Sequence record: MN445185.1
From: Escherichia phage vB_EcoM_EC001
Strand: one strand, 5' to 3'
DNA length: 64,000 nt
Part shown: piece after piece, positions 1 to 64,000 of the stretch
Position numbering within the stretch: position 1 is the first letter of the stretch
How the letters are laid out: each line of letters opens with the position of its first letter
Made by a program: the position numbers and the translations under genes
The notes under the pieces: model-generated
What the model was told of the DNA's origin: nothing
Databases searched by the model: none
What the model saw: only the letters and a program-made list of their open reading frames with translations

Positions 1-60
1 TTGATTCATGGCCAGAAGGCATTGAGGAAAAATCGAAAACGCGAGTTGACTTCTAAGTAA
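1..60 (+). CDS. 3' end of an upstream gene (partial)
   Basis: Frame-1 reading ends at TAA 58-60 and is followed directly by a terminator hairpin. Confidence 0.3.
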   Translation: MIHGQKALRKNRKRELTSK

Positions 61-63
61 GCT

Positions 64-97
64 AGGCACTCTTCGGAGTGCCTATTATTTTTTTTCT
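64..97 (+). terminator. Rho-independent terminator
   Basis: Stem aggcactc / gagtgcct with ttcg loop, then a T-run. Confidence 0.7.
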
Positions 98-159
98 TTA
101 CGTATGCTCGCTATATTGTGACACCACTACAATTAATTAAACTTTTGGGGAAGAATAAA

Positions 160-783
160 ATGTTAAACTCAGTGGCGCTGGATGGTCCAGATTTTTCTGG
201 CAAATCAACACTCGCGAAAATGATTCAAGCGATGTTGCGCTCCGCTGGCGTTAATGTCATCATCGTCAATCACCCGACGAATACCACTGAAGCCGGTATT
301 AGTGCACGTTCTCTGGTTATCCAGCACGCTTCTAACGAACGCATTGCTAAAGCGATGTGTCTGGATTTCCAATACACGATGGATTTCGTTGTACCAGAGC
401 ACGATGTCGTTATTTTTGACCGTTTTTGTCAATCGACTATTGTCTACCAGGGCGTCGATGGTAAAGGGGAAGTTTTCCGTTCGCGGGTATTAGACCACAT
501 TAACGCACCAAAGCTTTACGTGGCAACCGATGTATCTTACGAAACCGCCACAGAACGCTTTAAGAAGCGCGTAGAGGCACAAGGTAAGAACTGGGATGAT
601 GAGGTACTGACAGCGAAGTATCTGCGCTCACAGACCGATTGGGACGCCTTACGCGACCATTACCGTTTTGCTTTCCACATCACCACAGATGGCGGCGATA
701 AGTTCCCGCTGATGCGTGTTACGGCTGACGACGATATAGCGTTACAAGCCGCGCGTATCGTTGAACGTATTCTGGCAGGTTAG
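160..783 (+). CDS. P-loop nucleotide/nucleoside kinase-like protein
   Basis: Walker A-like DGPDFSGKST near the N-terminus; ATG 160 has a GGGGA SD; track ORF begins at GTG 118. Confidence 0.6.
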   Translation: MLNSVALDGPDFSGKSTLAKMIQAMLRSAGVNVIIVNHPTNTTEAGISARSLVIQHASNERIAKAMCLDFQYTMDFVVPEHDVVIFDRFCQSTIVYQGVDGKGEVFRSRVLDHINAPKLYVATDVSYETATERFKKRVEAQGKNWDDEVLTAKYLRSQTDWDALRDHYRFAFHITTDGGDKFPLMRVTADDDIALQAARIVERILAG

Positions 784-788
784 TTGTA

Positions 789-827
789 CCCCTCTTACCT
801 TCGGGTAAGAGGGTATTGTCTTTTTTT
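789..827 (+). terminator. Rho-independent terminator
   Basis: Stem cccctcttacc / ggtaagaggg with ttcg loop, then a T-run. Confidence 0.75.
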
Positions 828-871
828 ACAGATCAGAACAGTCTTATGCTTTTTGCTTCCACTCCACTAAA

Positions 872-902
872 TTTCAGATATATATTACTTAGGTGAGAGT
901 TA
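872..902 (+). promoter_or_regulatory. Conserved 31-bp promoter-like motif, class 1
   Basis: tttcagatatatattacttaggtgagagtta is identical at 20662-20692; both copies sit after a terminator and about 45 bp before a start codon. Confidence 0.4.
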
Positions 903-947
903 CTACTAAACTCTCTAATCGACTATTAATCTAAAAGGAGTATTCTA

Positions 948-1313
948 ATGCGTTTTAAACATCAAACCGTTGTGTTGGCAAAGAAAGCGTTTTTGGTTCG
1001 TCTTTCTTACATTATTACTCGTGTCACTGCGAAGGACGTTACGCAGAAAGACATTGCGTTATTAGTAGGCTGCTCACCGTCACAAATATCTGCGATTAAA
1101 AATGAACGTGAGAAGGCCGTGACTATCGAAACATTGATGCGGGTTGCTGATACACTGCGCCTGAATTACGAAATCGTCTACCGTTCCATCAACGGCAAAT
1201 GCCGCCATAGCTTTAAAATTGAATCATGCATCGATTACATGAACAACTGTCCTATCCGGGTACGAGAAACAGGACTTAAAGTCATGGCACGTAAACCTTC
1301 TGCAGTAATGTAG
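948..1313 (+). CDS. Putative HTH (XRE/Cro-like) transcriptional regulator
   Basis: Helix-turn-helix-like segment QKDIALLVGCSPSQISAIKNE; AAGGAG SD. Confidence 0.6.
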   Translation: MRFKHQTVVLAKKAFLVRLSYIITRVTAKDVTQKDIALLVGCSPSQISAIKNEREKAVTIETLMRVADTLRLNYEIVYRSINGKCRHSFKIESCIDYMNNCPIRVRETGLKVMARKPSAVM

Positions 1314-1324
1314 GGAGCAAACGT

Positions 1325-1711
1325 ATGAATTGGTTTGTAAATGGTATCACCCGTCGCGTGATGACGGAAGAGGATGATCGATGTAAACATCTTAAAGTGG
1401 GCTCTATAGCCCCGCGCTATACGGCAGAGTGCGACCCATGGGGCCGCGAAACGTATTACATGTGCGAAGACTGCTGGGAAAAACTGCAGGCTGCAATTGC
1501 GGCGGAAGAAGTGGTCTGCGACGACTGCAAAGGTACCTTCCCGAAACGGGATACCGTTGAGTGGAAATGGTACGACTTTGACCCCAGTCAAGGGGATAAA
1601 GAACTCTGTATCTGTAATAACTGTGTGTCGTTACCGGTACATTTAAACCGTGTAGAGAATGACCGTCGGGCATTTGAACACGACTTTCCAGAAGCAACTT
1701 TCTGGGATTAA
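1325..1711 (+). CDS. Cys-rich zinc-ribbon-like hypothetical protein
   Basis: Paired CxxC motifs (CEDC, CDDC, CICNNC); GGGAG SD. Confidence 0.6.
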   Translation: MNWFVNGITRRVMTEEDDRCKHLKVGSIAPRYTAECDPWGRETYYMCEDCWEKLQAAIAAEEVVCDDCKGTFPKRDTVEWKWYDFDPSQGDKELCICNNCVSLPVHLNRVENDRRAFEHDFPEATFWD

Positions 1712-2243
1712 CTAGTGTAAACCTTAAGGAGTATATCATGGCGAAGGCCCCTAAAACTGTAGCAAAAGATTCAACGGCAAGCACCGCGACTAAATCTGCA
1801 AAAACGTCTACTACAGAATTTCCACGTTCACCTACCATTCCTAAACCGGATGTAATTGTACCAATCAGTGAACGTCTGAAAACGATTCACATCGAACGTG
1901 AATTTCCGATTGACCTTGGTCAGGAAATCGTTGCGGTTAATCTTGGTAGTGATGTCCGCTTTACTATCTACAAGGGATTAACTAGTGTAAACCTTAAGGA
2001 GTATATCATGGCGAAGGCCCCTAAAACTGTAGCAAAAGATTCAACGGCAAGCACCGCGACTAAATCTGCAAAAACGTCTACTACAGAATTTCCACGTTCA
2101 CCTACCATTCCTAAACCGGATGTAATTGTACCAATCAGTGAACGTCTGAAAACGATTCACATCGAACGTGAATTTCCGATTGACCTTGGTCAGGAAATCG
2201 TTGCGGTTAATCTTGGTAGTGATGTCCGCTTTACTATCTACAA
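1704..2243. repeat. Perfect tandem direct repeat, 2 x 270 bp
   Basis: 1704-1973 is identical base for base to 1974-2243, including the RBS, ATG and first 79 codons of the gene. Confidence 0.95.
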
Positions 2244-2664
2244 AGGCGCGCATCTGAACAACATGGTGCTAACCCGCGGTGATGAAGTTATCGGTCTGTC
2301 TCGTTACGACACGCAAATCGAAAACATCTATCCGGTGTTTGCAGTAGCGATGTTGCGTTTGTTCATGCAGGATAAAGCCGACCTTTGTGGTCAGCTTGCG
2401 GGTATGGCGGATCGTGTTGGTCATATTCTGCCGACGCTGGTGAAACTGTACCCAGTTACGATTGACGTGGCGTTTACTACTGTAGACAACAACCACGGTT
2501 ATATCGTGCTGACCAAAGACGGTAAAGTTATCGCTGGCAATCTGACTGATAACGAAGTGCAGAAACATATGGACAAATTTGCGTTCATGGTGAATCGCTT
2601 AGCGCACGTCAGTGTCAAACATTCCGAAACTTGGACGGCGCTTGCCTCCAAACCGGAACTGTAA
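1738..2664 (+). CDS. Hypothetical protein with duplicated N-terminal module (alternative start 2008)
   Basis: ORF reads through both repeat copies in frame; identical RBS and ATG at 1738 and 2008. Confidence 0.6.
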   Translation: MAKAPKTVAKDSTASTATKSAKTSTTEFPRSPTIPKPDVIVPISERLKTIHIEREFPIDLGQEIVAVNLGSDVRFTIYKGLTSVNLKEYIMAKAPKTVAKDSTASTATKSAKTSTTEFPRSPTIPKPDVIVPISERLKTIHIEREFPIDLGQEIVAVNLGSDVRFTIYKGAHLNNMVLTRGDEVIGLSRYDTQIENIYPVFAVAMLRLFMQDKADLCGQLAGMADRVGHILPTLVKLYPVTIDVAFTTVDNNHGYIVLTKDGKVIAGNLTDNEVQKHMDKFAFMVNRLAHVSVKHSETWTALASKPEL

Positions 2665-2667
2665 TCA

Positions 2668-2705
2668 TTAAGGGGTCTTCGGACCCCTTAATTTTTTGTC
2701 TTTTT
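2668..2705 (+). terminator. Rho-independent terminator
   Basis: Stem ttaaggggtc / gaccccttaa with ttcg loop, then a T-run. Confidence 0.75.
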
Positions 2706-2753
2706 ACGCATTATCCTCATGTTGTGACAGCAATACCTTTTGAGGGCATTACA

Positions 2754-3752
2754 ATGAAAACTGTGGCTAAATTGTTTCGCACCAGCATCCGCACTGCCGA
2801 GTTCCGAAATAACGTCGGTACCGATACTGTACGAGCACGCCGCCTAAAAGAGTTTCTAAAGGACGAGACTTATTCTGTTTACGTGGTGAAGAATAAAGAA
2901 ACCTGGGAGGGTTATTTAGTGGCCACCTATCGACACGGTGACCCTACACTAACCTGTCACTATTTTGAGGAGTTTGTACCTGGGGCGTTCGATAAAGTTG
3001 GTTTGGCCCTTGTGCTCGACCATACCGGATTCGAATATATGTCGTGCCCAGCACCTACTGACGATGTTGAACAAAAACTGGTCGAAAAAGGGTTTGTTCT
3101 TTCAGATATCGTTTGGGCATGTCATTCCAAACTGTTTGACAAAGTAATAACCGCACCGGAAATCAAGATTATTTCTGGTGATGCATACGCAGAACTTACC
3201 AAGGATGATAAAGACGTTATCCTGAATTTGATTAGCGGTGCAATTTGCGAAGAGCTAGAATACGATATGCGTGGCTACTATACGCACATTGGTCCGTTAG
3301 CAGAAACAGTAATAGCAAGAATTCAGCACGCTAATGTGGAGACTGCAATTTGGCGAGACGGTCATGATATCGTCGGTATTGCCCAGATGCGCTTGGTTAC
3401 ACCAGGCGTCGTTGAACTTTCTGGTTTAACCGTTGCACCCACGCACCGTAAACGTGGCATTGGTCGCCGGCTAATGGGCGCGCTATTCGATTTCGCACAA
3501 CGTCATTCCGACCAAGTCTATATTGAAACAGCTGCTGATAATAATCCAGCAAATCACCTGTATGGCAACATCTTACGTTGCAAGCAGGTACTGCGTACAC
3601 TAACGTTGAAACGCGATCCTGAACTTATTAGCTGGAAACGGGTGAATGGAAACCGCGCCGATCGTGTGCTGAAAGAAGAACCTAGCTTTCCGGTGGAGAC
3701 TACAACCAGGCTGACTATTAGTGATATGTTTCAATCTGGCATGAGAGGATGA
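2754..3752 (+). CDS. GNAT-family N-acetyltransferase domain protein
   Basis: C-terminal acetyl-CoA motif HRKRGIGRRLMG; GAGGG SD before ATG 2754; the track 5' extension from 2631 runs through the terminator. Confidence 0.7.
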   Translation: MKTVAKLFRTSIRTAEFRNNVGTDTVRARRLKEFLKDETYSVYVVKNKETWEGYLVATYRHGDPTLTCHYFEEFVPGAFDKVGLALVLDHTGFEYMSCPAPTDDVEQKLVEKGFVLSDIVWACHSKLFDKVITAPEIKIISGDAYAELTKDDKDVILNLISGAICEELEYDMRGYYTHIGPLAETVIARIQHANVETAIWRDGHDIVGIAQMRLVTPGVVELSGLTVAPTHRKRGIGRRLMGALFDFAQRHSDQVYIETAADNNPANHLYGNILRCKQVLRTLTLKRDPELISWKRVNGNRADRVLKEEPSFPVETTTRLTISDMFQSGMRG

Positions 3753-3758
3753 TAACGG

Positions 3759-4577
3759 GTGATAAGACCAATTTTAAAATGGATGGGTGGTAAGAGTCGT
3801 GTACTGCCCGAGCTGCTACAGGTGTTTCCGGATGCTGAGTATTTCGTTGAACCTTTTGTGGGCGCAGGGTCAGTGTTTTTAAACACTAAATACCCGAACT
3901 ATATTCTCGGCGACACGAACCCGGACTTAATCGAGTTACTGACCATGGCGCGCGATCGTCCGGAAGCGCTGATTCTGGAAGCAAAGGCGCTCTTTGCAAA
4001 TGGGACGGACCGCGGTCTGTACATGAAACGGCGTGAGGAATTTAACAGCGAGACAACCACGGGGAAACCTAATCTCCAGCGCGCCGCGATGTTCCTGTAT
4101 CTTACACGTCATGGTTACAATGGTTTGTGCAGATACAATCAGTCGGGTGGGTTTAACGTGCCCTATGGTCAACACCCGAACGGTGTCTATTTCCCTGAAG
4201 AGGAAATTCTGGCGTGGGCAAAACGTTGTTCGGAAACCAACGTCGAGCTGCTCTGCGCGGACTTCCGCGATATCCTAAATAAATGCCCATCTAACGCTGT
4301 GATATACGCTGACCCGCCCTATATCCCTCTTTCGGATACGGCTAAACACGCGCAGTATCACAGCAAAGAATTTTCACAAGCTGACCACCGCGAGTTAGCG
4401 AAACTTTTAAAACAACAAGCTGCCGATGGCAATAAGGTCGTTCTGTCAAACGCAGATACGTTACTCACACGCGATATTTATTACGGCTTTACTTGGCGCG
4501 AAGTTCAGGTAGGTCGATATATGTCTGCGGATGCGAATAAGCGTAAAGCGGTGACGGAGCTAATCGGCACCTTATAA
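3759..4577 (+). CDS. dam: DNA N6-adenine methyltransferase (Dam-like, D12 class)
   Basis: KWMGGK N-terminus, motif I FVGAGSVF and motif IV DPPY; GTG start. Confidence 0.85.
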   Translation: MIRPILKWMGGKSRVLPELLQVFPDAEYFVEPFVGAGSVFLNTKYPNYILGDTNPDLIELLTMARDRPEALILEAKALFANGTDRGLYMKRREEFNSETTTGKPNLQRAAMFLYLTRHGYNGLCRYNQSGGFNVPYGQHPNGVYFPEEEILAWAKRCSETNVELLCADFRDILNKCPSNAVIYADPPYIPLSDTAKHAQYHSKEFSQADHRELAKLLKQQAADGNKVVLSNADTLLTRDIYYGFTWREVQVGRYMSADANKRKAVTELIGTL

Positions 4578-4586
4578 GGTACCAAC

Positions 4587-5390
4587 ATGCAACTATTTAA
4601 TCTATACGGTATGGACAAAAATGACCTGACCGTAGAGTTTAGTGGTCGATTGACCACCTTGGGGCAACTCCGTGAACGGATTCAAGATTTGCGACCCGTC
4701 GCAGACCAAGAAGACGATCATTGGTTAGTGTTGAGCAATAGCGGTCGTGCGCAAATGTATTTTCGTGGATGTCGTTCAGGTATTGTTTACTACATCTACG
4801 AGTTGCACGTGCTTTCCGAGCCCCTGTTCCACGAGTGGAAGCGTTTAACGCGACTCCTGGAAGTGCAGATGCTCGATATTACCTGCTTTCCGCATGACAC
4901 TGAGCACGCAGCACTATACCAGCGCCTGGGGTTCGAAGCTGTAACGAAGCGTGTGGAGATTACTGTCAGTCCGAAATACGGCTTTACGTCAGACCCATCA
5001 GTTGTCCCGTTGGAGACATTGTCATTAGAACAAACCCAGGATGTTTGCTATCTGATGCGACCTACGCTAAAAGACGCAGGAACGCGTGAGATGTTGGGTG
5101 AATTAGCAAATGGTTTTGTCTCTGCGTTCGTGGGGTTGCACGGCCAGAAACCGTTTTCATTAATGCTTTATAAGGAATTCCCGAAGTGCATCATTACTGA
5201 GCAATTCTGCTGCCAAACTTTTGACCCGGTTGCTTACTCGGTAGAGTTTCTAAAACACTACCACGCTATTTTGCATTTGGCGGGACAGAAAGGTAAGAAG
5301 GTCAACATGGGTGTTGCGATAGAGCACGAGTTTCCTTCTATCGAAGGGTTAGAGTATCGTGTAATCACGCACCACTACACCCTTGCGTAA
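4587..5390 (+). CDS. Hypothetical protein
   Basis: Long ORF, tight spacing, AAGG SD. Confidence 0.6.
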   Translation: MQLFNLYGMDKNDLTVEFSGRLTTLGQLRERIQDLRPVADQEDDHWLVLSNSGRAQMYFRGCRSGIVYYIYELHVLSEPLFHEWKRLTRLLEVQMLDITCFPHDTEHAALYQRLGFEAVTKRVEITVSPKYGFTSDPSVVPLETLSLEQTQDVCYLMRPTLKDAGTREMLGELANGFVSAFVGLHGQKPFSLMLYKEFPKCIITEQFCCQTFDPVAYSVEFLKHYHAILHLAGQKGKKVNMGVAIEHEFPSIEGLEYRVITHHYTLA

Positions 5391-5399
5391 GGAGAGAAT

Positions 5400-6212
5400 A
5401 TGCTGAGAGTTATCGAACGCACGGAGAGGATTCTGGACCGAACGTGGTTGGAAGACCGTAAGGCGTTATCGTTGTTAAATGATATCGATCCTTCCACGTT
5501 ACAAGATGAACGTCGTCTTTACTACCGAATCTTTGAAGTGTTCAGTCGGGACACGGTTGAGCCTGACGCGATCGTGCTCTGTCTGGACCACGGATACATG
5601 TTAGAAGTTATCAATATGGTTCGTGCTTTAGACGCCCAGTTAACCTCGCTTGCGGATTCCTTACTTCGTGCAGCTGGGCGTAACTACGCGATGCATTTTA
5701 CTCGTTCTGAAGGGGACGAATATGCACGCATGGGCTTTTGTTGCGAAACGATAAACTACCGCAAAATTAATACATTGGTGCCTAGCCACGATGAGGATTT
5801 CTGTGGGGATGTCAGTTCGTTGTTCGATAGTAAGAAAGCGTTCTTGGATTGGGTTAGAATGCTTTACGGTAAAAGCTCTATCTACTCAACGCTCGTTACG
5901 GGCGGGAGGCTGATGTCGTGGCGAAACGCTGATAGCTACAAGTTGACAGTGCTTTCGCACCGTGGGCATCGCTGGGTTATCGGTGGATGGTTTACCGCAG
6001 AAGGGGTGGTTACTCTAAGCCGAGAGGAGTTCGGGCTGTTGATGCACTGTATCCAGTCTGAATTACCAGTGGGGGATGAACTGATTTACACCTACCACCA
6101 ATATACTGGGGGGCCTGCCGCAATGTGGTTATTAGAAAACGGTTGGCTACCCGAAAGTTATGTCTACGGACGTGCCCTGAAAACTACTAATGGAGAAAAT
6201 AATGCAAATTAA
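5400..6212 (+). CDS. Hypothetical protein
   Basis: Long ORF, AAGGAGAG SD. Confidence 0.6.
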   Translation: MLRVIERTERILDRTWLEDRKALSLLNDIDPSTLQDERRLYYRIFEVFSRDTVEPDAIVLCLDHGYMLEVINMVRALDAQLTSLADSLLRAAGRNYAMHFTRSEGDEYARMGFCCETINYRKINTLVPSHDEDFCGDVSSLFDSKKAFLDWVRMLYGKSSIYSTLVTGGRLMSWRNADSYKLTVLSHRGHRWVIGGWFTAEGVVTLSREEFGLLMHCIQSELPVGDELIYTYHQYTGGPAAMWLLENGWLPESYVYGRALKTTNGENNAN

Positions 6213-6480
6213 TCGTACAGTGTCGAAGTCTAAAGAAGTCGTTTACAACGTTGAAGACGGTGATGTAATGCAGTTCCGTGCCGTTATTGACGAACAGCAC
6301 GTACTCCAAGTTGTTTATTCGAAAGAAGAGATGACTCGTGCACATAGTCGCGTGTTGGAAAAACTCGTCGCGAAAGCCAAACAGCGCGACGGTATTAAAT
6401 CCTACAACGTCATGTACGGTTATCAGTTACGTGAGGTGGAAGGGGAGCTGTTAATCACCCCTGTTCCGGTAACGGCATAA
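6202..6480 (+). CDS. Hypothetical protein
   Basis: ATG 6202 with GGAG SD; track start 6190 is upstream in frame. Confidence 0.55.
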   Translation: MQINRTVSKSKEVVYNVEDGDVMQFRAVIDEQHVLQVVYSKEEMTRAHSRVLEKLVAKAKQRDGIKSYNVMYGYQLREVEGELLITPVPVTA

Positions 6481-6520
6481 TTCGCCATTGTATGACCCTT
6501 AAATACCGTTGAGGTTAACT

Positions 6521-7003
6521 ATGGATATGATCGAATTAGGTCAGCTCCCTCAGCACGATTTTGATTTAGGCGTGCGTCATGAGGAAGGGGCCGACGCGAA
6601 CACACTAATGGCCCGCTACTACGAGCTACTGACCGGTCAACCGTTGGACGATGAACACATCAACCGTTTTGAAAAACTGTTGGCACAACTCATCACCTCT
6701 AACGCAGAACGCATTGGCATGTTAAACGAAATGAACTTTGCTGATGTGGAGCCGTCTGACGCTCAGAAGATTCTTATCGATGGTCCTGTACCAAGCGATG
6801 AGGTACAAGACCTTCTGGCAGGTATCCGTGCAGGCTTCGATGAAGCTGCTGAGAAATACGCGGAAGAGCTGGCAGATGTCGATTTGGCTGCGCCGGTTGA
6901 CCCGAATCCGTCTGCAGAGGAGACTGCAGCTGCGAAATTGAAACTCGCACGCTTTATCTGTGCTGCTGTCCTGACAGACGACCGCGAAGAAAACCAACTG
7001 TAA
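6521..7003 (+). CDS. Hypothetical acidic protein
   Basis: ATG 6521 with GAGG SD; track used TTG 6509. Confidence 0.6.
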   Translation: MDMIELGQLPQHDFDLGVRHEEGADANTLMARYYELLTGQPLDDEHINRFEKLLAQLITSNAERIGMLNEMNFADVEPSDAQKILIDGPVPSDEVQDLLAGIRAGFDEAAEKYAEELADVDLAAPVDPNPSAEETAAAKLKLARFICAAVLTDDREENQL

Positions 7004-7008
7004 GGTCT

Positions 7009-7044
7009 ACCTCCTTGCCCATGGGTAAGGAGGTCCCTTTTTAT
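7009..7044 (+). terminator. Rho-independent terminator
   Basis: Stem acctccttgccc / ggtaaggaggt, then a T-run. Confidence 0.6.
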
Positions 7045-7099
7045 TTACATCAGTCCACTAACTTATGTGAAACAACCCACGTAATGAGGAATTAAGAGA

Positions 7100-7417
7100 A
7101 TGTGGTTAAGTGCTATTCATCGTGACCTGCCAAAACGTGAAGTGACTCTTTCTGTCGATGCGGAACCGATTACCGTTGGTGTCGCAAACTTCGACCGTAT
7201 GGAAGAAGGACAGTATGTCGTGGTGGACAACGATGAAAACGAATTCATGTTATTCCATCCCGAAGTTGATGCGTCTGAAATCCGCGAGGGTTCTATCTTG
7301 TTTTCTTGGCAAGACAAAGAAACTAAACAGTGGATGTGGTGCGTTGCTAACACAACCAATGAAAAAGGTACCGCGTATGCCCCAGGACAGCTTCATGTCG
7401 AACCTAAACCCCATTGA
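7100..7417 (+). CDS. Hypothetical protein
   Basis: GAGGA SD; protein-like composition. Confidence 0.55.
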   Translation: MWLSAIHRDLPKREVTLSVDAEPITVGVANFDRMEEGQYVVVDNDENEFMLFHPEVDASEIREGSILFSWQDKETKQWMWCVANTTNEKGTAYAPGQLHVEPKPH

Positions 7418-7709
7418 GCCCACGCTGACGCACCAGGAACTGCACGTCCGTTTTATTCGGGCGTTCACACCCCCGTTAGGTGGTGAGGTACACGATCGTT
7501 CCGTGGTTGCAGAAGTTAAAGGTATCGGCGAAGAACTAATGACACTGTCTAATATTGTGACGGGTGTTGAGTTCACGTTACCGTTAAACGTATTTCGGTT
7601 TATTCCGCGCGTAAACGAAACGCTGCTCATCGACCGTGTACATCATCGGATTATGGCGCAGGTACATCCTAGCCGTAAAGAGTATGTGCGCTTAGAGATG
7701 ATGGTCTAA
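7377..7709 (+). CDS. Hypothetical protein
   Basis: Protein-like C-terminal part of track ORF 7158-7709; start chosen at an internal ATG overlapping the end of the previous gene. Confidence 0.5.
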   Translation: MPQDSFMSNLNPIEPTLTHQELHVRFIRAFTPPLGGEVHDRSVVAEVKGIGEELMTLSNIVTGVEFTLPLNVFRFIPRVNETLLIDRVHHRIMAQVHPSRKEYVRLEMMV

Positions 7710-7717
7710 CGCACGAC

Positions 7718-7747
7718 TTTTCAGATAGATGTTATTTTACTGAACCT
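7718..7747 (+). promoter_or_regulatory. Conserved promoter-like motif, class 2
   Basis: tttcagatagatgttat then 5 nt then tgaacct, repeated at 16118-16146; extended -10-like TGnTATTTT. Confidence 0.4.
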
Positions 7748-7771
7748 AACTGTAAAGAAAGGAAAAAGTAG

Positions 7772-8077
7772 ATGGCTAAACAATACATAATTGTTAAACG
7801 CGCAGGTACGACTCTGCTGTACGTGGAGAAAGGTTGTGAGAACACTGCAACCGCCAAGAAACTGAATCTGCAAGGGTTTCTGTATCAAGGTCTCCGCGCG
7901 GGTTTGACCATCACTTTTAAAGGCTTACCACAGGCGAAGAATCTGCGCGTCGTACGTGCAGACGGTGTAGAGCGTGCCTTGGTAGCCGACACCCCGGTTG
8001 ATACTATCCCTGCCAGTAAGAAGGCAGCGAAAGCAACCAAGAAAGTCGACGATAAACGCAAACGCGTTGTCGCTTAA
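7772..8077 (+). CDS. Hypothetical protein with basic Lys-rich tail
   Basis: AAGGAAAAAG SD; ORF ends at a terminator. Confidence 0.6.
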   Translation: MAKQYIIVKRAGTTLLYVEKGCENTATAKKLNLQGFLYQGLRAGLTITFKGLPQAKNLRVVRADGVERALVADTPVDTIPASKKAAKATKKVDDKRKRVVA

Positions 8078-8083
8078 GTAGTC

Positions 8084-8124
8084 CCCTACCTAACTTCGGT
8101 TAGGTAGGGTTCTTTTTATTTTTA
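8084..8124 (+). terminator. Rho-independent terminator
   Basis: Stem ccctacctaac / gttaggtaggg with ttcg loop, then a T-run. Confidence 0.75.
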
Positions 8125-8143
8125 ACCCTCTGAGGGATATACC

Positions 8144-8596
8144 GTGTTTCAATGTTCAGTCGTCAATGATGCGGAATTGGCCGTGTACAAGCAGCGCACA
8201 ATCCGGGCGCTGGATGCTGAAAAACCAGTCGATGTTAAAACGCGTGCAATCATTAGGGCATTTAGCGAATGGCCGAACATCGCAACCGTTTGGGCATTCA
8301 CGGGAGAAGTTCGCAAAGACGGAGACAAGCTTCGTACACGTAGACACCACAGCTTAACATTTGTGGCAACCGAGGCGGGTCTTAAAGACATTAACCATTT
8401 ATTAGAAGGATGGCAGCCGCACGAGTACGGGAAACGTTTTCAGTTAAACTTTACTTGGCTGCGTCAAGAAGGCAATGCGAATCTCTGTTATCCAAGCTGG
8501 ACGTTTAGACTCAACTATCGACCCGACCCAGATGTGGTGGAAAGTGTGATGGAGCACTGGCTCGCACTCGCAATTTTTACAGAACACAACCATTAA
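8144..8596 (+). CDS. Hypothetical protein
   Basis: GTG start with GAGGG SD. Confidence 0.55.
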   Translation: MFQCSVVNDAELAVYKQRTIRALDAEKPVDVKTRAIIRAFSEWPNIATVWAFTGEVRKDGDKLRTRRHHSLTFVATEAGLKDINHLLEGWQPHEYGKRFQLNFTWLRQEGNANLCYPSWTFRLNYRPDPDVVESVMEHWLALAIFTEHNH

Positions 8597-8624
8597 ATGA
8601 AGACACCCTTAAGGAGAATTAAAG

Positions 8625-9095
8625 ATGCCAGTTTTATACGGCGGCGTGGACCTGGATGTTCTGGGTCGGTTTAAACTACGAACGTCTAAGGCGCTCGTAA
8701 ACGGTTGGGTTGAGAAAGGCGTACGGGATGCGTGTGAGGTCATTTGTAGTTATCCTGGTGCCACGACAATGTGGTCGTGTCATGGACACGGACCATATTC
8801 TAAAAAGAACACACCGGGGGAATTTCATGTGGTGTTCGTTCTTGGCATCGGCTTTGAACACAAAGCACATGAGCTTGTCGCTGAGTTAATGAAAGCGGAT
8901 ATTCCGCCACTGTGGGATTTGTGCATGGCGAGACTCTTGTACCCTGATGAGGATTTCGTCTACGACCTCAGCGAGATCACCCTGAAGAACACGTATAACG
9001 CATGGAAAATAACGTATCGGCATCTGCATACCGAACAAACTCTTCGCGAAATTCGTAAAGTATTCCACACTGTCTGTAAAAAGGTTTTTAACTAA
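8625..9095 (+). CDS. Hypothetical protein
   Basis: AAGGAG SD. Confidence 0.6.
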   Translation: MPVLYGGVDLDVLGRFKLRTSKALVNGWVEKGVRDACEVICSYPGATTMWSCHGHGPYSKKNTPGEFHVVFVLGIGFEHKAHELVAELMKADIPPLWDLCMARLLYPDEDFVYDLSEITLKNTYNAWKITYRHLHTEQTLREIRKVFHTVCKKVFN

Positions 9096-9793
9096 TGGCT
9101 AAGCAAAAGAAACCCCGTAACAAAAAGTATAACCCAAAAGCTGCTACAGAGCGTACAGCGCACACCATCGCTGAAAACGCGCTGAACCGCATCACCTTTA
9201 TTGGCAGCTCCATTCGTCGCCTCGGACCGTACGCGGGCCGTGGTTTTCACTTTACGGCAAGTCCTCGTATTCGTGCTATCGCCACAGATATGTTAGTCGG
9301 TGGGCTGTTCGACCAACCGCGACCATGGCATCTTTGGGTGATGCACCTCACTGAACTCGACACCGGTGAAATTGTAACAGAAACCGCAGTTGCCACACTT
9401 GACGATTATACTTTGGCGGACTTCTGTGAACACGCTGAGAAGTTAGTTAAATCGCTACGTCCTGAACAGGAAGAAGGGAAATATTTCGGTTATGCGTTTG
9501 TGGCCGCCCCGAACGAGCGGTACGACTTCAAAGCGGAAGAAGACCAACTCATTGAAAACTTCATGCATTCTGGACTACTTGATACGTCGTTACATCTGTC
9601 GGAAGAACAACAGTTCGTTAGTCGTGCAGAAATGGCCAACCTGCTCGTTGGTTATACTCGGAAGTTTGACGTGACCGTTGAACACGTCAAAGAAGTACCA
9701 GAGATTGTGAGCAAGAAAGACGAGGTGGTGCTTCCGGTTGACGAGGTTGTCAGTAAAGTAGCGACTGCGATAGGGGCAACGGGGGATTACTGA
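9095..9793 (+). CDS. Hypothetical protein
   Basis: ATG overlaps the upstream stop (translational coupling). Confidence 0.6.
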   Translation: MAKQKKPRNKKYNPKAATERTAHTIAENALNRITFIGSSIRRLGPYAGRGFHFTASPRIRAIATDMLVGGLFDQPRPWHLWVMHLTELDTGEIVTETAVATLDDYTLADFCEHAEKLVKSLRPEQEEGKYFGYAFVAAPNERYDFKAEEDQLIENFMHSGLLDTSLHLSEEQQFVSRAEMANLLVGYTRKFDVTVEHVKEVPEIVSKKDEVVLPVDEVVSKVATAIGATGDY

Positions 9794-10002
9794 TGAATCT
9801 ACGTTGGCCGATCGCGGCTGCTGTGTTGTTTTGTATTTATATCGCCATCAGCACCAGTACCCGCACTGCAGAACGTCGCGAGACCGCAACCAGTACGTTT
9901 AGGATGTGCATTGACCGCGTAGACCCGAACAGTACCACTTATCCTGACGCGGTGAACGCGTGTCGCAAAGCGGTTGCTGAGATATTGAAAGAGGAAAAAT
10001 AA
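9793..10002 (+). CDS. Small hypothetical protein with N-terminal hydrophobic helix
   Basis: ATGA start/stop overlap; hydrophobic segment PIAAAVLFCIYIAIS. Confidence 0.5.
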   Translation: MNLRWPIAAAVLFCIYIAISTSTRTAERRETATSTFRMCIDRVDPNSTTYPDAVNACRKAVAEILKEEK

Positions 10003-10229
10003 TGGAAAACCTTACGCCGATTGAGATAGTGGCGCTATTCGACCGTTACGTATACGGACAAACGCAGGCAAAGAAAATGCTGGCGATTGCGCTACGTAAT
10101 CGATATCGTGCCAATAAACTCAACGTAGTGGACCGTATGTCGGTCCACAAACAGAACCTTTTAATAGAAGGTCCAACAGGCACGGGTAAAACGGCGTTGA
10201 TGCGTGAAGAAAAACAGAAACAAAAGTGA
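10002..10229 (+). CDS. Truncated HslU/ClpX-like AAA+ N-terminal fragment (75 aa)
   Basis: LTPIEIV..GQ..AKK.LAIALRNRYR and Walker A GPTGTGKT resemble the HslU N-terminus; ORF stops just after the P-loop. Confidence 0.6.
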   Translation: MENLTPIEIVALFDRYVYGQTQAKKMLAIALRNRYRANKLNVVDRMSVHKQNLLIEGPTGTGKTALMREEKQKQK

Positions 10230-10237
10230 GGTAAAGG

Positions 10238-11245
10238 ATGGCGAAGCTCGTTTCGTTTTCAGCAGGGTTGGATTCCACCTGGATAATGTATCAGCTGCTA
10301 TGCAAAGCACCGGCCAATGAAGCACGACATGTCCGTCCTGCGTATTTCTCCATGTGGAATGGAGGTAACGCGAACTTCATGGAAATTCTTTGTAGCGTGG
10401 CCATTGTTGAACGGTTGATGGATAGACACCATGCACAAACCGAACATGTTACATGGGCGGTGCTCGGGGAAGAGAACTTCCAGCCTGTCGTTACCGCTGG
10501 ATATGCTAACGGCTGGTCGCCTCTGGTTCAGCAGGGCAATGTTGTTAACGGTCTCGCTAAACTGATGTGTGGTATTACGCGCAAACAGCACCACGCCTAT
10601 GCAGTTGTTGGTTGGAATAAGCTAGATGCGTTGGAGAATAGTCTAGAGCTGGGAGATTGGACATTAGACGAGTACGCTCGCTTAAAGAACCTCTATAGCG
10701 AATTGATGTATTTCCAAGATCATGCCGGTCGCGTTCCACCGCTTCTAACACCTGCGTGGGATAAAGAGAAACTGGAAATGTGGCAGGAGTTGCCGGAAGA
10801 TATTCGTAGGTTGGTACAGGTCAGTAACAACAACAACTACGAATTCGCGATAGACCGTGAGAATAACGTGCTCATCGTTTATGCCCATCCGTCGGCAAAG
10901 TCGCAGAATTATCGTAGTCTTGGTATTACACCGTCAGTGGGATGGGAGATTAAAATCAACGATGCTTACAGACGGGTATGGTGTTCTGCTCTCGGTAGTG
11001 CTATTTCTGCTATGGGTTTGGGCGTACCGGCTTTTGCTAACTTTAAGGACCCGGAAAGAAACCACACGACCTTTACGGTAAGTGAAGATACTAACCGGTT
11101 ATGTATCACATCGTTTACCGCGGAAGAGTGGTGCGCGTATGCGCCACATTTTAAAGCGCTTCAGGAGAAAGAAAAAGAGATAGCGAAAAATGCCAAAGCA
11201 AGTAAAGCTGTGGACGCTCCAACTGGCGAAGTGGCGGATAGCTGA
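10238..11245 (+). CDS. Hypothetical protein with divergent PP-loop-like motif
   Basis: N-terminal SFSAGLDST resembles the SGGxDS PP-loop; GAGG SD. Confidence 0.55.
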   Translation: MAKLVSFSAGLDSTWIMYQLLCKAPANEARHVRPAYFSMWNGGNANFMEILCSVAIVERLMDRHHAQTEHVTWAVLGEENFQPVVTAGYANGWSPLVQQGNVVNGLAKLMCGITRKQHHAYAVVGWNKLDALENSLELGDWTLDEYARLKNLYSELMYFQDHAGRVPPLLTPAWDKEKLEMWQELPEDIRRLVQVSNNNNYEFAIDRENNVLIVYAHPSAKSQNYRSLGITPSVGWEIKINDAYRRVWCSALGSAISAMGLGVPAFANFKDPERNHTTFTVSEDTNRLCITSFTAEEWCAYAPHFKALQEKEKEIAKNAKASKAVDAPTGEVADS

Positions 11246-11573
11246 AAAACGGAATTTGCCAAAGCTGGATATAACGGTTAAGTCGGGGCTGAAATATTTG
11301 GCACCCGACTGGGACTTTCTGATGGACTACAAGAAGTCTGACAAAGGCCCCGACGCAGAAGCTGCGTATACCAAACGCTACCTGCAGAAACTTAGTCGGT
11401 TGTTTGATGAAGACACTGATAAGTTGATAGAGATTCTCCGCCAGGGCGAGGTCGTACTAATGTGCTATTGCCCACCGGGGAAATTCTGTCATCGCCACTT
11501 GCTAGTTTCTTACCTTATTGAAATCGGTGAGTGGTTCGGTTATGAAGTAATTTACATGGGCGAGTTATCGTAA
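11190..11573 (+). CDS. DUF488-like hypothetical protein
   Basis: C-terminal MCYCPPGKFCHRHLL resembles the DUF488 signature; overlaps the upstream gene by 56 bp. Confidence 0.5.
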   Translation: MPKQVKLWTLQLAKWRIAEKRNLPKLDITVKSGLKYLAPDWDFLMDYKKSDKGPDAEAAYTKRYLQKLSRLFDEDTDKLIEILRQGEVVLMCYCPPGKFCHRHLLVSYLIEIGEWFGYEVIYMGELS

Positions 11574-11584
11574 GGAGAGTCCTC

Positions 11585-11980
11585 GTGAAATTGATTATGC
11601 CTAAAACCGTTCCTAATCAGGATATGGTTACGACTACACTGTTTTCTGAATCATTACGCAACTCTGTACGTCAGACCGCTTCACGTCTAGACGTGGCAGT
11701 TGAAGAACTCGACCCAGAAGTCTTCATGAAGTATGCGTTTATTGCAGAAGGTTACGCGATCGCCCTGAGTTATGCGCGGTATGTCGATGACGTGACAGAA
11801 GCTAAACGTTATTTAGAAGGCTGTTGTCAAGTTTTCCGTGAAGAAATCACCGAGATGGAGATGGTTGACCGTGGCTTACCTGAATTTGTAAAGGTGGGTT
11901 ACGATAAGCTGTTGCAATCCATCGCGGATGAGATCAAACGTCGCGGGTTAACTGTTGTGCACAGTGCTACACTGCACTAA
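11585..11980 (+). CDS. Hypothetical protein
   Basis: GTG start with AAGGAGAG SD. Confidence 0.55.
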   Translation: MKLIMPKTVPNQDMVTTTLFSESLRNSVRQTASRLDVAVEELDPEVFMKYAFIAEGYAIALSYARYVDDVTEAKRYLEGCCQVFREEITEMEMVDRGLPEFVKVGYDKLLQSIADEIKRRGLTVVHSATLH

Positions 11981-11993
11981 CAGCGTACGAGTA

Positions 11994-12035
11994 GGCTACC
12001 ACACGATCATATGTGTGGTAGCTTATTTTTTTGTT
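11994..12035 (+). terminator. Rho-independent terminator
   Basis: Stem ggctaccacac / gtgtggtagc, then a T-run. Confidence 0.65.
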
Positions 12036-12048
12036 TCTGGAGGCGTTA

Positions 12049-12588
12049 ATGGCAGACCGCTATCAGCCCGACCTAACACTGAGTTCAAAAGCGCTAGTCT
12101 TAGCGCTTATCAATCATGACAATAATCTGTCACTTACTGATAAAGAGATTGTGATTAGGGATATTGATGCGAACGCTTCACCAGACATCATCCCGAAGAA
12201 CACACAGGCAAGCGTGGCCAAAGCACGTAAGCCAAATGGGAAAACCGTGACAGTCTATTATGACCGGTTAAGTGCGTCTACCGTGCTAGACAGTTTTCAG
12301 CCGCTATTGGTGTCCTTAGACGGAACCGAAACGGACATTCAGCAAATTGCCAGTGTGATTAACGGTTACTGCGGTACAAACTTGTCAGCAGCAGACTTAC
12401 AGTCTGCGCCAATCGTGGTCAGCGACGATTTTACCCTGGTGAATATCACTGGCGATTCCCCAGCATGGCTTGGGACATTTATCGCAACCCTGTTTACCAA
12501 AAATGAGTACGTTCTTTCAACTGACACTGACACGGTGCTGTGTCTGGATGAGAACACTGTGCTCGTACTGACTGACGAGGAAGAGTAA
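12049..12588 (+). CDS. Hypothetical protein
   Basis: ATG 12049 with GGAGG SD; track TTG start 12031 lies in the terminator T-run. Confidence 0.6.
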   Translation: MADRYQPDLTLSSKALVLALINHDNNLSLTDKEIVIRDIDANASPDIIPKNTQASVAKARKPNGKTVTVYYDRLSASTVLDSFQPLLVSLDGTETDIQQIASVINGYCGTNLSAADLQSAPIVVSDDFTLVNITGDSPAWLGTFIATLFTKNEYVLSTDTDTVLCLDENTVLVLTDEEE

Positions 12589-13073
12589 TGGCCAGCCCAG
12601 TTAAAAAGCAAACATTTGAGAGCTTACCATTTTATACCGATATCACCAACGTGAAAGATGGGATGTTCTTGTTTATCAAAGATGGGAAAGCGTATCAGTA
12701 CCCGCTCGAGATGTTGGGTGTCCAGAAGGTTGCTCAGGGTGTCGTTATTCGTGATGCGGCGTATGAGTTGGAAGCGGCAGCAGCCACTGATTGGTACCTA
12801 GGACTGTCGCAACCGGAAACCGATCTCACTATTAAACCTGATGGAGTATTGGGGGCATTTCGGTACACGCTCAACCTGACTATTCTTCAGGGAACGGGAG
12901 CCAACAAAATTAACTGGCCTTCCAACGTGAAGTTCCCCCATGATGCATACCCGGTGCTGTCGTACCAGAAAGGGAAATCGGACATGATTACCCTGACTAC
13001 AATCGACGGCGGTTACACCTGGAAAGGTGGCGTTAGTGGAACAGGATATACAGAATGGGTAGAAACTCCTTAA
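12588..13073 (+). CDS. Hypothetical protein
   Basis: ATG overlaps the upstream stop. Confidence 0.6.
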   Translation: MASPVKKQTFESLPFYTDITNVKDGMFLFIKDGKAYQYPLEMLGVQKVAQGVVIRDAAYELEAAAATDWYLGLSQPETDLTIKPDGVLGAFRYTLNLTILQGTGANKINWPSNVKFPHDAYPVLSYQKGKSDMITLTTIDGGYTWKGGVSGTGYTEWVETP

Positions 13074-16072
13074 TCGCAGTACGGACAGGGATTAACAATG
13101 CCCTGTCGATGGCCTACGGTCATCAGGACTTCGTTCGTCGAAATACCGGCTTAACTAACGACGCCCACAATGACCATTATCTGATTAACCCAGAAGGGGT
13201 GCTATCTAATAACCGGCATTTCATTGCTGACTCCATGGCAGTGTATCAACCTAATGGTGACGCCACCACAGAAGGTCAATCGTTGCTGATTATTGGGTAT
13301 TGCCACATGTACATCGCTACCAAAAACCAGATGTGGTTAGATGCGGCGATTCGTGCATGGGAAGCGTACGCTACCTACTATTACGCAGGTCAGGCCATTC
13401 CTGAGTCACCGCAACGTTGGATTTGTAACTGGCTAGTTAACGGTAAAGAACCGGTGCTGTCAGACTATCCAGTGCATCCGTCCGAGCCAACCCACGGTGG
13501 TTACAAGTGTGTACCGGTGACGTTTACGAACGGGCGTTGCCAGATACCCCAAGGCGCACCATTCTTTGGTGAATATCTGAACAATTTCTTTTCTGCGCAT
13601 CGTGGCCATCCTACTTGGGGTGCGGTTAATGCCGACGTACAGAAAATTAAGGAATCGGAAGACGGGTTAATTGACTGGTCTAAAGTCCCTGATTACTTAA
13701 TCGTCAATCCAGAGAAACCTTACGATGTAAAAGCGTGGGTGGACTGGAACACGATGCTAAACGACCCAACCGGATATACACCAATGTGGGGCGGTTCTAC
13801 CTCGAAAGGTCCGTTGTACGAGCCTGACTGGTTTGTTGTGTGGACAGGTGAGAAGGTTCAGGATGGCGAGGTCATTGAATCTGGGTTGCCTGATGCCCAG
13901 AAAGGAACCGTACAATTAAAGGACACCAGTATCAACGGTGTGTATTTGATTAACTACGCTTCCCAGGTGCCAGTAGAGCACGGCGGGTATTTGTTTGGCC
14001 GTAATGAGCCATGGCACAACCGTCCTGTGCACACACCGTTAAAAGGCTCTGTCAACCAAATGGGTAACGCGGCAGATGCGGAAGTGTGGTTTATTGATGC
14101 CTGTTATCTGCTCTGGCGTATCACAGGTGAACCGCGCTATAAAGCCGCACTAGACTCTGTGTTCTATACAGCGCATGAATACACGTATATCGATGCGAAG
14201 GACAAGTTTTTCCGACGTTCTAAGCTAGCCGAAACACCATTTACAGATGGTATCTCGTACGACTATAAATACCCCAGCACTGTTGAGGTCGCTTACAGTC
14301 GTGATGAAAATGGTGATATTGTGTTCCGTTCTGAGAAAGCTGTGCAGAACTTTATGGAACAGCAAGCCGTGCGTTTCAGGATAAACAGTCAATCGAAGTT
14401 ACGTGTGACGTATGGCGGTGTTTGCGACAACGGTGATGCGCTTGCGTGTAAAGTGATGGTGGATATCAACCCCGTTAAAGCGGATACTGAAGAAGTAAAC
14501 TGGTACGGCTGTACGCTTCCAGGATCAACATCGATGGAAGTAAAACAGCATGACATCGGTTTAGGGCATCTGGCCAGAATGACTAATCCGGCCAACGGCG
14601 AAGATTACATCATTGCCGATGCGCGAGCATGTTCAGATTACGGTGGGTGTACGTGGCAGGAGAAGTTTGAGAGCAACATCTACGATGGTCGTTCAGGCAC
14701 AATCGTAGAAGCGTTATTCCCGAACGACGATGCGGGTTTCATTATCGGTTTCTGGTTAACCGATGCCGGTGTTGCACCCCCACAGTCAATTGTCTATCGT
14801 GCCGATGGTGATTTCAACTTCCGTTTCGAAGATACCGACAAGTGGCGTTGGTGGTGGATGTTGCCCGCGACTAACGGGGAATGGAAACAGGTTATTATTC
14901 GCCCTGAAGACGCAACACTCTCGGGCTATCAACCCGACCACGATACCGACGTCGAACCAAAACCGGCTGCGCCAAACTATACAACTATCGATCGGGTAAC
15001 CATACTGCCCGATTCGGCTGTGGAGAATGCGCACTTTAGCTGGTATTGCGTAAACGATGTTCCGCCACTGTTTAATGGAGACGATGGTTGGACGTTAACG
15101 TTCCGTATTGTAATTCGGGGAGGTTCTGCATTTACGGGTAAAGTGGGCGATTGTACGATAAAAGATTACCGTCTTGACTCGCTCGCGTATTGTCCAGGAA
15201 CGATACCGTTCTCGAACATTTATTCGGAAGGAACGTATCAGCTAGGTGCATGGCACGGGATGCCGTATCCTGGCTATCAGTATCCGTTTATGTACACCAT
15301 ACACACCGATGATCGCTACAAAGTCTGGCTCTTAAATCAGATTCGGTTTATGCACGATTCACAAACCAACTACCAGGCGCAGCTAGGTGAGTTAGGTCCA
15401 GGTTGTGCGGCGTATATTTGGAACCGTTGGGATAACTACTCTTACGGCCCGGCAGATACGTGGACAACGTTCCATTGGGGAGATGGACATCCGTGGGCAG
15501 GTTATCAGCCGCGCGCGTATAACGCCGCTGCGCGTTGTTGGTACGAATTAGTTGTGCGTGGTAAAGAGGTTCCACCTGAGCTAGTAGTGTACGTTGAAAA
15601 TTGGGCTAAGTGGCTCGTAGGGTTCTTAGACCGCTTTGACAACCACACTCCGAATGAATTCCCTACAGCACCAAATAAACCGGTATGGGTAGAGAACGAT
15701 TTCACAGCACATATGTGTGCGCTCTGGATAGCAGGCAGCGCTTATGCGGCAATGGCTGGCTGTACAGTGGAAGGGTTGAGCCGTATTATGGATATGGGGA
15801 TGAAAGAGATGGGTGACAACTTCACCGTCACAGACATTCCAGGAAAAGCCATTAACGGTGCCTGGTCTCCGTGGGCAAACCCTACCACGGATAACGGTCA
15901 GGCTTTTGGGTTTTATACTGGAGAAGCGATGCGTGCAATCGGGTTGTATCTCCTCTATAAAGAACACGGCCCAGGACATGATATTTATCGTGACTTGGCA
16001 ATACCCGACCACACAACAGCTTCACTCGATATAACGTTTACTATCCCAGACGATCCGCTCGAAACTAATTAA
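13055..16072 (+). CDS. Large Trp/Tyr-rich hypothetical protein (1005 aa), possible glycan-acting or structural protein
   Basis: 3-kb uninterrupted ORF; aromatic-rich composition; no motif recognised. Confidence 0.7.
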   Translation: MGRNSLIAVRTGINNALSMAYGHQDFVRRNTGLTNDAHNDHYLINPEGVLSNNRHFIADSMAVYQPNGDATTEGQSLLIIGYCHMYIATKNQMWLDAAIRAWEAYATYYYAGQAIPESPQRWICNWLVNGKEPVLSDYPVHPSEPTHGGYKCVPVTFTNGRCQIPQGAPFFGEYLNNFFSAHRGHPTWGAVNADVQKIKESEDGLIDWSKVPDYLIVNPEKPYDVKAWVDWNTMLNDPTGYTPMWGGSTSKGPLYEPDWFVVWTGEKVQDGEVIESGLPDAQKGTVQLKDTSINGVYLINYASQVPVEHGGYLFGRNEPWHNRPVHTPLKGSVNQMGNAADAEVWFIDACYLLWRITGEPRYKAALDSVFYTAHEYTYIDAKDKFFRRSKLAETPFTDGISYDYKYPSTVEVAYSRDENGDIVFRSEKAVQNFMEQQAVRFRINSQSKLRVTYGGVCDNGDALACKVMVDINPVKADTEEVNWYGCTLPGSTSMEVKQHDIGLGHLARMTNPANGEDYIIADARACSDYGGCTWQEKFESNIYDGRSGTIVEALFPNDDAGFIIGFWLTDAGVAPPQSIVYRADGDFNFRFEDTDKWRWWWMLPATNGEWKQVIIRPEDATLSGYQPDHDTDVEPKPAAPNYTTIDRVTILPDSAVENAHFSWYCVNDVPPLFNGDDGWTLTFRIVIRGGSAFTGKVGDCTIKDYRLDSLAYCPGTIPFSNIYSEGTYQLGAWHGMPYPGYQYPFMYTIHTDDRYKVWLLNQIRFMHDSQTNYQAQLGELGPGCAAYIWNRWDNYSYGPADTWTTFHWGDGHPWAGYQPRAYNAAARCWYELVVRGKEVPPELVVYVENWAKWLVGFLDRFDNHTPNEFPTAPNKPVWVENDFTAHMCALWIAGSAYAAMAGCTVEGLSRIMDMGMKEMGDNFTVTDIPGKAINGAWSPWANPTTDNGQAFGFYTGEAMRAIGLYLLYKEHGPGHDIYRDLAIPDHTTASLDITFTIPDDPLETN

Positions 16073-16077
16073 GTGTA

Positions 16078-16115
16078 TACCAGCTATCCTTCGGGGTGGC
16101 TGGTACGCTTTATTT
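16078..16115 (+). terminator. Rho-independent terminator
   Basis: Stem accagc..cc / gg..gctggt with ttcg loop, then a T-run. Confidence 0.55.
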
Positions 16116-16117
16116 TA

Positions 16118-16146
16118 TTTCAGATAGATGTTATCTCAGTGAACCT
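16118..16146 (+). promoter_or_regulatory. Conserved promoter-like motif, class 2
   Basis: Same 17-mer tttcagatagatgttat plus tgaacct as at 7718-7747. Confidence 0.4.
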
Positions 16147-16199
16147 CTGAAATTTACGTTTCAATCAGAGCTTATGTCATGTATTAAGGAGCACTTAAA

Positions 16200-16532
16200 A
16201 TGTCTAAAGTCTATCACATTGCGGTATTGCGTCAGGCAACTGACCTTGAAAGCGACCGTGAACTTCGAATGCAGGAAGCCATTCTGAGCACTGTTAAAGA
16301 ACTTAACCAAGCAAACAATTTCGATGCACGCTTCGAAGCGTTACCAGTAAGCCGCAGTGCTTTCTACGGCAGTCAAATACTGGCAACCCAGTATGCGATG
16401 GCTTTAAGTGACTTGCGCAATAACCCTAGCCCAGAGACCGCGGCGAAGATGAACAAACTGTCGCTATGGATGAATAACCTGGATGTCCCCGCAGCATCCA
16501 CTGTAAGCGGTTTGGGGGTGGTCAATGGGTAG
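16200..16532 (+). CDS. Hypothetical protein
   Basis: AAGGAG SD. Confidence 0.6.
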   Translation: MSKVYHIAVLRQATDLESDRELRMQEAILSTVKELNQANNFDARFEALPVSRSAFYGSQILATQYAMALSDLRNNPSPETAAKMNKLSLWMNNLDVPAASTVSGLGVVNG

Positions 16533-16860
16533 AGTAATCCGTGTTGCCAGACCAATGCGTCTCAATAGGACACCAATGATAAATCGTGATATCGGTGAAG
16601 CTGTAAAACAGTTGTCGAATATCGACGGTTACACCTTTAAAGTGATAACACTGTACGACTACCCAGAAGGCAAAGTTCCGCAAGAGGCGCTGGATAAATT
16701 CGTTAATGTATTAGACGATTGCCTTAAGAGCCCAACGGACGTAAATCTTATCAAACTAAACACCATGTCCCTTGAACTGTACCGGCTGCGTAAAATGGGC
16801 ATTCATGCTCGCATCGGTAAAGGTGACCAAACGTTGGCCGAATACTGGGCTAAACAATAA
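16525..16860 (+). CDS. Hypothetical protein
   Basis: Overlapping start, translational coupling. Confidence 0.6.
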   Translation: MGRVIRVARPMRLNRTPMINRDIGEAVKQLSNIDGYTFKVITLYDYPEGKVPQEALDKFVNVLDDCLKSPTDVNLIKLNTMSLELYRLRKMGIHARIGKGDQTLAEYWAKQ

Positions 16861-16887
16861 GCTATTTTAAATCCTAAGGAGCATTAA

Positions 16888-17406
16888 GTGAATATTATCA
16901 TGAACCTGTATACCAAACGGGAACGTAACGTTTTAGAATCTGGCGTTGCCCCGGAAGTATTGGCTGCGGGGGATATTAGTATCGACCCATTGAAAGTGAA
17001 AGTCGCAGAACTGTTCCCTCGCGACGAATGGGACATCTGGTATTTCCGTTGTTCGTCGGTATTGAATGCAATCAAACAACTGTCTGATTATCAACCTGGT
17101 CCGTATATCGGTACTTGGCACTGGTACGTTCCACGCACACCAAACTTCCTTTACCTGCACGACGATGATAAACGTACTCATATTCGCACTGTAGCGACGC
17201 CTGCGCGTTTGGAGCGTTATCTGGAGCTAATCCACGACCGGCCTCGTAACGAGCTGCAAAGCATCGTAGAGGTGCTCAGACAGGTACCTTTAGACGGTAT
17301 CCTGGAACTGGACATGAAAATCGCCGATCGTCCGAGACATTACTGGGAATTTTCCTGGGTAGACGCGAAGTACGAAAACCATAACGTTATCTATCTGAAG
17401 CGTTAA
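16888..17406 (+). CDS. Hypothetical protein
   Basis: GTG start with AAGGAG SD. Confidence 0.6.
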   Translation: MNIIMNLYTKRERNVLESGVAPEVLAAGDISIDPLKVKVAELFPRDEWDIWYFRCSSVLNAIKQLSDYQPGPYIGTWHWYVPRTPNFLYLHDDDKRTHIRTVATPARLERYLELIHDRPRNELQSIVEVLRQVPLDGILELDMKIADRPRHYWEFSWVDAKYENHNVIYLKR

Positions 17407-17416
17407 GGGGGACAGG

Positions 17417-17737
17417 ATGTTGAACCGGTTACTTGCGCTGATTAACAAGCGACAAAAACAACTGTACGAAGAAAATCGAGAATTAGCTGCCGCTATCCGT
17501 CGTGTACAGGCCGATAACTTGCAGTTAAGACACGACCTCGCGAAACTAGGTGTTAACGCGAGTAGGCTTTGCACGCACATTAGCCGCTGCCACGATATCA
17601 TCGAACGTATTGGACACTACCATCTTACGTCTCCTGCGCGTCGCGTCTATGACGCGGCCGTCCAGGGATTAAAAGATACCAGGAATGCGTACGACGAGAT
17701 GTTAGAAGAGTTTAGCAAACGTGAGGATAAATACTAA
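17417..17737 (+). CDS. Hypothetical protein
   Basis: GGGGGA SD. Confidence 0.6.
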   Translation: MLNRLLALINKRQKQLYEENRELAAAIRRVQADNLQLRHDLAKLGVNASRLCTHISRCHDIIERIGHYHLTSPARRVYDAAVQGLKDTRNAYDEMLEEFSKREDKY

Positions 17738-18120
17738 TGGAAATGCCAACGAACACCGACTTAGCACTGGCAATCGAACACATGAAAAACCATCAGCTGA
17801 CGTTACTGAATGCAGGCACAGAAGGGCAACGTCAAGGGTATGCGCTCGTTGCAAAAGCAGCGTTAGAACTTAACAAGATTCTACTCGCTAAACTTTACGG
17901 GCTGGAAAACAGCGTGCTCCATGCGTCGCACCTGGGCGAAGCCAGCGAGTTAGTTACGAATGTGCGGCTGTATGCAAGTCGTGAAATGGAACGTTTAACC
18001 AACGAATGGAATGTCCAGTGTAACGGCGAGCGTGCTGATAAAGATCCGCGTAAAGTCGCACTGACGCCGGGCGTGTACATCAAAGACGGCACCATTGACG
18101 AATACAGCGGATTTAACTGA
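17737..18120 (+). CDS. Hypothetical protein
   Basis: ATG overlaps the upstream stop. Confidence 0.6.
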   Translation: MEMPTNTDLALAIEHMKNHQLTLLNAGTEGQRQGYALVAKAALELNKILLAKLYGLENSVLHASHLGEASELVTNVRLYASREMERLTNEWNVQCNGERADKDPRKVALTPGVYIKDGTIDEYSGFN

Positions 18121-18143
18121 TCGGCGGATAAGGGTGATTGTGA

Positions 18144-18569
18144 ATGGTAACCATAGACGTAGCTATCTCTATCGAGCTTCAACGCATCGGTGTAGGTACA
18201 CTAAAACTTCGTTATCGTGATTTACCGCATTACAACAAGATGTTTGATGTTGGGGTGATAAAGTTTTATAACCGGTACGGGCCAAGAGAACTATGTCTAT
18301 GGTTTGTCGAGTTAGCGATAACTTATGGCGAGTTTTATCATCCTAATGTACCGCATGTCGAACATGTGTCAAGAGGGCACCTGGAAACTTCCAGAGAGTT
18401 CTATCAGCGATTGTATGGCGCGATGGAGGAGTCCGCACCCATCGACTACGACGTACCACCTGAACTGTTATTAATCGACCATGAAGGAGAAGCCGGTGTC
18501 TATTTCATTACGGGGACTGACTATTCACGAGATTCAGAAATATTTACTCGAGGGCGGGAAACTGACTGA
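18144..18569 (+). CDS. Hypothetical protein
   Basis: ORF with weak SD. Confidence 0.55.
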   Translation: MVTIDVAISIELQRIGVGTLKLRYRDLPHYNKMFDVGVIKFYNRYGPRELCLWFVELAITYGEFYHPNVPHVEHVSRGHLETSREFYQRLYGAMEESAPIDYDVPPELLLIDHEGEAGVYFITGTDYSRDSEIFTRGRETD

Positions 18570-18801
18570 CGACTATCAAACCGCAGATATGTTGCTACAG
18601 TCATTTGTACCGTTACGTGCTGAGTATTACGAAATCGCGTTCCTGGGCGATGAATATTGTGTCCGCACGCAAGGGCGTGAATACGAAGCAGTACGCGTTC
18701 CACGCACACTCGGTGGGGTGATGATGCTCATCGCTAATATCGAAGCACTCAATGCGAAATGTGCGTTATACATCGCACAGGGAGGCCGCAATGGATTTTA
18801 A
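18481..18801 (+). CDS. Hypothetical protein overlapping the upstream gene by 89 bp in another frame
   Basis: Protein-like translation; start uncertain. Confidence 0.4.
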   Translation: MKEKPVSISLRGLTIHEIQKYLLEGGKLTDDYQTADMLLQSFVPLRAEYYEIAFLGDEYCVRTQGREYEAVRVPRTLGGVMMLIANIEALNAKCALYIAQGGRNGF

Positions 18802-18866
18802 GTGGGAAGTGTTATCGTTAGCAGAAGTTCGTAACAGAATCGATAGAGCTATTGCAAGGAGAAAAC

Positions 18867-19268
18867 ATGTTCGGCCTGTTTCAGGAGAAAAAACAGTTGC
18901 GTCGCCAATTAGAAATACTGGAATTGGAACTCAGCCTATCAAAGACTGAGTTGGAAATTTCGAAAGAAGCGTGGAAAAGAAATCTTGATGAATCTTTCGA
19001 AGAACGCCGTAAGCTTACACGACTACTTTCTGAGGAACAGTCTAAGAACCGGAAACTCGAAGATGAGCTACGAGATGCCCGACGAGATGCGGATCTGCGT
19101 GACAAGATGTTAGGACGGAACCTGGGTGCCCTAATCTATTTCATAGAGCAACGTTGGGAACCAAAAACACTCCTTGAGTTGCTCTATGAAAAACTCTCCT
19201 GTGTAGGTAAACGTTCTGCGGCCATCGAGTATTTCCGTAGTCACGGTTTCGAGGTAAAAGATGAGTAA
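18867..19268 (+). CDS. Coiled-coil hypothetical protein
   Basis: ATG 18867 with AAGGAGAAAAC SD; charged heptad-like composition. Confidence 0.6.
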   Translation: MFGLFQEKKQLRRQLEILELELSLSKTELEISKEAWKRNLDESFEERRKLTRLLSEEQSKNRKLEDELRDARRDADLRDKMLGRNLGALIYFIEQRWEPKTLLELLYEKLSCVGKRSAAIEYFRSHGFEVKDE

Positions 19269-19346
19269 ATTAGAGGTTGGCAGGCTGTTCGTTAATCCTT
19301 AAAAAACAACAGTTTCAAATTAGTTACGACCATAAGGAGTATTAAA

Positions 19347-20150
19347 ATGTTAAAGCCACGCAAACAGAAAAGATTACAGTTTGTCAAAATAGTACATCCA
19401 CAGTCCCGTCGTGTTACAGGTGGACGTCTCTACGTGGGTAAACACCGTAGTCGTCTTATCACCTGGTCGGCAATGGCCAACGTAGCCACCCAACTCCAGG
19501 CAATGGTTGAAGACCGTTGCCAGTTAAAAGGGGATTTCTTTCAAGAGAAGAAACCCTATCGTGATATCTTCCGTACACTAAAAGCGTGCTGGGTACTCAG
19601 CTGGGTGCCTGGCCGCGAACAACTTTATTTTCTGCGTAAGTTCCCACGCCCTATGCCGAAGGAAAACATTAGCGTTTTCTTAGACAAACTAAAACGCTTT
19701 AATGACATCGGCATAAACGCTAATAAAGAGCAGGTTTCTGCTACAGTAGCAGCCCGAAAACACTTACGCGATTATGTGGCCGATCGAGATGTTGAGTTCG
19801 CTTATATGACGCCGACTGTACCGCTGCTAAACGGTGATGCATCGAAAGCGAAGATGGAAGAGATCGCGTTGAAGTTTCCTAACATCAGACACATCGCACC
19901 AGACGCGGTACTACAGCTGAACACTGAAGGCTGCACGCGTTTACCGACAGTCTCTGACACGGTGTTAGTATCAACACCTGATGTTCCTGATGGAAAGTCG
20001 TTCCTTGAAATGATAAAGAAACGTACAGAGGGTGGATATCAACCGATCTTTCTGGATTCCCTTTCACAACATCCTGAAGTAGAACAAGAATTTAACATGA
20101 ACACTAACAGCCCTTACGACTCCCTATACAAGGACGATAATGATGCTTAA
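19347..20150 (+). CDS. Hypothetical protein
   Basis: AAGGAG SD. Confidence 0.6.
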   Translation: MLKPRKQKRLQFVKIVHPQSRRVTGGRLYVGKHRSRLITWSAMANVATQLQAMVEDRCQLKGDFFQEKKPYRDIFRTLKACWVLSWVPGREQLYFLRKFPRPMPKENISVFLDKLKRFNDIGINANKEQVSATVAARKHLRDYVADRDVEFAYMTPTVPLLNGDASKAKMEEIALKFPNIRHIAPDAVLQLNTEGCTRLPTVSDTVLVSTPDVPDGKSFLEMIKKRTEGGYQPIFLDSLSQHPEVEQEFNMNTNSPYDSLYKDDNDA

Positions 20151-20532
20151 GCCTAAGAAACGTAAAGATGGTGCGGTCATTTTCTCTCCGAGAATCGCTG
20201 TAGCAGTTGGTAAGAAATTACTGGTCCAGGACGGTAAGTGGGTCAGTGACGGATTCAGTCAGTACACCTCGCTATGCATCTCTTCCGAGATGAATCAGAT
20301 GCACGGGAAGAAAGTACGTGACCGACGATCTCAGATGCCAAAAGTTATCCGTGTTGTGGCCGGCTGGTATAAGCGATACATGAAAAAGAACTTCCCACAC
20401 GCAGCGCCGCCGTTTGAAGAAGGGTCTTTTGTTCGTACAGAACCCACCGAAGCGGGTGGCGAATTACCGGTGCGTACCGGCACGGCGTATTCGACGCTGA
20501 CTTCCTTGTGTCGTCAGTCGTACGAAAAGTAG
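20140..20532 (+). CDS. Hypothetical protein
   Basis: Start overlaps the upstream gene. Confidence 0.55.
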   Translation: MMLKPKKRKDGAVIFSPRIAVAVGKKLLVQDGKWVSDGFSQYTSLCISSEMNQMHGKKVRDRRSQMPKVIRVVAGWYKRYMKKNFPHAAPPFEEGSFVRTEPTEAGGELPVRTGTAYSTLTSLCRQSYEK

Positions 20533-20604
20533 AAGGCGTTGAAGGACACTCTACTCCACATCAACTAGGATGACGCTTATCCCAAGGGTAGCGAATAAAG
20601 CAGT

Positions 20605-20641
20605 ACCCTACTCCTTCGGGAGTAGGGTTTCTTCTTTTTTG
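20605..20641 (+). terminator. Rho-independent terminator
   Basis: Stem accctactcc / ggagtagggt with ttcg loop, then a T-run. Confidence 0.75.
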
Positions 20642-20661
20642 CCTAGTCCGATTACAATTAT

Positions 20662-20692
20662 TTTCAGATATATATTACTTAGGTGAGAGTTA
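20662..20692 (+). promoter_or_regulatory. Conserved 31-bp promoter-like motif, class 1
   Basis: Identical to 872-902. Confidence 0.4.
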
Positions 20693-20738
20693 ACAATTAA
20701 CTCTTATCTAATCGACCATTATCTTAAGGAGTTTTAAC

Positions 20739-21185
20739 ATGTACATTCTGAATAACGAACTTACTAAATACGCTAGCAAAAACCCGATTATGGTTTCTTT
20801 CCTAATCGTGATGGCGGCCAACAAACAAGACCCTAGCGAATTCACTACTGAGGACTTCGAAGAGATTATCGCCAACGCCAAAGAAGCCACGTTCCAGACT
20901 ACGGAACCCACACGTGACGAGTTCCCTCTAGGTGAAGCCGGTGACGTAATGTTTAACGACATGGTTGCTTCGTATTACATCAGTAGACGTGGTATGGAAA
21001 TCGAATACGACGAACTTCCTACTAGCAGCTTTGCTGAAATGATTCGTGATTATCGTCGTCAAGTTGTCTCTGACGATGTTGTAAAGAAATACATGGCACA
21101 AATCAGTCCATTCAGTCTTGAATTCGAAAACCGCGCGGTTGCCTTAGCGACGCATCGCCTGCGTTTAGAAAAAGAAGTACACTAA
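20739..21185 (+). CDS. Hypothetical acidic protein
   Basis: AAGGAG SD. Confidence 0.6.
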   Translation: MYILNNELTKYASKNPIMVSFLIVMAANKQDPSEFTTEDFEEIIANAKEATFQTTEPTRDEFPLGEAGDVMFNDMVASYYISRRGMEIEYDELPTSSFAEMIRDYRRQVVSDDVVKKYMAQISPFSLEFENRAVALATHRLRLEKEVH

Positions 21186-21246
21186 TAATAACCCGGCGGG
21201 CAAAGTCCCGCCAATTCACCCGCAATCTACAAAAAAGGAATATCCC

Positions 21247-21465
21247 ATGCGCAACCTGTTCTCCAAATCTGAAATCAAACCTGTTGTTGAAACCGCAGCC
21301 AAACGTAAGCCCGACATGATTGACCTGCTGCTGAAAATGTCTGCAGCAGAAGCCAAAGCTTTCATGAATACAATGAAAGACGACGAAAAAAAGATTGACA
21401 ATGTTGAAGTAACCTATGGTGTTAAAGACCGCCCAAAGAATAACGACCTTGTGTGGGTCTGTTAA
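21247..21465 (+). CDS. Small hypothetical protein
   Basis: AAAGGAA SD. Confidence 0.55.
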   Translation: MRNLFSKSEIKPVVETAAKRKPDMIDLLLKMSAAEAKAFMNTMKDDEKKIDNVEVTYGVKDRPKNNDLVWVC

Positions 21466-21494
21466 TCGACGATTGAGGATATAGTCGTGAAGAA

Positions 21495-21525
21495 AAGGGA
21501 GCTTCGGCTCCCCTTCTTTTTTTGT
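21495..21525 (+). terminator. Rho-independent terminator
   Basis: Stem aagggagc / gctcccctt with ttcg loop, then a long T-rich tract. Confidence 0.65.
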
Positions 21526-21643
21526 TTCCTTTTCTTTTTTGTTTGCTCTTGTTCAGATTCTGGTACGCGCTACGCTTTTAATATGCTGGCAGGAGGTCTA
21601 AAAATCTTACGACCTCAATAATCCCTTAACTCGAGTTAACGCG

Positions 21644-22441
21644 ATGTCTTTTACTTCAAAACAGAATCTGCTAAAACTCATCAACGAAGAGAATAAGATA
21701 AGCCCACCGCTTACCTTTGACGATGTTGATATCGGACTGCCGGAGGTTGTGTCAGTAGACGGTCGTGATTCGGAGGTGGTACTAACCTCGAAAATGCGCG
21801 GTGATGAAGGTACGCAAGTGATTGTGGACTACCATCGTCGTCCATTAGAGGACTACCTTACAGGCGATGTTGCCTTTGGCGATGAAGATGTGCATACCAC
21901 GCACGACTTACTCGCGGCGATTAACGAGCGTTTTAATCTGTCTATCTTACCTGAGGATATCGAAGATAACCCCATTGAAGGACAGACGCACACAGTCGTT
22001 GCTGTTGAAACTTCCCACGAGTGGAGAAGTCAAGCGGTCATCGAGCTGAAACCTGCTACACCTCTGGCAGAAGTAATAACCAATACAGAGTTGAGCGGTC
22101 TTCTGTACCCGGATCACCAGGACATCCAGTTGGGTCAGGCGTATATCTATTCGCGCGACATCGATTGTAGCCACATCTCTCGTTTCCTGAGCCTCTTAGC
22201 GGTCGGTATCGAAGTAGATGACACGGCGTTAGCAATCGAACTCAACAAATGTGTTCCTGAGATTTGGGTGGCTGAAGATACCCCATCCCCGTATAACTTG
22301 CGTGGTGCTACTGTCGTATTCGACGGCGTACCTGCAGACTTACCGGGAGCAAATACGGCGTTCGCGAAAGTCGTGTCAGTGCAACTGACCGATAAATGTA
22401 CGAACTTCCAGGGCAGCCTCAACTTACACTTTAACAACTAG
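21644..22441 (+). CDS. Paralog-family protein 1 (putative fibre/receptor-binding protein)
   Basis: Shares the family N-terminal domain and a C-terminal LHFNN-type ending with downstream paralogs. Confidence 0.65.
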   Translation: MSFTSKQNLLKLINEENKISPPLTFDDVDIGLPEVVSVDGRDSEVVLTSKMRGDEGTQVIVDYHRRPLEDYLTGDVAFGDEDVHTTHDLLAAINERFNLSILPEDIEDNPIEGQTHTVVAVETSHEWRSQAVIELKPATPLAEVITNTELSGLLYPDHQDIQLGQAYIYSRDIDCSHISRFLSLLAVGIEVDDTALAIELNKCVPEIWVAEDTPSPYNLRGATVVFDGVPADLPGANTAFAKVVSVQLTDKCTNFQGSLNLHFNN

Positions 22442-22451
22442 GAGGGTATAG

Positions 22452-23294
22452 GTGTCTATTTACGATAAGCCCTCGAAAGAGATGTTGTTAGATGCTATTA
22501 ACCGACAGAACGGATTAACGGCCAATCCACTCACATGGGAGCAGGTTGCAACTGGCTTCCCTGAGTCTGTCCAAACGCCTGGCGCTGACCGGAATACACG
22601 TGTACTCTTATACGGGTTGAACGGCAAGGGCTACAAAGGCAACGTTACGCTCGAATACGACCGTATCGAAATGGAAATTCTGTTCAGGAACGTAATACCG
22701 GTAGTCGTTGCCGACCCGGTAAATAAACTCTCTGAGTTGTTGCCGTTTCTGAATGCGAAATACGGCTTGTCTTTAGTTGCCGATGATATCGTTGACCAGT
22801 CAGTAAAAGATTTGGGAGAAAGCTGGTTAATCGATGTGACTATTAAGCCCGGTTGCTTGGCCTGGCAAGGTGGTTTCCGTTTACGCTTTGCGAAGTTCTT
22901 CCCGAACCTGGCGGATGTGGTGACGGATGTTGACCTCAGCGCAATTATCGCACCGTTCGTGGTTGCTAGTAAACCGCAGGCTGAATATGTGGCGTATGGT
23001 TACGATTGGACTGAACTGCAAAAACAGTTCACTACCGATTGGGCTTACAACCGTGCAATCACTGCAGCGGATGTTGAGTTGTTGAATGAAGTGGTGCCAT
23101 TAAAGTTTGCATATGTGACGGGGGCGAATGCGCAACCTGAACAAATTGCACTCCAAGGTGCACGATTTATGGGGATAACTTCAGTCACACCGAACGATAG
23201 TTACAACCCCGATTATCAGCGTGTGGCGATTATCAAGCTAGCTGCGGACAGCAACTACGCCGGTAATCTCATCCTTCATTATCTCCCGATATAA
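22452..23294 (+). CDS. Paralog-family protein 2
   Basis: GTG start with GGAGGG SD; family N-terminal domain (DRNT..Y.R). Confidence 0.65.
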   Translation: MSIYDKPSKEMLLDAINRQNGLTANPLTWEQVATGFPESVQTPGADRNTRVLLYGLNGKGYKGNVTLEYDRIEMEILFRNVIPVVVADPVNKLSELLPFLNAKYGLSLVADDIVDQSVKDLGESWLIDVTIKPGCLAWQGGFRLRFAKFFPNLADVVTDVDLSAIIAPFVVASKPQAEYVAYGYDWTELQKQFTTDWAYNRAITAADVELLNEVVPLKFAYVTGANAQPEQIALQGARFMGITSVTPNDSYNPDYQRVAIIKLAADSNYAGNLILHYLPI

Positions 23295-23304
23295 GGATTT
23301 TGAC

Positions 23305-24150
23305 ATGCCACTTTTAGCCACAGCTGAAAAGATTATTATCGCGGAGGTTAACGTCGAAAACAATCTCGACTTAAAAGTCGAGGATGTTGTTTTTGGTGTC
23401 CCTGCGATTCCAACGTCTGACGAAGACTTGGCAAAAGCTAACGGTCACAACGCGATGGTGCGTATTCAGGCATTGGCCACGGCTAATGCTATCGGTGCCA
23501 CTACCGTGTACTACGATCGTGTTGACTTCGCAGACATGTTTACCGATCCGGACGGGATTCAACCTTTACGTGTTCCTGCACGTCTCGATGCTGTTTACCA
23601 GATGCATGACGTGGTCGGGTTAATTAACCAGTATTACGGTCTCAGCCTTAAACCTGCAGATGTGGTGAATACCGAAATCGACAGGAAGACATGGCGTGTG
23701 GATCTGATTGCCACGCCCTCTTCTTTAGGTTGGATAGGGCAACAACAGGTACAGCTGTTACCAGGCGATGCGTTGCTTCCTGCAAACTTCGAACCCTTAA
23801 CAGTGATGCCTTACGAGTATCCGTATTTCAACATCAAGGTCGGTCAAGGTGCAGTTTATTCGTATCCCTGGCGCTTTGATAATTTCGCGGAGGAATTTCA
23901 ACGACTAGGTGCTGCGATAACCACAGAACGTCTGGCACAGATTCTCAAAACGGTCACCGGTGATAACTGGACAACATACCGTAACCCTATCGACTTTAAC
24001 CTTCGTGAAGCCGTCGTCGTCTATAACGGGCGTAACAAAGCGGAATTACCAACCAACCCAGCAGTCGACAACGTGCTGATTGTGGAGCTGTCGTTGTACT
24101 GTCTGAATTTTGGCGGGCGTTTGTATTTGCATTACAACGACCCTGATTAA
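23305..24150 (+). CDS. Paralog-family protein 3
   Basis: AAGGA SD; ends LYLHYNDPD. Confidence 0.65.
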   Translation: MPLLATAEKIIIAEVNVENNLDLKVEDVVFGVPAIPTSDEDLAKANGHNAMVRIQALATANAIGATTVYYDRVDFADMFTDPDGIQPLRVPARLDAVYQMHDVVGLINQYYGLSLKPADVVNTEIDRKTWRVDLIATPSSLGWIGQQQVQLLPGDALLPANFEPLTVMPYEYPYFNIKVGQGAVYSYPWRFDNFAEEFQRLGAAITTERLAQILKTVTGDNWTTYRNPIDFNLREAVVVYNGRNKAELPTNPAVDNVLIVELSLYCLNFGGRLYLHYNDPD

Positions 24151-24171
24151 TCCTGAGTAAAGGAAGTAAGA

Positions 24172-25083
24172 ATGAAACCTTTAAACAAAACGTCCGATAA
24201 GCTGGTTCTGGATTTTATTAATGAGAAAAACCCAGACGCAGAACTGGAACTTTCTAAAATAACGCTCGGCACACCGACCCCTATTACCGATGAAGGTGCT
24301 GATCGCAATACCAGCATGACCCTGACTGCGAAAAAGAACTCCGGGTACATCGGTACTCAGGACGTGACTTATAATCGCCTGGAAGGCGGTGCGCTGTTCC
24401 GTAATGTAACCGCATACCTCGACGTTAAACTGCCGAAAACCACCACCGACCTGCTGACGACCCTGAACACCCAATACGGATTGAAGCTGACCGAAGACGA
24501 TATCGTTCCGGCGGCTATTCCGGAAAATACCAACCCGCCGCTGACTAACCCGAACGATCCGGACCCAGCACCGGTTGACCACGTCATTACCTTCAAAGAA
24601 GACTGCTACGCTTATCTGGGCAGCATCCCGGTTAAAATCGGTGCTAAGCCTCAGGTTGGTGAACGTCTGAGTCTGGTGGTAACACAAACCAAGCTCGACG
24701 GCTTGGTTTACCCAGATGGTCCAAGCGAAGCGAAGGGTCAGGGCTACATCTACTCTTACGGTGTAGACTGCACAGCAATCGCAGCATTCCTGAAAGTACA
24801 GGCGAAAGGTGTTATCGCTGGCGACTCTGCATTCCCGGTTGAGCTGAATAAAGTTGTGCCGGAACTGTGGGTTGCATCTGATGAGCCTGCGGATTATAAC
24901 CTGAAAGGCGCTAACGTGTTGTACGTTGGTTCTACTACTGACGATGGCACTGCTTCAGGCGACGAACCTAAGAAACCGGTTGAAGGTGCAAACACTGCTT
25001 ACAACCAGGTTCTGCTGCTGCAGCTGGATGACACTCTGTGCACCAACTTCCAGGGTATCATGTACCTGCACTTTAATGCCTAA
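24172..25083 (+). CDS. Paralog-family protein 4
   Basis: AAGGAAG SD; ends MYLHFNA. Confidence 0.65.
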   Translation: MKPLNKTSDKLVLDFINEKNPDAELELSKITLGTPTPITDEGADRNTSMTLTAKKNSGYIGTQDVTYNRLEGGALFRNVTAYLDVKLPKTTTDLLTTLNTQYGLKLTEDDIVPAAIPENTNPPLTNPNDPDPAPVDHVITFKEDCYAYLGSIPVKIGAKPQVGERLSLVVTQTKLDGLVYPDGPSEAKGQGYIYSYGVDCTAIAAFLKVQAKGVIAGDSAFPVELNKVVPELWVASDEPADYNLKGANVLYVGSTTDDGTASGDEPKKPVEGANTAYNQVLLLQLDDTLCTNFQGIMYLHFNA

Positions 25084-25096
25084 TTAGGCCTCGCTG

Positions 25097-25136
25097 GGAG
25101 GAGGAAATCCTCCTCCTGGCTACTCCTTTCTTTTTT
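25097..25136 (+). terminator. Putative terminator
   Basis: Stem ggaggagg / cctcctcc, T-run about 10 nt downstream. Confidence 0.5.
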
Positions 25137-25152
25137 GGCCGAGGAGGCTATT

Positions 25153-25992
25153 ATGGCTTTATATAGTCTGTCTCAGCGACAATATCTGTACGATGCGATT
25201 AATGCCGAAAACCCGGATGCTGTGCTACCGATGGGTTTAGACAATGCTATCATCGGCACGCCGAAAGCAATCACACCGACAGCAAGCGGTGCCAATACTG
25301 AGATTATCATTCGTGGTCGTCAAGGTCGTGGCTATATCGGTCCTCAGACGTTCCGTTATAAGCGCTTGTCGCTGAACGACTTATTTAAGAACATGACACC
25401 TCAGGTAACTGCACCGAATGCCTACGGTTGGTTGAACGTGGAGTCGAAACGTACTGCGTTTGCGCAGAACCTGAACGGTCGTTATGGATTAAACCTGGTT
25501 GCAGATGATATCCCAGAACAATACGTTTATCTGAACGTAAACAACACGATGCGTATTAACGCTAGCTGTATCCAATACACTGGCAGCATCACCTTTATGT
25601 CTATCCGGGGTAAGAATAGCCTCGAAGACCTCGTGGTAAACGACATCTTGTTGGCTTTGAACCACCCTGCAGCAGCAAGCACTGGTAAGAAATACATGGG
25701 CTTCTTGACGTACGGGGAAGACTTTACTGACGAAGTGCAGGTTATGGCCTCGTTTAAGAACGGGCGAATGGACGTAGGAAGTAACTTTGATTTGGGTTAC
25801 ACGTCCAATCTGATGGCCACATTGGTCGCACGTGGGGTACCGTCGTTTGATCCGACGAACTGCACAATTACCCGCTACAAAACGAGTGAGTTGGCGACCG
25901 CCAATAAAGCGTACGATAACGTATTGCTGATTACCGGCATTCAGAACGACCCGAAAGTAATCGGCGAGTGTATGTTGCACTACAACAACTAG
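25153..25992 (+). CDS. Paralog-family protein 5
   Basis: ATG 25153 with GAGGAGG SD; track used TTG 25135; ends MLHYNN. Confidence 0.65.
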   Translation: MALYSLSQRQYLYDAINAENPDAVLPMGLDNAIIGTPKAITPTASGANTEIIIRGRQGRGYIGPQTFRYKRLSLNDLFKNMTPQVTAPNAYGWLNVESKRTAFAQNLNGRYGLNLVADDIPEQYVYLNVNNTMRINASCIQYTGSITFMSIRGKNSLEDLVVNDILLALNHPAAASTGKKYMGFLTYGEDFTDEVQVMASFKNGRMDVGSNFDLGYTSNLMATLVARGVPSFDPTNCTITRYKTSELATANKAYDNVLLITGIQNDPKVIGECMLHYNN

Positions 25993-26002
25993 GAATTAGC
26001 GA

Positions 26003-26890
26003 ATGGCTATTTATCAACCTTCTAAAGACGTCCTGTTGGCAGCAGTGAACGCACAGAACTCGCTTGCTGTTAAGATGACTGACATCATCTGGTCCTCGCC
26101 AAAGGACATCCGTGGTACGGAGAAGGAAACGCTGACTAACCGTAACACGCAAATTAAAATTACGGCAGATGGGGTAACGGGCTCTACCTGGTCGGGTAAG
26201 AAAAATGTCTTCTACAACCGCATGAAAGTCGAAGACTTGTTAGTGCTGATCGGTGACACGTTGGCGATCGGCCCATCCAACGAAACCTTGTATGCGGCCA
26301 TTCCTGGACTGAACCAACGTTACGGTTTTGTTCTGGAAGAAGCTGACCTGCAGGACGCAGATATCGAATGGAACGGTGATAAGACCGAAGGAACTGTGCG
26401 CGTTGTTGCACATCCGGAGTCTATCGGTTGGGTTGGACAGGCGACATTTAAAGTCGTGAAAGGTGATGAGTCGTTAGTCTCTGCAGTCACCACTAACGTC
26501 CTGACCGGTCTGAAATACCCGAACGGTCAGATGGGTTCCGAAAATGTTACTGCGGTCATTGCAGAGGTTTATTCCTACCCGTACAACTTCACCAAATACC
26601 GTGATACTCTGCTGGCATACACGCCAGGTATTCTGTCCGGACAGCCGTTGACGGATATGGTTAACATGCTGAAATATATTACGGGTACGGCATGGGTAGC
26701 GACCACCTCCGCTTCCTACGGTTTGGCGGGTGCGGAGGTTATCAGCGTTGGTCTGAATGACCCTGTTGCAATGCCGACAAACGCGAAGTACAAGTATGCG
26801 CTGGTGTTGAAACTGCCTGTTACCTGTACCACCATCGTCGGAACGTTGTATCTCCAGTTCAACGATCTGGACGATCCAAGCGAGGTATAA
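26003..26890 (+). CDS. Paralog-family protein 6
   Basis: Family N-terminal domain; ends LQFNDLDDPSEV. Confidence 0.65.
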   Translation: MAIYQPSKDVLLAAVNAQNSLAVKMTDIIWSSPKDIRGTEKETLTNRNTQIKITADGVTGSTWSGKKNVFYNRMKVEDLLVLIGDTLAIGPSNETLYAAIPGLNQRYGFVLEEADLQDADIEWNGDKTEGTVRVVAHPESIGWVGQATFKVVKGDESLVSAVTTNVLTGLKYPNGQMGSENVTAVIAEVYSYPYNFTKYRDTLLAYTPGILSGQPLTDMVNMLKYITGTAWVATTSASYGLAGAEVISVGLNDPVAMPTNAKYKYALVLKLPVTCTTIVGTLYLQFNDLDDPSEV

Positions 26891-26893
26891 TTG

Positions 26894-27721
26894 ATGATCA
26901 ACTATGCTAAGCCGTCAAACGAGTTGGTCTTTGACCTCATTAACCGGGATAACCCAAACCTACCTATTAAAGCGTCGCCGGCAAACTGCTACGTGGAGAA
27001 AGTGACGCAGGTTCCCGTTAATGCAGCTTCCAACAACCGCAATACGTCGGCACGCTTGCGCGGTATTCAGGGTTCCGGATTTCGAGACGCAATCACCGTT
27101 TACTACGACCGTGTGAACTTAGCGCGGTTATTGCCGTGGGGTCCTTCTGTTCAGGCGCAGTTCGTCACGTTTGACGCGCCCAACCTCCACTCAGCCTTTT
27201 CGGTGCTCTTGGATACTTACGGAGTAAACTTCTCTGCAATCGATATCTATAACCTCCCACTGGCGGGTCCCAATACCCCAAATTACACCAATACACAGAA
27301 CATCGTAGCGCTATCGACATCTCCGGCTTATATCGGTTCTGCGACGTTGCGTTATAACCGTGGTTTACCGGTACTAGATACTTCGGTGAAAACGGATGTC
27401 TTGAATGCGATTCAAGAGCCTATTTCACCGTCTCTCGGTAAGAAGTGTATTGATTTGTTGACGTACGGTATTGACTTTACCGCGTATAAAAACCTACTGA
27501 CAGTAGATGCTTCTGGCCTACCGCAGTGGGCTGGTTTGCGTAAGGTGTTGGATGACCTGGGTATTCCGAACTACGCGGGGCCACTGAACAGTAACACCGT
27601 TCAGGATGTGCCGACATCCACCGCTCAGTTCGCTAACAAATCGTACGACCGCGTGGTTGTCCAAACGGGTATCGATGAGGAAGGCGTGAAAGGCGTGGCG
27701 TACTACCACTATAACAGCTAA
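26894..27721 (+). CDS. Paralog-family protein 7
   Basis: GAGG SD; ends YYHYNS. Confidence 0.65.
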   Translation: MINYAKPSNELVFDLINRDNPNLPIKASPANCYVEKVTQVPVNAASNNRNTSARLRGIQGSGFRDAITVYYDRVNLARLLPWGPSVQAQFVTFDAPNLHSAFSVLLDTYGVNFSAIDIYNLPLAGPNTPNYTNTQNIVALSTSPAYIGSATLRYNRGLPVLDTSVKTDVLNAIQEPISPSLGKKCIDLLTYGIDFTAYKNLLTVDASGLPQWAGLRKVLDDLGIPNYAGPLNSNTVQDVPTSTAQFANKSYDRVVVQTGIDEEGVKGVAYYHYNS

Positions 27722-27726
27722 GTGTA

Positions 27727-27752
27727 GGGGCTCTTCGGAGCCCCCTCTTTTG
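27727..27752 (+). terminator. Rho-independent terminator
   Basis: Stem ggggctc / gagcccc with ttcg loop, then a T-rich tract. Confidence 0.6.
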
Positions 27753-27768
27753 GCGATGCGGAGTCCCT

Positions 27769-29181
27769 ATGCTATTTTACTCGAAGGAGTCGGCACTGCT
27801 TGTATACGACCAAGTCAATCGGGATAACCCTGATTTAGTTGTTAAGCTGACGCCGGCTATCGCTGCTTTAACCAGTGGCCCAACTTCAGTTACGTTAAAC
27901 CAACGTAACACCAAAGCTGTTTTCACCGGGTATCCAGGGACAGGTGTACAAGGTAATGTTACCGTGTACTACGACCGGATTAACCTGGCCTCTTTATTTA
28001 ATTTTGTGCCGACTGTGGCTATCAAAGATACAGTCTTAACGGTACGAGACGCGCTACCTGCAATAAACAACGCTTTGGGGCTTACATTAGTTGCTTCTGA
28101 TTTGCAGTCACCTGACGCAAGTTTACCTAAACCGAGCGCTTCGCCGCAGACGTTGAAATTAAATATCTCAGGTAATTGCCCTGCGTTTACAGGCAGCTTA
28201 ACGATACGTTATACCGTCCCGAGCGGTGCAATTTACCCCGATTCTGGACCTGGCCCTAAAACGTTGCTGCAAGGTAACACTATCGCGGGTTATTTCGGAA
28301 CAACCACAATTGCAGAGTTGTTTACACACTCTCAACTTCTTAATGCCACTATATCGGCCGGTGCGTTACCACCGGTACATTCTGGTGCCGAAGGTTGGTA
28401 CAAGTTCTTTTACCAGGGTAGGGTTATTTACCTTCCGATCAGTCCTGTCGCTAGCTCCATCTCCTGGAATACGTTATATACAAACGGACTCGTTTACGGA
28501 ACAGATGATAATGGTAAATACCCTGCGGCGACGCCCGTTAACCAGGGACGCATCATTAGCTTTACAGGCGCAGACAACAAAAGGTTTTACTTCCGTGTTC
28601 GTCTACCTAGTGCCGGGAAAGACCCATACGTCAGCGGCACCCCAACTGCCGCTGAGTTAGCAGGTAGTGAGTTTGAGATGTTCAACTTTCTGTATAATGG
28701 AACGTGGGACAAACCGATTAACAGTTACTGGACGCTGTTCTGTTTATTGAAAGATACACTGAAGACCAACGTCGCCAATCATCGCATGGCGACGTTGTCT
28801 GGAGCAAGTTGGACAAACTTAGAAAAATCATCGAGTGCGGGCAACTACTACTGGTTCCCGGTGCTGGAGTTGGTGGATAAGTCCACAGTTACCTTGGGTT
28901 TAGAAGATATCCATGGTGCGGTAGATTACAGTCTCCAACCGTGCAGCGTGTCCGCAGAAAACACATTTAGTCTCAAGCCGTTAGTGCTCGGTAATCCGGA
29001 TACTACCGATTTCGAACCGGTAGTTGTTACTTCAGAAAACAGTTTCGCACTGCATCCGCCTGCTTTAATGCTGCCGAAGACAGTCGACTTCCAACCTATT
29101 GCGGCTACCGCTGAAATGTATACGCCCCCTGACAAGACAACGTTAACGTCTCTTAACGGTGAACTGGACGGCTTTAAGTAG
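27769..29181 (+). CDS. Fibre-module protein A1 (family N-domain, GPGP motif, C-terminal NGELDGF)
   Basis: GGAG SD; paralog of 31138-32634. Confidence 0.65.
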   Translation: MLFYSKESALLVYDQVNRDNPDLVVKLTPAIAALTSGPTSVTLNQRNTKAVFTGYPGTGVQGNVTVYYDRINLASLFNFVPTVAIKDTVLTVRDALPAINNALGLTLVASDLQSPDASLPKPSASPQTLKLNISGNCPAFTGSLTIRYTVPSGAIYPDSGPGPKTLLQGNTIAGYFGTTTIAELFTHSQLLNATISAGALPPVHSGAEGWYKFFYQGRVIYLPISPVASSISWNTLYTNGLVYGTDDNGKYPAATPVNQGRIISFTGADNKRFYFRVRLPSAGKDPYVSGTPTAAELAGSEFEMFNFLYNGTWDKPINSYWTLFCLLKDTLKTNVANHRMATLSGASWTNLEKSSSAGNYYWFPVLELVDKSTVTLGLEDIHGAVDYSLQPCSVSAENTFSLKPLVLGNPDTTDFEPVVVTSENSFALHPPALMLPKTVDFQPIAATAEMYTPPDKTTLTSLNGELDGFK

Positions 29182-29192
29182 AGGTATCATCT

Positions 29193-30191
29193 ATGTCTTT
29201 TACTTTGCGTTGGAAAAATCCAAACGTAATCCCTACGGTAGTAAAAATCTACCGTGACGTTAAAGATATCACACCAAGCGCTTTGCCTGAACCGATTGCA
29301 ACGCTCTCAAATGGCGAGACAGAATGGCGTGATGCCACCGCCAAACCAGGCGCAATCTATTATTACCTTCTAACGGTAACCGCCAACGGTAAAACAGTAG
29401 CGTCGTCTAGCCAGAAATATACTGTTGAGGTAAAACGCGGGATAGGCCCAATGACTATTCTAAACGGTAACGACCGTTTAGGGTTTATGGGTGAGGTTCC
29501 TTACGACGAACAATGGCTTCCGTCGCAAATGCCACCTGCATTTTTGGCGATGTTCCCTAATCTATTAACCGATCGCGTGGCGTTGTATAAATTTACCCGA
29601 AACGGGAAGATCTATTACATGCTATCTAACACGTCGCAGTTCCCGAATACGCCTGTGGACTGGGCTTCCCTCTATCAAGCTGGTTTAGTCTATGGTACGG
29701 GCGATGCTGGCCCAGAGAACGGCCATGGAACGCTACCGGCCACTCCACAAGACGCTAAGATAGTCCACAAAGGGGATACGTACATCATGCGTCTTCCTCG
29801 CGGCCTGACGATGTCTAGCGAGCCTCCTGCGTATCCTTTCGTAGCTGACTATAATGGGAAAACCCATGATGAAATCGCTTCTCTAACCAACCCGTGTGAG
29901 TATAACGATTTACTTTACACGATGGTTAACGAGGTGCCGTGGAAACAGCGTTGGGCTAACTGGGCAACGAACAGTTATACTTTTCTGGGGCAGGGTACTT
30001 TGGGAACCTCGGCAACGTATTTCGGCGGTGGTGTTCTCTGTATGGAACACGACACCACGGAAGACCGTGTGCTCCATCGTGGTATTTTTAACAATGCCGG
30101 CGGAACACCCGTATCCGCGATTCAGCGTATAAACTATTTATCACCCACCACGAAAGGGCGTTACTACCCTATCTTTGAACTGGTCGAGTAA
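29193..30191 (+). CDS. Fibre-module protein B1 (beta-sandwich-like N-terminus)
   Basis: GAGG SD; paralog of 32647-33636. Confidence 0.65.
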   Translation: MSFTLRWKNPNVIPTVVKIYRDVKDITPSALPEPIATLSNGETEWRDATAKPGAIYYYLLTVTANGKTVASSSQKYTVEVKRGIGPMTILNGNDRLGFMGEVPYDEQWLPSQMPPAFLAMFPNLLTDRVALYKFTRNGKIYYMLSNTSQFPNTPVDWASLYQAGLVYGTGDAGPENGHGTLPATPQDAKIVHKGDTYIMRLPRGLTMSSEPPAYPFVADYNGKTHDEIASLTNPCEYNDLLYTMVNEVPWKQRWANWATNSYTFLGQGTLGTSATYFGGGVLCMEHDTTEDRVLHRGIFNNAGGTPVSAIQRINYLSPTTKGRYYPIFELVE

Positions 30192-30200
30192 GGGGCAGTC

Positions 30201-31124
30201 ATGACTATACGGTTAAGCTGGCCGTCCCAAGCCAGCAAAGGTCTTACCGCGATTGAAATCTACCGCAAGGAAGGTTGGAACGCAACAATCGACGTTTACA
30301 ATCCAGGCGCACCCCACGCAACTTTATCGGGCAACGCGGTAGAGTTCGTAGATAATATCGATACCCTGACGAAGAACACAACCTATCGTTATTGGGTAGC
30401 TGCTGTGAAGGACAGTGAACGACTTATCGGCAATCCGATTACGCAAGGATTCTATCCGGACACCGGGCCGGGTCCGCAAACTATTTTGCGTGGTGACTGG
30501 GCTTCAGGTTATTTCGGTACAGTACCGAATACAGAGTTCTTTAATACTGCCGAGTTAAAACTCATGTTAACTGCGCAGCAGGGAAACATGTTTGTCTACG
30601 ACCCTCAGGAATGGCACAAGTTTATTTTCCGTGGGAGAATTGTCTTCTTCCCAGCGACGATGCATTCGAAAACCAACTCGGTACAAATGGCGTATCAGTA
30701 CGGTATGATGTACGGGACCGATGATGTCGGAAGTATTGTTCCGCAGGGAGCCACAGCGACTAAACAAGATTGTAAGGTCACGAAGGATGGTCGTACGTAC
30801 CGTATCCGATTACCTTACGCAGTCCCGTACGACGCTGTTCTCTCAGGACAGGATTACAACAACGGTGAATGGCGAAACACAATGGGCCGTTTGTATCCTG
30901 TCGCTGCACAGTTCGCAGCCCTCGGTCTTGGTGCGATTGACTCACTTGCAAGACAAGGCGCGACTGCGCAGCCGAATGAGTCAGGTGCCGCTGTATTAGC
31001 TCCTTTGTGGAGCAACAATATATTCGCTTATGCGTATGGCACCGTGCCTATGGGGATTAGTAACACCGCAGGTGTCGGGAACTCGGCCACGATATTCTTT
31101 GCTTTTGAATTAGTCTTACCGTAA
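30201..31124 (+). CDS. Fibre-module protein C1
   Basis: AGGGG SD; paralog of 33639-34538; shares the DTGPGPQ..GYFG motif with A-type proteins. Confidence 0.65.
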   Translation: MTIRLSWPSQASKGLTAIEIYRKEGWNATIDVYNPGAPHATLSGNAVEFVDNIDTLTKNTTYRYWVAAVKDSERLIGNPITQGFYPDTGPGPQTILRGDWASGYFGTVPNTEFFNTAELKLMLTAQQGNMFVYDPQEWHKFIFRGRIVFFPATMHSKTNSVQMAYQYGMMYGTDDVGSIVPQGATATKQDCKVTKDGRTYRIRLPYAVPYDAVLSGQDYNNGEWRNTMGRLYPVAAQFAALGLGAIDSLARQGATAQPNESGAAVLAPLWSNNIFAYAYGTVPMGISNTAGVGNSATIFFAFELVLP

Positions 31125-31137
31125 CGGAGTAAAAGCC

Positions 31138-32634
31138 ATGGGGTTGTATACAGAACCTTCAATGGAACTGCTCTGCCAACAAATTGTGCGTGACAATCCC
31201 GGTTTAGCAGGAAAAATCACCGCTGACTCCATTGGGGTCAGGGGTGTTCCTGTTGCGAGAAACGTTAACGGACGAAACACACAGATTACGTTGGTAGGAA
31301 AACCCGGTAAAGGATTTGCTGGGGAAATAACGGTATATTACGACCGGTTGAATCTGGCCAGTCTGTTCAAGTCTGGCCCGAATATGGTGAGTATTCCACG
31401 TAGCGCACAAACCCATGCGGAAGCGTTACCGGCGTTCAATGAATTGAACGGGTTGAACTTAACCGCGAGTGATATCACCAGTCCAAACGTTGCATTAATG
31501 AAATACGCTACGCCGGAAACTGTAACTCTGACGGCGCACGCTAACTCCTTGTGCTATACCGGGTCATGCAAGATGACCTATGTTTACGAACCGATTGCGA
31601 TGTATCCGAAGTCGGGTCCTGGGCCAAAAGGATTAATGGCTGGTAATGAGTTATACGGATTCTTTGGGCTGGTAAGCGCGGAAGAGTTATTCACATCTGA
31701 TGAAATGGTGTATGCACTCTATAACGGCACCAACTGGCCTAACCGCTACGCTATCAAGTGGCTCAAATTCTTTCTGAATGGGGCGGTAGTGTTTGTTCCG
31801 ACCCGTGCGATTTGCAACGTTACCTGGGCAGACCTGTACAACAATGGTGCAATATTTGATTCCGGAGACGCAGGACCTCGCCCGAAGTCGACTTACACAC
31901 CTGTCGATGTTGAACAGTTGAAATACATGGTAAAACGGGATGATGAAGGAACGCATTATTTCAGAATGTCTATCCCGTATTACACCGAGAACGCCGCCGC
32001 GCCTGATTGGAGTAAACCGCCGTCAATCACCTCTATCCTGTCACTGACCAGCAAATTGGGGTCGGTGAACGTATATGGGGAGTGGGGAACTCTTAGCACG
32101 ACTGATGCTAACTTCCTGGATTACGTGTGGTTACGACACCAGTTCGGTGCCGACCAAGCGTATTACCAGTCTATCAGTGGGAGCTATCGTTCATACACCT
32201 ACATCTACACCTCTTCTGGCTTTTGGCCAATCCTGGAGATGTTTGATGTTGCCAATGAACCTGTGCCGTTGATTGACGAAGGTGCAGAACTGACATGGGC
32301 ACCGTCCGTGGTTACTCTGACGGACATCTACCAAAATGAATCGCTTCGTGTGGTGCCTATTACGGAAACCTCCGCTGCAGCGAATCCACGTCCGTTAGTT
32401 TTCAACACCGACAACACCGAAACTGCCACCCCTGCCTGGCTGCGGGAAGCGTCATCAGACTCACCACGTCCTCTGCTTGCCACGACGGACAATGATGAAC
32501 GTGCATATTCCGTCGCGGTAACAGGCATGGCTAGCGTTAAGATTAGACCGATTATTCTCACGACTGACCAAATCGCCCAACCTTCAAAAATTACTCTGGG
32601 CGATACTAACGGTGAGTTGGATGGATTCCAATAA
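31138..32634 (+). CDS. Fibre-module protein A2
   Basis: GGAG SD; ends NGELDGFQ. Confidence 0.65.
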   Translation: MGLYTEPSMELLCQQIVRDNPGLAGKITADSIGVRGVPVARNVNGRNTQITLVGKPGKGFAGEITVYYDRLNLASLFKSGPNMVSIPRSAQTHAEALPAFNELNGLNLTASDITSPNVALMKYATPETVTLTAHANSLCYTGSCKMTYVYEPIAMYPKSGPGPKGLMAGNELYGFFGLVSAEELFTSDEMVYALYNGTNWPNRYAIKWLKFFLNGAVVFVPTRAICNVTWADLYNNGAIFDSGDAGPRPKSTYTPVDVEQLKYMVKRDDEGTHYFRMSIPYYTENAAAPDWSKPPSITSILSLTSKLGSVNVYGEWGTLSTTDANFLDYVWLRHQFGADQAYYQSISGSYRSYTYIYTSSGFWPILEMFDVANEPVPLIDEGAELTWAPSVVTLTDIYQNESLRVVPITETSAAANPRPLVFNTDNTETATPAWLREASSDSPRPLLATTDNDERAYSVAVTGMASVKIRPIILTTDQIAQPSKITLGDTNGELDGFQ

Positions 32635-32646
32635 GAGGTAACGACA

Positions 32647-33636
32647 ATGGCTTTTACAATTCGTTGGACGAACAATAACCCTGGGGCTTCGACCGTGAAG
32701 CTGTACCGCGACACCAAACCTCTGGTGCGTACAGCATTACCTGAACCTCTGGCAACGTTCACTAACGGGGAAACTGAGTATACTGACCGAACAGCGATAC
32801 TGGGGACAACGTATTACTACATGACCACTGTGACAGTGGGAAGCCGAACACTGTTCAGTCCGCAGAAATCAATTCTGATTCAGAACCGTCGCGGTATCGG
32901 CATCGTGGCTCCACAGTACGGTGATGACCGCTTTGCGTATTACGGGTACGTGGCGTACGGTGAATTACCTAGCGCGGGTGATTATCCGCCAGGGTTTATG
33001 GCCCTTTCTGGATATGACCCAACTGTTAAGCCGGGCTTGATGAAGTTCCAGCTAGACGGTAAAATTCTGTATCTGTTTAGTGGTCTTCGTGTGAACGGCA
33101 ACACACCGTATAGCCGTGATGCGATTTATAACGCGTGTTTGCTGTACGGTGTGGCGGGACCTGGTCCGGAAGGCGGTCATGGCGATTTACCTGACGTTGA
33201 CCAGGCTGGGGAGTTTACGTGGTTGGGTGACCGCTATCGGATGCGCCTGCTGCGCGGTTTAACACTCGACAGTGAAAGCCCGGTCATGACACTCGACGCA
33301 CAGTGGAACGGTAAACTCCATGACGAGTCGCCGTATACTGCCGATAGCGAATACAACCGACTCATCTATGGGATAAGTAGCTGGTTCCCAGAAAAGAAAA
33401 AAGTGATGTCCCTGATAAAGTGGTCGAACACCAGCATATTCGGAAGTGGATCGCTGGTGGCAGGCCGTGGGGCGCATTGTCAGGAGTTTGACCCAGACAG
33501 TAAGTTGGGGCTGACGCGCGGATGGGCGGCGGCGGATTCCACTGATACCGTGGATAACCTCCAGCGTATACAACATGTCCCTGGTGCGACCGTGGGCGGT
33601 ATTTGGATTCCAGTAATCGAGCTTATCGAGGATTAA
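32647..33636 (+). CDS. Fibre-module protein B2
   Basis: GAGG SD. Confidence 0.65.
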   Translation: MAFTIRWTNNNPGASTVKLYRDTKPLVRTALPEPLATFTNGETEYTDRTAILGTTYYYMTTVTVGSRTLFSPQKSILIQNRRGIGIVAPQYGDDRFAYYGYVAYGELPSAGDYPPGFMALSGYDPTVKPGLMKFQLDGKILYLFSGLRVNGNTPYSRDAIYNACLLYGVAGPGPEGGHGDLPDVDQAGEFTWLGDRYRMRLLRGLTLDSESPVMTLDAQWNGKLHDESPYTADSEYNRLIYGISSWFPEKKKVMSLIKWSNTSIFGSGSLVAGRGAHCQEFDPDSKLGLTRGWAAADSTDTVDNLQRIQHVPGATVGGIWIPVIELIED

Positions 33637-33638
33637 TC

Positions 33639-34538
33639 ATGCCTATTACATTACACTTTGCACAACGGAAGCCACAGGCGCTCGATAACATCGAAATCTA
33701 TCGCAAGACGCCGGGCAACGCCACCATTGATGTTAATGCACCGGGAACGCCTCTGGCAACCCTTCCGGGTGACGCTACATCGTACGAAGACAACGCTGTG
33801 GAAAACAACACCACTTACCGTTATTGGATAGCTGCGGTTAAAGACGGTGAGCGTGTCTTCAACACCCCTACCGCCCAAGGGTTCTTTTTAGACACCGGGC
33901 CTGGCCCCCAGAAGCTGTTATACGGCGACTGGCACGCTGGATACTTTGGAACAGTAACGCCAGCAGAGTTATTCACTAACACGGAACTGAACAGCCTCGT
34001 GGTGAATATGTTCAGTTCCGCCGTTGGTGCCTGGCATAAGTTCATTTACAAAAACCGTATTCTGTTTATGTCCGATAACTCGATAATATACGCTAGCCCG
34101 CAGTTCATTTATAACCAGGGGCTGATGTACGGCCAGGATGGCAACGGATATGTACCGGGCTGGGCTACTGCACGTAACCAACGCCGCACGGTGACGAAAA
34201 ACGGTTACGAATACGTGGTGCGCTTGCCGTATTTGTTCGACTACAAATTCTGGACGTCTTACGTTGGAAGCGGTAACACTGAGTTGTATCTCGACGGTGA
34301 GTGGTTTAACACCTTCGCGCGCCTGTACAACTACAGTGGGCAGTTTCCGCGCTTTGACGACATTCCGGTCGGTCCAATCGATTCGGTTACTGCCCAACAA
34401 TCTGCATTCTTTGCGGCTATGAATAACACGTCCAGTCAGTGGTACAACCGTCCACCTTACCCTGAGTCGCCGTCGTGGAGTAACTACGGTACCACTACAA
34501 TACGCTCCATTGCGGTACTTGAACTCGTTCTGCCTTAA
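33639..34538 (+). CDS. Fibre-module protein C2
   Basis: ATG 33639 with GAGGA SD; track start 33603 overlaps B2. Confidence 0.65.
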   Translation: MPITLHFAQRKPQALDNIEIYRKTPGNATIDVNAPGTPLATLPGDATSYEDNAVENNTTYRYWIAAVKDGERVFNTPTAQGFFLDTGPGPQKLLYGDWHAGYFGTVTPAELFTNTELNSLVVNMFSSAVGAWHKFIYKNRILFMSDNSIIYASPQFIYNQGLMYGQDGNGYVPGWATARNQRRTVTKNGYEYVVRLPYLFDYKFWTSYVGSGNTELYLDGEWFNTFARLYNYSGQFPRFDDIPVGPIDSVTAQQSAFFAAMNNTSSQWYNRPPYPESPSWSNYGTTTIRSIAVLELVLP

Positions 34539-34586
34539 CAGGAGACTTCATGGGGTTGTATAGCGCACTTTACCATAACAGCTAAA

Positions 34587-34617
34587 AATAGGCCCTTCGG
34601 GGCCTATTTTCTTTTTT
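34587..34617 (+). terminator. Rho-independent terminator
   Basis: Stem aataggccc / gggcctatt with ttcg loop, then a T-run. Confidence 0.75.
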
Positions 34618-34628
34618 AGGACGTTGCA

Positions 34629-35948
34629 ATGATCAACTATAACAAACCTGTCATGCAACTGGTTTGGGATCAGATTAATCGTGATAACCCGCAGCTCAAG
34701 AAACCGCTCAACGCAACCAACGTGGCGTTATTACAAGGTCCTTTAACCAATGCCTTGCGCGATGGCCGCAACAGCCGTATCGTGGTAAACGGATTACAGG
34801 GTGGTGGTTACAGCGGTAAGATGGACATCTACTACGACCGCTTAAACCTTTCGCAGTATTTTAAAGGCGTCAGCGTACCGGTTAAAGTACCTTATCGGGC
34901 GACGGTCTACCGCGACATCATCGACCGAATTTCCGCAGCTTGTGGGTTGGTGCTTACTGCTGACGATTTAACGTATCCTGACAGCCAGTTTGCAATGATC
35001 ACTGTGGCAACGGGCGATCGGACGGTGGCGATTAAATCGGATAACCCCGCATTCACGGGTTACATTCCTATTAGCTTTATTCGTGAAGAGCCCAGCTTCG
35101 CCGACTTGTACCACATCACCGAAACTGGGGCTTGGGAACCCATGGATGTTTACAGCACGGTCTATCGACTCGACTGGAGCATGTACACCCAACAGATAAT
35201 CAATATCCCAATGGGTACCCCGCTGCGACTAAACAGTAACTCGTACATGACCCAGTTTATCGCGGCGCTGTCGGCATGGTCGGGCATCCCGTTCACTATC
35301 GGTAATGCTGCTACTGATAACCCGTATGACCTCTATGGGTATGTCGCTACACGCAATAACAACCCAGGCTTAGACCCTGATATGCGTGGGGAGTACAAAT
35401 ACTGCGTGAAGTTGACGCCGCCTGAGGATATGGGTAATCTCCGCCGTCCGTTCTTCTTGCACTTTGGTCCGAAAAATAACGTGGCCTATTTGGCGCAGGA
35501 AGAGGACGTCGAACGTTATGCGCGTTACATGAGGTTCCGGGAAACCAGCCCAAATTCGATGAGCGTCACGTTGTATCAAAACGAGTACGTGTTGACTCGG
35601 GCAGAATCGCCTGAAACAGCGGATGATTTAACGGGTTCCCCGTATGGCACTCGATACTGTACCGGGAGTATTCGACGGCTGATGCAACACGCGTTTCCGA
35701 CCGAAGAGATGTTCCAAGAAAGTATTGCTAACCGGCGTCGGGTACTGTACCACACTGCTTACACCACCACGACATCAGCTACTACTTACCAGGGACTATA
35801 CCGTAACGGATACCAATCCAAACAAATGACGAGCCTCTACTCGAATTACTGTAACTATTTCATCTATTACGACCCAAGCAAAGGCGGCTATATGGTCTAC
35901 AGTCCATATAGCAAAACTGCCCCGGTCCCTTGGTATCCAGCGCTATAG
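34629..35948 (+). CDS. Paralog-family protein (A-type N-domain, distinct C-terminal module)
   Basis: N-terminus MINYNKP..INRDNP as in 26894; C-terminal YYD..Y.K.AP.PW shared with 35963. Confidence 0.65.
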   Translation: MINYNKPVMQLVWDQINRDNPQLKKPLNATNVALLQGPLTNALRDGRNSRIVVNGLQGGGYSGKMDIYYDRLNLSQYFKGVSVPVKVPYRATVYRDIIDRISAACGLVLTADDLTYPDSQFAMITVATGDRTVAIKSDNPAFTGYIPISFIREEPSFADLYHITETGAWEPMDVYSTVYRLDWSMYTQQIINIPMGTPLRLNSNSYMTQFIAALSAWSGIPFTIGNAATDNPYDLYGYVATRNNNPGLDPDMRGEYKYCVKLTPPEDMGNLRRPFFLHFGPKNNVAYLAQEEDVERYARYMRFRETSPNSMSVTLYQNEYVLTRAESPETADDLTGSPYGTRYCTGSIRRLMQHAFPTEEMFQESIANRRRVLYHTAYTTTTSATTYQGLYRNGYQSKQMTSLYSNYCNYFIYYDPSKGGYMVYSPYSKTAPVPWYPAL

Positions 35949-35962
35949 ACTAAGGTGTCACC

Positions 35963-38131
35963 ATGTCATACACTCCCGATTTAGTGGCGACCGTGATTCG
36001 GTCGCTCAACCGTAAAAACGCGGTCGCCAAAGCAGTAGACCCCGCTAACGTACGCCTGGTGTCCGTGGCGCATCGTGACGAAAAAACCCTAGACGTCACA
36101 CTGACAGGGGGTCCGGGGTATTCAAGTTACGGTCAAATTACGGCCCAAGTCACGAAGCAAAATATTGCTGATTATTTCGCCAAGGTTAAGTTGGATGCCA
36201 TTCCCACTTGTGCGTCCATCCACGAACTGTTGCCGCATTTAGACACTCTACTAGGGATTACCTTTTTAACCGACGACTTTGAAGACCTGCCTATCACTTG
36301 GACAAACAATGCTGCGCGCGTCACGTTCCAGGCGAAACAGACAAGTCTTATCTGGTACGGCAGCCAAACGCTAGATGTGATAAACGGTGACGTGGATATC
36401 AACACTGTCTACACTGTTACCAATATCATTCTCACGCTAAAGGCTGCGAATAAACAGCAGTGGATTAACTTCTACTCTAATGCAACCAAACGGATCGTGG
36501 ATCTTGATAAAGTCGATGTCAGCGCCCCGATGTCCCCGGAGGATATAGGCCAAACCTCTGCGTATAACAGCGTCGTAGCATTGACCGCTAGACCGGGGAG
36601 CGGGATGTTTGGAACGAAGTATGTGTTCTTCTCACGTAACAAACTCGAGACATATGCAGGCAAAACCACATACGTCCCGGATGATTTCACCGGTAGCCTG
36701 CACGATGCTCTGGCCATCGAGACACTCGGCATTCGGAGCGTTTTTGATGTAAACGAAATTGCTCCTGTAGAGAACCTGGCAGGCGAGTGGCCAAGACAAG
36801 TGCAATTGGCACCCGTAGAGGGTTCGTACAAAGTCATGGGCAACGCCACGTTGAATGTGGCACGCTATCAAGATAACGAGCAAACCCTTAACCTGAACTA
36901 CACAACTACGTCGCAACTTTCGGACAGCTACTGGGCCACAACGTTGATCAACCATGCGGCGTGCGGGCGTTTGTTTGTTAACGTGACCGTAGATGCAGGG
37001 GCTTTCGTTTATCGCGACAGCAACCTGAAACCGACGTTCGTTATCGACGAATTGCCGCAAATTGGCGAGGTGGTTTGGAACTTCGTTAACCGGGGAACCA
37101 TTCTTGGTCGTGGTGGTTCTGGTATGGTCTACTCTATGCCTGCGAACACATCAGCGGACGGAGCTGACGCAATCCACATTAGCGATACCTTCCGTGGCAA
37201 AGTCACCATCGAAAACTACGGCACCATCGCCGGTGGTGGGGGTGGGGGCGACTACTATGCGTTTAGCACCACCAAGATCGGTGGAGCTGGTGGTGCGCCT
37301 CTCGGGCCAGGCGCGGCGGTGCCCAGCGGCACCAATAACCGTAACGGCTTAGCTGGGTCCCGTGACAAAGGCGGTGCTACCCAGTTAGTCGTCGAGCAAT
37401 TTACCGGCTACCAGAGTCGCTACTATGGCGGTCCGGGTGGGGATTGGGGCCAGCCGGGACGATATACAGCGTTCGAGCAATGGAACACCCCGGCTACCGG
37501 CTCGCCAGTCTATGTCTACGGTCGTGAAGACGGGATGTCATGGACTCGCCCTGGGATGGCAGGCGAAGCTGTCGGTGGGAATAAAAGTATCGTCAACTGG
37601 GTATCCGTCGGAACGGTGAAACCGAATGTTACCGACGAGTACCAAGAGTTCCTCGACTACCTCGCAGTTTTAGATGCCAATCGACTGGCCAGTGCGGATG
37701 GGATAGATAAAGTCACCGACCCAACCAAGCCTGTAGTTGTGGAGTTCTTAGGTACGATTATTTCAGGTACGCTGTTCAAAAAGCAAAACATACCCGGCGG
37801 TTTGGTGGGAACACCATACGGCGATGCTATAGCCAATTTACCGAGCACCACATTGTTTGGTATCATGGCACACAGTGTATCTGAGTTTGATATTGTGCAC
37901 GACACTTGGCGTTACAACCGTGCGGTAATGTTCACGCTAAAACCCGCGCCTACCGGGACGATTAACCTCGCTGTGGAACGCAACCGGGTGAAATCGGCTA
38001 CCAGTAGTGCACCGGTGGAGAAGTTCTATGTCGATCGCTTCGTGTATTACGATGCGTATCTCGGTAAGATGATGGAATGTAATCCGTATACCAAATCCGC
38101 CCCTAAACCGTGGGTGCGGCCAAAGAAATAG
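35963..38131 (+). CDS. Paralog-family protein with Gly-rich region (722 aa)
   Basis: AAGGTG SD; family N-domain; GGGGGDYY..GGAGGAPLGPG tract. Confidence 0.65.
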   Translation: MSYTPDLVATVIRSLNRKNAVAKAVDPANVRLVSVAHRDEKTLDVTLTGGPGYSSYGQITAQVTKQNIADYFAKVKLDAIPTCASIHELLPHLDTLLGITFLTDDFEDLPITWTNNAARVTFQAKQTSLIWYGSQTLDVINGDVDINTVYTVTNIILTLKAANKQQWINFYSNATKRIVDLDKVDVSAPMSPEDIGQTSAYNSVVALTARPGSGMFGTKYVFFSRNKLETYAGKTTYVPDDFTGSLHDALAIETLGIRSVFDVNEIAPVENLAGEWPRQVQLAPVEGSYKVMGNATLNVARYQDNEQTLNLNYTTTSQLSDSYWATTLINHAACGRLFVNVTVDAGAFVYRDSNLKPTFVIDELPQIGEVVWNFVNRGTILGRGGSGMVYSMPANTSADGADAIHISDTFRGKVTIENYGTIAGGGGGGDYYAFSTTKIGGAGGAPLGPGAAVPSGTNNRNGLAGSRDKGGATQLVVEQFTGYQSRYYGGPGGDWGQPGRYTAFEQWNTPATGSPVYVYGREDGMSWTRPGMAGEAVGGNKSIVNWVSVGTVKPNVTDEYQEFLDYLAVLDANRLASADGIDKVTDPTKPVVVEFLGTIISGTLFKKQNIPGGLVGTPYGDAIANLPSTTLFGIMAHSVSEFDIVHDTWRYNRAVMFTLKPAPTGTINLAVERNRVKSATSSAPVEKFYVDRFVYYDAYLGKMMECNPYTKSAPKPWVRPKK

Positions 38132-38185
38132 TTATCATAATTTAACGAGGAACTTGACGGGGTTAAAGCCTGAGAATAACCCATG

Positions 38186-38219
38186 CCCTCTTCCCCACGG
38201 GGAAGAGGCTTTCTTTTTA
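38186..38219 (+). terminator. Rho-independent terminator
   Basis: Stem cctcttcccc / gggaagagg, then a T-run. Confidence 0.7.
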
Positions 38220-38245
38220 TGACCCTATCAACGCAGGAGGTTATC

Positions 38246-38836
38246 GTGGTCGATCGTTGGAGTAAAGAGGGCATTATTCGTGCCAAAGTAAACATCGAAG
38301 CCGGTTACGTTAATAACCCGAAAGATTTGGGCAAAGCAACGAACCGCGGTGTCACTGAACTCACAGCGCGTGAATATGGCTATAAAGGGGATATGCGTGA
38401 CCTGAGCCTAGAAACCGCGTTAGACATTTACAACAAGCTCTGGTGGCAGCGGATGCGCTTAGACCAGATTATGAAAATGAATGTCCTGCTAGCTGACCGG
38501 ATGTTTGATTTCGGCATCAACGCAGGTCGCGGTAACTGTATCAAGTCCCTGCAGCGCATTCTGAACGTATTAAACCGTCAGGGTAAACTGTACGACGACA
38601 TCGAAGCAGATGGCGGTATTGGGCCACGTACGTTAACAGCGTTAGAAGGCTTTATCAAAGCCCGTGGGGAAGAGGGCCTGAATCGACTGATATTCGCTTT
38701 AACCTGTCATCAGGTTGCGTACTACACGGAAATCAGTGAAGGGCGTGAGGATAACGAAGAGTTTACTTACGGCTGGTATGGCCGCGTCTATCAGGAAATG
38801 CCAGACTACGTGGCTAAGTTGGGGATGTGTAAATGA
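38246..38836 (+). CDS. Putative endolysin: GH108-like muramidase with peptidoglycan-binding domain
   Basis: EAGYVNNPKDLG..T..GVT matches the GH108 signature; C-terminal DGGIGPRTLTAL; GTG start with AGGAGG SD. Confidence 0.7.
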   Translation: MVDRWSKEGIIRAKVNIEAGYVNNPKDLGKATNRGVTELTAREYGYKGDMRDLSLETALDIYNKLWWQRMRLDQIMKMNVLLADRMFDFGINAGRGNCIKSLQRILNVLNRQGKLYDDIEADGGIGPRTLTALEGFIKARGEEGLNRLIFALTCHQVAYYTEISEGREDNEEFTYGWYGRVYQEMPDYVAKLGMCK

Positions 38837-38934
38837 AACAGAATTGGTTTGCTGCCTTAATGAAAGCTATCTGGCGCGCCCTTGTTTTTGCCGCAAGGAG
38901 AAAACGTAATGACCCACCGTCCAACTCCGCCTAA
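38833..38934 (+). CDS. Small hydrophobic/basic peptide (33 aa), possible lysis accessory
   Basis: ATGA overlap with the lysin stop; not in the ORF track (below 60 aa). Confidence 0.3.
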   Translation: MKQNWFAALMKAIWRALVFAARRKRNDPPSNSA

Positions 38935-39023
38935 GTTCCCCGAAGTACAAACCGTTCCGGAAACGTATTACGATTCTGGGTTCTTCAAACTATTACGCGC
39001 GATTTTGTGTCGGAGAGTAAAGC

Positions 39024-39116
39024 CATGCAATACGACAACGACGACTGGCCGAAAGGCTTAATGCCCATTTTACTGGGATTAATGGTCCTCACGATGTTCG
39101 TGCGTTATATGACGTG
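39024..39116 (+). CDS. Small membrane peptide (30 aa)
   Basis: Single hydrophobic helix LMPILLGLMVLTMFV; hand-translated. Confidence 0.3.
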
Positions 39117-39124
39117 AGGCCAGT

Positions 39125-39766
39125 ATGGAAGCACTTAAGTATAAGTTGTTAGAGAAGCCGTGGTTTATTCTCACGGATGATTTCCATTTCGAGTTTACGT
39201 TGCGCAGCCTCTATCGTGAACAGACCGGAATGGATGCGATGGTAGCATTATCAGGTGTACATCCGGATACTCCGTTATGGGTAACGGTGCCGAAAGGATT
39301 TGTAACGGACCTGGCAAGCATTCCAGAAGCGTTACGTCCTATCCTGCATCCGGATGGCCCTTGGGCTGCTGCCGCTTGTGTGCATGATTTGTTTTACCAG
39401 AAACGTTCATCGGTAGGCTTTTACCCTGACACCGTTGAAGGTAATCTATCTCGTGCTTGCGACAAAACATTCGCTGACTTGATGTTCTTACGCATCATGG
39501 AGGCATTAGGCGTTGACACCTTTATTCGTAAGTCCTTCTACCATGCCGTTCACGAGTTTGGTTGGCCGTCCTATGTAGACGATAACTCTAAGGTGGTTTA
39601 TAGCCGGCCGGTAGAAAAGACGTTGTCCTATAATCGCAACTACCTGTTCTTTAGAACGTCGCGTACGTTAGCGATTCCTGAACACGAACGTGTTGACATC
39701 ACTAATGGGCAACCGGTAAACGTGCAGTATTTGAATATCAAACGTGCGTTCCTGACTGCCCCTTAA
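39125..39766 (+). CDS. DUF1353-like hypothetical protein
   Basis: GFVTDLASIP motif; GAGG SD. Confidence 0.55.
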   Translation: MEALKYKLLEKPWFILTDDFHFEFTLRSLYREQTGMDAMVALSGVHPDTPLWVTVPKGFVTDLASIPEALRPILHPDGPWAAAACVHDLFYQKRSSVGFYPDTVEGNLSRACDKTFADLMFLRIMEALGVDTFIRKSFYHAVHEFGWPSYVDDNSKVVYSRPVEKTLSYNRNYLFFRTSRTLAIPEHERVDITNGQPVNVQYLNIKRAFLTAP

Positions 39767-39775
39767 GGAGAGAAA

Positions 39776-48349: not shown

Positions 48350-51300
48350 TTAGGTACGGAACATAAGATTGACCTGGATAATATCAGGCTGTTGCCATCC
48401 TCTCTCGTTCACCCAATCGTGCGCAATCGTTAACGTAAGATCATCGCCATCCCACGCCACGATCGGTGGTGGGAATAAACCCTGAGCGCCCGTGGTAACA
48501 ACCGGAATTGCACCCGCCACATCCACAAACGTGTAGCTACGGCTGTTCAAAACAACTGGTGTGCCGTAGGTCTCTCCCCCCAATGGTAAGATTTGAATCT
48601 TACTATCCGAAAGATCGGTGGTGATTGGTAGTCCCCCCGCGTCCGTGAAAAGCCAAGAGCAAATATGCTGGTTGGCCATCTCAAGCGCTGGGGAACTCAA
48701 CACAGCAGCGAAAGTAAACGTACATGGCACGCCTGCGGGCAGAGAATGCTGTTTGTGATACACGGTATGTGGTGTCGGCATTAACACTTCTGGATTTTCA
48801 TCAATGTTAACATCCTTACCTTCCGCCTCGACGTTGTAGAGAAATCTATCTACCGTATCCCATGGGGCGATGTTGACATTAAAGGTCGTTTCTACTCCCG
48901 GTGTACCTGGGACGACGAATTTACTTTGTATCACCACTATCATCATTCCTGAGGTCGGAGAGAAAGCAGGCGTAGGGATACCCACCCACTCCATTCCCAA
49001 CGATGCCGCTTCACCGTTCTCATCGGCCGTTACCGTCGCAATTGTTGTAGGATGTTTCCAAAACGCCCCCGACTTGTTTGCCTGAGTAAACGCCGGCAAA
49101 GTTTTCAAGCCTTCGAAACGTTTGGAGACCATCGGTTTACCGCGACGCTGTGCGTCAGATACGGTATAAAGCAACTGACTATCCAGATAGCCTTTCGTAG
49201 CATCGATCGACAAAGGACCCATCGCTTCTTTACGCAATGGTGCCAGTCTGCCCGTTGCCGCATCCCTTCCCACTTCCACATCATGCTTATTCTCAACCGC
49301 CGCATGTTCCAACAGTTGTTTCACCGCACCCAATCGCTTAGCATGTTCGACGTTAGTCTCGACGACTCGCGACGAGCCCGTTTTAACATACCCGATATAG
49401 AGTTCCGTTTCAGTGTCTGGATGTTGAACCACGTCCATTACGTACTTCGGTGTACCATTTTCTACCTTGGCGTGCAGGTAGAATGTCCGGTTCTGATGGT
49501 TTGTTGGAAATGCTGCGCTGAGGTCAATATACCACGTAGGCAGCTTATAAGTGCTCGAGCCGAAACGCAGGTCAACTTCCTCAGTCACATATACCAGCCA
49601 ACCTTCAGCTGTTTCCACACCAGCAATGACGACCGATTCAGTCGGGCCACTAAAATTAGGAGCCGCGACAAAATCTCTCGACGACGTTGCGATACCACCA
49701 CAATAGACGTAGTCGAGAGATGAGTTGTGTAACATCACTTGATCGCGATGTGCCAGATAAGCTGGACTGACTGGAGTGTGTGACGGTGCCATACGTCCAA
49801 CGCCGTGTGCGGCAGAAGAACGCGTCCAAGTACCATTAGACAGCGTAAGACCAACAGCGTAGTTAAGCGCACCCAAGTCGCCAATCAGGCGCAAGGTTAA
49901 CGTGTGTGGAAGATACAACCCGAACTGCGTACCATCTACCGACACCATGGTAGGTTGTCCCGGCCGGCGTGTTTTTCCTCCCGTTATCTCTCCCAACGTA
50001 GCATAGTTCAAGCCATAGTCGAGGTTGTTATAGAAGTCAAACAATGCCAATATCGCTGCCGGGAATGTTACCTGCCCGTTGCTGATTGTTGGTTTCAGTG
50101 TAAAGTAGTAGATATCCAACACGTTAACGTTGTTCACAGTACGCGTACATGCTACTTGTGCTAACGTGAGCGGTGTGGCCGTACCAATGCCGATGAACCA
50201 AACAGAGAACAGTGCCTTTCCTGCGTTATTTGCGGCAAGGATATATTCCGAAGCATAACCATTCGCAGCGCCTGCCGGTGCTCCGTCGATGATCATCTGC
50301 TTCATCTTATTCCATTCAGCTTGTGACAGCGTCAACCGATCGGCATGAATCGTGAAAGTGCCAGAAACGTTGTGGTAAGGGAATGTTTCTGGCCCTGTGC
50401 AATACCAGCCGTTTAACTCTGTACCAGGCGACGCCGGTGTAACAATGTGGCACATCTGCGACAGATTCTCGTACGTGGTAGAATCCACTACACGACGATT
50501 GTTAGTTGGTCCATACCCCACTTTACCTGAGTAAGTGGTGTTCGGATCAAACTCAACCTCAATTGCCAAACGGGAACGTGGCTGTGACAACCAGATAAGT
50601 CTGGAATTCGCTCCCAGAGTCAGTGGATACGCCATACCCAGCTCGTAGATAGAACCACGACCTTGGTTTAACGTTACCGCACTAAACCTTCTGGCAGTGA
50701 AGTTGTAGTCGCACGACAGGTACTCGTACCAACTCACACCGTCGTCTAACGTGGTAATCGTGACAATTGGCATTAGGTCACGATCGCTGGCATGTCCTTG
50801 CGAAACGATATATTTGTCTTGCGATGTTGCAAAGGTTTGGTTATTAGCTTGACCTTCGCCCCACTTCCGGCTCGGAATCCCAATCTCAGCACCACCGTTA
50901 TAACGAACCGCGGTAAGATCAGCCACAATAGGGAATCGATCAGCCCCTTCCAGCGTTACCGTCATTGAACTGCAATCAACAACAAAGCTTGACACCCATT
51001 GTTTAAAGCTAATCGTCTGCCCTGTGCTGGAGGCAAACCAGACTGTTGGCGTTAAACCAACACGAAAGTTCAGCCCATCAACACCAATCGCGTGATTACA
51101 CTCAGGACCATGTACAAAGTTAGTTGCATTGTTCCACTTCGCTAACGCGTCTGCGTAGATCTGTGTAACTGGTGCTGGGAGCGCATCGGAAGGTGCACGT
51201 TTCTGTCCCTGTCGCAGATAAACGTTTTCACCCGACGTTAATATCCCGCCTGTTAACGCATCCGCCACAAACGTGTTGCTACCACCCGGATTAAGTTCGT

Positions 51301-53533
51301 TGAGTGCGATGCTACGCATACTCACGAAATAGTTACCGGAGGTAAGCACCGTACGCAACAGGTAGACACGTTCATTACAAACAATCAAATCGTCTGTAGA
51401 AGCGTTTGGAGCCCACGGTGCTGTCGTTACTGTGCCCGCACCATTACCGTTCTTGTAATCACCCAACACCACTTTAACAACACGATGATGTTTTGCATGG
51501 TCAATCGTCCCATCGAAGATGACCAGGTAGTACGCACCGTCACTGCCTAAGCAGATCATTGCATCGGTACCGGTAATCACAATAGCAACCAGATTCACCC
51601 CAGGATACGCCGACATTCCAGCGGGTCGATAGCGTACGGACGTCTGCTGCATATTTTCCAGCGTATTGCTTGGCGACACATCAGCATAGGCGTAATAGAT
51701 AGCCCAGTCACCTGGTGGATTCCCGTTAGAACCGTTACGGAGCGAGTAAACCTTACCAGACTCGTAACGCGCCAAACCTTTCTGCCAGGTTTGGTTTTTG
51801 GTGTACCCTTCGTAGTTCCCCTGGACAGGTATAGGCAAGAAGTTATTGTTGCCGTACGATGATCCGCCAACGGTCCATGCTGGCAACAACGTAGCAATCT
51901 TGTCGTTCAGTGTACCGATTTTCTGTTCGAGCAAGAAACCCTGGCGGGCAGTAACCATCTTATCTGTTGTGGTGTCAATAGCGTCCCACAGTTTAGCCAA
52001 ACCTGTAACAGACGTGGATGCGTACGGCACGTTATCGAGATCGGCAATGGTGTGGGTGTGCGTTGAGAGTGCCTTGCCTGATAGCACGGTGCGCAACGCA
52101 TTAGTAACCGGTTTCTCCAGCGGTCCGGTATTGTTCATCTTCTCAATACCGAAATCCGACGCGGTTAAGGTTAAATGCATTTGCCCGTTTTCGTCTAACA
52201 CAAACCCTTTACCATTGACCGTATACGTGTCGTCCACATATCCGTCGAGTTTGTTCTTCAAGTCAGTAACAGCTTTTTGGGAAATCGCTGTGGACGCCGC
52301 GGCGGACGCCGAAAGGTTAGTAATCGCAAACAAGCCCTGCACAGTTGTGGTTGCTGCAGGCAGCTCCGCATTCATGTAAACTTTGTTTGTTTCTTTACCA
52401 GAGCCGTAAATCTTCAACGTGTCGCTGGATTTGAAGTAGGCGTTTGCTGGAAGTATCTTCACCGAGGTCAAGTACATCTTAACCATATCCGGTGTAACGA
52501 GATACACGCCGTTATACACAGGTGCAAGCACACCCGCATCATAATCGCCCCATTTGTCACCTGCTTTACCCGAGTGAACCCAAAGCGTGTTCAGACCAGC
52601 GCTGAACTCCGTAGCGATACCCGGTTCGTTGTTATCCTGATCAGCTTTTAATACCAGCGGTTTTGTCGAGGTGATAATGAACTTCTCACCTTTCATGCTG
52701 ATAACGTGACCGGATGTTGTTTGGAACGTAATCGCGTCGTTATTCAGAACACGCATACGGCCCAGTAAATCACCCAGGGTATTATCCAGAAGCATGTCAA
52801 CGTGTTTTTGTTGGATGCCGCTGGTAGACATTAACGTCACTAACTCTGCCAGGGTACGTCCAAACGCCTTGGTCGCATCTACGGCCTTGCCGAGTACCGG
52901 GAGTGCGCCAATGTCACCGCAGGTGTAACCATGTGCATTTTTAATCAGATGGTGTTGATACATTTCGTCATCAAACACCTGCTTACCGTTCTGATAAATC
53001 AAATCGGTAACTTCGGCAAATGCCTCATCCAGTTCGTGGGCACGTTCTAAAATGCCCAGTCGGATATCTTCCAGCGCCTTTACAATCTCATCGCGAAGGA
53101 TGGCTTCTTCGAGATCTTTTGGCGGATCGATTGGTGAAATGATCGGCGGATATTTCATCAACTCAGACCAATCGCAGTTACGCGGGTCTTTCATATCCGT
53201 CTTAACCAGATACTTGCCGATTTCAGAAGCAGGGATGCGATACTGTCGACCAACCGACAACAACTCGTATTCTAGCTCTGTGGCGTTCAGCAGCATTATG
53301 CTGCCGTATATTGCATCGTTCTCAGCCTCGGCTAATTCCTGGAAGTAATGTCCTAAGAAATAATCAAGACCTTCTATTAACTTGCGTTTGGTTCCGGTTG
53401 TTTTATCGGTAACGGTTAACGTTAACCCGATGCGATAGAACGGTGCTTCGACGGGAATGACCGTCGAATAACGGTTCGGGTAAGTAGCGGTACTGAGGGT
53501 ACCGTTAAACTGCGCCGCATCTTCTCTCGGCAT
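48350..53533 (-). CDS. Giant tail-fibre-like structural protein (about 1727 aa)
   Basis: ATG 53533 with AGGAG SD; track TTG start 53578 lies in a hairpin region; shared fibre N-domain. Confidence 0.75.
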   Translation of the reverse strand: MPREDAAQFNGTLSTATYPNRYSTVIPVEAPFYRIGLTLTVTDKTTGTKRKLIEGLDYFLGHYFQELAEAENDAIYGSIMLLNATELEYELLSVGRQYRIPASEIGKYLVKTDMKDPRNCDWSELMKYPPIISPIDPPKDLEEAILRDEIVKALEDIRLGILERAHELDEAFAEVTDLIYQNGKQVFDDEMYQHHLIKNAHGYTCGDIGALPVLGKAVDATKAFGRTLAELVTLMSTSGIQQKHVDMLLDNTLGDLLGRMRVLNNDAITFQTTSGHVISMKGEKFIITSTKPLVLKADQDNNEPGIATEFSAGLNTLWVHSGKAGDKWGDYDAGVLAPVYNGVYLVTPDMVKMYLTSVKILPANAYFKSSDTLKIYGSGKETNKVYMNAELPAATTTVQGLFAITNLSASAAASTAISQKAVTDLKNKLDGYVDDTYTVNGKGFVLDENGQMHLTLTASDFGIEKMNNTGPLEKPVTNALRTVLSGKALSTHTHTIADLDNVPYASTSVTGLAKLWDAIDTTTDKMVTARQGFLLEQKIGTLNDKIATLLPAWTVGGSSYGNNNFLPIPVQGNYEGYTKNQTWQKGLARYESGKVYSLRNGSNGNPPGDWAIYYAYADVSPSNTLENMQQTSVRYRPAGMSAYPGVNLVAIVITGTDAMICLGSDGAYYLVIFDGTIDHAKHHRVVKVVLGDYKNGNGAGTVTTAPWAPNASTDDLIVCNERVYLLRTVLTSGNYFVSMRSIALNELNPGGSNTFVADALTGGILTSGENVYLRQGQKRAPSDALPAPVTQIYADALAKWNNATNFVHGPECNHAIGVDGLNFRVGLTPTVWFASSTGQTISFKQWVSSFVVDCSSMTVTLEGADRFPIVADLTAVRYNGGAEIGIPSRKWGEGQANNQTFATSQDKYIVSQGHASDRDLMPIVTITTLDDGVSWYEYLSCDYNFTARRFSAVTLNQGRGSIYELGMAYPLTLGANSRLIWLSQPRSRLAIEVEFDPNTTYSGKVGYGPTNNRRVVDSTTYENLSQMCHIVTPASPGTELNGWYCTGPETFPYHNVSGTFTIHADRLTLSQAEWNKMKQMIIDGAPAGAANGYASEYILAANNAGKALFSVWFIGIGTATPLTLAQVACTRTVNNVNVLDIYYFTLKPTISNGQVTFPAAILALFDFYNNLDYGLNYATLGEITGGKTRRPGQPTMVSVDGTQFGLYLPHTLTLRLIGDLGALNYAVGLTLSNGTWTRSSAAHGVGRMAPSHTPVSPAYLAHRDQVMLHNSSLDYVYCGGIATSSRDFVAAPNFSGPTESVVIAGVETAEGWLVYVTEEVDLRFGSSTYKLPTWYIDLSAAFPTNHQNRTFYLHAKVENGTPKYVMDVVQHPDTETELYIGYVKTGSSRVVETNVEHAKRLGAVKQLLEHAAVENKHDVEVGRDAATGRLAPLRKEAMGPLSIDATKGYLDSQLLYTVSDAQRRGKPMVSKRFEGLKTLPAFTQANKSGAFWKHPTTIATVTADENGEAASLGMEWVGIPTPAFSPTSGMMIVVIQSKFVVPGTPGVETTFNVNIAPWDTVDRFLYNVEAEGKDVNIDENPEVLMPTPHTVYHKQHSLPAGVPCTFTFAAVLSSPALEMANQHICSWLFTDAGGLPITTDLSDSKIQILPLGGETYGTPVVLNSRSYTFVDVAGAIPVVTTGAQGLFPPPIVAWDGDDLTLTIAHDWVNERGWQQPDIIQVNLMFRT

Positions 53534-53628
53534 TGCAAACACTCCTAATCTGTAATAAAACGGAGACCGCCCTCCCAATAACGGAAGGGCGGTTTACCTA
53601 CGGACTACCCGCCCGTAGGCAGTCCGTC

Positions 53629-56600
53629 CTAAGAGGCCCACTCACCCGAGTTGTTGCCTTCGTTTCTACGTTCAGTATCCAACGTTTGTAAAATCCAATC
53701 CCATGTCCTGGTGGGGATGTGGAATGGATTACGCTTCTCAATGAGAATCGTCTCGCCACCCGTGCGAAGTTCCACCGGTGTCGTTTCAGTAATCACGAAC
53801 ATCGGATTACCACTACTACCCACACCGTTAATAGTGAACTTCGCTTGTAGCGGCGGCACAGAACCTTCCGGAGGCACGAACACGATGTGAATTGGCTGCA
53901 TCGGTTTCGTGCGGGCAAGAGTCCCAGATATCTGAACAGCTGTTGTCGATGCACTGAAAGGTATAACATTACCCGGAATTTTCTCACTACCCACGACGAT
54001 ATATCCAGGGTAGTTAGAGAGCATTGTCCCATTTACCGACACAAAACGCTCAGTTTGAGTTGGGCGATAAGCCCGCATAAAGCCGTACTTCCATTCACCA
54101 CCGTTAGACGTATAGTCTGCAGGAGCCGACTCAAGTAGCGGAGCACCACGTTTCTGCAGCCCTTTATAAAACGGCGCTGGGAGTTTACCGTTCGGTGCAA
54201 GTTCCGGATAACCCTCACTTGCAGCAGACATCGTGATGTATTCCGTAACCGGGTGATCAACGTTATCTCCAAATGACGCAAAAGGTACCGTTGTTACTGT
54301 CATCTCCTCGTGGCCGGAAGACTGTCTATCTGGTGTCCTTTCAATATACGACTCAAACAGTGAACGTAAATAATGGAAACGATTTATATCCACATCTGAG
54401 ATGATCGGCTGCATCAAACCGTGGTTAATAGTCACGTTGTCTCCAGTTTCAATACCGGAAACGTGGATGGCTAGCGCCCCACCTTTAAAGTAATCGATCG
54501 CATCAAACGGAATGTCGTATTCCATTTCGTAAACCTGCACCAGCGGATTGGCTATCAACTTAGAAACCATTGAGATGCGCAGTACCTGCGTATCAACAAT
54601 GTATCGATAACGTACAAGCCAACGATCTCCAAGCGGCGCAAGCTCACTATCGGTATGAACCGAAAGAAAATCTAAACACTCGGTAGATTGGCTCGTCAGG
54701 TTTTTAATTACCCTCGGATTTTCAAGCACCTTATTTGTAACACTGCCCTGCGTGGTCGAGATGATGCCTCCAGTTGCTTGGTTATAAGGAGACGTGATGA
54801 AGCCACAATTCAATTCTGGACGATTGCCACTCCATCTCAGTACCCTAGTCTTGCTTTTATCATCTGCAGACGGGGCCATGAAGTTTAATGTGATATCGCG
54901 ATCGCGAACAGTTTGCGCTTCCGACAAATCAACATCGACCACCACAGAACCTTCAAACGTCGCCATCCCTTTTTCTTTCGGGTTGCTTGGTGTAAACCAG
55001 CAGTACGGTGATGCGCTTTCTGTGGAGACAACCGCTCCAACAAACACTAGGCTTGAAATGGTGCTATCAAATTTATAATCGAATAACCCTCGGTCTAATC
55101 GAATATAGTGGTTACCAGAAACTGGACTATTAGGGTACGCATAAAGCCACTGTTTAGGCAACGGATCGACTTTGTTTAGCGGTAACATTTTTGGGTTATC
55201 CGTCAACGACCAGTCGGCATTACTCACTCCGTGTGCCAGACGTGTTTCGAAGTGCCGTTTAAGTTCGGACGCCATGCCAAAATCAAACGTCGTTTCAAAC
55301 TCGTAAGTCGTACCTGCAACCAATCCCGTCTCTGGTACATCAATATGTCCGATATAGCCGCGTTCCAAGTTAATACCTTCCGTGTCCACAATAGGTTCGG
55401 CGCGCGAATATAACGCATCGGTTATCATGTTCACATAGAGGTAATGCCTTAAACCATTCGGCGTCTTAACAAACTCCTGCAGGCGGGCAACTTTGGTGTT
55501 TTTATCCGAGGCCCCAACCGCAAAGTCACCGTCGTAAATTGTGAAACGAATTGCGGCTGCTTTAGCGCTATCGTTACACTCGGCACGGAATGCTAAGCAG
55601 TGTTGCTTCCACCCCTCCTTGACAGTCGCCTCCAGATACCCCGCTTCTGTAATACCCGCACCGATAATTTCACCGTCCAGATAAACAGAAACAGCACCAC
55701 CGCCACGAACCCAAATCCGCAGCTTACCAGAGTCGCAACGAACCCACGTTTTCGCCAAGAGGTTAACGACTGACAAATCACCCATTCCGGTTGTCGTTAA
55801 ACCAATCTGCGCACCGTAGTTCGTTTCCGGGACGGCAACCTCAAACCCACTAAAATCAATACCGGCACCGGTATTAATTACCGCGTTCTGCCACGTTCTT
55901 TCCATACGGTTATCTGGAGAGAACCACTGGAACATCGGTGTGGTTTGCAGGTCTATCGAACCAGATACCGTCCCCTCTTTACGTGCGCCATTTAACAGAT
56001 AGAAATAATTCAAATCCGTTATGGCGAGTGTGGTACGTGCTGACCCCACAGTCCAAGTCTTACCACGCACAGCGGCAAAATCGGTCACGGAATCCTCTTT
56101 CGCGTTTGCTAGCGCAGCTGCAACTACGTCTAAACGTTTTGACAAATCGTTCAGAACGTTCGGGGTAACGCCGCGATTACCCGACAAGCCGTTTAGGTTG
56201 GTAGAATATCGAGCGATACCGGGAACTGTTTGAGAAGCCGTTGGGATCTGTAAATCGGCGAAGTTGTGATGATGGCCTTTATCGCTAAGACCGGTAACTG
56301 CTTCTGCCAACGCATCAGAAAGTGGTTTATCGACGTCAGCTGTGTTATCAGCCAAGTCCAGACCCAAATCCTTTTTCGTTAGCGTTCGGCTACCAGTGTC
56401 CATCGGCTGGTTATTCAGCAGCGTTGTCTTCCTGACGTACGAAGACAGATCACCCTCGTACGGTAAGAGCGAAGCTGGGGTGGCTGCTTGTCCTTTGACT
56501 ACATCGCTCGGCTTATCAGTCAGCGTCACAACGCCGGGTTCAGAGGTCGTGGCGGGTTTGGCTGTAACCTTCCCGGTGACGGGATCGGCTTTTGACCCTT

Positions 56601-57759
56601 TGCCCGTGAAAGTAATACCGTTCACCCCGCTAATGTACAGTTTGTTGTCATCCGGGTCAACGGTACCGCCGCCGGTACCAGGGTCTTGTTGATAGCCCAT
56701 GAGAGCGGTGGTGGTCAGCAACGTTGTTCCGTTAAGTGTCAGCTTATCCATCCCCAAGGCACTGCCGGTTGACTCAATACGTAACGTATTGATGCCTGCT
56801 TTCCACTCCATAAACCGGACGGTTCCAGTAGTGTCAGCATACCCACACGCCAGCACGACAGAGCCATTAGATTTAAGAGTGAATGCCTCAGCAGAGAACA
56901 CAATTTCGGATTCGCCAGCAGGAGAACGGAACAGGGCACGAGTACCAGATATCGTCGCGTTAAACACCCCTTTGGATTCTTTCGATACCCATTTAGAAAT
57001 GTACTTGTCGATATCCGATTGTTGCAGGCCCAGTGCACGGACCTCGCTGGTTAATTGACGCAACGTCTTTCCATACGCCAGGAAAGTATCTGGCGTTTTC
57101 AGGTTGACAGGATGCGCCCCGGCCTGCGCCGCGGTAGTCCCATGAGGGTTAGTGGACGCAATGTGTCCGGGGTAGTTAAATGTGGCGATTTCAGTTCCTA
57201 AGCCCAGAACCGTATCTTTCAGCTCGGTAAGCTTTTCACGAATCTGCTCGTTGGCCGCCCCGGCATCTAACTCCACATCATGCACTGCAGAGGCAACATA
57301 CTTTTTATTCAGCATGTCTGACCAAGCTACCGCTGCGGGGGTGGCTGGGTACAGGGAAGGTCGATTACCTAAAAGCAGCCAATCTGCAGCCGTTGGATTG
57401 TTGAGAGCCTTAATTAACTCATCCAACATCTCAATCAGACCACTGTAAAACGTACCCCCGAGCATCTGGCCTTCAAAGACCACTGCACCACGCAGTTTAG
57501 GGTTAATAAGATGCACCCCACAGAACACCGGGGTCGTCACCGAGTCGTCCAACGGCGTTAAAGCATACTCCAGCTCATAGTCCGTCCCGCGGGTAAGCGG
57601 TATGGTCGAGCCGGCGAGCATTACCACCAATCCTTCGAAAAATGGGCGATGATCTAGCATCACCACCCGATCGTTAGGATTGTCGGAGTCGATGATACGT
57701 TCCTCGATGAAGTGACACTCGGGATTTACACCCCGAGGATCGTAAGGATACGTTTTCAT
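53629..57759 (-). CDS. Giant tail-fibre-like structural protein (1376 aa)
   Basis: AAGGAG SD; N-domain with PFF..GTDYELEY. Confidence 0.75.
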   Translation of the reverse strand: MKTYPYDPRGVNPECHFIEERIIDSDNPNDRVVMLDHRPFFEGLVVMLAGSTIPLTRGTDYELEYALTPLDDSVTTPVFCGVHLINPKLRGAVVFEGQMLGGTFYSGLIEMLDELIKALNNPTAADWLLLGNRPSLYPATPAAVAWSDMLNKKYVASAVHDVELDAGAANEQIREKLTELKDTVLGLGTEIATFNYPGHIASTNPHGTTAAQAGAHPVNLKTPDTFLAYGKTLRQLTSEVRALGLQQSDIDKYISKWVSKESKGVFNATISGTRALFRSPAGESEIVFSAEAFTLKSNGSVVLACGYADTTGTVRFMEWKAGINTLRIESTGSALGMDKLTLNGTTLLTTTALMGYQQDPGTGGGTVDPDDNKLYISGVNGITFTGKGSKADPVTGKVTAKPATTSEPGVVTLTDKPSDVVKGQAATPASLLPYEGDLSSYVRKTTLLNNQPMDTGSRTLTKKDLGLDLADNTADVDKPLSDALAEAVTGLSDKGHHHNFADLQIPTASQTVPGIARYSTNLNGLSGNRGVTPNVLNDLSKRLDVVAAALANAKEDSVTDFAAVRGKTWTVGSARTTLAITDLNYFYLLNGARKEGTVSGSIDLQTTPMFQWFSPDNRMERTWQNAVINTGAGIDFSGFEVAVPETNYGAQIGLTTTGMGDLSVVNLLAKTWVRCDSGKLRIWVRGGGAVSVYLDGEIIGAGITEAGYLEATVKEGWKQHCLAFRAECNDSAKAAAIRFTIYDGDFAVGASDKNTKVARLQEFVKTPNGLRHYLYVNMITDALYSRAEPIVDTEGINLERGYIGHIDVPETGLVAGTTYEFETTFDFGMASELKRHFETRLAHGVSNADWSLTDNPKMLPLNKVDPLPKQWLYAYPNSPVSGNHYIRLDRGLFDYKFDSTISSLVFVGAVVSTESASPYCWFTPSNPKEKGMATFEGSVVVDVDLSEAQTVRDRDITLNFMAPSADDKSKTRVLRWSGNRPELNCGFITSPYNQATGGIISTTQGSVTNKVLENPRVIKNLTSQSTECLDFLSVHTDSELAPLGDRWLVRYRYIVDTQVLRISMVSKLIANPLVQVYEMEYDIPFDAIDYFKGGALAIHVSGIETGDNVTINHGLMQPIISDVDINRFHYLRSLFESYIERTPDRQSSGHEEMTVTTVPFASFGDNVDHPVTEYITMSAASEGYPELAPNGKLPAPFYKGLQKRGAPLLESAPADYTSNGGEWKYGFMRAYRPTQTERFVSVNGTMLSNYPGYIVVGSEKIPGNVIPFSASTTAVQISGTLARTKPMQPIHIVFVPPEGSVPPLQAKFTINGVGSSGNPMFVITETTPVELRTGGETILIEKRNPFHIPTRTWDWILQTLDTERRNEGNNSGEWAS

Positions 57760-57771
57760 TCAAAAATCTCC

Positions 57772-60700
57772 TTAATCACGAATAATAAGTGTTCGACCTG
57801 ACGTGTTTTGCGGATTGAACGTCATCATCTTGGATGGGTGTGTCGCCAGCGGAATTTTACCTGTATCCACTGGTCGGAACGAACTGTATGAATAGTTGCA
57901 CATCGCGCTGTTCATCTCATTAATCGTTGAACCTGCTTCCACCACGCCAGTAAAGAATCTTGCGCGGTTTAAGCCGGAATAGTTAATCGCATAGTCAAGG
58001 AACGTGGCGTAATAACGATTCTTTATCGGCATCGTGTTCAGGTTAGCGTAAGTCAAACGCGCTTCTGTGTCGGAACTAAACAAACCACCCGCGCCGTGAT
58101 AAATCGGCGTACTCGGATCGGTAATCAGTTTCGTCAAGTCGATATAATCAGGACGGAGACGGGTAGACAAATCCTCAGTCCACGACTCGCCGGTCGACTG
58201 CAAGGTGTATCTCAGCGTCTTTGTTGTCGCGGTTAGCGTCAGCTCAAAGTTGATCGTTTTGGAATCGATGTTAATCGTTCCCTCGAACGAAATACCGTCC
58301 GCTGTTCGCGTGTGGCTGAAACGCACCGACGGATTAAGTGCCGTCCAGTCATGGCCGGAACCAGTAACACCATTCAAGCCAATAACAACCTGCGCAGCAC
58401 GTCCGTAGTTAACCGCGATTCCCGCATACGTGCTCACGCCGCCTGGAGTGGTAATACGCCCTGCGGTGCGTGCGACGAGTACAGAAATACGGTGCATGAA
58501 CGTGGCCGAGTGATGGCAACACCCAATTACCGTTTCTAGCACACTGTCCGCTGTTGCGGTTAAAGGTGTCCACGTTGCGGTAATGCCGTTATTCTGGAAC
58601 ATCGGGAATGTGTTGTGGACAAAACGATAATCGGTTACAGATAAACTGGTTGTTTTAAACGTCCATTTATCAGCAGCCGGATCGTAGTCCGCTTTCAACA
58701 TAGGCGTATAGCTGCTAGCCTGCGCGTAACGCCAATCAGCATCTATACGTTTTGTACCCGGTGCGCCCGTGGACCACACAGGCCCGCCTGTACCGTAAGT
58801 AAATCCGAATTCAGCTTGCGTCATGCTCCGTCGAATATGGGCGTTATCATCCTCGATATGCTCGCCTAATTCACGAAACTCACCTAAACGCGTCACGTTG
58901 CGGATTTCTACAAAAACCACACCGGTTTCACTGGTGATGATGGAACCTATTTTGGTCATCGTCTCAGTTTCTGCCGTGTTTGGATTTTCGTAGATAATGT
59001 ACTTGCCATCATCGCCCGCCGCGTCAACATACACGCCAAACTCAGCATCTTCGTGCGTCGCTGGGAATAGCTCCGCCAAGTTAAATGTGGAGAGAGGTAC
59101 TTTGTACTCGCGACCAACGAAATAATCGTTCGCTTTAATAGTAACCATCCAGTCGGTGTAAGTGATGCCGTTTTCAATGATATCCGTGCCGGGTAAACCG
59201 TAACGAATAATGTTGATTGAAGCACCAGAGTCGACTGTCTTCGCAACCTTCTCTATCTCTGTGATAGCGTCCGCCTGTCGGATGACCACACCGCCGTCTA
59301 ATGCCAGCGTGGCATCGTCAACCACGGTGCCGAACTGTACTAAACCGAACTCCGTCGTTGTTGCACGCTTAATCCCGAACGCAGCAGAAGTGTGTTTGTG
59401 ACCGACGACTGCATACTTGTCCAGCTCAGCTTGTTGGAGCGGGGAAATCGGCAATTGCACATCTGGGATGTTCTGTACGTTCGATAAGCCGAAGTTAGTT
59501 TTATCGATGTAAATAGAACTCGTCAGTGGCATGTCGTTGATGTACGATTTAACGGCAACCAACTTGCCCGTAAACTGCTGATCCAATTTCTTGATGAGTG
59601 CCGGCGTTGCGGCCAAGTCCTCACGATCACCGAATTCAGTAGCCAACAAACGGACAGCCATCAGGCCAAGGTCGTCGGACTCCGGTGGAACAAAAGTACA
59701 AATGAACGGAACAGACTGAATACCGTTACCGTTAATAGTTACAGTAGCTGTGGATGTTCCGTAAAACAGTCCATCACCACCTGACTCGTTACCCGGCAAA
59801 TACGGCCCGACCGTAGTAGGGTCCAACAGTTTCTTACCGTTGAACTCCAATCCACGGGAATCCGGATAAAGGATGAGTTGGTTAGCACCGCCTTGCCATG
59901 TGATCGGGTTGTTCCCGGCGTTAACGGTTTGCGAATCGCGTCCAATAAAACGGATAACCCTCGGGTCAACCGTGAATTGTGCACCCACGCCTTCAGACTC
60001 ATCGGTACCCACTGCCGACGTTATCGAAGTCAGGCCAGGCTTCATACCGAACGTGCCGTTGATAGACTGTGCAGCCGCCGGTAAACGTAAAAGCTTATTC
60101 GCCAGCGTTGACAGTTTCGGCAACAGATTGTTAACGTAATCTGTCAGCTGCGGTTGCGTTTTTCCGTATACCAGTGTCGCGTCCGAAGCAATACCGTTAT
60201 TCTCCAAAGCACGGATTGCGCCCCACGAATCGCGATGTGGGTTATCCTTGCGCGGCACGTGCGCATGTGCCGGCGCATCACGGTACAGTTTATCGACAAT
60301 CTGGTGATATTTTACCAGCAGCTGGTACACGTCATTGTTAACGTCAGGTGCCGGTGCGCCTGGTAATGAACGAATCTGGACGTAATCGTTCTCACCTGCC
60401 CACCAGTTTAGGTTGACGCCCGATTTAAACTTCAACCATTTTGCGACATCAGTTTTCTGATACCCTGGTGCAAATTCGCTCGGTGGGTTGTCAACGTTAA
60501 AGCTGTAGTTAACGGTTTGCTTACTTGTTTTAACGATAATGTCGTAAACGCCGTTACCTTCGCGTCTGACCACGCTAAGCTCAATATCACCCGCCAACTC
60601 GGTATCGGTCAGGCCAGTCGTCAACGTATAGCTGTAATTAGACGAACCAGAACCAATCGCCGTCGTTAAGGTAAGATAAATCGCGCGTTGCTTCAACTGA

Positions 60701-64000: not shown

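Follow-up and report, generated by a model that had tools for sequence, protein, structure and literature searches.

The early-promoter motifs of giant phages that encode their own RNA polymerases are said to have been first predicted or defined by Lavysh in 2016 and by Ceyssens in 2014. All RNAP-encoding jumbo phages carry an AT-rich motif of ~10 nt, centred near -10, upstream of their early operons. This motif is an early promoter wherever transcripts have been mapped, and according to a review bioinformatic searches can detect it in all phages of the group (PMC7598289). In AR9 the early promoter has the form AAATATATATTAT-(6N)-G+1, and the starts of phiKZ and phiR1-37 are also located 6 nt downstream of the element (PMC5312081). 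Conservation at -10, -20 and -30 characterizes the early promoters of 201phi2-1 (PMC11512511) and phiKZ (PMC8244752), and the phiKZ early promoters are active without the host RNAP (PMC7598289; PMC13282480). As a published rule, the nvRNAP genes belong to the early class (PMC7598289; PMC13282480).

Phages of the SPN3US group are 240-kb jumbo phages of the genus Seoulvirus that are related to phiKZ and encode two multisubunit RNA polymerases, a virion and a non-virion (nvRNAP) enzyme. The SPN3US virion contains a five-subunit virion RNA polymerase (vRNAP) composed of gp42, gp218, gp240, gp241 and gp244, and the subunits of the nvRNAP include gp35 and gp77 (PMC5105663). The window analysed here is a 64,000-nucleotide stretch of Escherichia phage vB_EcoM_EC001 (MN445185.1) that over its first 8 kb shares 95-97% identity with Salmonella phage SPN3US and some 40 relatives. 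An original prediction for this window had described two classes of repeated promoter-like motifs and suggested that they might be phage-specific promoters or a shared operator. The present analysis compares these repeats with the early promoters of the phiKZ and AR9 type.

Results and discussion

The motif and its family

The 31-mer TTTCAGATATATATTACTTAGGTGAGAGTTA, designated class 1, had been reported as identical at 872-902 and 20662-20692, and a window search confirmed both copies, with no third match in the window at up to three mismatches (0 expected). Class 2 had been described as a 17-mer followed by TGAACCT. Both parts are present: two identical copies of the 17-mer TTTCAGATAGATGTTAT lie at 7719-7735 and 16118-16134, each followed by TGAACCT after five variable bases. 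The heptamer is not class-defining and was rejected as a class-2 signature: it is common to the two window class-2 sites only, whereas other sites with the class-2 core ATAGATGTTAT differ after +1, as does the ortholog of gene 7772, in which the P2 core (Table 1) is kept and TGAACCT is not.

All four sites are intergenic. An independent repeat finder placed them in one in-register repeat family (D2) and placed the class-1 pair in a 50-nt repeat family of 86% identity (D3). The motif ends 46, 25, 54 and 47 nt before the start codon at the sites at 872, 7719, 16118 and 20662, respectively; the proposed distance of about 45-55 bp thus holds for three of them and not for the site at 7719. The sequence TTTCAGATA occurs five times in the window, always on the + strand, against an expectation of 0.49, and the copy at 3100, which lies within an ORF and lacks the extended motif, was dropped as a chance match. 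The short core TATATTAC is unenriched in the window (four copies against 1.85 expected) and is not informative; the extended motif alone is.

The complete SPN3US genome (NC_027402) was assembled and then searched for the motif. The degenerate core ATANATNTTAY matches 19 sites on the + strand and one on the - strand, the latter within a gene. A 40-nt PWM built from the degenerate-core sites in SPN3US identifies 23 sites in this genome scoring at least 21.9 bits, and no site scores between 12 and 21.9 bits. Every one of the 23 is on the + strand, and 22 have a + strand gene shortly downstream; roughly half follow a T-run or a hairpin. The sole intragenic copy, at 25228, is full-scoring and lies within gene 23886-25493, with the next gene 261 nt downstream. 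In the window the same PWM finds exactly four sites, the two copies of each class.

The SPN3US sites give the consensus yTCnAAA-N4-TTTCAG-ATAGATATTAy-CTnnGT-G-A, and the family as a whole, of ~35 bp, reads yTCnAAA-N4-TTTCAG-ATAKATRTTAY-CTnnGT-G(+1). Information peaks at about -30, -20 and -10 relative to the invariant G, with yTCnAAA at -33 to -27 (the A at -29 being invariant), TTTCAG at -23 to -18 and ATAKATRTTAY, which is nearly invariant among the 23 SPN3US and four window sites, at -17 to -7. Six nucleotides past the AT-rich element, all 23 SPN3US sites have a G, as do 96 of the 98 distinct sites collected from contigs of related jumbo phages. The latter were recovered from IMG/VR with the 40-nt PWM, since scans with cores of 14-15 nt were swamped by chance matches in unrelated contigs and the loci had to be filtered with the longer matrix.

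The two classes are variants of one promoter family, as the 23-site PWM indicates, and their separation in the original prediction was an over-splitting. The window contains only the variants TATATTAC (class 1, twice) and ATAGATGTTAT (class 2, twice), and the commonest variant of the family, ATAGATATTATCT, is absent from it. In P1 an A-rich element at -33 to -27 is followed by TTTCAG at -23 to -18 and ATATATATTAC at -17 to -7, and its core is identical to that at 20662-20692. The spacing to the predicted start is constant, with AGATATATATTAC-TTAGGT-G at 895 and 20685, AGATAGATGTTAT-TTTACT-G at 7742 and AGATAGATGTTAT-CTCAGT-G at 16141. The class-2 promoters have a G inside the AT-rich block and lower scores (34-39 bits), suggesting that they are possibly weaker or differently timed.

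Table 1. Coordinates of predicted promoters, leader elements, terminator-like hairpins and transcription units in the window
Feature	Position	Strand	Details
Terminator-like hairpin	790-813	+	CCCTCTTACC-TTCG-GGTAAGAGGG and T-run; closes upstream unit; 58 nt before class-1 31-mer
Early promoter P1 (class 1)	862-895	+	PWM 49.5 bits; predicted start G895
Predicted P1 unit	895 to ~2692	+	Genes 948-1313 (HTH_3 protein), 1325-1711, 1738-2664
Predicted P1 5' hairpin	895-915	+	GAGAGTT (895-901), loop ACTACTA (902-908), AACTCTC (909-915); MFE -7.8 kcal/mol
Leader box and Shine-Dalgarno	917-940	+	AATCGACTAT (917-926), AAGGAG (935-940); before ATG 948 of HTH_3 gene 948-1313
Terminator-like hairpin	2667-2692	+	Ends P1 unit
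Early promoter P2 (class 2)	7709-7742	+	Core ATAGATGTTAT; PWM 34.4 bits; predicted start G7742
Predicted P2 unit	7742 to ~8109	+	One gene, 7772-8077
Terminator-like hairpin	8084-8109	+	After P2 gene 7772-8077
Terminator-like hairpin	16078-16105	+	13 nt before P3 motif
Early promoter P3 (class 2)	16108-16141	+	PWM 39.4 bits; predicted start G16141
Predicted P3 unit	16141 to ~20628	+	About ten small genes, first 16200-16532
Terminator-like hairpin	20605-20628	+	ACCCTACTCC-TTCG-GGAGTAGGGT and T-run; ends P3 unit; 34 nt before class-1 31-mer
Early promoter P4 (class 1)	20652-20685	+	PWM 48.4 bits; predicted start G20685
Predicted P4 unit	20685 to ~21512	+	Genes 20739-21185, 21247-21465
Predicted P4 5' hairpin	20685-20705	+	GAGAGTTAA (20685-20693), loop CAA, TTAACTCTT (20697-20705); MFE -7.5 kcal/mol
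Leader box and Shine-Dalgarno	20710-20731	+	AATCGACCAT (20710-20719), AAGGAG (20726-20731); before ATG 20739
Terminator-like hairpin	21497-21512	+	Ends P4 unit

Comparison with the early promoters of phiKZ, AR9 and 201phi2-1

The class-1 sequences of the window (aaatttcagataTATATTACttaggtG and tttcagataTATATTACttaggtG) align base for base, and are near-identical, with the sequences found 5' of gp54 (tttgagattTATATTACtaaattG), gp68 (tttgagatcTATATTACtaacatG) and gp58.1 (tttcagattTATATTACtaaggtG) in 130 kb of phiKZ, class 1 being the variant nearest to the phiKZ consensus TATATTAC. The phiKZ gp54 gene has a primary transcription start site with the early motif (PMC8244752). The features shared with the phiKZ early promoters (PMC8244752, PMC10914365) include this core, the preceding TTT(C/G)AGAT block, an A-rich -30 region and a G located 6 nt past the core, as well as a copy number of about 23-32 per genome and a position before early operons, including those of the nvRNAP genes. 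The sites described here differ in belonging to a Salmonella Seoulvirus group in which ATAGATATTATCT, rather than TATATTAC, is the commonest SPN3US variant, in the G inside the AT-rich block of class 2 and in having predicted rather than mapped starts.

The AR9 promoters (PMC5312081) are similar in their ATATATTAT-type element, the 6-nt spacing to a G start, the extended consensus and the use of an injected multisubunit RNAP; however, AR9 has uracil DNA and a Gram-positive host, and the blocks upstream of the core differ. As described, the 201phi2-1 promoters also share the conservation at -10, -20 and -30 and a location upstream of small hypothetical genes, although only six such promoters were detected experimentally (PMC11512511).

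The distribution of the motif over the SPN3US polymerase genes follows the same pattern. Copies are located directly before the nvRNAP genes, namely gp34/35 (28971), the gp76-77 operon (72488 and 72686) and the gp22-23 operon (15616 and 15709), and no copy was found in SPN3US directly before the vRNAP genes gp42, gp218, gp240/241 and gp244. This arrangement, in which the motif precedes the nvRNAP and not the vRNAP genes, matches that in phiKZ and AR9.

At the level of sequence, the sites have every feature of the phiKZ/AR9 early-promoter family, which supports the suggestion that they are phage-specific promoters. The four sites are very probably early promoters of this type that are read by an injected multisubunit vRNAP. 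The searched literature contained no start-site, timing, rifampicin or RNA-seq study of SPN3US-like phages, and the motif strings returned unrelated papers only; the polymerase, the +1 positions and the early timing are therefore assigned by analogy, with G895, G7742, G16141 and G20685 as the predicted starts. In the corresponding mechanism the vRNAP would be carried in the capsid and injected with the phage DNA, would recognize the AT-rich block at -17 to -7, TTTCAG near -20 and the A-rich block near -30, and would initiate at the invariant G located 6 nt past the AT-rich block.

Terminators and predicted transcription units

From each promoter a short series of small early genes, delimited by hairpin terminators, would be transcribed (Table 1). 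The proposal that every site follows a terminator is borne out at three of the four (hairpins 790-813, 16078-16105 and 20605-20628), whereas the P2 site at 7719 lies 9 nt past the stop codon of the upstream ORF without a terminator. A C-TTCG-G tetraloop is present in almost all of the terminator-like hairpins of the + strand, comprising those listed in Table 1 and others at 63-84 and 27727-27744. The terminators may thus follow a conserved design, and the same has been reported for phiKZ and 201phi2-1.

Positions 1704-2243, within the P1 unit, are a perfect tandem duplication of 270 bp (copies 100% identical) that takes in the start of ORF 1738-2664 together with its ribosome-binding site. It explains the surplus of ~270 bases that the window has over SPN3US and the length of this ORF, which encodes 308 amino acids compared with 218 in the SPN3US homolog. 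The duplication could be a very recent event or an assembly artefact.

The class-1 leader

The conserved sequence downstream of class 1 (aactct..taatcgac) that had been noted along with the 31-mer is indeed conserved; however, it is part of the transcript and not of the promoter, and belongs to a 5' hairpin and to a box adjoining the ribosome-binding site. The stems of both window hairpins begin at nucleotide 1 and take in the predicted +1. Among 45 distinct, mutually related class-1 sites of related phages, 27 have a perfect stem of at least 6 bp beginning at nucleotides 1-3, compared with a mean of 4.8 sites (maximum 12) in shuffled sequences and with 14% of genomic GAGA[GT] positions. At sites of the commonest promoter variant such stems are hardly enriched (10 of 44). 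The stem sequences vary, with pairs such as GAGATTAC/GTAATCTC, GAGCATTGA/TCAATGCTT, GAGCGTTA/TAACGCTT, GAGGAT/ATCCTC and GATAGA/TCTATC among others. When the 5' arms were swapped between these phylogenetically non-independent sites, total pairing fell from 124 to 95.9 +/- 6.9 bp and none of 2000 permutations reached 124. This covariation of the arms favours an RNA structure over a protein-binding DNA sequence.

In thermodynamic terms the individual hairpins are modest, with z-scores of -0.7 and -1.1 that are not significant, and none of the four leaders reached significance when folded as a single sequence. RNAalifold detected no consensus structure in an ungapped alignment of 20 leaders, a result that arises from the differing loop lengths in such an alignment, and was replaced by the alignment-free stem counts and arm swaps. 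A comparison of the whole window with Rfam gave no matching family. Where the HTH gene has an ortholog of only 59% protein identity, the terminator, promoter, stem and box are retained almost unchanged, with a different loop; preservation of the cassette at such low protein identity indicates selection on the cassette sequence. Orthologs of two downstream genes occur in other contigs without the promoter.

Stems of at least 6 bp were found at only ~5 of 18 early-type sites in 130 kb of phiKZ, so that early mRNAs of phiKZ do not in general carry the 5' hairpin. One of these sites belongs to gp54, which encodes the nuclear shell protein, where an 8-bp stem is located at the predicted +1 of the mRNA (NC_004629, 45582-45609).

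Stem-loops at the 5' terminus protect mRNA from 5'-end-dependent decay (RppH/RNase E), and the leaders of Escherichia coli ompA and T7 gene 10 are stabilizing elements of this kind. The class-1 leader resembles them in that the stem begins at the predicted first base, or no more than 2 nt from it, and has an unpaired ribosome-binding region after it; it has no sequence relation to them, its start is predicted and stabilization is proposed by analogy. Shielding of the mRNA 5' end from RppH/RNase E decay would be the most likely function of the class-1 hairpin.

Inverted repeats are also a feature of the early promoters of N4, the vRNAP of which is a single-subunit enzyme that uses a promoter hairpin upstream of the start as a recognition element in DNA. 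The injected virion polymerase and the association of an inverted repeat with early promoters are common to both systems. However, the inverted repeat described here lies downstream of the predicted +1 and is variable in sequence, and most members of the promoter family lack it; its position rules out an N4-type hairpin promoter.

Instead of stabilizing the mRNA, the class-1 hairpin (+1 to +21) could attenuate transcription close to the promoter or cause the phage polymerase to pause there. In many relatives a T-rich tract immediately follows the stem (e.g. AATCTTTTA, AATGCTTTTA and ACTCTTTTAC), at the SPN3US class-1 promoter at 165689 the 5' hairpin is succeeded by a strong terminator ahead of the gene, and premature termination just past start sites has been reported in 201phi2-1 (PMC11512511). 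In the two window copies, however, the stem is not followed by a T-run (CTCTAATCG and CTCTTATCTAATCG), the pairing is AU-rich and weak (~ -7.5 kcal/mol) and the T-richness is partly forced by complementarity to the conserved GAGAG start. An attenuator is thus improbable and is the weaker alternative to protection of the 5' end.

In SPN3US, positions 165689-165780 of NC_027402 comprise a class-1 promoter, a 5' hairpin, a terminator (GGCTACC-TTCG-GGTAGCC and a T-run) and then an AATCGAC box and gene. This arrangement predicts a transcript of ~55 nt, which might be a small RNA or the product of an attenuator; short RNAs derived from 5'UTRs have been described in 201phi2-1 (PMC11512511).

The second part of the class-1 leader is the box AATCGACyAT, seven SPN3US copies of which lie 27-29 nt ahead of a start codon. 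The form (T)AATCGACyAT(TA) also precedes operon-internal SPN3US genes that have no nearby promoter (57148, 167594 and 224199), indicating that the box tracks the start codon and not the promoter. A further occurrence is located at 112246 in SPN3US. From its placement, the box is most likely to be a translation-initiation element or an RNA-level signal and not to serve transcription initiation.

Hairpin and box together could constitute a dedicated RNA signal on a subset of immediate-early mRNAs that is more than a generic stabilizer and provides protection, export from the early infection vesicle or preferential translation, possibly via a phage RNA-binding factor, although this more elaborate role appears rather unlikely. 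No description of the covarying 5' hairpin or of the box at a fixed distance was found in the searched literature. These are the only parts of the arrangement with some novelty and are possibly undescribed, the promoter itself being a further example, in Seoulvirus, of a known type of element.

Another short repeat was observed in early leaders. The 13-nt sequence AAATTTACGTTTC is located at +10/+11 of two of them, at 16150-16162 in the window (start 16141) and at 92569 in SPN3US (site 92542), with a further position at 109921 in SPN3US. The similar sequence GAAATTTACG is found in leaders of related contigs, in some of which it forms the loop and 3' arm of the 5' hairpin.

Alternative explanations for the repeated sites

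The sites could alternatively be early promoters dependent on the host sigma-70, as in T4, with TATTAT or TATTAC as a -10-like element and an AT-rich, UP-like upstream region. The hexamer at -12 to -7 (TATTAC, TATTAT or GTTATy) matches TATAAT at four or five of six positions and is 6 nt from the conserved G, the correct distance for a -10 box, and the region upstream of it is A/T-rich; judged by sequence alone, the host polymerase might use the sites. A consensus scan nevertheless found no -35/-10 pair on the + strand at any of the four sites, only the -10-like hexamer, in agreement with the original observation that they do not fit a textbook sigma-70 promoter; the best -35-like hexamer (TTSnAA) has a spacing of 15 bp. 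Furthermore, invariant positions lie outside the expected contacts (AGATAG before the hexamer, CT after it and the A at -29), the motif carries far more information than host promoters do and the sites are nearly identical to phiKZ early promoters, which are independent of the host RNAP (PMC7598289; PMC13282480). Dependence on sigma-70 is consequently very unlikely, and recognition by the vRNAP remains the preferred reading.

A second possibility is that the repeats are mainly recombination cassettes that combine a terminator with a promoter and shuffle early genes, in the manner of the PeSLs (PMC2839356, PMC4122927), and that the identity of the class-1 copies reflects recent gene conversion and not functional selection. 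Terminator-promoter composites are indeed present at three of the four sites, the class-1 copies are identical over 31 bp with differing flanks and the promoter is lacking at the two downstream-gene orthologs mentioned above. The similarity to T4-type PeSLs is one of layout only: in both, small modules that join a terminator stem-loop to an early promoter recur between groups of small early genes. PeSL promoters are of the sigma-70 type, and one of the four sites described here has no terminator. No cassette-bounded indel was seen between the window and SPN3US, the sole indel noted being the internal 270-bp duplication. In addition, conservation of these positions extends beyond the genus to phiKZ, and conservation in the ortholog with 59% protein identity points to selection on the sequence itself. 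Shuffling as the main function of the repeats is hardly plausible, and a cassette role would be compatible with, and secondary to, promoter function.

Almost no weight can be given to the remaining possibility, that of a shared operator for a phage DNA-binding regulator such as the HTH_3 protein of 948-1313: although the HTH_3 gene is the first gene after P1 and the main variant AGATAGATATTATCT contains a 5-bp dyad (AGATA-N5-TATCT), 23 of 23 copies have the same orientation and keep a constant spacing to the genes and to the invariant G, class 1 has only a degraded form of the dyad (TACTT/TACCT), conservation is asymmetric over ~35 bp and phiKZ has the same motif as a promoter defined by experiment. 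The promoter reading leaves room for a regulator that may also bind there.

Conclusions

The result is a testable map of early transcription, with four predicted starts in the window and 23 genome-wide in SPN3US, a phage of a group that serves as a genetic model for giant phages. On this map the early units are short and bounded by terminators, and the nvRNAP genes lie behind the same motif. The core of the predicted vRNAP promoter is conserved between Pseudomonas phiKZ and the Salmonella Seoulvirus phages, and the motif may be of use in annotating other phages of the group and as a source of orthogonal expression parts. The 5' hairpin and the leader box would bear on the survival and translation of early mRNAs.

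Follow-up and report, generated by a model that had tools for sequence, protein, structure and literature searches.

We examined a window of 64,000 nucleotides (the whole stretch of DNA analysed) from the record MN445185.1 of Escherichia phage vB_EcoM_EC001 (EC001). The window belongs to Seoulvirus, SPN3US-like jumbo phages of ~240 kb, with Salmonella phage JN03 as the closest natural match (~97%). It probably represents positions 96,001-160,000 of the EC001 genome, and its GC content of 48.5% equals the published EC001 figure. The locus considered here contains the following features (coordinates are those of the window; designations follow the interpretation reached below).

1325-1711, plus strand: upstream gene, encoding a Cys-rich protein of 128 aa with a weak double zinc-ribbon match; its last 8 nt lie within the repeat unit.
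1704-1973, plus strand: repeat unit, copy 1, identical to the sole copy on the read-derived contig SRR17297938_310.
1738-2664, plus strand: spurious 308-aa ORF, product of the extra copy, present as a CDS in phage Lh1B (UGO35831.1).
1954-1993, no strand assigned: artificial junction, ...GTCCGCTTTACTATCTACAA/GGGATTAACTAGTGTAAACC..., without microhomology; this 40-mer is missing from contigs SRR17297938_310 and SRR17297938_272.
1974-2243, plus strand: repeat unit, copy 2, the same as copy 1; with 270 nt taken out, the window contains the whole of SRR17297938_310 as an exact match.
2008-2664, plus strand: real gene, encoding a 218-aa protein, homologue of SPN3US YP_009153397 (phrog_32024), with the RBS AAGGAG at 1995-2000.
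2667-2692, plus strand: intrinsic-terminator-like hairpin with an 11-bp stem and a T-run, directly past the gene and outside the repeat.

The transcription unit ends at this hairpin. Upstream neighbours of the gene encode the Cys-rich small protein and an HTH regulator, and those downstream a GNAT acetyltransferase and a Dam methylase. A Pfam search with the 218-aa protein gave no match, and PHROGs gave only one family, of unknown function; the protein is restricted to Seoulvirus. The N-terminal 47 residues are variable and of low complexity. A scan for sigma-70 promoters yielded nothing exceeding shuffled expectation, the matches in the repeat unit sitting on the opposite strand. Elsewhere in the window, an exact 31-nt repeat, TTTCAGATATATATTACTTAGGTGAGAGTTA, is found at 872-902 and 20662-20692, ~46 nt upstream of the start codons at 948 and 20739, and may serve both genes as a promoter or regulatory element. 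It is also the break point of Logan contigs in related phages. Its core, TATATTAC, is not enriched within the window (4 found versus 1.85 expected). TRF (Tandem Repeats Finder) additionally reports a weak tandem repeat at 46764-46821, with a 24-nt period, 2.4 copies and 76% matches.

Positions 1704-1973 and 1974-2243 are identical at 270 of 270 nt (TRF: period 270, 2.0 copies, 100% matches, score 1080). This tandem is the sole long exact repeat of the window, where the only other repeated 31-mer is that at 872 and 20662, and the chance expectation for a repeat of this kind is ~1e-153 per 64 kb. The unit opens with the final 8 nt of the gene upstream, whose stop codon is TAA at 1709-1711, and continues through a 26-nt intergenic region with the RBS into codons 1-78 of the downstream gene and 2 nt more. 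The RBS AAGGAG is present twice, at 1725-1730 and 1995-2000, and so is the ATG, at 1738 and 2008. An earlier reading of the DNA without database searches (the sequence-only reading) had described a perfect duplication including RBS and start codon, with identity breaking on both sides and no flanking microhomology, and direct comparison of the copies bears out this description. The match extends 0 nt further to the left and 0 nt to the right; since identity halts exactly at both boundaries, there is no microhomology at the junction, which reads ...ATCTACAA/GGGATTAAC..., its core also being written ...TTTACTATCTACAA/GGGATTAACTAGTG.... The same reading was correct in stating that the unit measures exactly 90 codons and is in frame: it shares the frame of the downstream gene, and the 308-aa ORF (1738-2664) reads through both copies, includes the 218-aa ORF (2008-2664) and crosses a translated intergenic copy (...TIYK-GLTSVNLKEYI-MAKAP...). 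In the protein the repeat ends at K79/G80, within an almost invariant block; a low-confidence AlphaFold model (mean pLDDT 46) places this point between the second and third strands of a predicted four-stranded sheet. Both copies carry a T at codon 28 (positions 1820 and 2090); this change is non-synonymous and the resulting Phe28 is private to the window, C/Ser28 being present in 12 of 12 aligned natural relatives.

One explanation of this arrangement is a genuine, very recent tandem duplication, produced by illegitimate recombination without microhomology and fixed in the sequenced stock. Either of the identical RBS/ATG pairs could then start translation, yielding a 308-aa protein with a repeated N-terminus in addition to the normal 218-aa one. 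The in-frame repeat, the lack of a stop in the translated intergenic copy and the intact second RBS/ATG accord with such an event, as does the presence of the lineage-private T117/F28 allele in both copies, and tandem duplications are known in jumbo phages (discussed in PMC8273493). However, the boundary cuts the conserved block and, in the low-confidence model, the predicted beta-sheet; considered together with the reads and relatives described below, a fixed genuine duplication is very improbable. An engineered insertion, in which a cloned fragment was placed upstream of the gene, had also been proposed, and SpeI (ACTAGT) and AflII (CTTAAG) sites do occur close to the 5' end of the unit. Nevertheless, both sites are native to the intergenic sequence of all single-copy wild relatives and lie off the repeat boundaries. 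Vector or scar sequence is lacking, the phage is described as a wild sludge isolate and its reads show one copy. We regard engineering as a practically negligible option.

The sequencing history of EC001 is informative in this respect. According to its announcement, the phage is a wild isolate from sludge with a circularly permuted genome of 240,200 bp, 270 CDS and a GC content of 48.5%, its nearest relative being JN03. MiSeq 2x300 reads, deposited as SRP351973, were assembled de novo with SeqMan NGen; progressiveMauve was used to realign the draft to JN03, and a 'circular contig of 240,200 bp' resulted. The deposited assembly was built on a subsample of 200,000 reads, SRP351973 holding ~1.8 million. 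An artefact of this kind presupposes that a de novo contig was closed to a circle or re-oriented, as the announcement documents, and should leave identical copies no longer than about one read, as seen in the 0/270 differences and the 2x300-nt reads.

The reads support one copy, as seen in the Logan contigs of SRA run SRR17297938, which are a k=31 assembly of the reads after graph clean-up and not the raw reads themselves. Two contigs of this run cover the locus. The first, SRR17297938_272, was found through the GNAT protein of the window, of which it is the sole exact carrier in the contig collection, and is an exact substring of the window (2550-4563). The second, SRR17297938_310 (1,375 nt), was found by a look-up of the upstream gene with a short flank and matches the window exactly at 874-1973 and then at 2244-2518. 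It is thus laid out as 830 nt of left flank, ONE unit and 275 nt of right flank: after ...ATCTACAA it runs into AGGCGCGC..., not into GGGATTAAC..., and as a whole it is not a substring of the window as deposited. Its 170-residue cut product comprises residues 1-170 of the 218-aa protein without interruption and is unique to that contig in the collection, where exact look-ups of the 218-aa, 308-aa, Dam, 267-aa and predicted 190-aa cut proteins gave no match. Between the two contigs there is a 31-nt gap at 2519-2549, though this stretch holds no repeated 31-mer; the break could be due to polymorphism or to error k-mers at very high depth.

Taken together, the two contigs equal the window at 3,389 of 3,389 nt, including the private T at 1820 (S28F), whereas the nearest natural relatives, in full-length alignments, show 5 or more mismatches to one of these contigs and 38 or more to the other. 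The contigs appear to represent the reads of the window's own phage, or of an isolate indistinguishable from it. From the 100% identity over 3.4 kb, private alleles included, we infer that SRR17297938 is the EC001 library (SRP351973); a literature search gave no link between the two accessions. A genuine fixed duplication would require that SRR17297938 did not come from the sequenced stock. In a simulated k=31 graph, the duplicated sequence breaks at 1733, 1973, 2003 and 2243, and the collapsed sequence has no breaks. The real contig SRR17297938_310 crosses both unit boundaries unbroken, and therefore the junction is not in the read graph. A genuine duplication should have left its junction in the reads at approximately genome depth, and the contigs spanning the locus do not contain it. 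In these assembled reads of the same sample the junction is missing and one copy is joined to both flanks, as expected of an artefact. Reads supporting only one copy had been named in advance as the finding that would refute the duplication, and it is this finding that the assembly provides.

The same assembly bears on a further possibility, namely that a real duplication was present in a minority of the lysate genomes and was built into the consensus from the 200,000-read subsample. Minia-type simplification retains a junction of full depth and would remove one only if its coverage fell below about a quarter of that on either side. A junction carried by a minority of genomes could be removed by the clean-up, so that the Logan graph could hide a low-coverage junction, and the deposited assembly did draw on a subsample of the reads. 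Yet a consensus assembler is not expected to favour a minority path, the perfect identity and a length just under one read are explained more simply by an overlap of contig ends, and no relative shows a trace of the repeat. A minority duplication as the source of the deposited sequence is most unlikely. The corresponding biological claim, that two in-frame starts in a minority of the EC001 lysate give normal and repeated-N-terminal forms of a conserved Seoulvirus orphan protein, is highly doubtful.

Comparison with related phages for a single-copy version had been suggested in the sequence-only reading, and it agrees with the reads. Among the 33 GenBank phages that match window positions 1300-2700, 32 span 1131 nt instead of 1401 nt and have one copy. 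Twenty contigs encode the exact upstream protein, and at least 23 the exact thymidylate kinase; on the contigs listed, with the exception of Lh1B, the next gene is single-copy, with 218 aa where it is complete and fewer where the contig ends. More than 15 single-copy contigs are thereby added to the GenBank phages. In five of these contigs, 869 of 870 nt equal the collapsed window (300-nt flank, unit and 300-nt flank), and the sole difference is the private T (S28F) that is present in both copies of the window. With the 308-aa ORF as query, a collection of 5.8 billion proteins yielded 25 clusters, all from Seoulvirus and 206-252 aa long; none of these homologue clusters has the duplicated form and no protein exceeds 252 aa. 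A degenerate pattern of the junction had 0 matches in the viral contig collection and 0 in the metagenome contig collection. A genuine duplication might be expected to recur in an independently assembled genome, and the sole other carrier is Lh1B, discussed below; no independent genome, contig or protein has it.

These searches also revealed many near-complete Seoulvirus contigs of ~240 kb within NCBI isolate assemblies of Salmonella and E. coli (e.g., GCA_007315435.1, GCA_006433395.1 and GCA_009474245.1) and likewise within SRA runs (Logan SRR9287741, SRR7867305 and SRR36014349). This suggests that the jumbo phage is frequently co-sequenced with bacterial cultures, either in a carrier state or as contamination. 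Eleven SPFM records (LR535901, LR535903-LR535908, LR535911-LR535913 and LR535917, corresponding to SPFM1, 5-10, 12, 14, 15 and 20), many of them exactly 240,197 bp long, match the locus only in fragments, as 14-18 short pieces. The 218-aa protein has garbled homologues there, at 36-57% identity and 219-252 aa in length. These records look like low-quality or reference-shaped sequences.

Lh1B (OK428535.1) has the same junction and the 308-aa CDS (UGO35831.1). The window is colinear, without gaps, with OK428535.1 from 96001 onwards (96001-160000), the CDS coordinates are identical, and the record has 240,200 bp and 270 CDS, the same figures as EC001. In the Lh1B paper, vB_EcoM_EC001 (MN445185) is given as the closest relative, and the genome is reported as a SPAdes de novo assembly, Genome Detective being used as well. 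Over the 64,000 positions of the window, Lh1B shows 0 indels and 2,124 mismatches (3.3% divergence); natural relatives at similar divergence have 1-3 gap openings per 6.2 kb. Isolated Ns in Lh1B, clustered in hypervariable patches, account for 259 of the 2,124 mismatches. The substitutions fall at third codon positions in 73% of cases, and they therefore represent real variation of another phage, written onto the coordinates of the window.

The repeat itself is mosaic in Lh1B. Its two copies differ from each other at 22 positions, and the unit of the window equals Lh1B copy 2 at positions 1-112 and Lh1B copy 1 at positions 139-270. Across the junction, 296 nt are identical in Lh1B and the window, Lh1B alleles being confined to the outer halves of the copies, where they correspond to alleles that occur naturally in single-copy phages. 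Both Lh1B copies hold the private T of the window at codon 28, which fits a scaffold-derived sequence. Both switch points lie in one interval of the unit, 113-138, a placement that would be expected from overlaying a single-copy sample on a scaffold with 270 extra bases. Lh1B is thus best regarded as a substitution-only projection onto the scaffold of the window, from which it probably inherited the repeat. The alternative that Lh1B is an independent carrier, in which an ancient duplication was followed by recombination of the flanks, was rejected, as the two sequences are ungapped over 64 kb and share length and CDS coordinates. Read-mapping models for the crossover in Lh1B (coverage threshold, mixture and contig gap-fill) were also considered and none was verified; simple mapping of 286-nt single-copy reads would be expected to put Lh1B alleles deeper into both copies than in the pattern seen, a'-[b a]-b'.

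Collectively, these results make it very probable that the 270-bp tandem arose as an artefact when the deposited genome was finished and has no counterpart in the phage DNA. Of the three origins that had been offered, an assembly artefact stands, and a very recent duplication and an engineered insertion do not, given the single copy in the read assembly and the native SpeI/AflII sites. The question whether the gene encodes a duplicated N-terminal module or initiates at the internal start at 2008 becomes moot, the real gene being the 218-aa ORF of every relative. An artefact is also indicated by the form of the repeat, because it has 0/270 differences, is shorter than a 300-nt read, lacks microhomology, and its boundaries are blind to gene and fold limits. 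From the published workflow we infer the specific route, an untrimmed overlap of contig ends. De novo assembly of the circularly permuted genome from 2x300-nt reads would have given a linear contig that slightly overran 100% of the genome, its ends being common over ~270 nt, just under one read length. This contig would then have been closed to a circle and re-opened at the start of JN03, with the overlapping ends concatenated rather than merged. Such a join would leave a perfect direct repeat inside the sequence, wherever the contig ends happened to fall; its in-frame placement, leading to the 308-aa ORF, would be a matter of chance (1 in 3). One of the two copies is spurious, and the choice between copy 1 and copy 2 is arbitrary.

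The value of this result lies in curation, not in biology. In MN445185 and OK428535.1 alike, 270 bases and the 308-aa CDS are spurious. The corrected unique genome length is 239,930 bp, not 240,200 bp, and the gene proper is the 218-aa ORF that begins at 2008. The indels, the gene content and the 'shared' duplication of OK428535.1 are untrustworthy for comparative or taxonomic work. More generally, public re-assemblies of SRA runs can decide such cases without the raw reads.

Genuine tandem duplications include those of T4 rII and the gene 'accordions' of poxviruses. Those described in jumbo phages 121Q and G (PMC8273493) resemble the EC001 repeat in that they are head-to-tail, have zero divergence when young and can duplicate start signals. 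By contrast, genuine duplications of phages and large viruses have read, PCR or genetic evidence behind them and usually span kilobases or entire genes, whereas the junction described here is missing from the read-level assembly. Lh1B resembles reference-projected consensus genomes in its identical length and CDS coordinates and absence of indels; its Ns fall in divergent patches, and it retains the scaffold sequence where it crosses the junction. It differs in that its paper reports a SPAdes de novo assembly, our assignment resting on sequence comparison. A close counterpart of the EC001 repeat is provided by over-extended or untrimmed contig ends of circular or permuted genomes. The Phage Annotation Guide (PMC8785237) warns that linear contigs may overrun the genome and have identical ends. 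Such ends likewise form a perfect direct repeat of at most about one read at an arbitrary position, are missing from the read graph and from relatives, and have a history of circular closure and re-orientation. The EC001 repeat differs from them in being internal rather than at the two ends of the record; in the route reconstructed here, this is because the sequence was rotated to the start of JN03 after closure.

Follow-up and report, generated by a model that had tools for sequence, protein, structure and literature searches.

The 64,000-nt window analyzed here shares 95-97% nucleotide identity with SPN3US and other Seoulvirus genomes, and on this similarity its source is an SPN3US-like jumbo phage (Seoulvirus). 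Two open reading frames on the + strand, 2754-3752 and 3759-4577, lie 6 nt apart, exactly where a first-pass annotation of this DNA had placed an acetyltransferase gene followed by an adenine methyltransferase gene; their annotated orthologues are SPN3US_0104 ('GCN5-related N-acetyltransferase') and SPN3US_0105 ('DNA adenine methylase'). Because the region is so closely similar to SPN3US and its relatives, and the same two coding sequences are annotated there, the two-gene pattern is not due to chance. The gene pair is already in the public annotation of SPN3US and about 40 related genomes, and gp104 and gp105 each belong to a well-known enzyme class, so the finding as such matters little. We found no functional study of gp104 or gp105 in SPN3US in the literature searched, and the name 'gp104' is absent from the main text of five SPN3US papers on head structure and virion mass spectrometry. 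The locus is organized as follows:

2667..2692, + strand: intrinsic-terminator-like hairpin with an 11-bp stem, a TTCG loop, and a T-run, closing the upstream gp101-gp103 unit
2693..2753, + strand: intergenic leader with conserved CTTTTTACG and TTGTGACAGCAATAC (2722-2736) and a GAGGG Shine-Dalgarno sequence; candidate promoter of the unit
2754..3752, + strand: gp104 orthologue, predicted 332-aa tandem-GNAT acetyltransferase; ATG start preceded by GAGGG
2754..3125, + strand: degenerate N-terminal GNAT domain of gp104 (aa 1-124), lacking the Q/RxxGxG/A acetyl-CoA loop
3162..3611, + strand: C-terminal catalytic-type GNAT domain of gp104 (aa 137-286; PF00583)
3447-3464, + strand: acetyl-CoA loop RKRGIG of gp104 (aa 232-237)
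3612..3752, + strand: C-terminal tail of gp104 (aa 287-332), poorly conserved (28% mean identity)
3759..4577, + strand: gp105 orthologue, putative 272-aa EcoDam-type orphan N6-adenine methylase; GTG start
3855-3869, + strand: FVGAG of gp105 (aa 33-37)
4311-4322, + strand: DPPY of gp105 (aa 185-188)
4587..5390, + strand: gp106 orthologue, 267 aa, in the gp104-gp109 unit; phrog_9941, no Pfam match
5400..6212, + strand: gp107 orthologue, 270 aa, same unit; phrog_13677, no Pfam match
6190 or 6202 to 6480, + strand: gp108 orthologue, same unit; no family matches
6509 or 6521 to 7003, + strand: gp109 orthologue, last cistron of the unit; no family matches
7009..7034, + strand: terminator-like hairpin closing the gp104-gp109 unit

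The two hairpins, at 2667-2692 and 7009-7034, are + strand terminators with no other between them, so gp104 and gp105 are co-transcribed; they open a six-gene operon-like unit (2754-7003), bounded by hairpin terminators, with a cistron spacing of 6-9 nt. The same hairpin, followed by a T-run, precedes the gp104 homologue in every genus aligned, and the layout of the leader is also conserved across genera. The sole other copy of the exact 13-specified-base leader motif is at 116-130, ahead of the gene for thymidylate kinase, and we predict that the leader acts as the promoter of the gp104-gp109 unit.

The gp104 orthologue has 99% amino acid identity to SPN3US gp104 and matches phrog_8663 over its full length. 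The C-terminal GNAT motif noted in the first-pass annotation is confirmed by Pfam Acetyltransf_1 (PF00583), which matches aa 194-270 (E 2.1e-14; 54.2 bits, cut-off 20.7). The large N-terminal domain, there described as unknown, is instead a second, degenerate GNAT fold; the HMM comparison suggested for it gave no Pfam match, and its GNAT topology comes from an AF2 model and from fold matches. An alignment of 24 sequences gave a model with a pLDDT of 84.7 (49.7 with an earlier 6-sequence alignment); MarR-GNAT fusions and MshD-like proteins found by an exhaustive search were left out of the alignment as generic two-domain GNATs that are not family members. The model has two complete GNAT topologies, with the N-domain ordered b1-a1-a2-b2-b3-b4-a3-b5-a4-b6 at pLDDT >90, and the top full-length fold matches are all tandem GNATs. 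As modelled, then, gp104 has the tandem-GNAT architecture of MshD and VipF, with the cofactor motif in only one of its two domains. The C-domain has both hallmarks of the superfamily, the fold and a Q/RxxGxG/A loop after strand b4, and the last glycine of the RKRGIG loop (G237) is nearly invariant across the 24 family members. Mean identity is 45% in the N-domain versus 42.5% in the catalytic domain, and the tail, which is missing from the Derbicusvirus homologues, is predicted to be disordered from about aa 296 (pLDDT <50 from aa 298). The formerly 'unknown' half of gp104 is a pseudo-GNAT domain and defines a jumbo-phage tandem-GNAT family that is very narrowly distributed: in a set of 1.8 billion representative proteins, no more than 8 clusters fall below E 1e-30.

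Several more specific assignments for gp104 were considered and set aside. Spermidine N-acetyltransferase has only marginal SpeG/SSAT PDB profile matches (E about 0.1) in its favor; the SPN3US protein that tested negative for spermidine acetylation is the 154-aa gp95, not gp104 (PMC9992855). With a score of 24.3 against the equivalog cut-off of 163.1 bits for MshD (TIGR03448), gp104 is not a mycothiol synthase, and a Mom-type DNA adenine acyltransferase is not indicated, the Pfam and PHROG matches being to generic acetyltransferase models or an unannotated family. Sequence searches (Pfam, PHROG, NCBIfam, PADLOC) and fold searches gave no link of gp104 to DNA, restriction, or defense.

Paralogy of gp104 with gp106 and gp107 was not found by BLASTP, and none of the candidate paralogues of gp104 has a Pfam GNAT match at E values up to 10. 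Profile comparison with hhalign gave weak though in-register signals among the three, at probabilities of at most 16%: E 0.06 for gp106 against the gp104 N-domain, and E 0.007 and 0.0016 for gp107 against gp104 and gp106, respectively. Comparisons with the Derbicusvirus proteins GNAT2 and X gave E 0.011-0.16. The length and organism of the gp106 fold matches in BFVD fit gp106 homologues, and we hypothesize, with this indirect support from BFVD, that gp104, gp106, and gp107 are paralogues. Kwan gp127, a confirmed BFVD fold match, has no sequence homologue in the window.

The identification of the second gene as a D12-class adenine methyltransferase with a DPPY motif holds (Pfam MethyltransfD12, PF02086, E 3.6e-54, 184.6 bits against a cut-off of 22), and the NCBIfam 'dam' model TIGR00571 matches at 258.5 bits (cut-off 114.85). 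The motif order is that of the alpha class, with FxGxG N-terminal and DPPY C-terminal, both conserved in orthologues. A phmmer comparison with E. coli Dam (2g1p) gave an E value of 3.7e-58 and 41% identity, and six of the seven EcoDam residues with GATC-contact roles (K9, Y119, N120, L122, R124, P134, and Y138; PMC4417163) are identical in gp105, the exception being Y138, which is replaced by histidine. Residues K9, W10, Y119, N120, L122, R124, N126, P134, DPPY, and R249 are kept in all 10 phage orthologues examined. Together with R137Q, which gp105 also carries relative to EcoDam, Y138H could make the enzyme less strict at the first base pair. A GAGAGGA just ahead of it and the conserved K-W residues support the GTG start at 3759; as these residues are encoded only if translation begins at this GTG, the SPN3US Dam start is probably annotated 8 codons too short, at the cost of a DNA-contact lysine (K9).

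The Dam annotation of gp105 is well supported, and its sequence is that of a catalytically competent enzyme with GATC specificity, the latter inferred from the conserved contact residues. It scores 246.6 bits against the 441 bits required by the chromosomal-Dam equivalog NF008152, and by this measure gp105 is a Dam family member, not the housekeeping orthologue. The best PADLOC model is 'orphan methyltransferase', and no nuclease family match was found in gp104, gp106, gp107, gp108, or gp109 with Pfam, NCBIfam, or PADLOC, so we rejected a type II restriction-modification system with a hidden restriction enzyme beside Dam. The features of gp105 are those of an orthodox orphan methylase of GATC type, which makes an anti-restriction role a reasonable and plausible proposal.

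GATC is the most depleted tetranucleotide across the clade. Its observed/expected ratio (O/E) in the window is 0.39 (z -10.5), the lowest of all 256 tetramers, compared with 0.29 over roughly 60 kb of Huxley; in CR5 (Derbicusvirus), which lacks Dam, it is 0.17. Ratios from 8- to 13-kb loci (0.19-0.48) are too noisy to use, and with only three longer samples we discarded a clean dose relation between Dam presence and GATC O/E; in these three samples it is suggestive that Dam-positive lineages tolerate about twice the GATC sites of the Dam-less genus (0.29-0.39 versus 0.17).

The GNAT-then-Dam order is found in five lineages (Seoulvirus, Machinavirus, Wellingtonvirus, and two metagenomic lineages), and it stays while the flanks vary, with gp102/gp103 upstream and gp106/gp107 downstream coming and going. 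In Derbicusvirus, the syntenic site carries TMK, GNAT1, GNAT2, and a 295-aa protein; the homology of GNAT1 to gp104 extends across the two domains (99.2% probability in hhalign, E 3e-19). No Dam is encoded in the complete 223,989-bp CR5 genome (best tblastn E = 1.0); because Derbicusvirus thus keeps the acetyltransferase without the methylase, GNAT and Dam are probably not an obligate pair.

We favor, as the probable though not assured reading, that gp104 and gp105 are two independent enzymes whose genes are expressed together at the head of a six-gene operon-like unit in an SPN3US-like jumbo phage. The solitary, E. coli-Dam-type gp105 would use AdoMet to methylate N6 of the GATC adenine on phage DNA. 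SPN3US codes for a chimallin homologue, and a square lattice is seen in lysates of infected cells (PMC9365700); SPN3US is very probably a nucleus-forming phage. Host Dam is probably kept out of this nucleus, in which case the phage enzyme would maintain methylation at the few GATC sites that are left, and methylation and genome-wide GATC avoidance would both limit attack by nucleases that target unmethylated GATC (MboI/DpnII-type restriction enzymes and MutH, for example). Against such a role, a genome short of 60-80% of its GATC sites needs a GATC methylase less, and CR5 manages without one. For gp104, whose fold and cofactor motif are established, we propose that the degenerate N-terminal domain is probably the acceptor-binding half and that the C-domain, which keeps the acetyl-CoA loop, probably serves during infection to acetylate an amine of some protein or small molecule. 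The Dam gene would lie within a variable slot downstream of the conserved GNAT gene, with the GNAT having no need of Dam and Derbicusvirus filling the slot with a second GNAT paralogue. No methylation data for any phage of this clade were found in the literature searched. The Dam-positive genera and the Dam-negative Derbicusvirus provide a natural experiment, with a common genome architecture and differing GATC avoidance; this opens two questions to direct test, namely whether genomes inside a phage nucleus escape methylation by host Dam, and what makes enterobacterial phages avoid GATC.

The first-pass annotation had both enzymes right and suggested that the GNAT and Dam could be partners in host takeover or anti-defense; co-transcription and adjacency in five lineages speak for a pair, and Derbicusvirus speaks against an obligate one. 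A functional pair, such as an anti-defense or DNA-modification module, could have gp104 acetylating a host defense or restriction protein, or Dam itself, or acylating DNA in a Mom-like manner alongside GATC methylation. Co-transcription with a 6-nt spacer and a gene order kept despite changing flanks are consistent with this, and such persistence is more than pure independence predicts. In phage Mu, expression of mom depends on Dam, and Mom is itself a GNAT-superfamily adenine-N6 acyltransferase (see below). However, the genomes are collinear overall, so that adjacency and conserved order say little; the matches of gp104 are to ordinary acetyl-CoA GNAT models and to tandem GNATs with small-molecule or protein substrates, and it has no Mom-type, DNA-binding, or defense-related match; and Derbicusvirus has a gp104 homologue without any Dam. 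Functional partnership is therefore weakly supported at best, and we regard it as unlikely.

We give a similarly low chance to Dam being mainly a regulator or a packaging or replication signal, rather than an anti-restriction enzyme, comparable to cleavage at the phage P1 pac site, where Dam has a role, or to Dam-controlled promoters. The residual GATC sites in the window are clustered (22 pairs at most 60 bp apart versus 12 +/- 3 expected), 26 of the 117 are in the context CGATCG, and strong avoidance elsewhere would make retained sites informative. Nevertheless, no association of the clusters with the terminator and promoter elements of this region was found, and because CR5 lacks Dam, no essential process conserved in the clade can depend on it.

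More speculatively still, Dam could be an element of a conserved module in probably nucleus-forming jumbo phages, lying within an array of tandem-GNAT-fold paralogues (gp104, gp106, and gp107; GNAT1, GNAT2, and X in Derbicusvirus) and methylating GATC inside the phage nucleus, where host Dam cannot do so, with the GNAT-fold proteins acting jointly on DNA- or defense-associated targets. We doubt this, although if true it would link genome compartmentalization, lost host epigenetic marking, and target-site avoidance. It is very improbable that the phage captured its Dam gene recently, as a host-type gene that does little or nothing for it, or that the enzyme acts on host DNA instead of phage DNA. 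In favor of this are the nearest relatives outside the jumbo-phage clade, which are Enterobacterales Dam-family proteins (44-49% identity), and a host that is already Dam-positive. Against it, gp105 resembles its neighbors in GC and GC3, and the gene is intact, with catalytic and DNA-contact residues kept save for Y138H, across lineages only 54-67% identical in this protein, which points to long-term purifying selection.

Each enzyme was also compared with known systems. The tandem GNATs MshD (PDB 1OZP/2C27), ORF14 (2WPW), MAB_4324 (7Q3A), and a glucosamine N-acetyltransferase (5KF1) are 12-17% identical to gp104; the likeness to MshD is in architecture only, and unlike MshD and the other tandem GNATs, gp104 has an N-domain without any acetyl-CoA loop. 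The best Foldseek match is the Legionella effector VipF (PDB 6WQB/7WX5; E 7.6e-14, 12-16% identity), a tandem GNAT that is delivered by a pathogen and targets a eukaryotic host factor, whereas nothing suggests that gp104 is injected. Mom and Rac are single-domain proteins, and gp104 has no specific sequence similarity to either in Pfam or PHROG scans. Both are phage enzymes of the GNAT superfamily, Mu Mom being an adenine-N6 acyltransferase and phiKMV Rac acetylating the host RNA polymerase alpha subunit (PMC7824862). The Derbicusvirus proteins GNAT1 and GNAT2 (CR5_099/CR5_100), by contrast, are true gp104 homologues over both domains and share its genomic position, although GNAT1, at 285 aa, lacks the C-terminal tail and is followed by its paralogue GNAT2 instead of Dam.

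Like EcoDam, gp105 is solitary and has no partner nuclease, but it is phage-encoded, and its own target site is strongly depleted in the genome that carries it. T4 Dam (PDB 1YFJ/1Q0S), classically regarded as protection against restriction, is likewise a phage-encoded orphan methylase for adenine in GATC and falls in the same Pfam family; it is, however, far more distant from gp105 than EcoDam is (E 4.5e-11 versus 3.7e-58), and the SPN3US-type Dam falls on the EcoDam/DpnM branch and not on that of T4.

The GNAT gene gp104 and the Dam gene gp105 most likely encode two independent enzymes from one operon: an orphan GATC methylase complementing strong GATC avoidance, and a tandem-GNAT acetyltransferase with a putative protein or small-molecule target. 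Both enzyme annotations made in the first pass, and their coordinates, are correct, yet the locus is an ordinary, previously annotated one. gp104 (2754-3752, +) codes for 332 aa, has GAGGG 8 nt 5′ of its ATG, and matches Pfam Acetyltransf_1 at aa 194-270 (E 2.1e-14), the C-terminal GNAT motif noted earlier; a longer TTG-start ORF from 2631 was rejected as the gene because the reading would pass through a terminator hairpin. gp105 (3759-4577, +; 272 aa) is matched by MethyltransfD12 along its entire length (E 3.6e-54), as expected of a D12-class adenine methyltransferase, with FVGAG at aa 33-37 and the reported DPPY at aa 185-188, and it scores above the cut-off for NCBIfam 'dam'.

Window bases 1-8000 match 41 phage records, 22 of them at 80% query coverage or more, with 95-97% nucleotide identity among the matches listed; the matching genomes are all Seoulvirus jumbo phages of ~240 kb (SPN3US, SEGD1, JN03, Proteus phage 7, and Escherichia phage Lh1B). 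In SPN3US the first ORF is listed as SPN3US_0104, a 'putative GCN5-related N-acetyltransferase', and the second as SPN3US_0105, a 'putative DNA adenine methylase', so the pair is already publicly annotated. SPN3US encodes a diverged chimallin homologue, gp244, and lysates of SPN3US-infected cells show a square lattice whose dimensions match those of the phage nucleus (PMC9365700); this nuclear-shell context probably applies to the window phage. Several SPFM records (LR535901-LR535917) match the region only as short pieces (up to 40, ~31% of the query, 98.7-99.4% identity) and give aberrant 'proteins' in searches; they are probably error-rich assemblies.

Terminator-like hairpins, mostly with TTCG loops, regularly punctuate the gene clusters of the window, and a few, being perfect palindromes, might work on either strand; the first five listed are strong, with stems of 9-11 bp and a T-run after them:

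63-84, +, terminator-like hairpin
790-813, +, terminator-like hairpin
2667-2692, +, terminator-like hairpin
7009-7034, +, terminator-like hairpin
8084-8109, +, terminator-like hairpin
20605-20628, 34585-34610, and 41621-41644, more of the same kind

There are no strong + strand hairpins between 2693 and 7008, and we therefore treat gp104, gp105, and the next four genes, gp106, gp107, gp108, and gp109 (2754-7003), as one unit; only 6-9 nt separate each of the first four cistrons from the next, and gp107 and gp108 overlap. The 2667-2692 hairpin is followed 3′ by CTTTTTACG and then TTGTGACAGCAATAC (2722-2736), which recurs exactly only at 116-130, upstream of the thymidylate kinase gene; the element 5′ of that gene and of gp104 reads TTGTGACA.CA.TAC. 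In all aligned genera, the order hairpin, T-run, TTTTTAC, TGTGA is found upstream of the gp104 homologue. The predicted co-transcription of GNAT and Dam is well supported, because they share one unit between hairpins with a conserved upstream layout. A second class of element, CAGATATATATTAC (875-888 and 20665-20678), which resembles the phiKZ early promoter, occurs as TTTCAGATATATATTAC before gp101 and before another gene at about 20.7 kb. Both kinds of element follow terminators and may be promoters belonging to different temporal classes.

The mechanical thymidylate kinase ORF (118-783) opens at GTG 118, within the promoter-like motif; relatives have their annotated start at ATG 160 (207 aa). 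The gp103 homologue contains a perfect 270-bp tandem duplication (1704-2243, 2.0 copies, 100% identity) that copies its ribosome-binding site and first ~80 codons, giving an ORF of 308 aa (1738-2664) versus 218 aa in SPN3US; the Lh1B CDS is likewise annotated at 927 nt, and the duplication is either a very recent event or an assembly artefact.

The large N-terminal part of gp104 was described as an unknown domain, but its first 124 residues form a complete GNAT topology in the predicted model, with a second at aa 137-286 and a tail predicted to be disordered from ~aa 296. A shallow alignment gave an unusable prediction (pLDDT 49.7), and the model used is from a 24-sequence alignment covering all lineages (pLDDT 84.7; aa 1-295 mostly >90). 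Its top Foldseek ranks are VipF, ORF14, MAB_4324, a tandem glucosamine N-acetyltransferase, and MshD (E 1e-13 to 5e-11), and gp104 scores far below the equivalog cut-offs of the MshD, RimI, Eis, and aminoglycoside models. gp104 belongs to a very narrow family: when 1.84 billion representatives were searched exhaustively with a profile, just eight clusters had E <1e-30, each of them from this phage clade, besides a few distant two-domain relatives. The acetyl-CoA loop (R232-K-R-G-I-G237) is in the C-domain only, and is absent from the N-domain. Because N-domain conservation at least equals that of the catalytic domain (mean identity 45% versus 42.5%), a putative acceptor-binding role fits. A published assay of spermidine acetylation by a SPN3US GNAT, which was negative, used gp95 (154 aa) rather than gp104 (PMC9992855).

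Separate single-domain GNATs of ~155 aa are encoded a few genes upstream in SPN3US and three other lineages, directly after a phiKZ internal-head-protein-like gene, so that this early region encodes a minimum of two or three GNATs in the clade:

70-534 of locus L001, SPN3US gp95
1970-2437 of L013, single-domain GNAT
3156-3632 of L014, single-domain GNAT
1109-1570 of L023, single-domain GNAT

gp106 and gp107 have no match in Pfam, and their sequence comparisons by hhalign give weak matches, in register on a common '...GF' motif that ends the N-terminal domain. When the gp104 model was compared by Foldseek with predicted structures of viral proteins (BFVD), the matches were orthologues and uncharacterised 252-278-aa proteins of the same clade (E 1e-13 to 2e-6; target-normalised TM-scores 0.36-0.62). 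One, a 276-aa Kwan protein, has the length of the gp106 homologue Kwan gp133, and another, of 278 aa, that of the Phobos 'X' protein; accession mapping covers Kwan gp127 only, with other assignments made by length and organism. On this basis, the proteins listed next are candidates for highly diverged gp104 paralogues with the tandem-GNAT fold, and it is plausible that Dam lies inside an array of them:

4587-6212 of the window, gp106 and gp107
19971-21712 of L016 (CR5), holding the 295-aa Derbicusvirus protein X

The first-pass annotation also proposed that GNAT and Dam may act as a pair, and the adjacency itself holds up: GNAT directly precedes Dam in five lineages, namely Seoulvirus, Machinavirus (ChrisDB, Huxley, Caitlin, and pEa_SNUABM_4), Wellingtonvirus (Kwan and pEa_SNUABM_11), and two metagenomic lineages, L011/L013 (lacking gp107) and L023 (lacking gp106 and gp107). 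Collinearity extends across the entire region in these genomes, however, which makes conserved adjacency weak evidence for a functional link. In Derbicusvirus (CR5, EarlPhillipIV, and Phobos) the site holds thymidylate kinase, GNAT1 (285 aa), GNAT2 (285 aa), and the 295-aa protein; GNAT1 is homologous to gp104 across both domains (hhalign 99.2%, E 3e-19), and GNAT1 and GNAT2 are paralogues (BLASTP 1e-8). A tblastn search of the complete CR5 genome with the window Dam found no match (best E = 1.0), and the CR5 annotation lists no methylase. GNAT is thus maintained where Dam is missing, and Dam fills a variable slot 3′ of a conserved GNAT gene. We consider a functional partnership unlikely and favour two independent enzymes.

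In the window, GATC falls further below expectation than any other of the 256 tetranucleotides (117 sites observed versus 298 expected on the basis of trinucleotide composition; O/E 0.39, z -10.5), and the most over-represented are its one-substitution neighbours GATG, GATA, CATC, and TATC. A well-established view explains counter-selection of GATC in enterobacterial phages by MutH and restriction, which attack it when unmethylated. GATC ranks as the most depleted tetranucleotide across the clade as well, with O/E 0.19-0.48 in every related locus and 0.29 in ~60 kb of Huxley. Avoidance is most extreme in Dam-less CR5 (160 versus 964 genome-wide, O/E 0.17, z -26; all 64-kb windows 0.11-0.19, the syntenic 64 kb 0.16), and it is therefore clade-wide and either predates or is independent of Dam. 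Across three samples, GATC sites are retained about twice as often in the two with Dam (the window and Huxley) as in CR5, which fits relaxed counter-selection. The sites that remain in the window cluster (22 pairs no more than 60 bp apart versus 12 ± 3 expected) and are biased to CGATCG (26/117). CTAG is also low (O/E 0.65 in the window, 0.38 in CR5), and seven 6-bp palindromes with 3-8 copies expected (AGTACT, CCCGGG, GAGCTC, GCATGC, GGATCC, GGCGCC, and GGGCCC) are absent from the whole window, suggesting broader restriction-site avoidance.

For gp105, the top PADLOC model is 'orphan methyltransferase', and no nuclease family is found among its neighbours. Its relatives within the jumbo-phage clade have 50-99% identity; the closest outside are Enterobacterales Dam-family proteins (44-49%). 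Crystallography and mutagenesis assign seven residues of E. coli Dam (EcoDam) to GATC recognition: K9 and Y138 contact the first base pair, L122 and P134 the third, and R124 the fourth, while Y119 intercalates and N120 makes a base contact (PMC4417163). K9, W10, Y/F119, N120, L/M122, R124, N126, P134, DPPY, and R249 are kept in gp105 and nine orthologues from five lineages; the Y138 position is H in most. K9 and W10 are encoded only with the GTG start at 3759, which has GAGAGGA upstream; the ATG at 3783 lacks a Shine-Dalgarno sequence. Every orthologue has the N-terminus M-x-x-x-(I/F)-(L/I)-K-W-(M/V)-G-G-K, and the long form is annotated in Lh1B, SPAsTU, and pEa_SNUABM_29. The SPN3US annotation (795 nt, from the internal ATG) omits window 3759-3782 (SPN3US record 96851-96874), and its start is probably mis-annotated, eight codons short, leaving out the conserved K-W that contacts DNA in EcoDam. 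In a phmmer search of the PDB, EcoDam ranks first (2g1p, E 3.7e-58; 41% identity to gp105), followed by DpnM (4e-40), and T4 Dam (4.5e-11) is much more distant from gp105 than either.

Follow-up and report, generated by a model that had tools for sequence, protein, structure and literature searches.

A 75-codon open reading frame (ORF) in the 64,000-nucleotide stretch of Escherichia phage vB_EcoM_EC001 DNA analysed here (MN445185.1; the window) is very probably the non-functional deletion scar of a phage HslU-like gene, passively transcribed in its operon. A deletion junction lies within the ORF, the DNA found between its two sides in related phages is missing, intact orthologues of the gene are present in those phages, and all of the AAA+ motifs that follow Walker A are lost. 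The gene can be described as decaying because an intact copy occupies the same slot in relatives and the junction could be mapped.

Composition of the ORF and its deletion junction

The original prediction, made from the sequence alone, described a stand-alone 75-aa ORF resembling the N-terminus of HslU or ClpX and ending just after the Walker A loop, and proposed alignment and HMM searches against these proteins as a check. Those searches gave significant matches and the description was confirmed. When all PDB chains were searched with phmmer, the best match was HslU (1g4a_E, E = 4.9e-14) and ClpX ranked second (best E = 6.2e-11); in PHROGs, the ORF matched positions 2–70 of the 552 positions of phrog_4339 (E = 1.9e-31). 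The similarity to HslU is real and far beyond chance. Residues 1–69 pair end to end with residues 1–69 of HslU, with approximately 33 of the 69 identical (~48%, hand count), and the stop codon is reached 11 residues past Walker A. Pfam returned only sub-threshold generic P-loop matches, the best to AAA_7 (20.5 bits against a cutoff of 25.8); Pfam alone was therefore unable to confirm HslU, and the PDB and PHROGs searches were needed.

The description needs one correction, at the tail: the last seven residues (EEKQKQK) and the stop codon are foreign to HslU and belong to the C-terminal end of another gene, orf110. Residues 1–68 of the HslU-like protein of Salmonella phage 1252 map to window positions 10002..10205 and residues 101–110 of orf110 map to 10197..10226, each at 100% identity (tblastn). 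At the nucleotide level, 10002..10204 is colinear with 2503..2705 of the phage 1252 locus (L003) at ~97–99% identity, and 10205..10229 equals the end of orf110 in both phage 1252 (L003 4354..4686) and SPN3US (L001 3076..3408). The window copy carries no amino-acid changes relative to phage 1252 and amounts to ~12% of the intact HslU-like protein.

Several relatives matched the window in two or three pieces that covered more DNA than the query, and the annotation of these relatives was read. In blastn alignments the window falls into two colinear blocks with a 9-bp overlap. In intact relatives, one copy of this 9-bp sequence, GTTGATGCG, is found in codons 66–68 of the hslU-like gene and another in codons 101–103 of orf110, and both are read in frame as Leu-Met-Arg. 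The DNA absent from the window amounts to 1956 bp in comparison with phage 1252 and 2428 bp in comparison with SPLA3. In phage 1252, the gene that starts from this TAATG overlap with the 69-aa ORF upstream runs for 586 codons and precedes a gene of 110 codons. Its 586-aa product is identical to the window ORF over the first 68 residues; past ...GPTGTGKTALMR it continues as VLKTKFGLPVLELDMTAFTESGYVGRE..., and the product of orf110 ends in ...NAKLMREEKQKQK before its stop (the end of this 110-aa neighbor is also given as ...DLNAKLMREEKQKQK). The intact 586-aa gene is located between the same flanking genes in Salmonella phages 1252, SPLA3 and MET_P1_082_240, and the latter two have the fullest arrangement: hslU-like, orf161, orf110 and orf335. 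Immediately past the junction, the window continues with the 3’ end of orf110 and then orf335, colinear with its relatives. The features are collected in Table 1.

Table 1. Features of the scar and its surroundings, in window coordinates
Feature	Position	Strand	Basis or remark
Terminator-like hairpin, 11-bp stem and T run	8084..8109	+	Upstream end of the scar’s transcription unit
Shine-Dalgarno-like AGAGGA and TAATG stop/start overlap with the upstream 69-aa ORF	9990..10004	+	Sequence; same in full-length alleles
75-aa chimeric ORF	10002..10229	+	ATG start; ORF list; sequence MENLTPIEIVALFDRYVYGQTQAKKMLAIALRNRYRANKLNVVDRMSVHKQNLLIEGPTGTGKTALMREEKQKQK
5’ remnant of the hslU-like gene (N-terminal helices, strand beta-1, Walker A loop)	10002..10204	+	Colinear with phage 1252
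Walker A / P-loop GPTGTGKT, residues 57–64	10170..10193	+	Read from sequence; aligned to E. coli HslU GPTGVGKT
Deletion junction, 9-bp microhomology GTTGATGCG	10196..10204	+	Three-way alignment, window against both copies in phage 1252 and SPLA3
orf110 3’ end, EEKQKQK and TGA	10205..10229	+	Identical to the ends of phage 1252 and SPN3US orf110
GAGGTAAAGG, ribosome-binding region and orf335 ATG	10228..10240	+	Identical in orf110-keeping alleles; untouched by the deletion
orf335	10238..11245	+	Next gene after the scar
Terminator-like hairpin, 17-bp stem and T run	11989..12028	+	Downstream end of the scar’s transcription unit

These alignments indicate that the ancestral Seoulvirus locus had the order orf69, hslU-like (586 aa), orf161, orf110, orf335. 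A single illegitimate, microhomology-mediated deletion between the two copies of GTTGATGCG would have taken out codons 69–586 of the hslU-like gene, the entire orf161 and codons 1–100 of orf110. The outcome is an in-frame chimera of 75 codons, composed of hslU codons 1–68 and, as codons 69–75 of the chimera, the end of orf110 with its stop. The chimera retains the hslU start signals, and the orf110 stop stands just ahead of the orf335 ribosome-binding site.

The AGAGGA and TAATG sequences are the signals from which translation of the hslU-like gene originally started, kept intact, and the native spacing between stop codon and ribosome-binding site ahead of orf335 is preserved at the scar. The scar is located within a run of eight tightly packed ORFs on the + strand (8144..11980), between the two hairpins. 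Both hairpins have perfect stems and lie in intergenic gaps; they are likely to act as intrinsic terminators or as RNA-processing sites at the two ends of the eight-gene block. Given its position in this packed unit and its kept start signals, the scar is probably still transcribed and may be translated. A scan for sigma-70 promoters found sites no more numerous than in shuffled sequence, which says little about transcription because jumbo phages use their own RNA polymerases.

Other genes of the unit were also inspected. The ORFs at 8144..8596 and 8625..9095, tested as possible paralogues of each other, proved not to be paralogous. The start of orf335, MAKLVSFSAGLDSTW, resembles a PP-loop motif (SxGxDS), and the gene is labelled ‘QueC/ExsB-domain’ in pSal-SNUABM-04; it has no Pfam match at E<=1 and belongs to phrog_8825, whose function is unannotated. 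orf335 overlaps by 56 nt an ORF at 11190..11573 (+) encoding a DUF488-N3a protein (E = 7.3e-12).

The intact HslU-like gene and its deletion-prone module

The 586-aa protein aligns with E. coli HslU (1g4a_E, E = 8.6e-49) in two blocks, residues 1–109 and 402–568, with similarity that extends over Walker B, the sensors and the C domain, and has an insert of ~290 residues where HslU has its I domain. It bears a GYVG pore loop and, within residues 402–568, Walker B, sensor and related motifs (VVFLDEFDK, ELQGRFP, GARRL), and Pfam AAA_2 and AAA match it above threshold. The window ORF has none of these. The GYVG pore-1 loop, at residues 90–93 of the intact orthologue (ESGYVGRE), is absent from the ORF; Walker B, sensor-1, the Arg finger and sensor-2 are absent from the ORF and from the rest of the window (tblastn); and, at 75 aa against ~440–590 aa for full-length proteins, the I domain and the C-terminal small helical domain are missing. 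The expectation that a P-loop fragment of this kind would not be a functional AAA+ ATPase is thereby upheld: hexamer assembly, ATP hydrolysis and docking on HslV are all beyond a product that lacks the parts following Walker A. Judged by established HslU structures, the fragment accounts for a single strand of the five in the AAA+ core, and the elements that act between subunits (Arg finger, small domain) all lie outside it. Single-sequence AF2 prediction, which is weak evidence, gave a low-confidence, non-compact helical model (pLDDT 69.8, pTM 0.36). A scar product consisting of one strand and a P-loop is presumably without activity of its own and drifting.

Other jumbo phages have full-length orthologues in syntenic positions. 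Those of Erwinia and Salmonella jumbo phages share 50–72% identity (72% for SPAsTU/STsAS and pEa_SNUABM_29, ~50% for Machinavirus), RAY-like phages have an orthologue at 32% (RAY gp116), and CR5-like phages also carry the gene. The intact gene has a dN/dS of 0.11–0.12 across three near-identical full-length alleles, a value that indicates purifying selection. The syntenic orthologues in other jumbo phages, together with this selection, indicate that the long form is ancestral and functional. The full-length gene is an old accessory gene of jumbo phages with no recent capture from a host. The original prediction had offered a decaying captured gene as one possibility; decay is supported by the intact relatives and the mapped junction, but recent capture from the host is not, given syntenic orthologues at 32–72% identity. 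The homologue in Erwinia phage RAY, gp116 (L012 2501..4210), was reported to be accessory in nucleus-forming phages, and fused to GFP it localises inside the phage nucleus (PMC10299810).

Machinavirus and CR5-like jumbo phages have an HslV-like gene ~2.5 kb upstream of the hslU-like one. The example from Erwinia phage Huxley, gp125 (L013 55..582), encodes 175 aa beginning MTTFIAG..., with an HslV-like N-terminal Thr; it is labelled ‘HslV-like’ in some records and has no Pfam match at E<0.01. With Huxley gp125 as the tblastn query, no match was found in the window or in any Seoulvirus record, including those with an intact hslU-like gene, and no HslV-like partner was found in the window with either gp125 or E. 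coli HslV (approximate sequence) as queries. The Seoulvirus HslU-like ATPase may consequently be an orphan without a peptidase, and this orphan status could explain the loss of the gene in Seoulvirus.

The scar is one of several deletions in the same three-gene module. In SPN3US and others, ~27 of 35 Seoulvirus records, the hslU-like gene was lost by a separate 1750-bp deletion at GCGCTrTT, which leaves 13 hslU codons that are read as part of a 28-codon ORF. Phage 1252 and Proteus phage 7 have lost orf161 by a 472-bp deletion at AACCC, and SPLA5c, SEGD1 and SaP7 have lost orf110 by a 337-bp deletion at a 4-bp repeat. With presence and absence written in the order hslU-like/orf161/orf110, the haplotypes +++, +-+, -++, -+-, --+ and --- are all observed, the window being ---. 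All six occur in viable isolates, so the three genes are dispensable accessory genes.

In the case of orf161 (SPLA3, L008 4842..5324; SPN3US, L001 2594..3079), the protein belongs to phrog_7478, annotated ‘head maturation protease’ (E = 1.9e-41), has a weak Pfam match to Peptidase_S80 (E = 0.013) and is labelled ‘virion structural protein’ in SPAsTU. It is missing from several viable phages and therefore cannot be an essential prohead protease. An extra ORF of 61–67 aa is present between the hslU-like gene and orf161 in the more remote relatives SPAsTU (L009 4255..4458) and Huxley (L010 4252..4437) and is missing in SPLA3 and MET_P1, which adds further indel variation to the module.

Distribution of the scar and alternative readings

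The window derives from a jumbo phage of the genus Seoulvirus (SPN3US-like): megablast with 9000..12000 and 1..25000 matched 35 Seoulvirus records at ~95–97% identity, and two of these phages, Escherichia phage vB_EcoM_Lh1B and Salmonella phage JN03, show full colinearity with it. JN03, Lh1B and SPLA1a have the identical junction, as does one SRA contig (L014). In a large protein database, the short form is represented by two clusters only, of 75 aa (13 members) and 77 aa; the 75-aa query returned no full-length proteins from this database, probably owing to word-index limits. The Lh1B record (OK428535.1) contains N bases in the remnant ORF and its flanks (L002 ~2580, ~2690), and for this reason its ‘putative heat shock protein’ (UGO35845.1) has X residues in the P-loop region.

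The remnant ORF is open in all five known versions (75–77 aa), and several of these carry substitutions. JN03, SPLA1a and the 13-member cluster carry the P-loop change T59R, at a position where HslU, ClpX and every full-length homologue examined have T or S; the Walker A sequence GP[T/S]G is otherwise invariant. The SPLA1a remnant also has A11S and L12P. The SRA-contig remnant has M46H and S47T, along with insertion of one A in the A-run just past the junction, a +1 frameshift that changes the tail to EEKTETKVR before the stop. Changes on the deletion alleles number 5 non-synonymous and 3 synonymous, compared with 26 and 57 in the intact gene; the difference is not significant (Fisher p = 0.11), and the counts are suggestive of relaxed constraint. 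Pairwise dN/dS over the 68 kept codons is uninformative, as most of the polymorphism is either older than the deletion or came in by recombination. The 75-aa form with T59R also appears in NCBI as a Salmonella enterica serovar Typhimurium hypothetical protein (DNL62_06485) on a contig of 239,615 bp. This contig is a complete jumbo-phage genome in a bacterial assembly and reflects contamination, a carrier state or pseudolysogeny.

Seoulvirus genomes are mosaic at a scale of a few hundred bases (window 8600..11700 against relatives). Within 3 kb, the nearest relative of the window alternates between Lh1B/SPLA3-like, 1252-like and SPLA1a-like sequences, which indicates that jumbo phages in co-infections often undergo homologous recombination with each other. 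The two flanks of the scar differ accordingly in what they record. Downstream, all four deletion alleles carry the SPLA3 haplotype (13 diagnostic SNPs in 10342..10579, shared with SPLA3 only), and the SNP at 10298 is private to them; together these point to one origin. Upstream, the flanks are mosaic and do not form one group. Over the remnant and the last 100–200 bp upstream, full-length phage 1252 is closest to the window (2 differences in 204 bp), and Lh1B is closest to full-length SPLA3 (4 differences in 204 bp, 6 in 1400 bp upstream). The simplest history would be a single deletion in an SPLA3-like genome and recombination thereafter. The disparate left sides could also be read as independent deletions at the same 9-bp repeat in different Seoulvirus lineages, a history that would leave the interpretation of the ORF as a scar unchanged. 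Recurrence of this kind is unlikely: the right side is shared down to the private SNP, an independent deletion in a 1252-like genome should have left a 1252-like right flank, which is not observed, and the genomes are visibly mosaic everywhere.

The abrupt stop just past Walker A might instead mean that the gene is split and not lost, with the rest located elsewhere or restored by an intron, an intein, frameshifting or read-through; large phages often have genes that are split or interrupted by introns. This idea was rejected and its probability is close to nil. Residues 69–586 have no tblastn match in the 64-kb window and, in 50,697 phage records, reach >60% identity only in the six phages with the intact gene, and among Seoulvirus only in the five full-length carriers. 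The DNA past the junction is colinear orf110 and orf335 sequence; the missing 2.4 kb is absent, as are tblastn matches in the window to orf161 and to residues 1–100 of orf110.

A different possibility, raised by the original prediction for host HslUV or ClpXP, is that the peptide is under selection as an anti-host factor, serving as a decoy or dominant-negative subunit that poisons HslU/ClpX or the HslU-like hexamer of a co-infecting relative. A good Shine-Dalgarno sequence and translational coupling are kept, the frame has stayed open in every known version, the N-terminal 69 residues are ~48% identical to host-type HslU, and several phages isolated independently carry the allele, as does the 13-member protein cluster. 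However, the origin of the ORF is accounted for fully as the by-product of a three-gene deletion, and selection is not required to explain it. The sister copies have acquired radical changes (T59R in the P-loop, the helix-breaking L12P, M46H/S47T and the frameshifted tail), and the fragment has one of five core strands, no inter-subunit elements and no compact fold in the AF2 model. Moreover, the ~27 of 35 Seoulvirus records that have lost the gene through another deletion, with 13 codons left, argue against a need for such a peptide in the genus. The decoy proposal thus found no positive support, and we regard it as highly improbable. Slightly broader, and also very improbable, is the suggestion that scar peptide made during infection interferes with AAA+ hexamers and gives an edge to deletion-bearing phages. 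Its most plausible target would be the HslU-like protein of a co-infecting Seoulvirus, because the N-terminus of the scar is identical to it, with host HslU or ClpX as the alternative. The same low likelihood is shared jointly by a milder version, in which the in-frame deletion is favored for keeping the translational coupling of the operon.

In keeping with the deletion-scar reading, the 75-codon ORF is an ordinary textbook deletion remnant and not a purpose-built decoy, and in itself the finding matters little. The scar should carry no ‘heat shock protein’ annotation and should not be treated as an anti-host factor. The by-product of the analysis is a natural knock-out series for the hslU-like/orf161/orf110 module in SPN3US-like jumbo phages. 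The HslU-like unfoldase, whose RAY homologue gp116 localises in the phage nucleus, is dispensable in Seoulvirus, and its role could be addressed with isogenic-like pairs, for instance SPLA3 and Lh1B. Interference by the scar, were it true, would mean a competitive edge for deletion-bearing phages.

Comparison with known systems

T4 PinA and T7 Gp4.5, inhibitors of Lon, resemble the present case only in the proposed principle, a small protein from the phage directed at an ATP-dependent protease of the host. To our knowledge, both are conserved genes and not fragments of the protease that they target, whereas the window ORF is a truncation product with signs of drift. With HslU (ClpY), the unfoldase of HslUV (E. 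coli, PDB 1G4A/1E94), the ORF shares the N-terminal helices, beta-1 and the Walker A sequence GPTGxGKT. Unlike HslU, it ends at residue 75, also lacks the C-terminal tail, and takes its last 7 residues from another gene.

Another close likeness is to the phrog_4339 family (RAY gp116; phage 1252 XAN61431.1; MET_P1_082_240 ‘hslU’), of which the window ORF is the 5’ end of a member. It shares the genomic slot and start signals of the family, and its residues 1–68 are 100% identical to the phage 1252 protein, whereas family members are 569–586 aa long with the ~290-residue insert at the I-domain position. As an event, the scar resembles the microhomology deletions and gene remnants of phage accessory regions, with precise breakpoints at a short direct repeat, intact orthologues in near-identical genomes and sister deletions in the same module. 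Its one peculiarity among such remnants is that both repeats are read in frame as L-M-R, which leaves a clean small ORF with a native stop.

Follow-up and report, generated by a model that had tools for sequence, protein, structure and literature searches.

On the basis of its conserved residues and its predicted structure, the 335-aa protein encoded by ORF A of Escherichia phage vB_EcoM_EC001 is assigned to the PP-loop fold, and we consider it, at a probability of roughly 0.6, to be an active enzyme from a branch of the PP-loop (N-type) ATP pyrophosphatase superfamily that is confined to jumbo phages and had not been classified before. ORF A overlaps the gene of a DUF488-N3a protein (ORF B), and a functional coupling between both products is possible, at odds that we place clearly below even. 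Here, the window denotes the whole stretch of DNA that was analysed (64,000 nucleotides of sequence record MN445185.1), which shares 97.6% identity with Salmonella phage JN03 and about 95% with SPN3US, both being 240-kb phiKZ-related jumbo phages of the genus Seoulvirus. Both genes and their shared segment are located as follows.

10238..11245, + strand: ORF A, encoding the QueC-like PP-loop protein of 335 aa (ATP pyrophosphatase family); ortholog SPN3US_0119 / YP_009153413; PHROG 8825
11190..11573, + strand: gene for the 127-aa DUF488-N3a protein (ORF B); orthologs SPN3US_0120 / YP_009153414 and phiKZ gp151
11190..11245, + strand: dual-coding overlap of ORF A and ORF B, 56 nt, from the ORF coordinates

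A sequence-only reading of this DNA had described a 335-aa protein starting SFSAGLDST and a next gene overlapping it by 56 bp, and both descriptions agree with the translation of the ORF at 10238-11245 and with the 56 nt shared at 11190-11245. The ORF A product has the N-terminus MAKLVSFSAGLDST, with SFSAGLDST as its early motif, and the 127-aa translation of ORF B carries MCYCPPGKFCHRHLL. The overlap is coding in both frames, because the DUF488 frame contains there a conserved N-terminal segment, (V)KLWTLQLAKWR, common to phiKZ gp151, and the tail encoded by the PP-loop frame (..D.P.GEVA.S) recurs in similar form (GKKEVATE, DGKVAES) in relatives whose overlapping downstream gene encodes a different protein. 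The overlap also measures 56 nt in SPN3US, and 53 nt and 1 nt in two related loci (L005 and L010, respectively). In the RefSeq record of SPN3US, the gp119 ortholog is labelled as "hypothetical protein" and the gp120 ortholog as "DUF488 family protein"; neither SPN3US gp119 nor gp120 was mentioned in the literature that we searched.

With regard to the fold, the AlphaFold2 model of ORF A (pLDDT 84, pTM 0.86) displays the Rossmann-like alpha/beta/alpha nucleotide-binding fold of the PP-loop superfamily (N-type ATP pyrophosphatases), with the QueC-family protein Cap9 and QueC as the nearest solved structures; the family profile also picks up Cap9 (E=2.5e-5), QueC, and TilS by sequence, and this placement combines a structure predicted from a shallow 12-sequence alignment with weak profile matches that lie mainly within the N-terminal ~55 residues. 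The PP-loop-like character proposed by the sequence-only reading, which had named structure prediction as a check and the lack of a PP-loop fold as the refuting result, is thereby upheld, and at the level of modelling the fold is clearly of the PP-loop type. In single-sequence searches, ORF A had no Pfam or NCBIfam match and nothing meaningful among PADLOC and PDB sequences; phmmer matches in the PDB to poxvirus H7 and haloacid dehalogenase were discarded as noise (E>0.02). PHROG 8825, to which ORF A belongs, is listed as of unknown function in the PHROG annotation.

The homologs of ORF A form 17 clusters at 90% identity, and a profile search among 1.84 billion representatives recovered 48 clusters at 50% identity; in a 5.8-billion-protein set, no further named family members appeared among the matches listed. 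The search for related loci with the 12-sequence alignment returned only 4 close jumbo-phage loci. By tblastn, jumbo phages of the SPN3US, Erwinia, and Aeromonas types carry the PP-loop gene, and the genomic context of the family was a phage or a phage-like contig in every context examined.

The PP-loop and three further blocks of ORF A carry residues that are conserved in this family.

10253..10279, + strand: PP-loop motif S6-F-S-A-G-L-D-S-T14, a variant of SGGxDS[ST], recognised by family conservation and alignment to solved loops
10529..10540, + strand: Q98-Q-G-N101 block, at the inferred place of the QueC VPxRN loop; Q98 invariant, and Q99, G100, and N101 conserved
10610..10642, + strand: G125-W-N-K-L-D130-A-L-E133-N-S block, where QueC has ..D..GYPDC; G125 invariant, and W126 and D130 nearly so
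10748..10783, + strand: T171-P-A-W-D-K-E-K178-L-E-M-W block with an invariant Lys, equivalent by HMM alignment to QueC ..TPLMWLNKAETW; P172 and K178 invariant

The segment S8-A-G-L-D-S13 comes right after strand E2-6, the place of an SGGxDS-type loop, and aligns with the SGGxDS loops of Cap9, QueC, TilS, LarE, argininosuccinate synthase, and nitrile synthetase. The close family shows no variation at G10, L11, D12, S13, T14, and W15, and G10, S13, Q98, G125, P172, K178, and K221 are invariant in 48 distant relatives. Across the six frames of the window, S[AG]GxDS[ST] was observed twice, against an expectation of ~0.03; the second copy, SAGxDSS (54116, + strand), was rejected as a chance match, since its 83-aa ORF runs antisense within a structural gene of 1376 aa. 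Because G10-L-D-S-T-W is invariant in the close family and G10 and S13 are so in distant relatives, and the motif is accompanied by a predicted PP-loop fold, we judge it to be more than a chance string.

The motif had been described as a degenerate SGGxDS in which alanine replaces the first glycine. The substitution is present, but its reading as decay does not stand. The consensus across 48 family sequences is AFSGGLDST, relatives at 32-38% identity to ORF A have TGGLDST, the clade of ORF A keeps Ala at the first-Gly position over 52-95% identity, and other family members also carry T and C there. Since the rest of the family is canonical and this position tolerates other residues, Gly-to-Ala reads as a clade-specific variant of an otherwise canonical SGGLDST/TGGLDST motif, with no sign of decay. 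The replaced glycine could also belong to a dead PP-loop-fold scaffold with a structural, regulatory, or decoy role, whose place beside DUF488 would be an inherited gene order; in line with this, no curated family model recognises ORF A, the linkage to DUF488 is limited to one clade, and all genes of the surrounding transcription unit are of unknown function. However, in addition to the clade-wide retention of Ala, most family members carry the canonical SGGxDS, and G10, D/E12, S13, and K178 are invariant or conservatively kept down to 15-20% identity, a conservation of the ATP site that would be difficult to account for if no nucleotide were bound; we therefore consider a dead scaffold quite unlikely.

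Canonical QueC has five motifs, namely SGGxDS, C(x)8CxxCxxC (zinc), YxQxHxxE, VPxRN, and YPDC (2026 PF06508 survey, PMC13082051). Of these, ORF A retains only the PP-loop, one Glu (E49), and, from the RN pair, the Asn (N101). In the 48-sequence alignment of the family, the zinc motif is absent and no Cys is conserved (the best column, 11/48, is at an unrelated position); furthermore, YxQxHxxE (Glu alone left), VPxRN, and YPDC are missing from ORF A, which reads VQQGN and D-A-L-E-N-S instead. From the order of the motifs, the Q98-N101 block would be the positional equivalent of the VPxRN loop, and in HMM alignments to QueC (2pg3) and Cap9 the TPxWDxxKxEMW block is matched to TPLMWLNKAETW of QueC, with the conserved Lys included. 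QueC (PF06508; PDB 3bl5, 2pg3) is also shorter, with ~220 aa compared to 335 aa in ORF A.

The sequence-only reading had hinted that QueC-type chemistry might lead to modified phage DNA. A true QueC-type enzyme, making a 7-deazaguanine derivative for DNA hypermodification, would fit the presence of QueC among the top structural matches of ORF A, as well as the JGI label "7-cyano-7-deazaguanine synthase" carried by one family member (P0017). This member, although the best of the family on the Pfam QueC model PF06508, reaches only 14.6 bits, below the cut-off of 22, and ORF A itself has no match to the model. Moreover, the whole RefSeq record of the closely related SPN3US has no annotated FolE, QueD, QueE, DpdA, or TGT, so ORF A also differs from QueC in its lack of a queD/queE/folE context. 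Two radical-SAM genes of SPN3US, which fall within the window at 42841-44953 (- strand), were rejected as QueE candidates, as they are of the SPASM peptide-maturase-like type. Because the zinc cysteines, YPDC, VPxRN, and any conserved Cys are absent, and SPN3US has no annotated FolE/QueD/QueE/DpdA, we conclude from these comparisons that ORF A is not QueC and is not expected to make preQ0 or 7-deazaguanine DNA. The hint at DNA modification thus finds no support, with the zinc site and the CDG-related motifs missing, and we deem a true QueC highly improbable.

Cap9, the QueC-family protein of type IV CBASS (PDB 9nto_B), is a minimal protein of ~185 aa that keeps the QueC zinc motif, Y/FxQ(x)5E, RN, and YxDC (PMC13082051). 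Unlike Cap9, ORF A lacks these retained motifs and a CD-NTase partner, and adds a 140-aa C-terminal module without recognisable fold. A protein-modifying ligase like Cap9 or QatC, which would adenylate a carboxylate, belonging to either a small molecule or a protein terminus, for ligation to a protein, is nonetheless a conceivable role; the target protein, of phage or host origin, might be connected with the HslU-like unfoldase and the S80-like protease paralog encoded near family members. Against it, neither ORF A nor three relatives matched the PADLOC models of Cap9 and QatC (one distant member of the family reached E=0.016 on the generic QueC model), and no CD-NTase, QatA, QatB, or QatD gene lies in the neighbourhood of ORF A. 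In addition, the N-termini of the adjacent DUF488 proteins (MPKQVKLW, MAKWRKV, MEISIW...) have no conserved N-terminal Gly tail, and the HslU-like gene of the window is a 75-aa remnant, whereas the PP-loop gene is intact. Consequently, a ligase of this kind is an unlikely explanation.

The part that ORF A has in addition to Cap9 is its C-terminal region.

10811..11242, + strand: C-terminal region of ORF A, residues 192-335, made up of a beta-hairpin and helix that bear invariant K221, an alpha/beta part specific to the clade, a long helix at 295-325, and a tail, ..GEVADS, that is disordered

Residues 192-335 had no match to any solved fold. Distant relatives match the ORF A profile only to about residue 240, and the conserved core would thus consist of the PP-loop domain plus the hairpin and helix with K221, the remainder being clade-specific.

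PP-loop ATP pyrophosphatases bind Mg-ATP and transfer AMP onto a substrate oxygen with release of PPi, after which a nucleophile displaces AMP. If ORF A is an active member of this superfamily, it would most likely bind Mg-ATP on the S-A-G-L-D-S-T loop and adenylate the substrate on a carbonyl or carboxyl oxygen, releasing PPi; a nitrogen or sulfur nucleophile would then displace AMP. The zinc-cysteine lid and the substrate motifs of QueC appear to be replaced by a family-specific pocket (E49, Q98, W126, D130, W174, K178, and K221), a replacement that the C-terminal module without known fold would complete. A nucleobase-like small molecule, a nucleotide, or a protein terminus would be more likely as substrate than a nucleic-acid polymer, because the family is acidic (median pI 5.8), has no conserved Cys, and has no recognisable RNA- or DNA-binding domain, a preference that draws only on negative evidence (acidic pI and no known binding domain). 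In this context, the catalytic Cys or Fe-S Cys triad of ThiI, MnmA, and the TtcA/TtuA/NcsA thiolases was not seen in the family, and RNA-binding domains such as THUMP, an OB-like barrel, or the C-terminal domains of TilS were not found in ORF A. Compared with the ATP-PPase domain of GMP synthase and with YcfA (6-thioguanine biosynthesis), ORF A has neither a glutaminase partner nor a dimerisation domain; the GMPS signature motifs (QGTxxPDxIES, KDEVR, RxPFPG) are not present as such, and the similarity outside the PP-loop is not significant.

The second gene is more readily classified. ORF B matches the Pfam family DUF488-N3a (PF22751) with E=7e-12 and 46.1 bits, above the cut-off of 27, and PF04343 with 28.3 bits versus 22.2; the "inactive" model N3i gives only 14.9 bits. 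The following loop carries its most conserved residues, in the string CYCPPGKFCHRHLL.

11463..11495, + strand: C92-Y-C94-P-P-G-K-F-C100-H-R102 motif of ORF B, a putative Cys/Arg active-site loop with invariant Cys/His/Arg

In 22 diverse DUF488-N3a sequences, C92, C94, F99, C100, H101, and R102 are invariant, as are T29, A38, P39, Y60, G124, and E125, and the pattern C.C.{3,6}CHR occurs once in the window, in ORF B. This Cys...Cys-His-Arg loop is the feature that sets apart the "active" DUF488 subclade. Homologs of DUF488-N3a were found in 289 phage records, including phiKZ (PHIKZ151) and PhiPA3; ORF B shares 39% identity with phiKZ gp151 and every invariant residue of the family. By these sequence comparisons, ORF B is a true DUF488-N3a protein, as the sequence-only reading had suspected from its CxC..CHRHLL signature, and an ordinary one, whose clade-specific trait is the overlapping upstream PP-loop gene. 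A "GIY-YIG" label on the DUF488 gene of Erwinia phage Kwan was dismissed as a misannotation, the product being a 116-aa DUF488 protein with no fusion.

DUF488, the family of ORF B, presumably lies in the same rhodanese-phosphatase clade as DUF4326. Burroughs and Aravind are said to have introduced the DUF488-N3 naming in 2023, and to have predicted that the RapZ-C/DUF488/DUF4326 clade acts on nucleic-acid ends and on the sugar and phosphate groups of NAD derivatives. The related DUF4326 has been placed in the rhodanese-phosphatase superfamily by the Aravind laboratory (PMC9503650). In phiKZ, one of two ASOs directed against PHIKZ151 increased PFU about tenfold, and the amounts of phage transcripts at 30 min changed strongly upon knock-down (PMC12571901).

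ORF A and ORF B are part of a tightly packed eight-gene unit that is flanked by two strong terminator-like hairpins and includes a truncated gene directly upstream of ORF A.

8084..8109, + strand: intrinsic-terminator-like hairpin bounding the transcription unit on its upstream side; stem of 11 bp, then a T-run
10002..10229, + strand: HslU-like AAA+ ATPase remnant, 75 aa, ending just past Walker A; matches positions 2-70 of 552 in phrog_4339, with Walker-A-only AAA matches
11989..12028, + strand: intrinsic-terminator-like hairpin closing the unit, after a 131-aa gene at 11585-11980; 17-pair stem followed by a T-run

In relatives, a full-length HslU-like gene (572-580 aa) adjoins the PP-loop gene at three loci (L003, L005, and that of phage Kwan), and relatives also have an S80-like protease paralog encoded nearby. 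The location of ORF A and ORF B in one packed unit, together with their 56-nt overlap, implies co-expression and possibly sequential action, so that ORF B, as a co-expressed cysteine-loop enzyme, may act before or after ORF A. The PP-loop and DUF488 genes are linked in 9/15 loci, down to ~25% PP-loop identity, and their linkage is kept after rearrangement, with the genes 0.7-2.8 kb apart in three loci (L019, L003, and Kwan). Nevertheless, it is only in the SPN3US/Erwinia-type clade that no more than 3 kb separate them. The PP-loop gene was detected by tblastn in 67 phage records, compared to the 289 with DUF488, which indicates that DUF488 works without a PP-loop gene in most phages; most phiKZ-like phages with DUF488-N3a had no PP-loop gene in this search, which also gave none in any Pseudomonas phage, and no such gene was detected beside DUF488 in phiKZ.

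In SA002, both genes are present at a distance of 107 kb, and no DUF488 gene lies within 5-12 kb of five distant PP-loop members (L012, L017, L018, L020, and AhC3_1). PHIKZ152, directly upstream of the phiKZ DUF488 gene, was considered as a divergent PP-loop relative and rejected (no HMM match and no Pfam match); likewise, the genes right downstream of distant PP-loop members proved to be neither cryptic DUF488 genes nor mutually related. Several distant PP-loop members sit among genes for ligase, RNase H, SbcC, and thymidylate kinase. Given the 67 versus 289 records, the unrelated phiKZ gp152, the gap in SA002, and the unlinked distant members, the adjacency of PP-loop and DUF488 genes may be a single ancestral arrangement.

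These observations bear on a joint function resembling a split ThiI. ThiI is the tRNA 4-thiouridine synthetase and combines THUMP, PP-loop, and rhodanese domains. By analogy with its PP-loop and rhodanese pair, or with YcfA and a sulfur donor in 6-thioguanine synthesis, ORF A would adenylate a base carbonyl on an RNA (tRNA or phage transcript) or on a nucleotide, and the invariant Cys loop of the DUF488-N3a protein, acting through a persulfide or another covalent carrier, would deliver the replacing group. ORF A, however, is acidic, with neither THUMP nor any other RNA-binding module and no catalytic Cys in its PP-loop domain. The partner is a separate DUF488-clade protein rather than a classical rhodanese, and their pairing is not universal, as seen in the 289 versus 67 records and in the distant PP-loop members without DUF488 nearby. 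The Aravind laboratory reportedly predicts phosphate or sugar chemistry, not sulfur transfer, for the DUF488 clade. We regard such a transfer as unlikely. Its more specific form, in which, as a new type of two-protein system for modifying nucleic acid or nucleotides, a Cys-free QueC-like enzyme would adenylate a base carbonyl and the DUF488 loop would supply sulfur or another group, acting on phage or host RNA to tune expression, appears somewhat less likely still; if true, it would explain why knock-down of the phiKZ DUF488 ortholog perturbs transcripts and raises yield, a phenotype obtained with one of two ASOs. For the preferred reading, ORF A is probably an autonomous ATP pyrophosphatase that is co-transcribed with DUF488.

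In brief, ORF A comes from an uncharacterised family of distinctive architecture within the well-known PP-loop superfamily, a family present in neither Pfam, NCBIfam, nor the 2026 PF06508 survey. ORF B is a standard representative of a family that already has a name. PP-loop enzymes with the QueC fold have recently been found in unexpected jobs, such as protein deazaguanylation in type IV CBASS and QatABCD defence, to which the ORF A family would add a phage-side branch whose pocket is remodelled, whose zinc site is missing, and whose C-terminal module is of a new kind. Furthermore, DUF488-N3a is conserved across nucleus-forming phages (phiKZ-like, Chimalliviridae-type) and a phenotype upon its knock-down has been reported for phiKZ, so that a clade with translational coupling between DUF488-N3a and an adenylating enzyme offers a useful entry point. 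The amber-mutant genetics of SPN3US makes the question testable, and the substrate of ORF A, once known, would give this gene of several jumbo-phage types a function and could bring to light a novel modification of nucleobases, nucleotides, or proteins during infection.

The gene slot immediately 5' of the PP-loop gene is a hot spot of variation within a transcription unit that starts with a pair of related genes. The features concerned are as follows:

8144-8596 and 8625-9095, plus strand: two tandem paralogs that open the unit containing the PP-loop and DUF488 genes; their products, 150 and 156 aa long, each match PHROG 7413.
10002-10229, plus strand: N-terminal stump (75 aa) of an HslU-like AAA+ ATPase, which stops right past the Walker A motif (GPTGTGKT).

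A complete HslU-like gene of 572-580 aa adjoins the PP-loop gene in two related phage loci (L003 and L005) and in Erwinia phage Kwan (L027), while in Salmonella phage SPN3US the place of the stump is taken by a Peptidase_S80-like 161-aa gene and a 110-aa gene. A gene annotated as "HslV family peptidase" is present at the start of the SPN3US genome.

At the other end of the PP-loop gene, the following features were delimited:

11191-11242, plus strand: disordered C-terminal tail of the PP-loop protein, with the pattern ..D.P.GEVA.S.
6932-7423 of L003 and 2416-2916 of L027: gene that overlaps the PP-loop gene at the latter's 3' end in the Wellingtonvirus-type arrangement.

In this arrangement, the overlapping gene encodes a product of 163-166 aa that is unrelated to DUF488 and had no match in a Pfam search, and it is followed by the HslU-like ATPase gene. 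Counterparts of the tail (DGKVAES, NGEVAQG, and KKEVATE) occur in relatives' PP-loop proteins at 32-38% identity, and a similar tail is also present where a different downstream gene overlaps it. One possible role for the tail is that of a short linear motif directing docking, import or degradation.

In several Salmonella phage SPFM genomes (LR535901-LR535913), the PP-loop and DUF488 genes were recovered in 3-7 tblastn pieces with shifted frames (hits H103-H110, H129, H133, and H140). The breaks appear to stem from frameshift errors in assembly or sequencing, not from genuine pseudogenes.

Elsewhere in the window, two overlapping genes (44162-44166) form a radical-SAM pair, which is unusual in a lytic jumbo phage:

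42841-44166, minus strand: radical-SAM/SPASM-type enzyme, 442 aa, with CNLDCEYC and a Cys-rich C-terminus.
44162-44953, minus strand: radical-SAM-like protein, 264 aa, without the CxxxCxxC triad.

The best NCBIfam similarities of the 442-aa enzyme were to RiPP peptide maturases, all below cut-off, and no target peptide was identified for the pair.

Moreover, at about 34560-34568 the window lacks ~3.4 kb found in SPN3US (128317-131765; three genes, RefSeq tags gp115 to gp113), within an extended array of "virion structural protein" paralogs. Either a deletion or unequal recombination among these paralogs appears to account for the absence.

Directly 3' of the terminator lies a further gene pair:

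12031-13073, plus strand: DUF7941 virion protein (185 aa) and a 161-aa protein.

High identity for this pair was restricted to phages JN03 and Lh1B. Since megablast similarity ends at about 12117 in most other Seoulviruses, the sequence comparison suggests that these genes represent a swapped tail or host-range module.

Follow-up and report, generated by a model that had tools for sequence, protein, structure and literature searches.

A conserved tail protein of SPN3US-like jumbo phages with a predicted glycosidase-type barrel and a proposed adaptor partner

Introduction

What does a single large gene encode when it stands in a block of small phage genes? This question was raised by a 64,000-nucleotide stretch of Escherichia phage vB_EcoM_EC001 (MN445185.1), which was analysed as a whole, is called the window here and belongs to an SPN3US-like jumbo phage. 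An earlier note, made from the sequence alone, had pointed to a 3-kb gene for a Trp/Tyr-rich protein of 1005 aa encoded away from the fibre clusters. A carbohydrate-active enzyme such as a depolymerase, or else an injected or structural protein, was proposed, and an HMM or fold search was named as a check.

Results

The gene and its family

According to the ORF list and the translation, the gene is a single ORF with an ATG start at 13055..16072 (+), and an AGGA lies 9-12 nt 5' of the ATG. Competing ORFs over this interval are 128 aa or shorter on both strands, and an open frame of 1005 codons in DNA of 48% GC is far beyond chance. Hundreds of full-length homologs were found for the product, which has a mass of 113.4 kDa and a pI of 4.9. 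The 30 window ORFs that encode 250 aa or more average 1.5% Trp (sd 0.84), and this product ranks first with 3.8%; its Tyr content is 5.9%, and W+Y+F amounts to 13.6% vs 10.2 ± 2.2% for the set. The flanking + strand genes encode proteins of 50-335 aa, and the homologs of SPN3US gp168-170, which are baseplate/fibre genes, are located about 35 kb away on the opposite strand. Thus the earlier description of one large aromatic-rich gene with small neighbours, remote from the fibre genes, was accurate.

The protein shares 97% aa identity with SPN3US gp124 (SPN3US_0124, AEP83957, labelled 'tail-associated protein') over 1005 residues at equal length, and the identity to SPN3US-like phages is 96-97% at the nucleotide and 97-98% at the protein level. 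As the gp124 homolog also lies between gp123 and gp125 homologs in the window, SPN3US, Proteus phage 7 and JN03, the gene is, by identity and gene order, the ortholog of SPN3US gp124. PHROG 2871 ('tail protein') was matched at E=0 over residues 6-993. Pfam, NCBIfam and PDB gave no match in sequence searches, PDB phmmer or a comparison of the family profile with PDB, and no solved structure of the family was found in PDB by single-sequence and family-profile searches. When 50 family members were compared with Pfam, just marginal matches to GH76 (E 0.0016, 2 members) and GH47 appeared, and a Pfam rescan of six barrels with their insertions spliced out was empty. The check named in the earlier note gave a PHROG match and, as described below, a predicted (alpha/alpha)6 barrel; Pfam had no match for the protein itself. 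None of the papers searched treats gp124 by name.

In total, 308 database homologs were obtained, and the family is present in 538 phage genomes. Its members include rV5/LL12 gp42, phi92 gp141, Goslar gp092 and GAP52_017 as well as proteins of 7-11-like podoviruses, and the hosts include Salmonella, E. coli, Vibrio, Pseudomonas, Aeromonas and others. The whole architecture is common to the wider family at 26-60% identity, with values of 40-60% between phages whose hosts belong to different genera. The 'poly-GlcNAc deacetylase' fibre of N4 and Vequintavirinae, associated with ECA dependence in the BASEL paper (PMC8594841), was also considered as a functional clue and was rejected: N4 gp64 matches a neighbouring gene in phi92-like phages (E 1e-32), not the gp124 family.

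Location in the virion

In purified SPN3US virions, gp124 was represented by 73 spectra at 48% coverage (PMC5694885 Supplementary Table 1). When wild-type virions were compared with tailless 255(am) heads, 530 PSMs of gp124 were counted in the former and 20 in the latter, and the protein received the label 'Tail' (PMC10052503 Table S2); after normalisation, the heads/wild-type ratio is 0.053. Virions of rV5 were found to contain the homolog gp42 together with its small partner gp43 (PMC3606486). Tail location is therefore established for the SPN3US ortholog and virion presence for rV5 gp42; for the protein of the window phage, a place in the tail is probable by orthology, and the structural protein of the earlier note is supported.

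The injected protein is unsupported because gp124 is almost absent from the tailless heads. The ejection proteins packaged by SPN3US do exceed 40 MDa in total, many of them being encoded in the same general region (e.g. gp138-154), and an ejected head protein of that kind would fit the map position of the gene; it is already contradicted by the heads/wild-type ratio and by the tail assignment of the proteomics authors. Moreover, propeptide-type processing of gp124 is not reported in the proteomics tables consulted, and small phages lacking an ejection bolus encode their homologs within the tail module. We consider an ejected protein extremely improbable.

Relative to the portal, which is present in 12 copies and gave a spectral count per unit mass of 0.93-1.29, gp124 with 0.64 would amount to about six copies per virion. 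The reported receptor of SPN3US is the flagellum (PMC11428620), and gp124 is not the primary receptor binder of this phage. The mount site on the SPN3US tail may be either the baseplate or the neck/collar. Baseplate or fibre genes adjoin the gp124 homologs in P2/HP1-like, lambda-like, rV5-like and phi92-like genomes, and in BP63-like genomes the gp124 cassette is located between the tail terminator and sheath genes.

This layout bears on whether the protein might degrade peptidoglycan or periplasmic glucan during envelope penetration instead of acting at the outer surface. The protein is a tail component, and its conservation in many Gram-negative hosts would fit such a universal substrate. 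The genes of its family, however, never occupy the central spike, hub or tape-measure position but adjoin peripheral baseplate/fibre genes or are fused to the wedge protein gpI, and some six peripheral copies, as estimated from spectral counts, would be atypical of penetration enzymes. To our knowledge, the (alpha/alpha)6 barrel fold is not used by known peptidoglycan hydrolases, which also counts against a cell-wall enzyme. We therefore regard this role as improbable.

The upstream partner and the local gene unit

The gene directly upstream encodes a 161-aa homolog of SPN3US gp123, the proposed adaptor (12588..13073, +), and its stop overlaps the start of the 1005-aa ORF by 19 nt. It is preceded by the first gene of an apparent three-gene unit, which encodes a 185-aa gp122 homolog (12031..12588, +) with matches to Pfam DUF7941 (E 1.5e-18) and PHROG 2935/1037 'virion structural protein'. 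For SPN3US gp122, 22 spectra were counted in the wild type and none in tailless heads, and the authors classed it as non-virion (PMC10052503). A consensus scan placed one terminator-like hairpin, with a 17-bp stem and then a T run, immediately 5' of the unit (11989..12028, +) and another, with a 12-bp GC-rich stem and a T-rich tail, 6 nt past the stop of the 1005-aa ORF (16078..16105, +).

For gp123 homologs, a word-indexed search gave two near-identical proteins, and an exhaustive profile search was used. A gp123-type gene was found directly upstream of the large gene in 61 of 71 loci, with a median gap of 6 nt between the end of its domain and the start of the large gene. In 8 of the 10 exceptional loci, the large protein is fused directly to the P2 baseplate protein gpI, and in P2-like homologs the fused gpI domain replaces its N-terminal peptide. 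Natural fusions to the gp123 domain itself were absent from 120 homologs, and the N-terminal extension of Goslar gp092 contains no gp123 domain. The gp123-type protein combines a variable N-terminus with a conserved docking-type beta domain. The fold modelled for it may be that of a branched-fibre adaptor domain (T4 gp10-like), with some likeness to the docking domains at the N-termini of CBA120 TSP4, a long-tail-fibre proximal subunit and gp9, and one partner protein carries Pfam Tail_spike_N.

The least conserved part of the 1005-aa protein is its N-terminal peptide, aa 1-17 (13055..13105, +), which is proposed from conservation and allele comparison to be the adaptor-docking element. This peptide reads MGRNSLIAVRTGIN here vs MRKFKISAKRHALN in SPN3US gp124, the rest of the protein being nearly identical. 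Relative to SPN3US, gp123 and the first 14 residues of gp124 have been exchanged together in the window, so that both the partner and the extreme N-terminus are another allele, which is common to phages JN03 and Lh1B. We infer that the gp123 homolog may be the mount, gripping the variable peptide.

Domain map and fold

In the AF2 model, the body of the protein is predicted to be a glycoside-hydrolase-type (alpha/alpha)6 barrel with CBM-like beta-sandwiches, the barrel being formed by three separate segments. Segment 1 (aa 31-125; 13145..13429, +) contributes helices 72-89 and 92-109. It is followed by insertion 1 (aa 126-335; 13430..14059, +), which by its AF2 secondary structure is a beta-rich domain between barrel helices and has a variable stretch at aa 186-269. 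Segment 2 (aa 336-400; 14060..14254, +), placed by model and conservation, adds helices 340-357 and 360-378. Insertion 2 (aa 401-705; 14255..15169, +) is modelled as two tandem CBM-like beta-jelly-rolls and includes the invariant D593 and a WRWWW motif. In Foldseek, the jelly-rolls matched CBM11 (6r31, 1v0a) with a probability of 1.00 and a target TM of 0.54-0.55, and tandem CBM22 (4xup) with a probability of 0.72. The first sandwich of this insertion is the most variable internal region of the protein; in the homolog P0116, it carries an RCC1-repeat insertion. Segment 3 (aa 706-985; 15170..16009, +) completes the barrel in the model with helices 756-777, 817-834, 841-860, 885-901, 908-922 and 952-971.

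Conservation within the protein is highest in the barrel segments, and segment 3 alone holds 41 of the 102 invariant columns in a 50-sequence alignment. It should be pointed out that the (alpha/alpha)6 fold is not diagnostic, since epimerases, terpene cyclases and non-enzymes adopt it too. A right-handed parallel beta-helix catalytic domain is absent from the model. The carbohydrate-active enzyme of the earlier note is thus upheld at the level of a predicted glycosidase-type fold, with catalysis as a likely function. A depolymerase of the classical serotype-specific capsule type is not what was found, as the beta-helix is missing and the putative catalytic part varies least between phages of different host genera.

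GH8 likeness and active-site candidates

Among glycoside hydrolases, the predicted barrel is closest to GH8 (clan GH-M) in fold and in two short motifs. The motif TTEGQS (aa 71-76; 13265..13282, +) resembles the catalytic-acid motif TSEGQS of E. coli BcsZ, and this pair ranked first when the barrel profile was compared with the BcsZ alignment by local hhalign (E 0.046 over 6 residues, not significant alone). The motif NAADAE (aa 338-343; 14066..14083, +) resembles the BcsZ/GH8 signature SASDGD when compared by eye. The BcsZ alignment consisted of E. coli bcsZ and the listed homologs of at least 60% identity, hence a shallow profile; in global and local hhalign runs, its match to the barrel profile had a probability of at most 1% and was not significant. 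PF01270 (GH8) likewise gave no match at E up to 10 for the full protein, 50 family members and 6 spliced barrels. E73, Q75 and D341 are invariant in 181/181 homologs at identities down to 29%, E343 is kept in 180 of them, and invariant Arg, Gln and Trp residues cluster in the barrel. Here, E73 and D341 are tentatively equated with the GH8 motifs by the 6-residue local alignment, helix order and comparison by eye. At position 818, the candidate for the GH8a catalytic base, 164 of the 181 homologs have Gln and 16 have Glu; a catalytic base was not found in this set.

Such a protein might be structural or lectin-like, binding a glycan uncut or serving as a conserved hub that carries variable fibres. 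A non-catalytic role of this kind would be consistent with the unassigned base, with the lack of a significant sequence match to any GH family and with the names 'tail fiber' or 'tail protein' in most database records. The body of the protein is also strongly conserved across hosts next to fibre genes that vary, and conserved vs variable fibre genes were noted in the BASEL paper (PMC8594841). Conservation of the putative catalytic part across host genera fits a structural hub as well as an enzyme for a conserved glycan. However, a hub does not readily account for an invariant acidic pair whose positions would match the GH8 acid and signature Asp by helix order, for the Arg, Gln and Trp cluster, or for a barrel more conserved than the surface domains. 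Strictly conserved polar residues in a pocket point to catalysis more often than to a scaffold. We consider a non-catalytic protein rather unlikely.

Discussion

The reading that we favour, with moderate confidence, is a tail-anchored GH8-like glycanase docked via an adaptor, and the protein is most likely of an expected kind for a phage, not a new kind. Probably about six copies would be mounted on the tail. On contact with a cell or matrix, the CBM-like domains may bind surface polysaccharide, which the barrel would then cleave, with Glu73 as the likely general acid. The glycan layer would be thinned in this way, giving the tail access to the cell surface once primary contact with the flagellum has been made.

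The proposed enzyme shares the (alpha/alpha)6 barrel with GH8 proteins such as BcsZ (PDB 3QXF) and C. thermocellum CelA (1CEM). It differs in having no significant sequence similarity to them, in a barrel interrupted by two insertions (210 and 305 residues), and in the Gln at the GH8a catalytic-base position. Unlike a secreted or periplasmic enzyme, the protein is in addition part of the virion. TxGH116 (GH116), Cel48F (GH48) and the GH15 glucoamylases also combine an (alpha/alpha)6 barrel with accessory beta-sandwiches, with a whole-chain TM of just 0.1-0.2 and another domain order, the sandwiches of the present protein being inserted inside the barrel sequence.

Compared with the classical tailspike depolymerases (P22 tailspike, CBA120 TSP1-4, K1F endosialidase), the protein is similarly virion-borne, carries a carbohydrate-enzyme fold and would sit at the tail periphery. 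Attachment through a modular N-terminus or adaptor would be a further likeness, to which the Tail_spike_N domain of one partner and the possibly TSP4-like fold of gp123 point. Unlike these tailspikes, it shows no beta-helix, beta-propeller or evidence of a trimer, and a small protein encoded separately is its proposed anchor. The part that varies most in classical tailspikes, the enzyme body, is conserved across host genera in the gp124 family.

A broader proposal can be advanced tentatively. The gp124 family may be an unclassified GH family with a GH8-like fold, beyond the reach of sequence profiles, and may form with the adaptor gene a mobile two-gene 'plug-in' cassette, with over 500 sequenced carriers among myo-, sipho- and podoviruses and further ones among P2-like elements. 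The polymer attacked would then be a glycan conserved across Gammaproteobacteria and not a serotype-specific capsule; cellulose/phosphoethanolamine-cellulose, PNAG and an LPS-core or ECA-like polymer are the candidates.

For the window, the large odd gene is accounted for as the known SPN3US-like tail protein gp124, whose predicted structure now favours a glycan-active enzyme. The model phages SPN3US, rV5, phi92, Goslar and 7-11 all carry a conserved tail protein of this type that has no Pfam/CAZy assignment and is accompanied by a recognisable adaptor gene. If the protein cuts a conserved surface or matrix polysaccharide, it would help to explain how broad-host-range and flagellotropic phages pass the glycan layer. 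In that case, gp124 would be a candidate broad-spectrum anti-biofilm enzyme, and the adaptor-enzyme pair a natural module for phage-tail engineering.

Gene, product and orthology

The coding sequence at 13055-16072 (+) starts with ATG, encodes 1005 residues and is preceded by AGGA 9-12 nt 5' of the start, which overlaps the end of the gp123 homolog (12588-13073) by 19 nt. The product (113.4 kDa, pI 4.9) has a Trp content of 3.8%, the highest among the 30 window ORFs of at least 250 aa (mean 1.5%, sd 0.84). Tyr reaches 5.9%, and aromatics together make up 13.6%, compared with 10.2 ± 2.2% in the same ORFs. As its (+) strand neighbours encode 50-335 aa, the description in an earlier note of a single aromatic-rich gene amid small genes was correct. 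The gene also lies outside the fibre cluster as that note had proposed, because the candidate baseplate/fibre genes, homologs of SPN3US gp168-170, are found about 35 kb downstream on the opposite strand.

The window gene showed 96-97% nucleotide identity to 33 SPN3US-like jumbo phages (Seoulvirus), with Salmonella phage JN03 as the best match. Its ortholog, with identical neighbours, is SPN3US gp124 (SPN3US_0124, 'tail-associated protein', 113.7 kDa), and the gene is labelled 'glycosyl hydrolase' in the Proteus phage 7 record. The protein matched PHROG 2871 ('tail protein', E=0), and no match was obtained in Pfam, NCBIfam or PDB chains with either the single sequence or a 50-sequence profile.

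Two upstream neighbours were also inspected. The gp119 homolog (10238-11245, +, 335 aa) ranks second in Trp among the large ORFs (3.3%) and begins with a SFSAGLDS motif that resembles a PP-loop by eye, with no match in Pfam. The 127-aa gp120 homolog (11190-11573, +) carries Pfam DUF488-N3a ('active DUF488-N3 subclade', E 7e-12); its SPN3US counterpart is annotated as hypothetical only.

Virion location of the ortholog

Published proteomics places gp124 in the tail. CsCl-purified SPN3US virions yielded 39 gp124 peptides and 73 spectra at 48% coverage (PMC5694885, Supplementary Table 1). Another study counted 530 PSMs in wild-type virions and 20 in heads left without tails by an amber mutation in the tail-tube gene, a normalised ratio of 0.053, and the protein was classed as 'Tail' (PMC10052503, Table S2). 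SPN3US gp123 (16.5 kDa) received the same class with 55 PSMs and none in tailless heads (PMC10052503). The rV5 homolog gp42 is likewise present in rV5 virions (PMC3606486). The window protein is thus very probably a tail structural protein. Of the two alternatives to an enzyme in the earlier note, the structural one is supported and the injected one is not, as gp124 is almost absent from tailless heads (20 PSMs vs 530, ratio 0.053) and does not belong to the head ejection proteins.

The published SPN3US spectra, normalised to unit mass, give a count of 0.64 for gp124 and of 0.93-1.29 for the portal, which has 12 copies; a semi-quantitative reading suggests about six copies of gp124 per virion. 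Since the reported SPN3US receptor is the flagellum (PMC11428620), the primary receptor binder of this phage is probably a protein other than gp124.

Predicted fold and relation to GH8

An AlphaFold2 model built from a 50-sequence alignment was confident (mean pLDDT 88.3, pTM 0.86), with helices at aa 3-29, 72-109, 340-378 and 756-971 and beta-rich segments at aa 126-335 and 401-705. The fold matches were 3ren (GH8/GH126, score 25.8), the P. putida BcsZ homolog 4q2b (GH8, 24.9), YteR (GH105, 23.9), CelA 1cem (GH8, 23.8) and various GH76, GH88 and GH48 enzymes (22-23). Foldseek matched the barrel-plus-sandwich arrangement to GH116 and Cel48F, and the jelly rolls to CBM11 and tandem CBM22. Therefore, the protein is modelled as a glycosidase-type toroid interrupted by two insertions, the second of which is predicted to consist of paired CBM-like beta-sandwiches. 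The fold search thereby supported the idea of a carbohydrate-active enzyme, activity itself being predicted from the model.

The model has the fold expected of GH8. However, PF01270 matched neither the window protein, nor 50 relatives, nor six barrels spliced without their insertions, and profile comparison with authentic E. coli BcsZ gave no significant alignment. The top local alignment within these non-significant comparisons paired TTEGQS (aa 71-76) with the BcsZ motif TSEGQS, in which the catalytic acid of GH8 resides (E55 in BcsZ). A visual comparison also showed NAADAEVW (aa 338-345) to be similar to SASDGDVW of the GH8 signature region in BcsZ, and in helix order the two motifs start the same helices as in BcsZ, namely the second and the fourth. 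In a 181-homolog alignment spanning identities down to 26-30% (rV5, Vibrio phages, Goslar, GAP52), the invariant residues were E73, Q75, D341, R387, R416, D593, Q770, W789, R791 and R820. Conservation was highest in the barrel segments; variable regions were the first 30 residues, aa 186-269, the first jelly roll (aa 443-524) and the tail at the C-terminus. No residue in this alignment could be assigned as catalytic base, and at the position that would correspond to the GH8a base, 164 homologs have Gln and 16 have Glu. Hence the protein is not filed as a GH8 member, and it is predicted with moderate probability to act as a clan GH-M-type glycosidase.

Family distribution and genomic settings

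The gp124 family was detected by tblastn in 538 phage records. Carriers include rV5-like phages (gp42), phi92-like phages (gp141, via comparison with LL12; PMC7229145), Phapecoctavirus, the GAP31 group, jumbo phage Goslar (gp092), 7-11-like podoviruses (GAP52_017), BP63-like myoviruses, 157-kb Vibrio phages and 84-kb Erwinia phages. The family also extends to prophages of Salmonella, Pseudomonas, Acinetobacter, Brenneria and Shewanella. Wherever the gene context can be read, the homologs adjoin baseplate or fibre genes. The homolog lies within the baseplate-fibre block in rV5-like and phi92-like phages, directly after the J-type tip protein in a lambda-like phage, and between tail terminator and sheath genes in BP63-like genomes; in an HP1/P2-like prophage the order is Baseplate_J, gpI, enzyme homolog and then a fibre gene. 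Depending on the lineage, the attachment site may therefore be the baseplate or the neck.

The 'Campylobacter phages' C11 and D1 (MG065652.1, MG065646.1) carry an rV5-type homolog with the identity and coordinate pattern of E. coli rV5-like phages. A total of 23 matching records are named 'Campylobacter', and these host labels appear doubtful.

BASEL annotates the phi92-like homolog as 'lateral tail fiber protein with several glycosidase domains'. The BASEL paper (PMC8594841) connects dependence on ECA in Vequintavirinae with a fibre sharing a 'poly-GlcNAc deacetylase' domain with N4 gp64. This lead was rejected as a clue to function, since the fibre is encoded beside the homolog in phi92-like phages and is unrelated to the gp124 family: N4 gp64 ('tail assembly protein') shows 30% identity (E 1e-32) to the adjacent protein of phi92-like EmilieFrey. 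This comparison (retrieved loci L009:11901-13976 vs L015:6761-8011) bears out the link made in the BASEL paper.

The upstream partner gene

Ten contexts were inspected by hand, and in nine of them the gene directly 5' of the enzyme gene is small (157-261 aa). Its products have a variable N-terminus and a conserved stretch of about 100 C-terminal residues with the motif QGTGANKVTWP...W..G..P.LSY...D..TL...D.G..W.G. When an HMM of this domain was run on 71 IMG/VR loci with enough upstream sequence, it was found upstream on the same strand in 61, at a median gap of 6 nt to the enzyme start, and nowhere else in these loci. Among the ten exceptions, eight belong to P2-like elements that encode a 1097-aa gpI-enzyme fusion, in which the baseplate wedge protein gpI makes up the first ~175 residues and the junction sits just before a conserved GH..F..RNTG stretch; one is Goslar-like with its own N-terminal extension. 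PHROGs labels the partner proteins 'tail fiber protein', and one contains Pfam Tail_spike_N. For rV5 gp43, also a virion protein, a P22-tailspike-like N-terminus is reported (PMC3606486). A profile search (E<=1e-3) returned 13,750 cluster representatives, mostly with the domain at the C-terminus of small proteins. We infer that the partner may serve as an adaptor, whose lineage-specific N-terminus would plug into a given tail while the conserved domain would hold the enzyme; direct fusion to gpI would substitute for it.

The partner domain (window 12750-13050; proteins P0243-P0391), for which no Pfam model was found, is usually C-terminal in proteins of 120-450 aa and is also repeated in tandem, 2-5 times, in proteins reaching 2036 aa. 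The gpI fusions are located in L005 (whole locus), L037:5473-8766 and, similarly, L038-L044 and L049, on contigs that measure 17-19.6 kb. Directly after the replication gene (GPA), L005 continues with gpX, lysis and tail genes; because no head genes lie between, it could be a head-less, tailocin-like element.

Local mosaic and possible transcription unit

The gp122 and gp123 homologs of the window represent an allele common only to phages JN03 and Lh1B (99% identity). Identity to SPN3US is only 41% for the gp123 homolog and about 97% for the gp124 homolog. The exchange boundary lies inside gp124, whose first 14 residues differ (MGRNSLIAVRTGIN vs MRKFKISAKRHALN) and which is near-identical thereafter. 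Joint transfer of the adaptor with this N-terminal peptide would fit a docking role for the latter. A consensus scan showed two strong terminator-like hairpins at 11989-12028 (+, 17-bp stem) and 16078-16105 (+, 12-bp stem), each followed by a T run, which bracket the gp122-gp123-gp124 homologs and suggest a single three-gene transcription unit.

The mosaic segment spans about 12160-13095, covering most of the gp122 homolog, the whole gp123 homolog and the first 14 gp124-homolog codons. This is the allele found in Salmonella phage JN03 and E. coli phage Lh1B, from which SPN3US and most other Seoulviruses differ strongly; in the flanks of the segment, identity is about 96%. The gp122 homolog (12031-12588, +), whose 5' part has 75% identity to Erwinia phage Asesino, is a DUF7941/PHROG 2935-1037 protein corresponding to SPN3US head 'paralog family B'. 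Goslar gp091 (L012:8975-9502), with the same PHROGs, directly follows the enzyme homolog gp092. For SPN3US gp122, 22 spectra were counted in wild-type virions and none in tailless heads, although it is listed by the authors as non-virion (PMC10052503).

The observation thus holds, and the protein is of an ordinary kind, namely a tail component whose fold is that of carbohydrate enzymes. That it cleaves glycans and is mounted via gp123, the full mechanism, is a candidate reading that we consider somewhat favoured. The SPN3US ortholog had already been annotated and located by proteomics; new here are the confident fold assignment, a candidate pair of catalytic residues and the wide spread of the family, together with the putative adaptor cassette and its gpI-fusion alternative.
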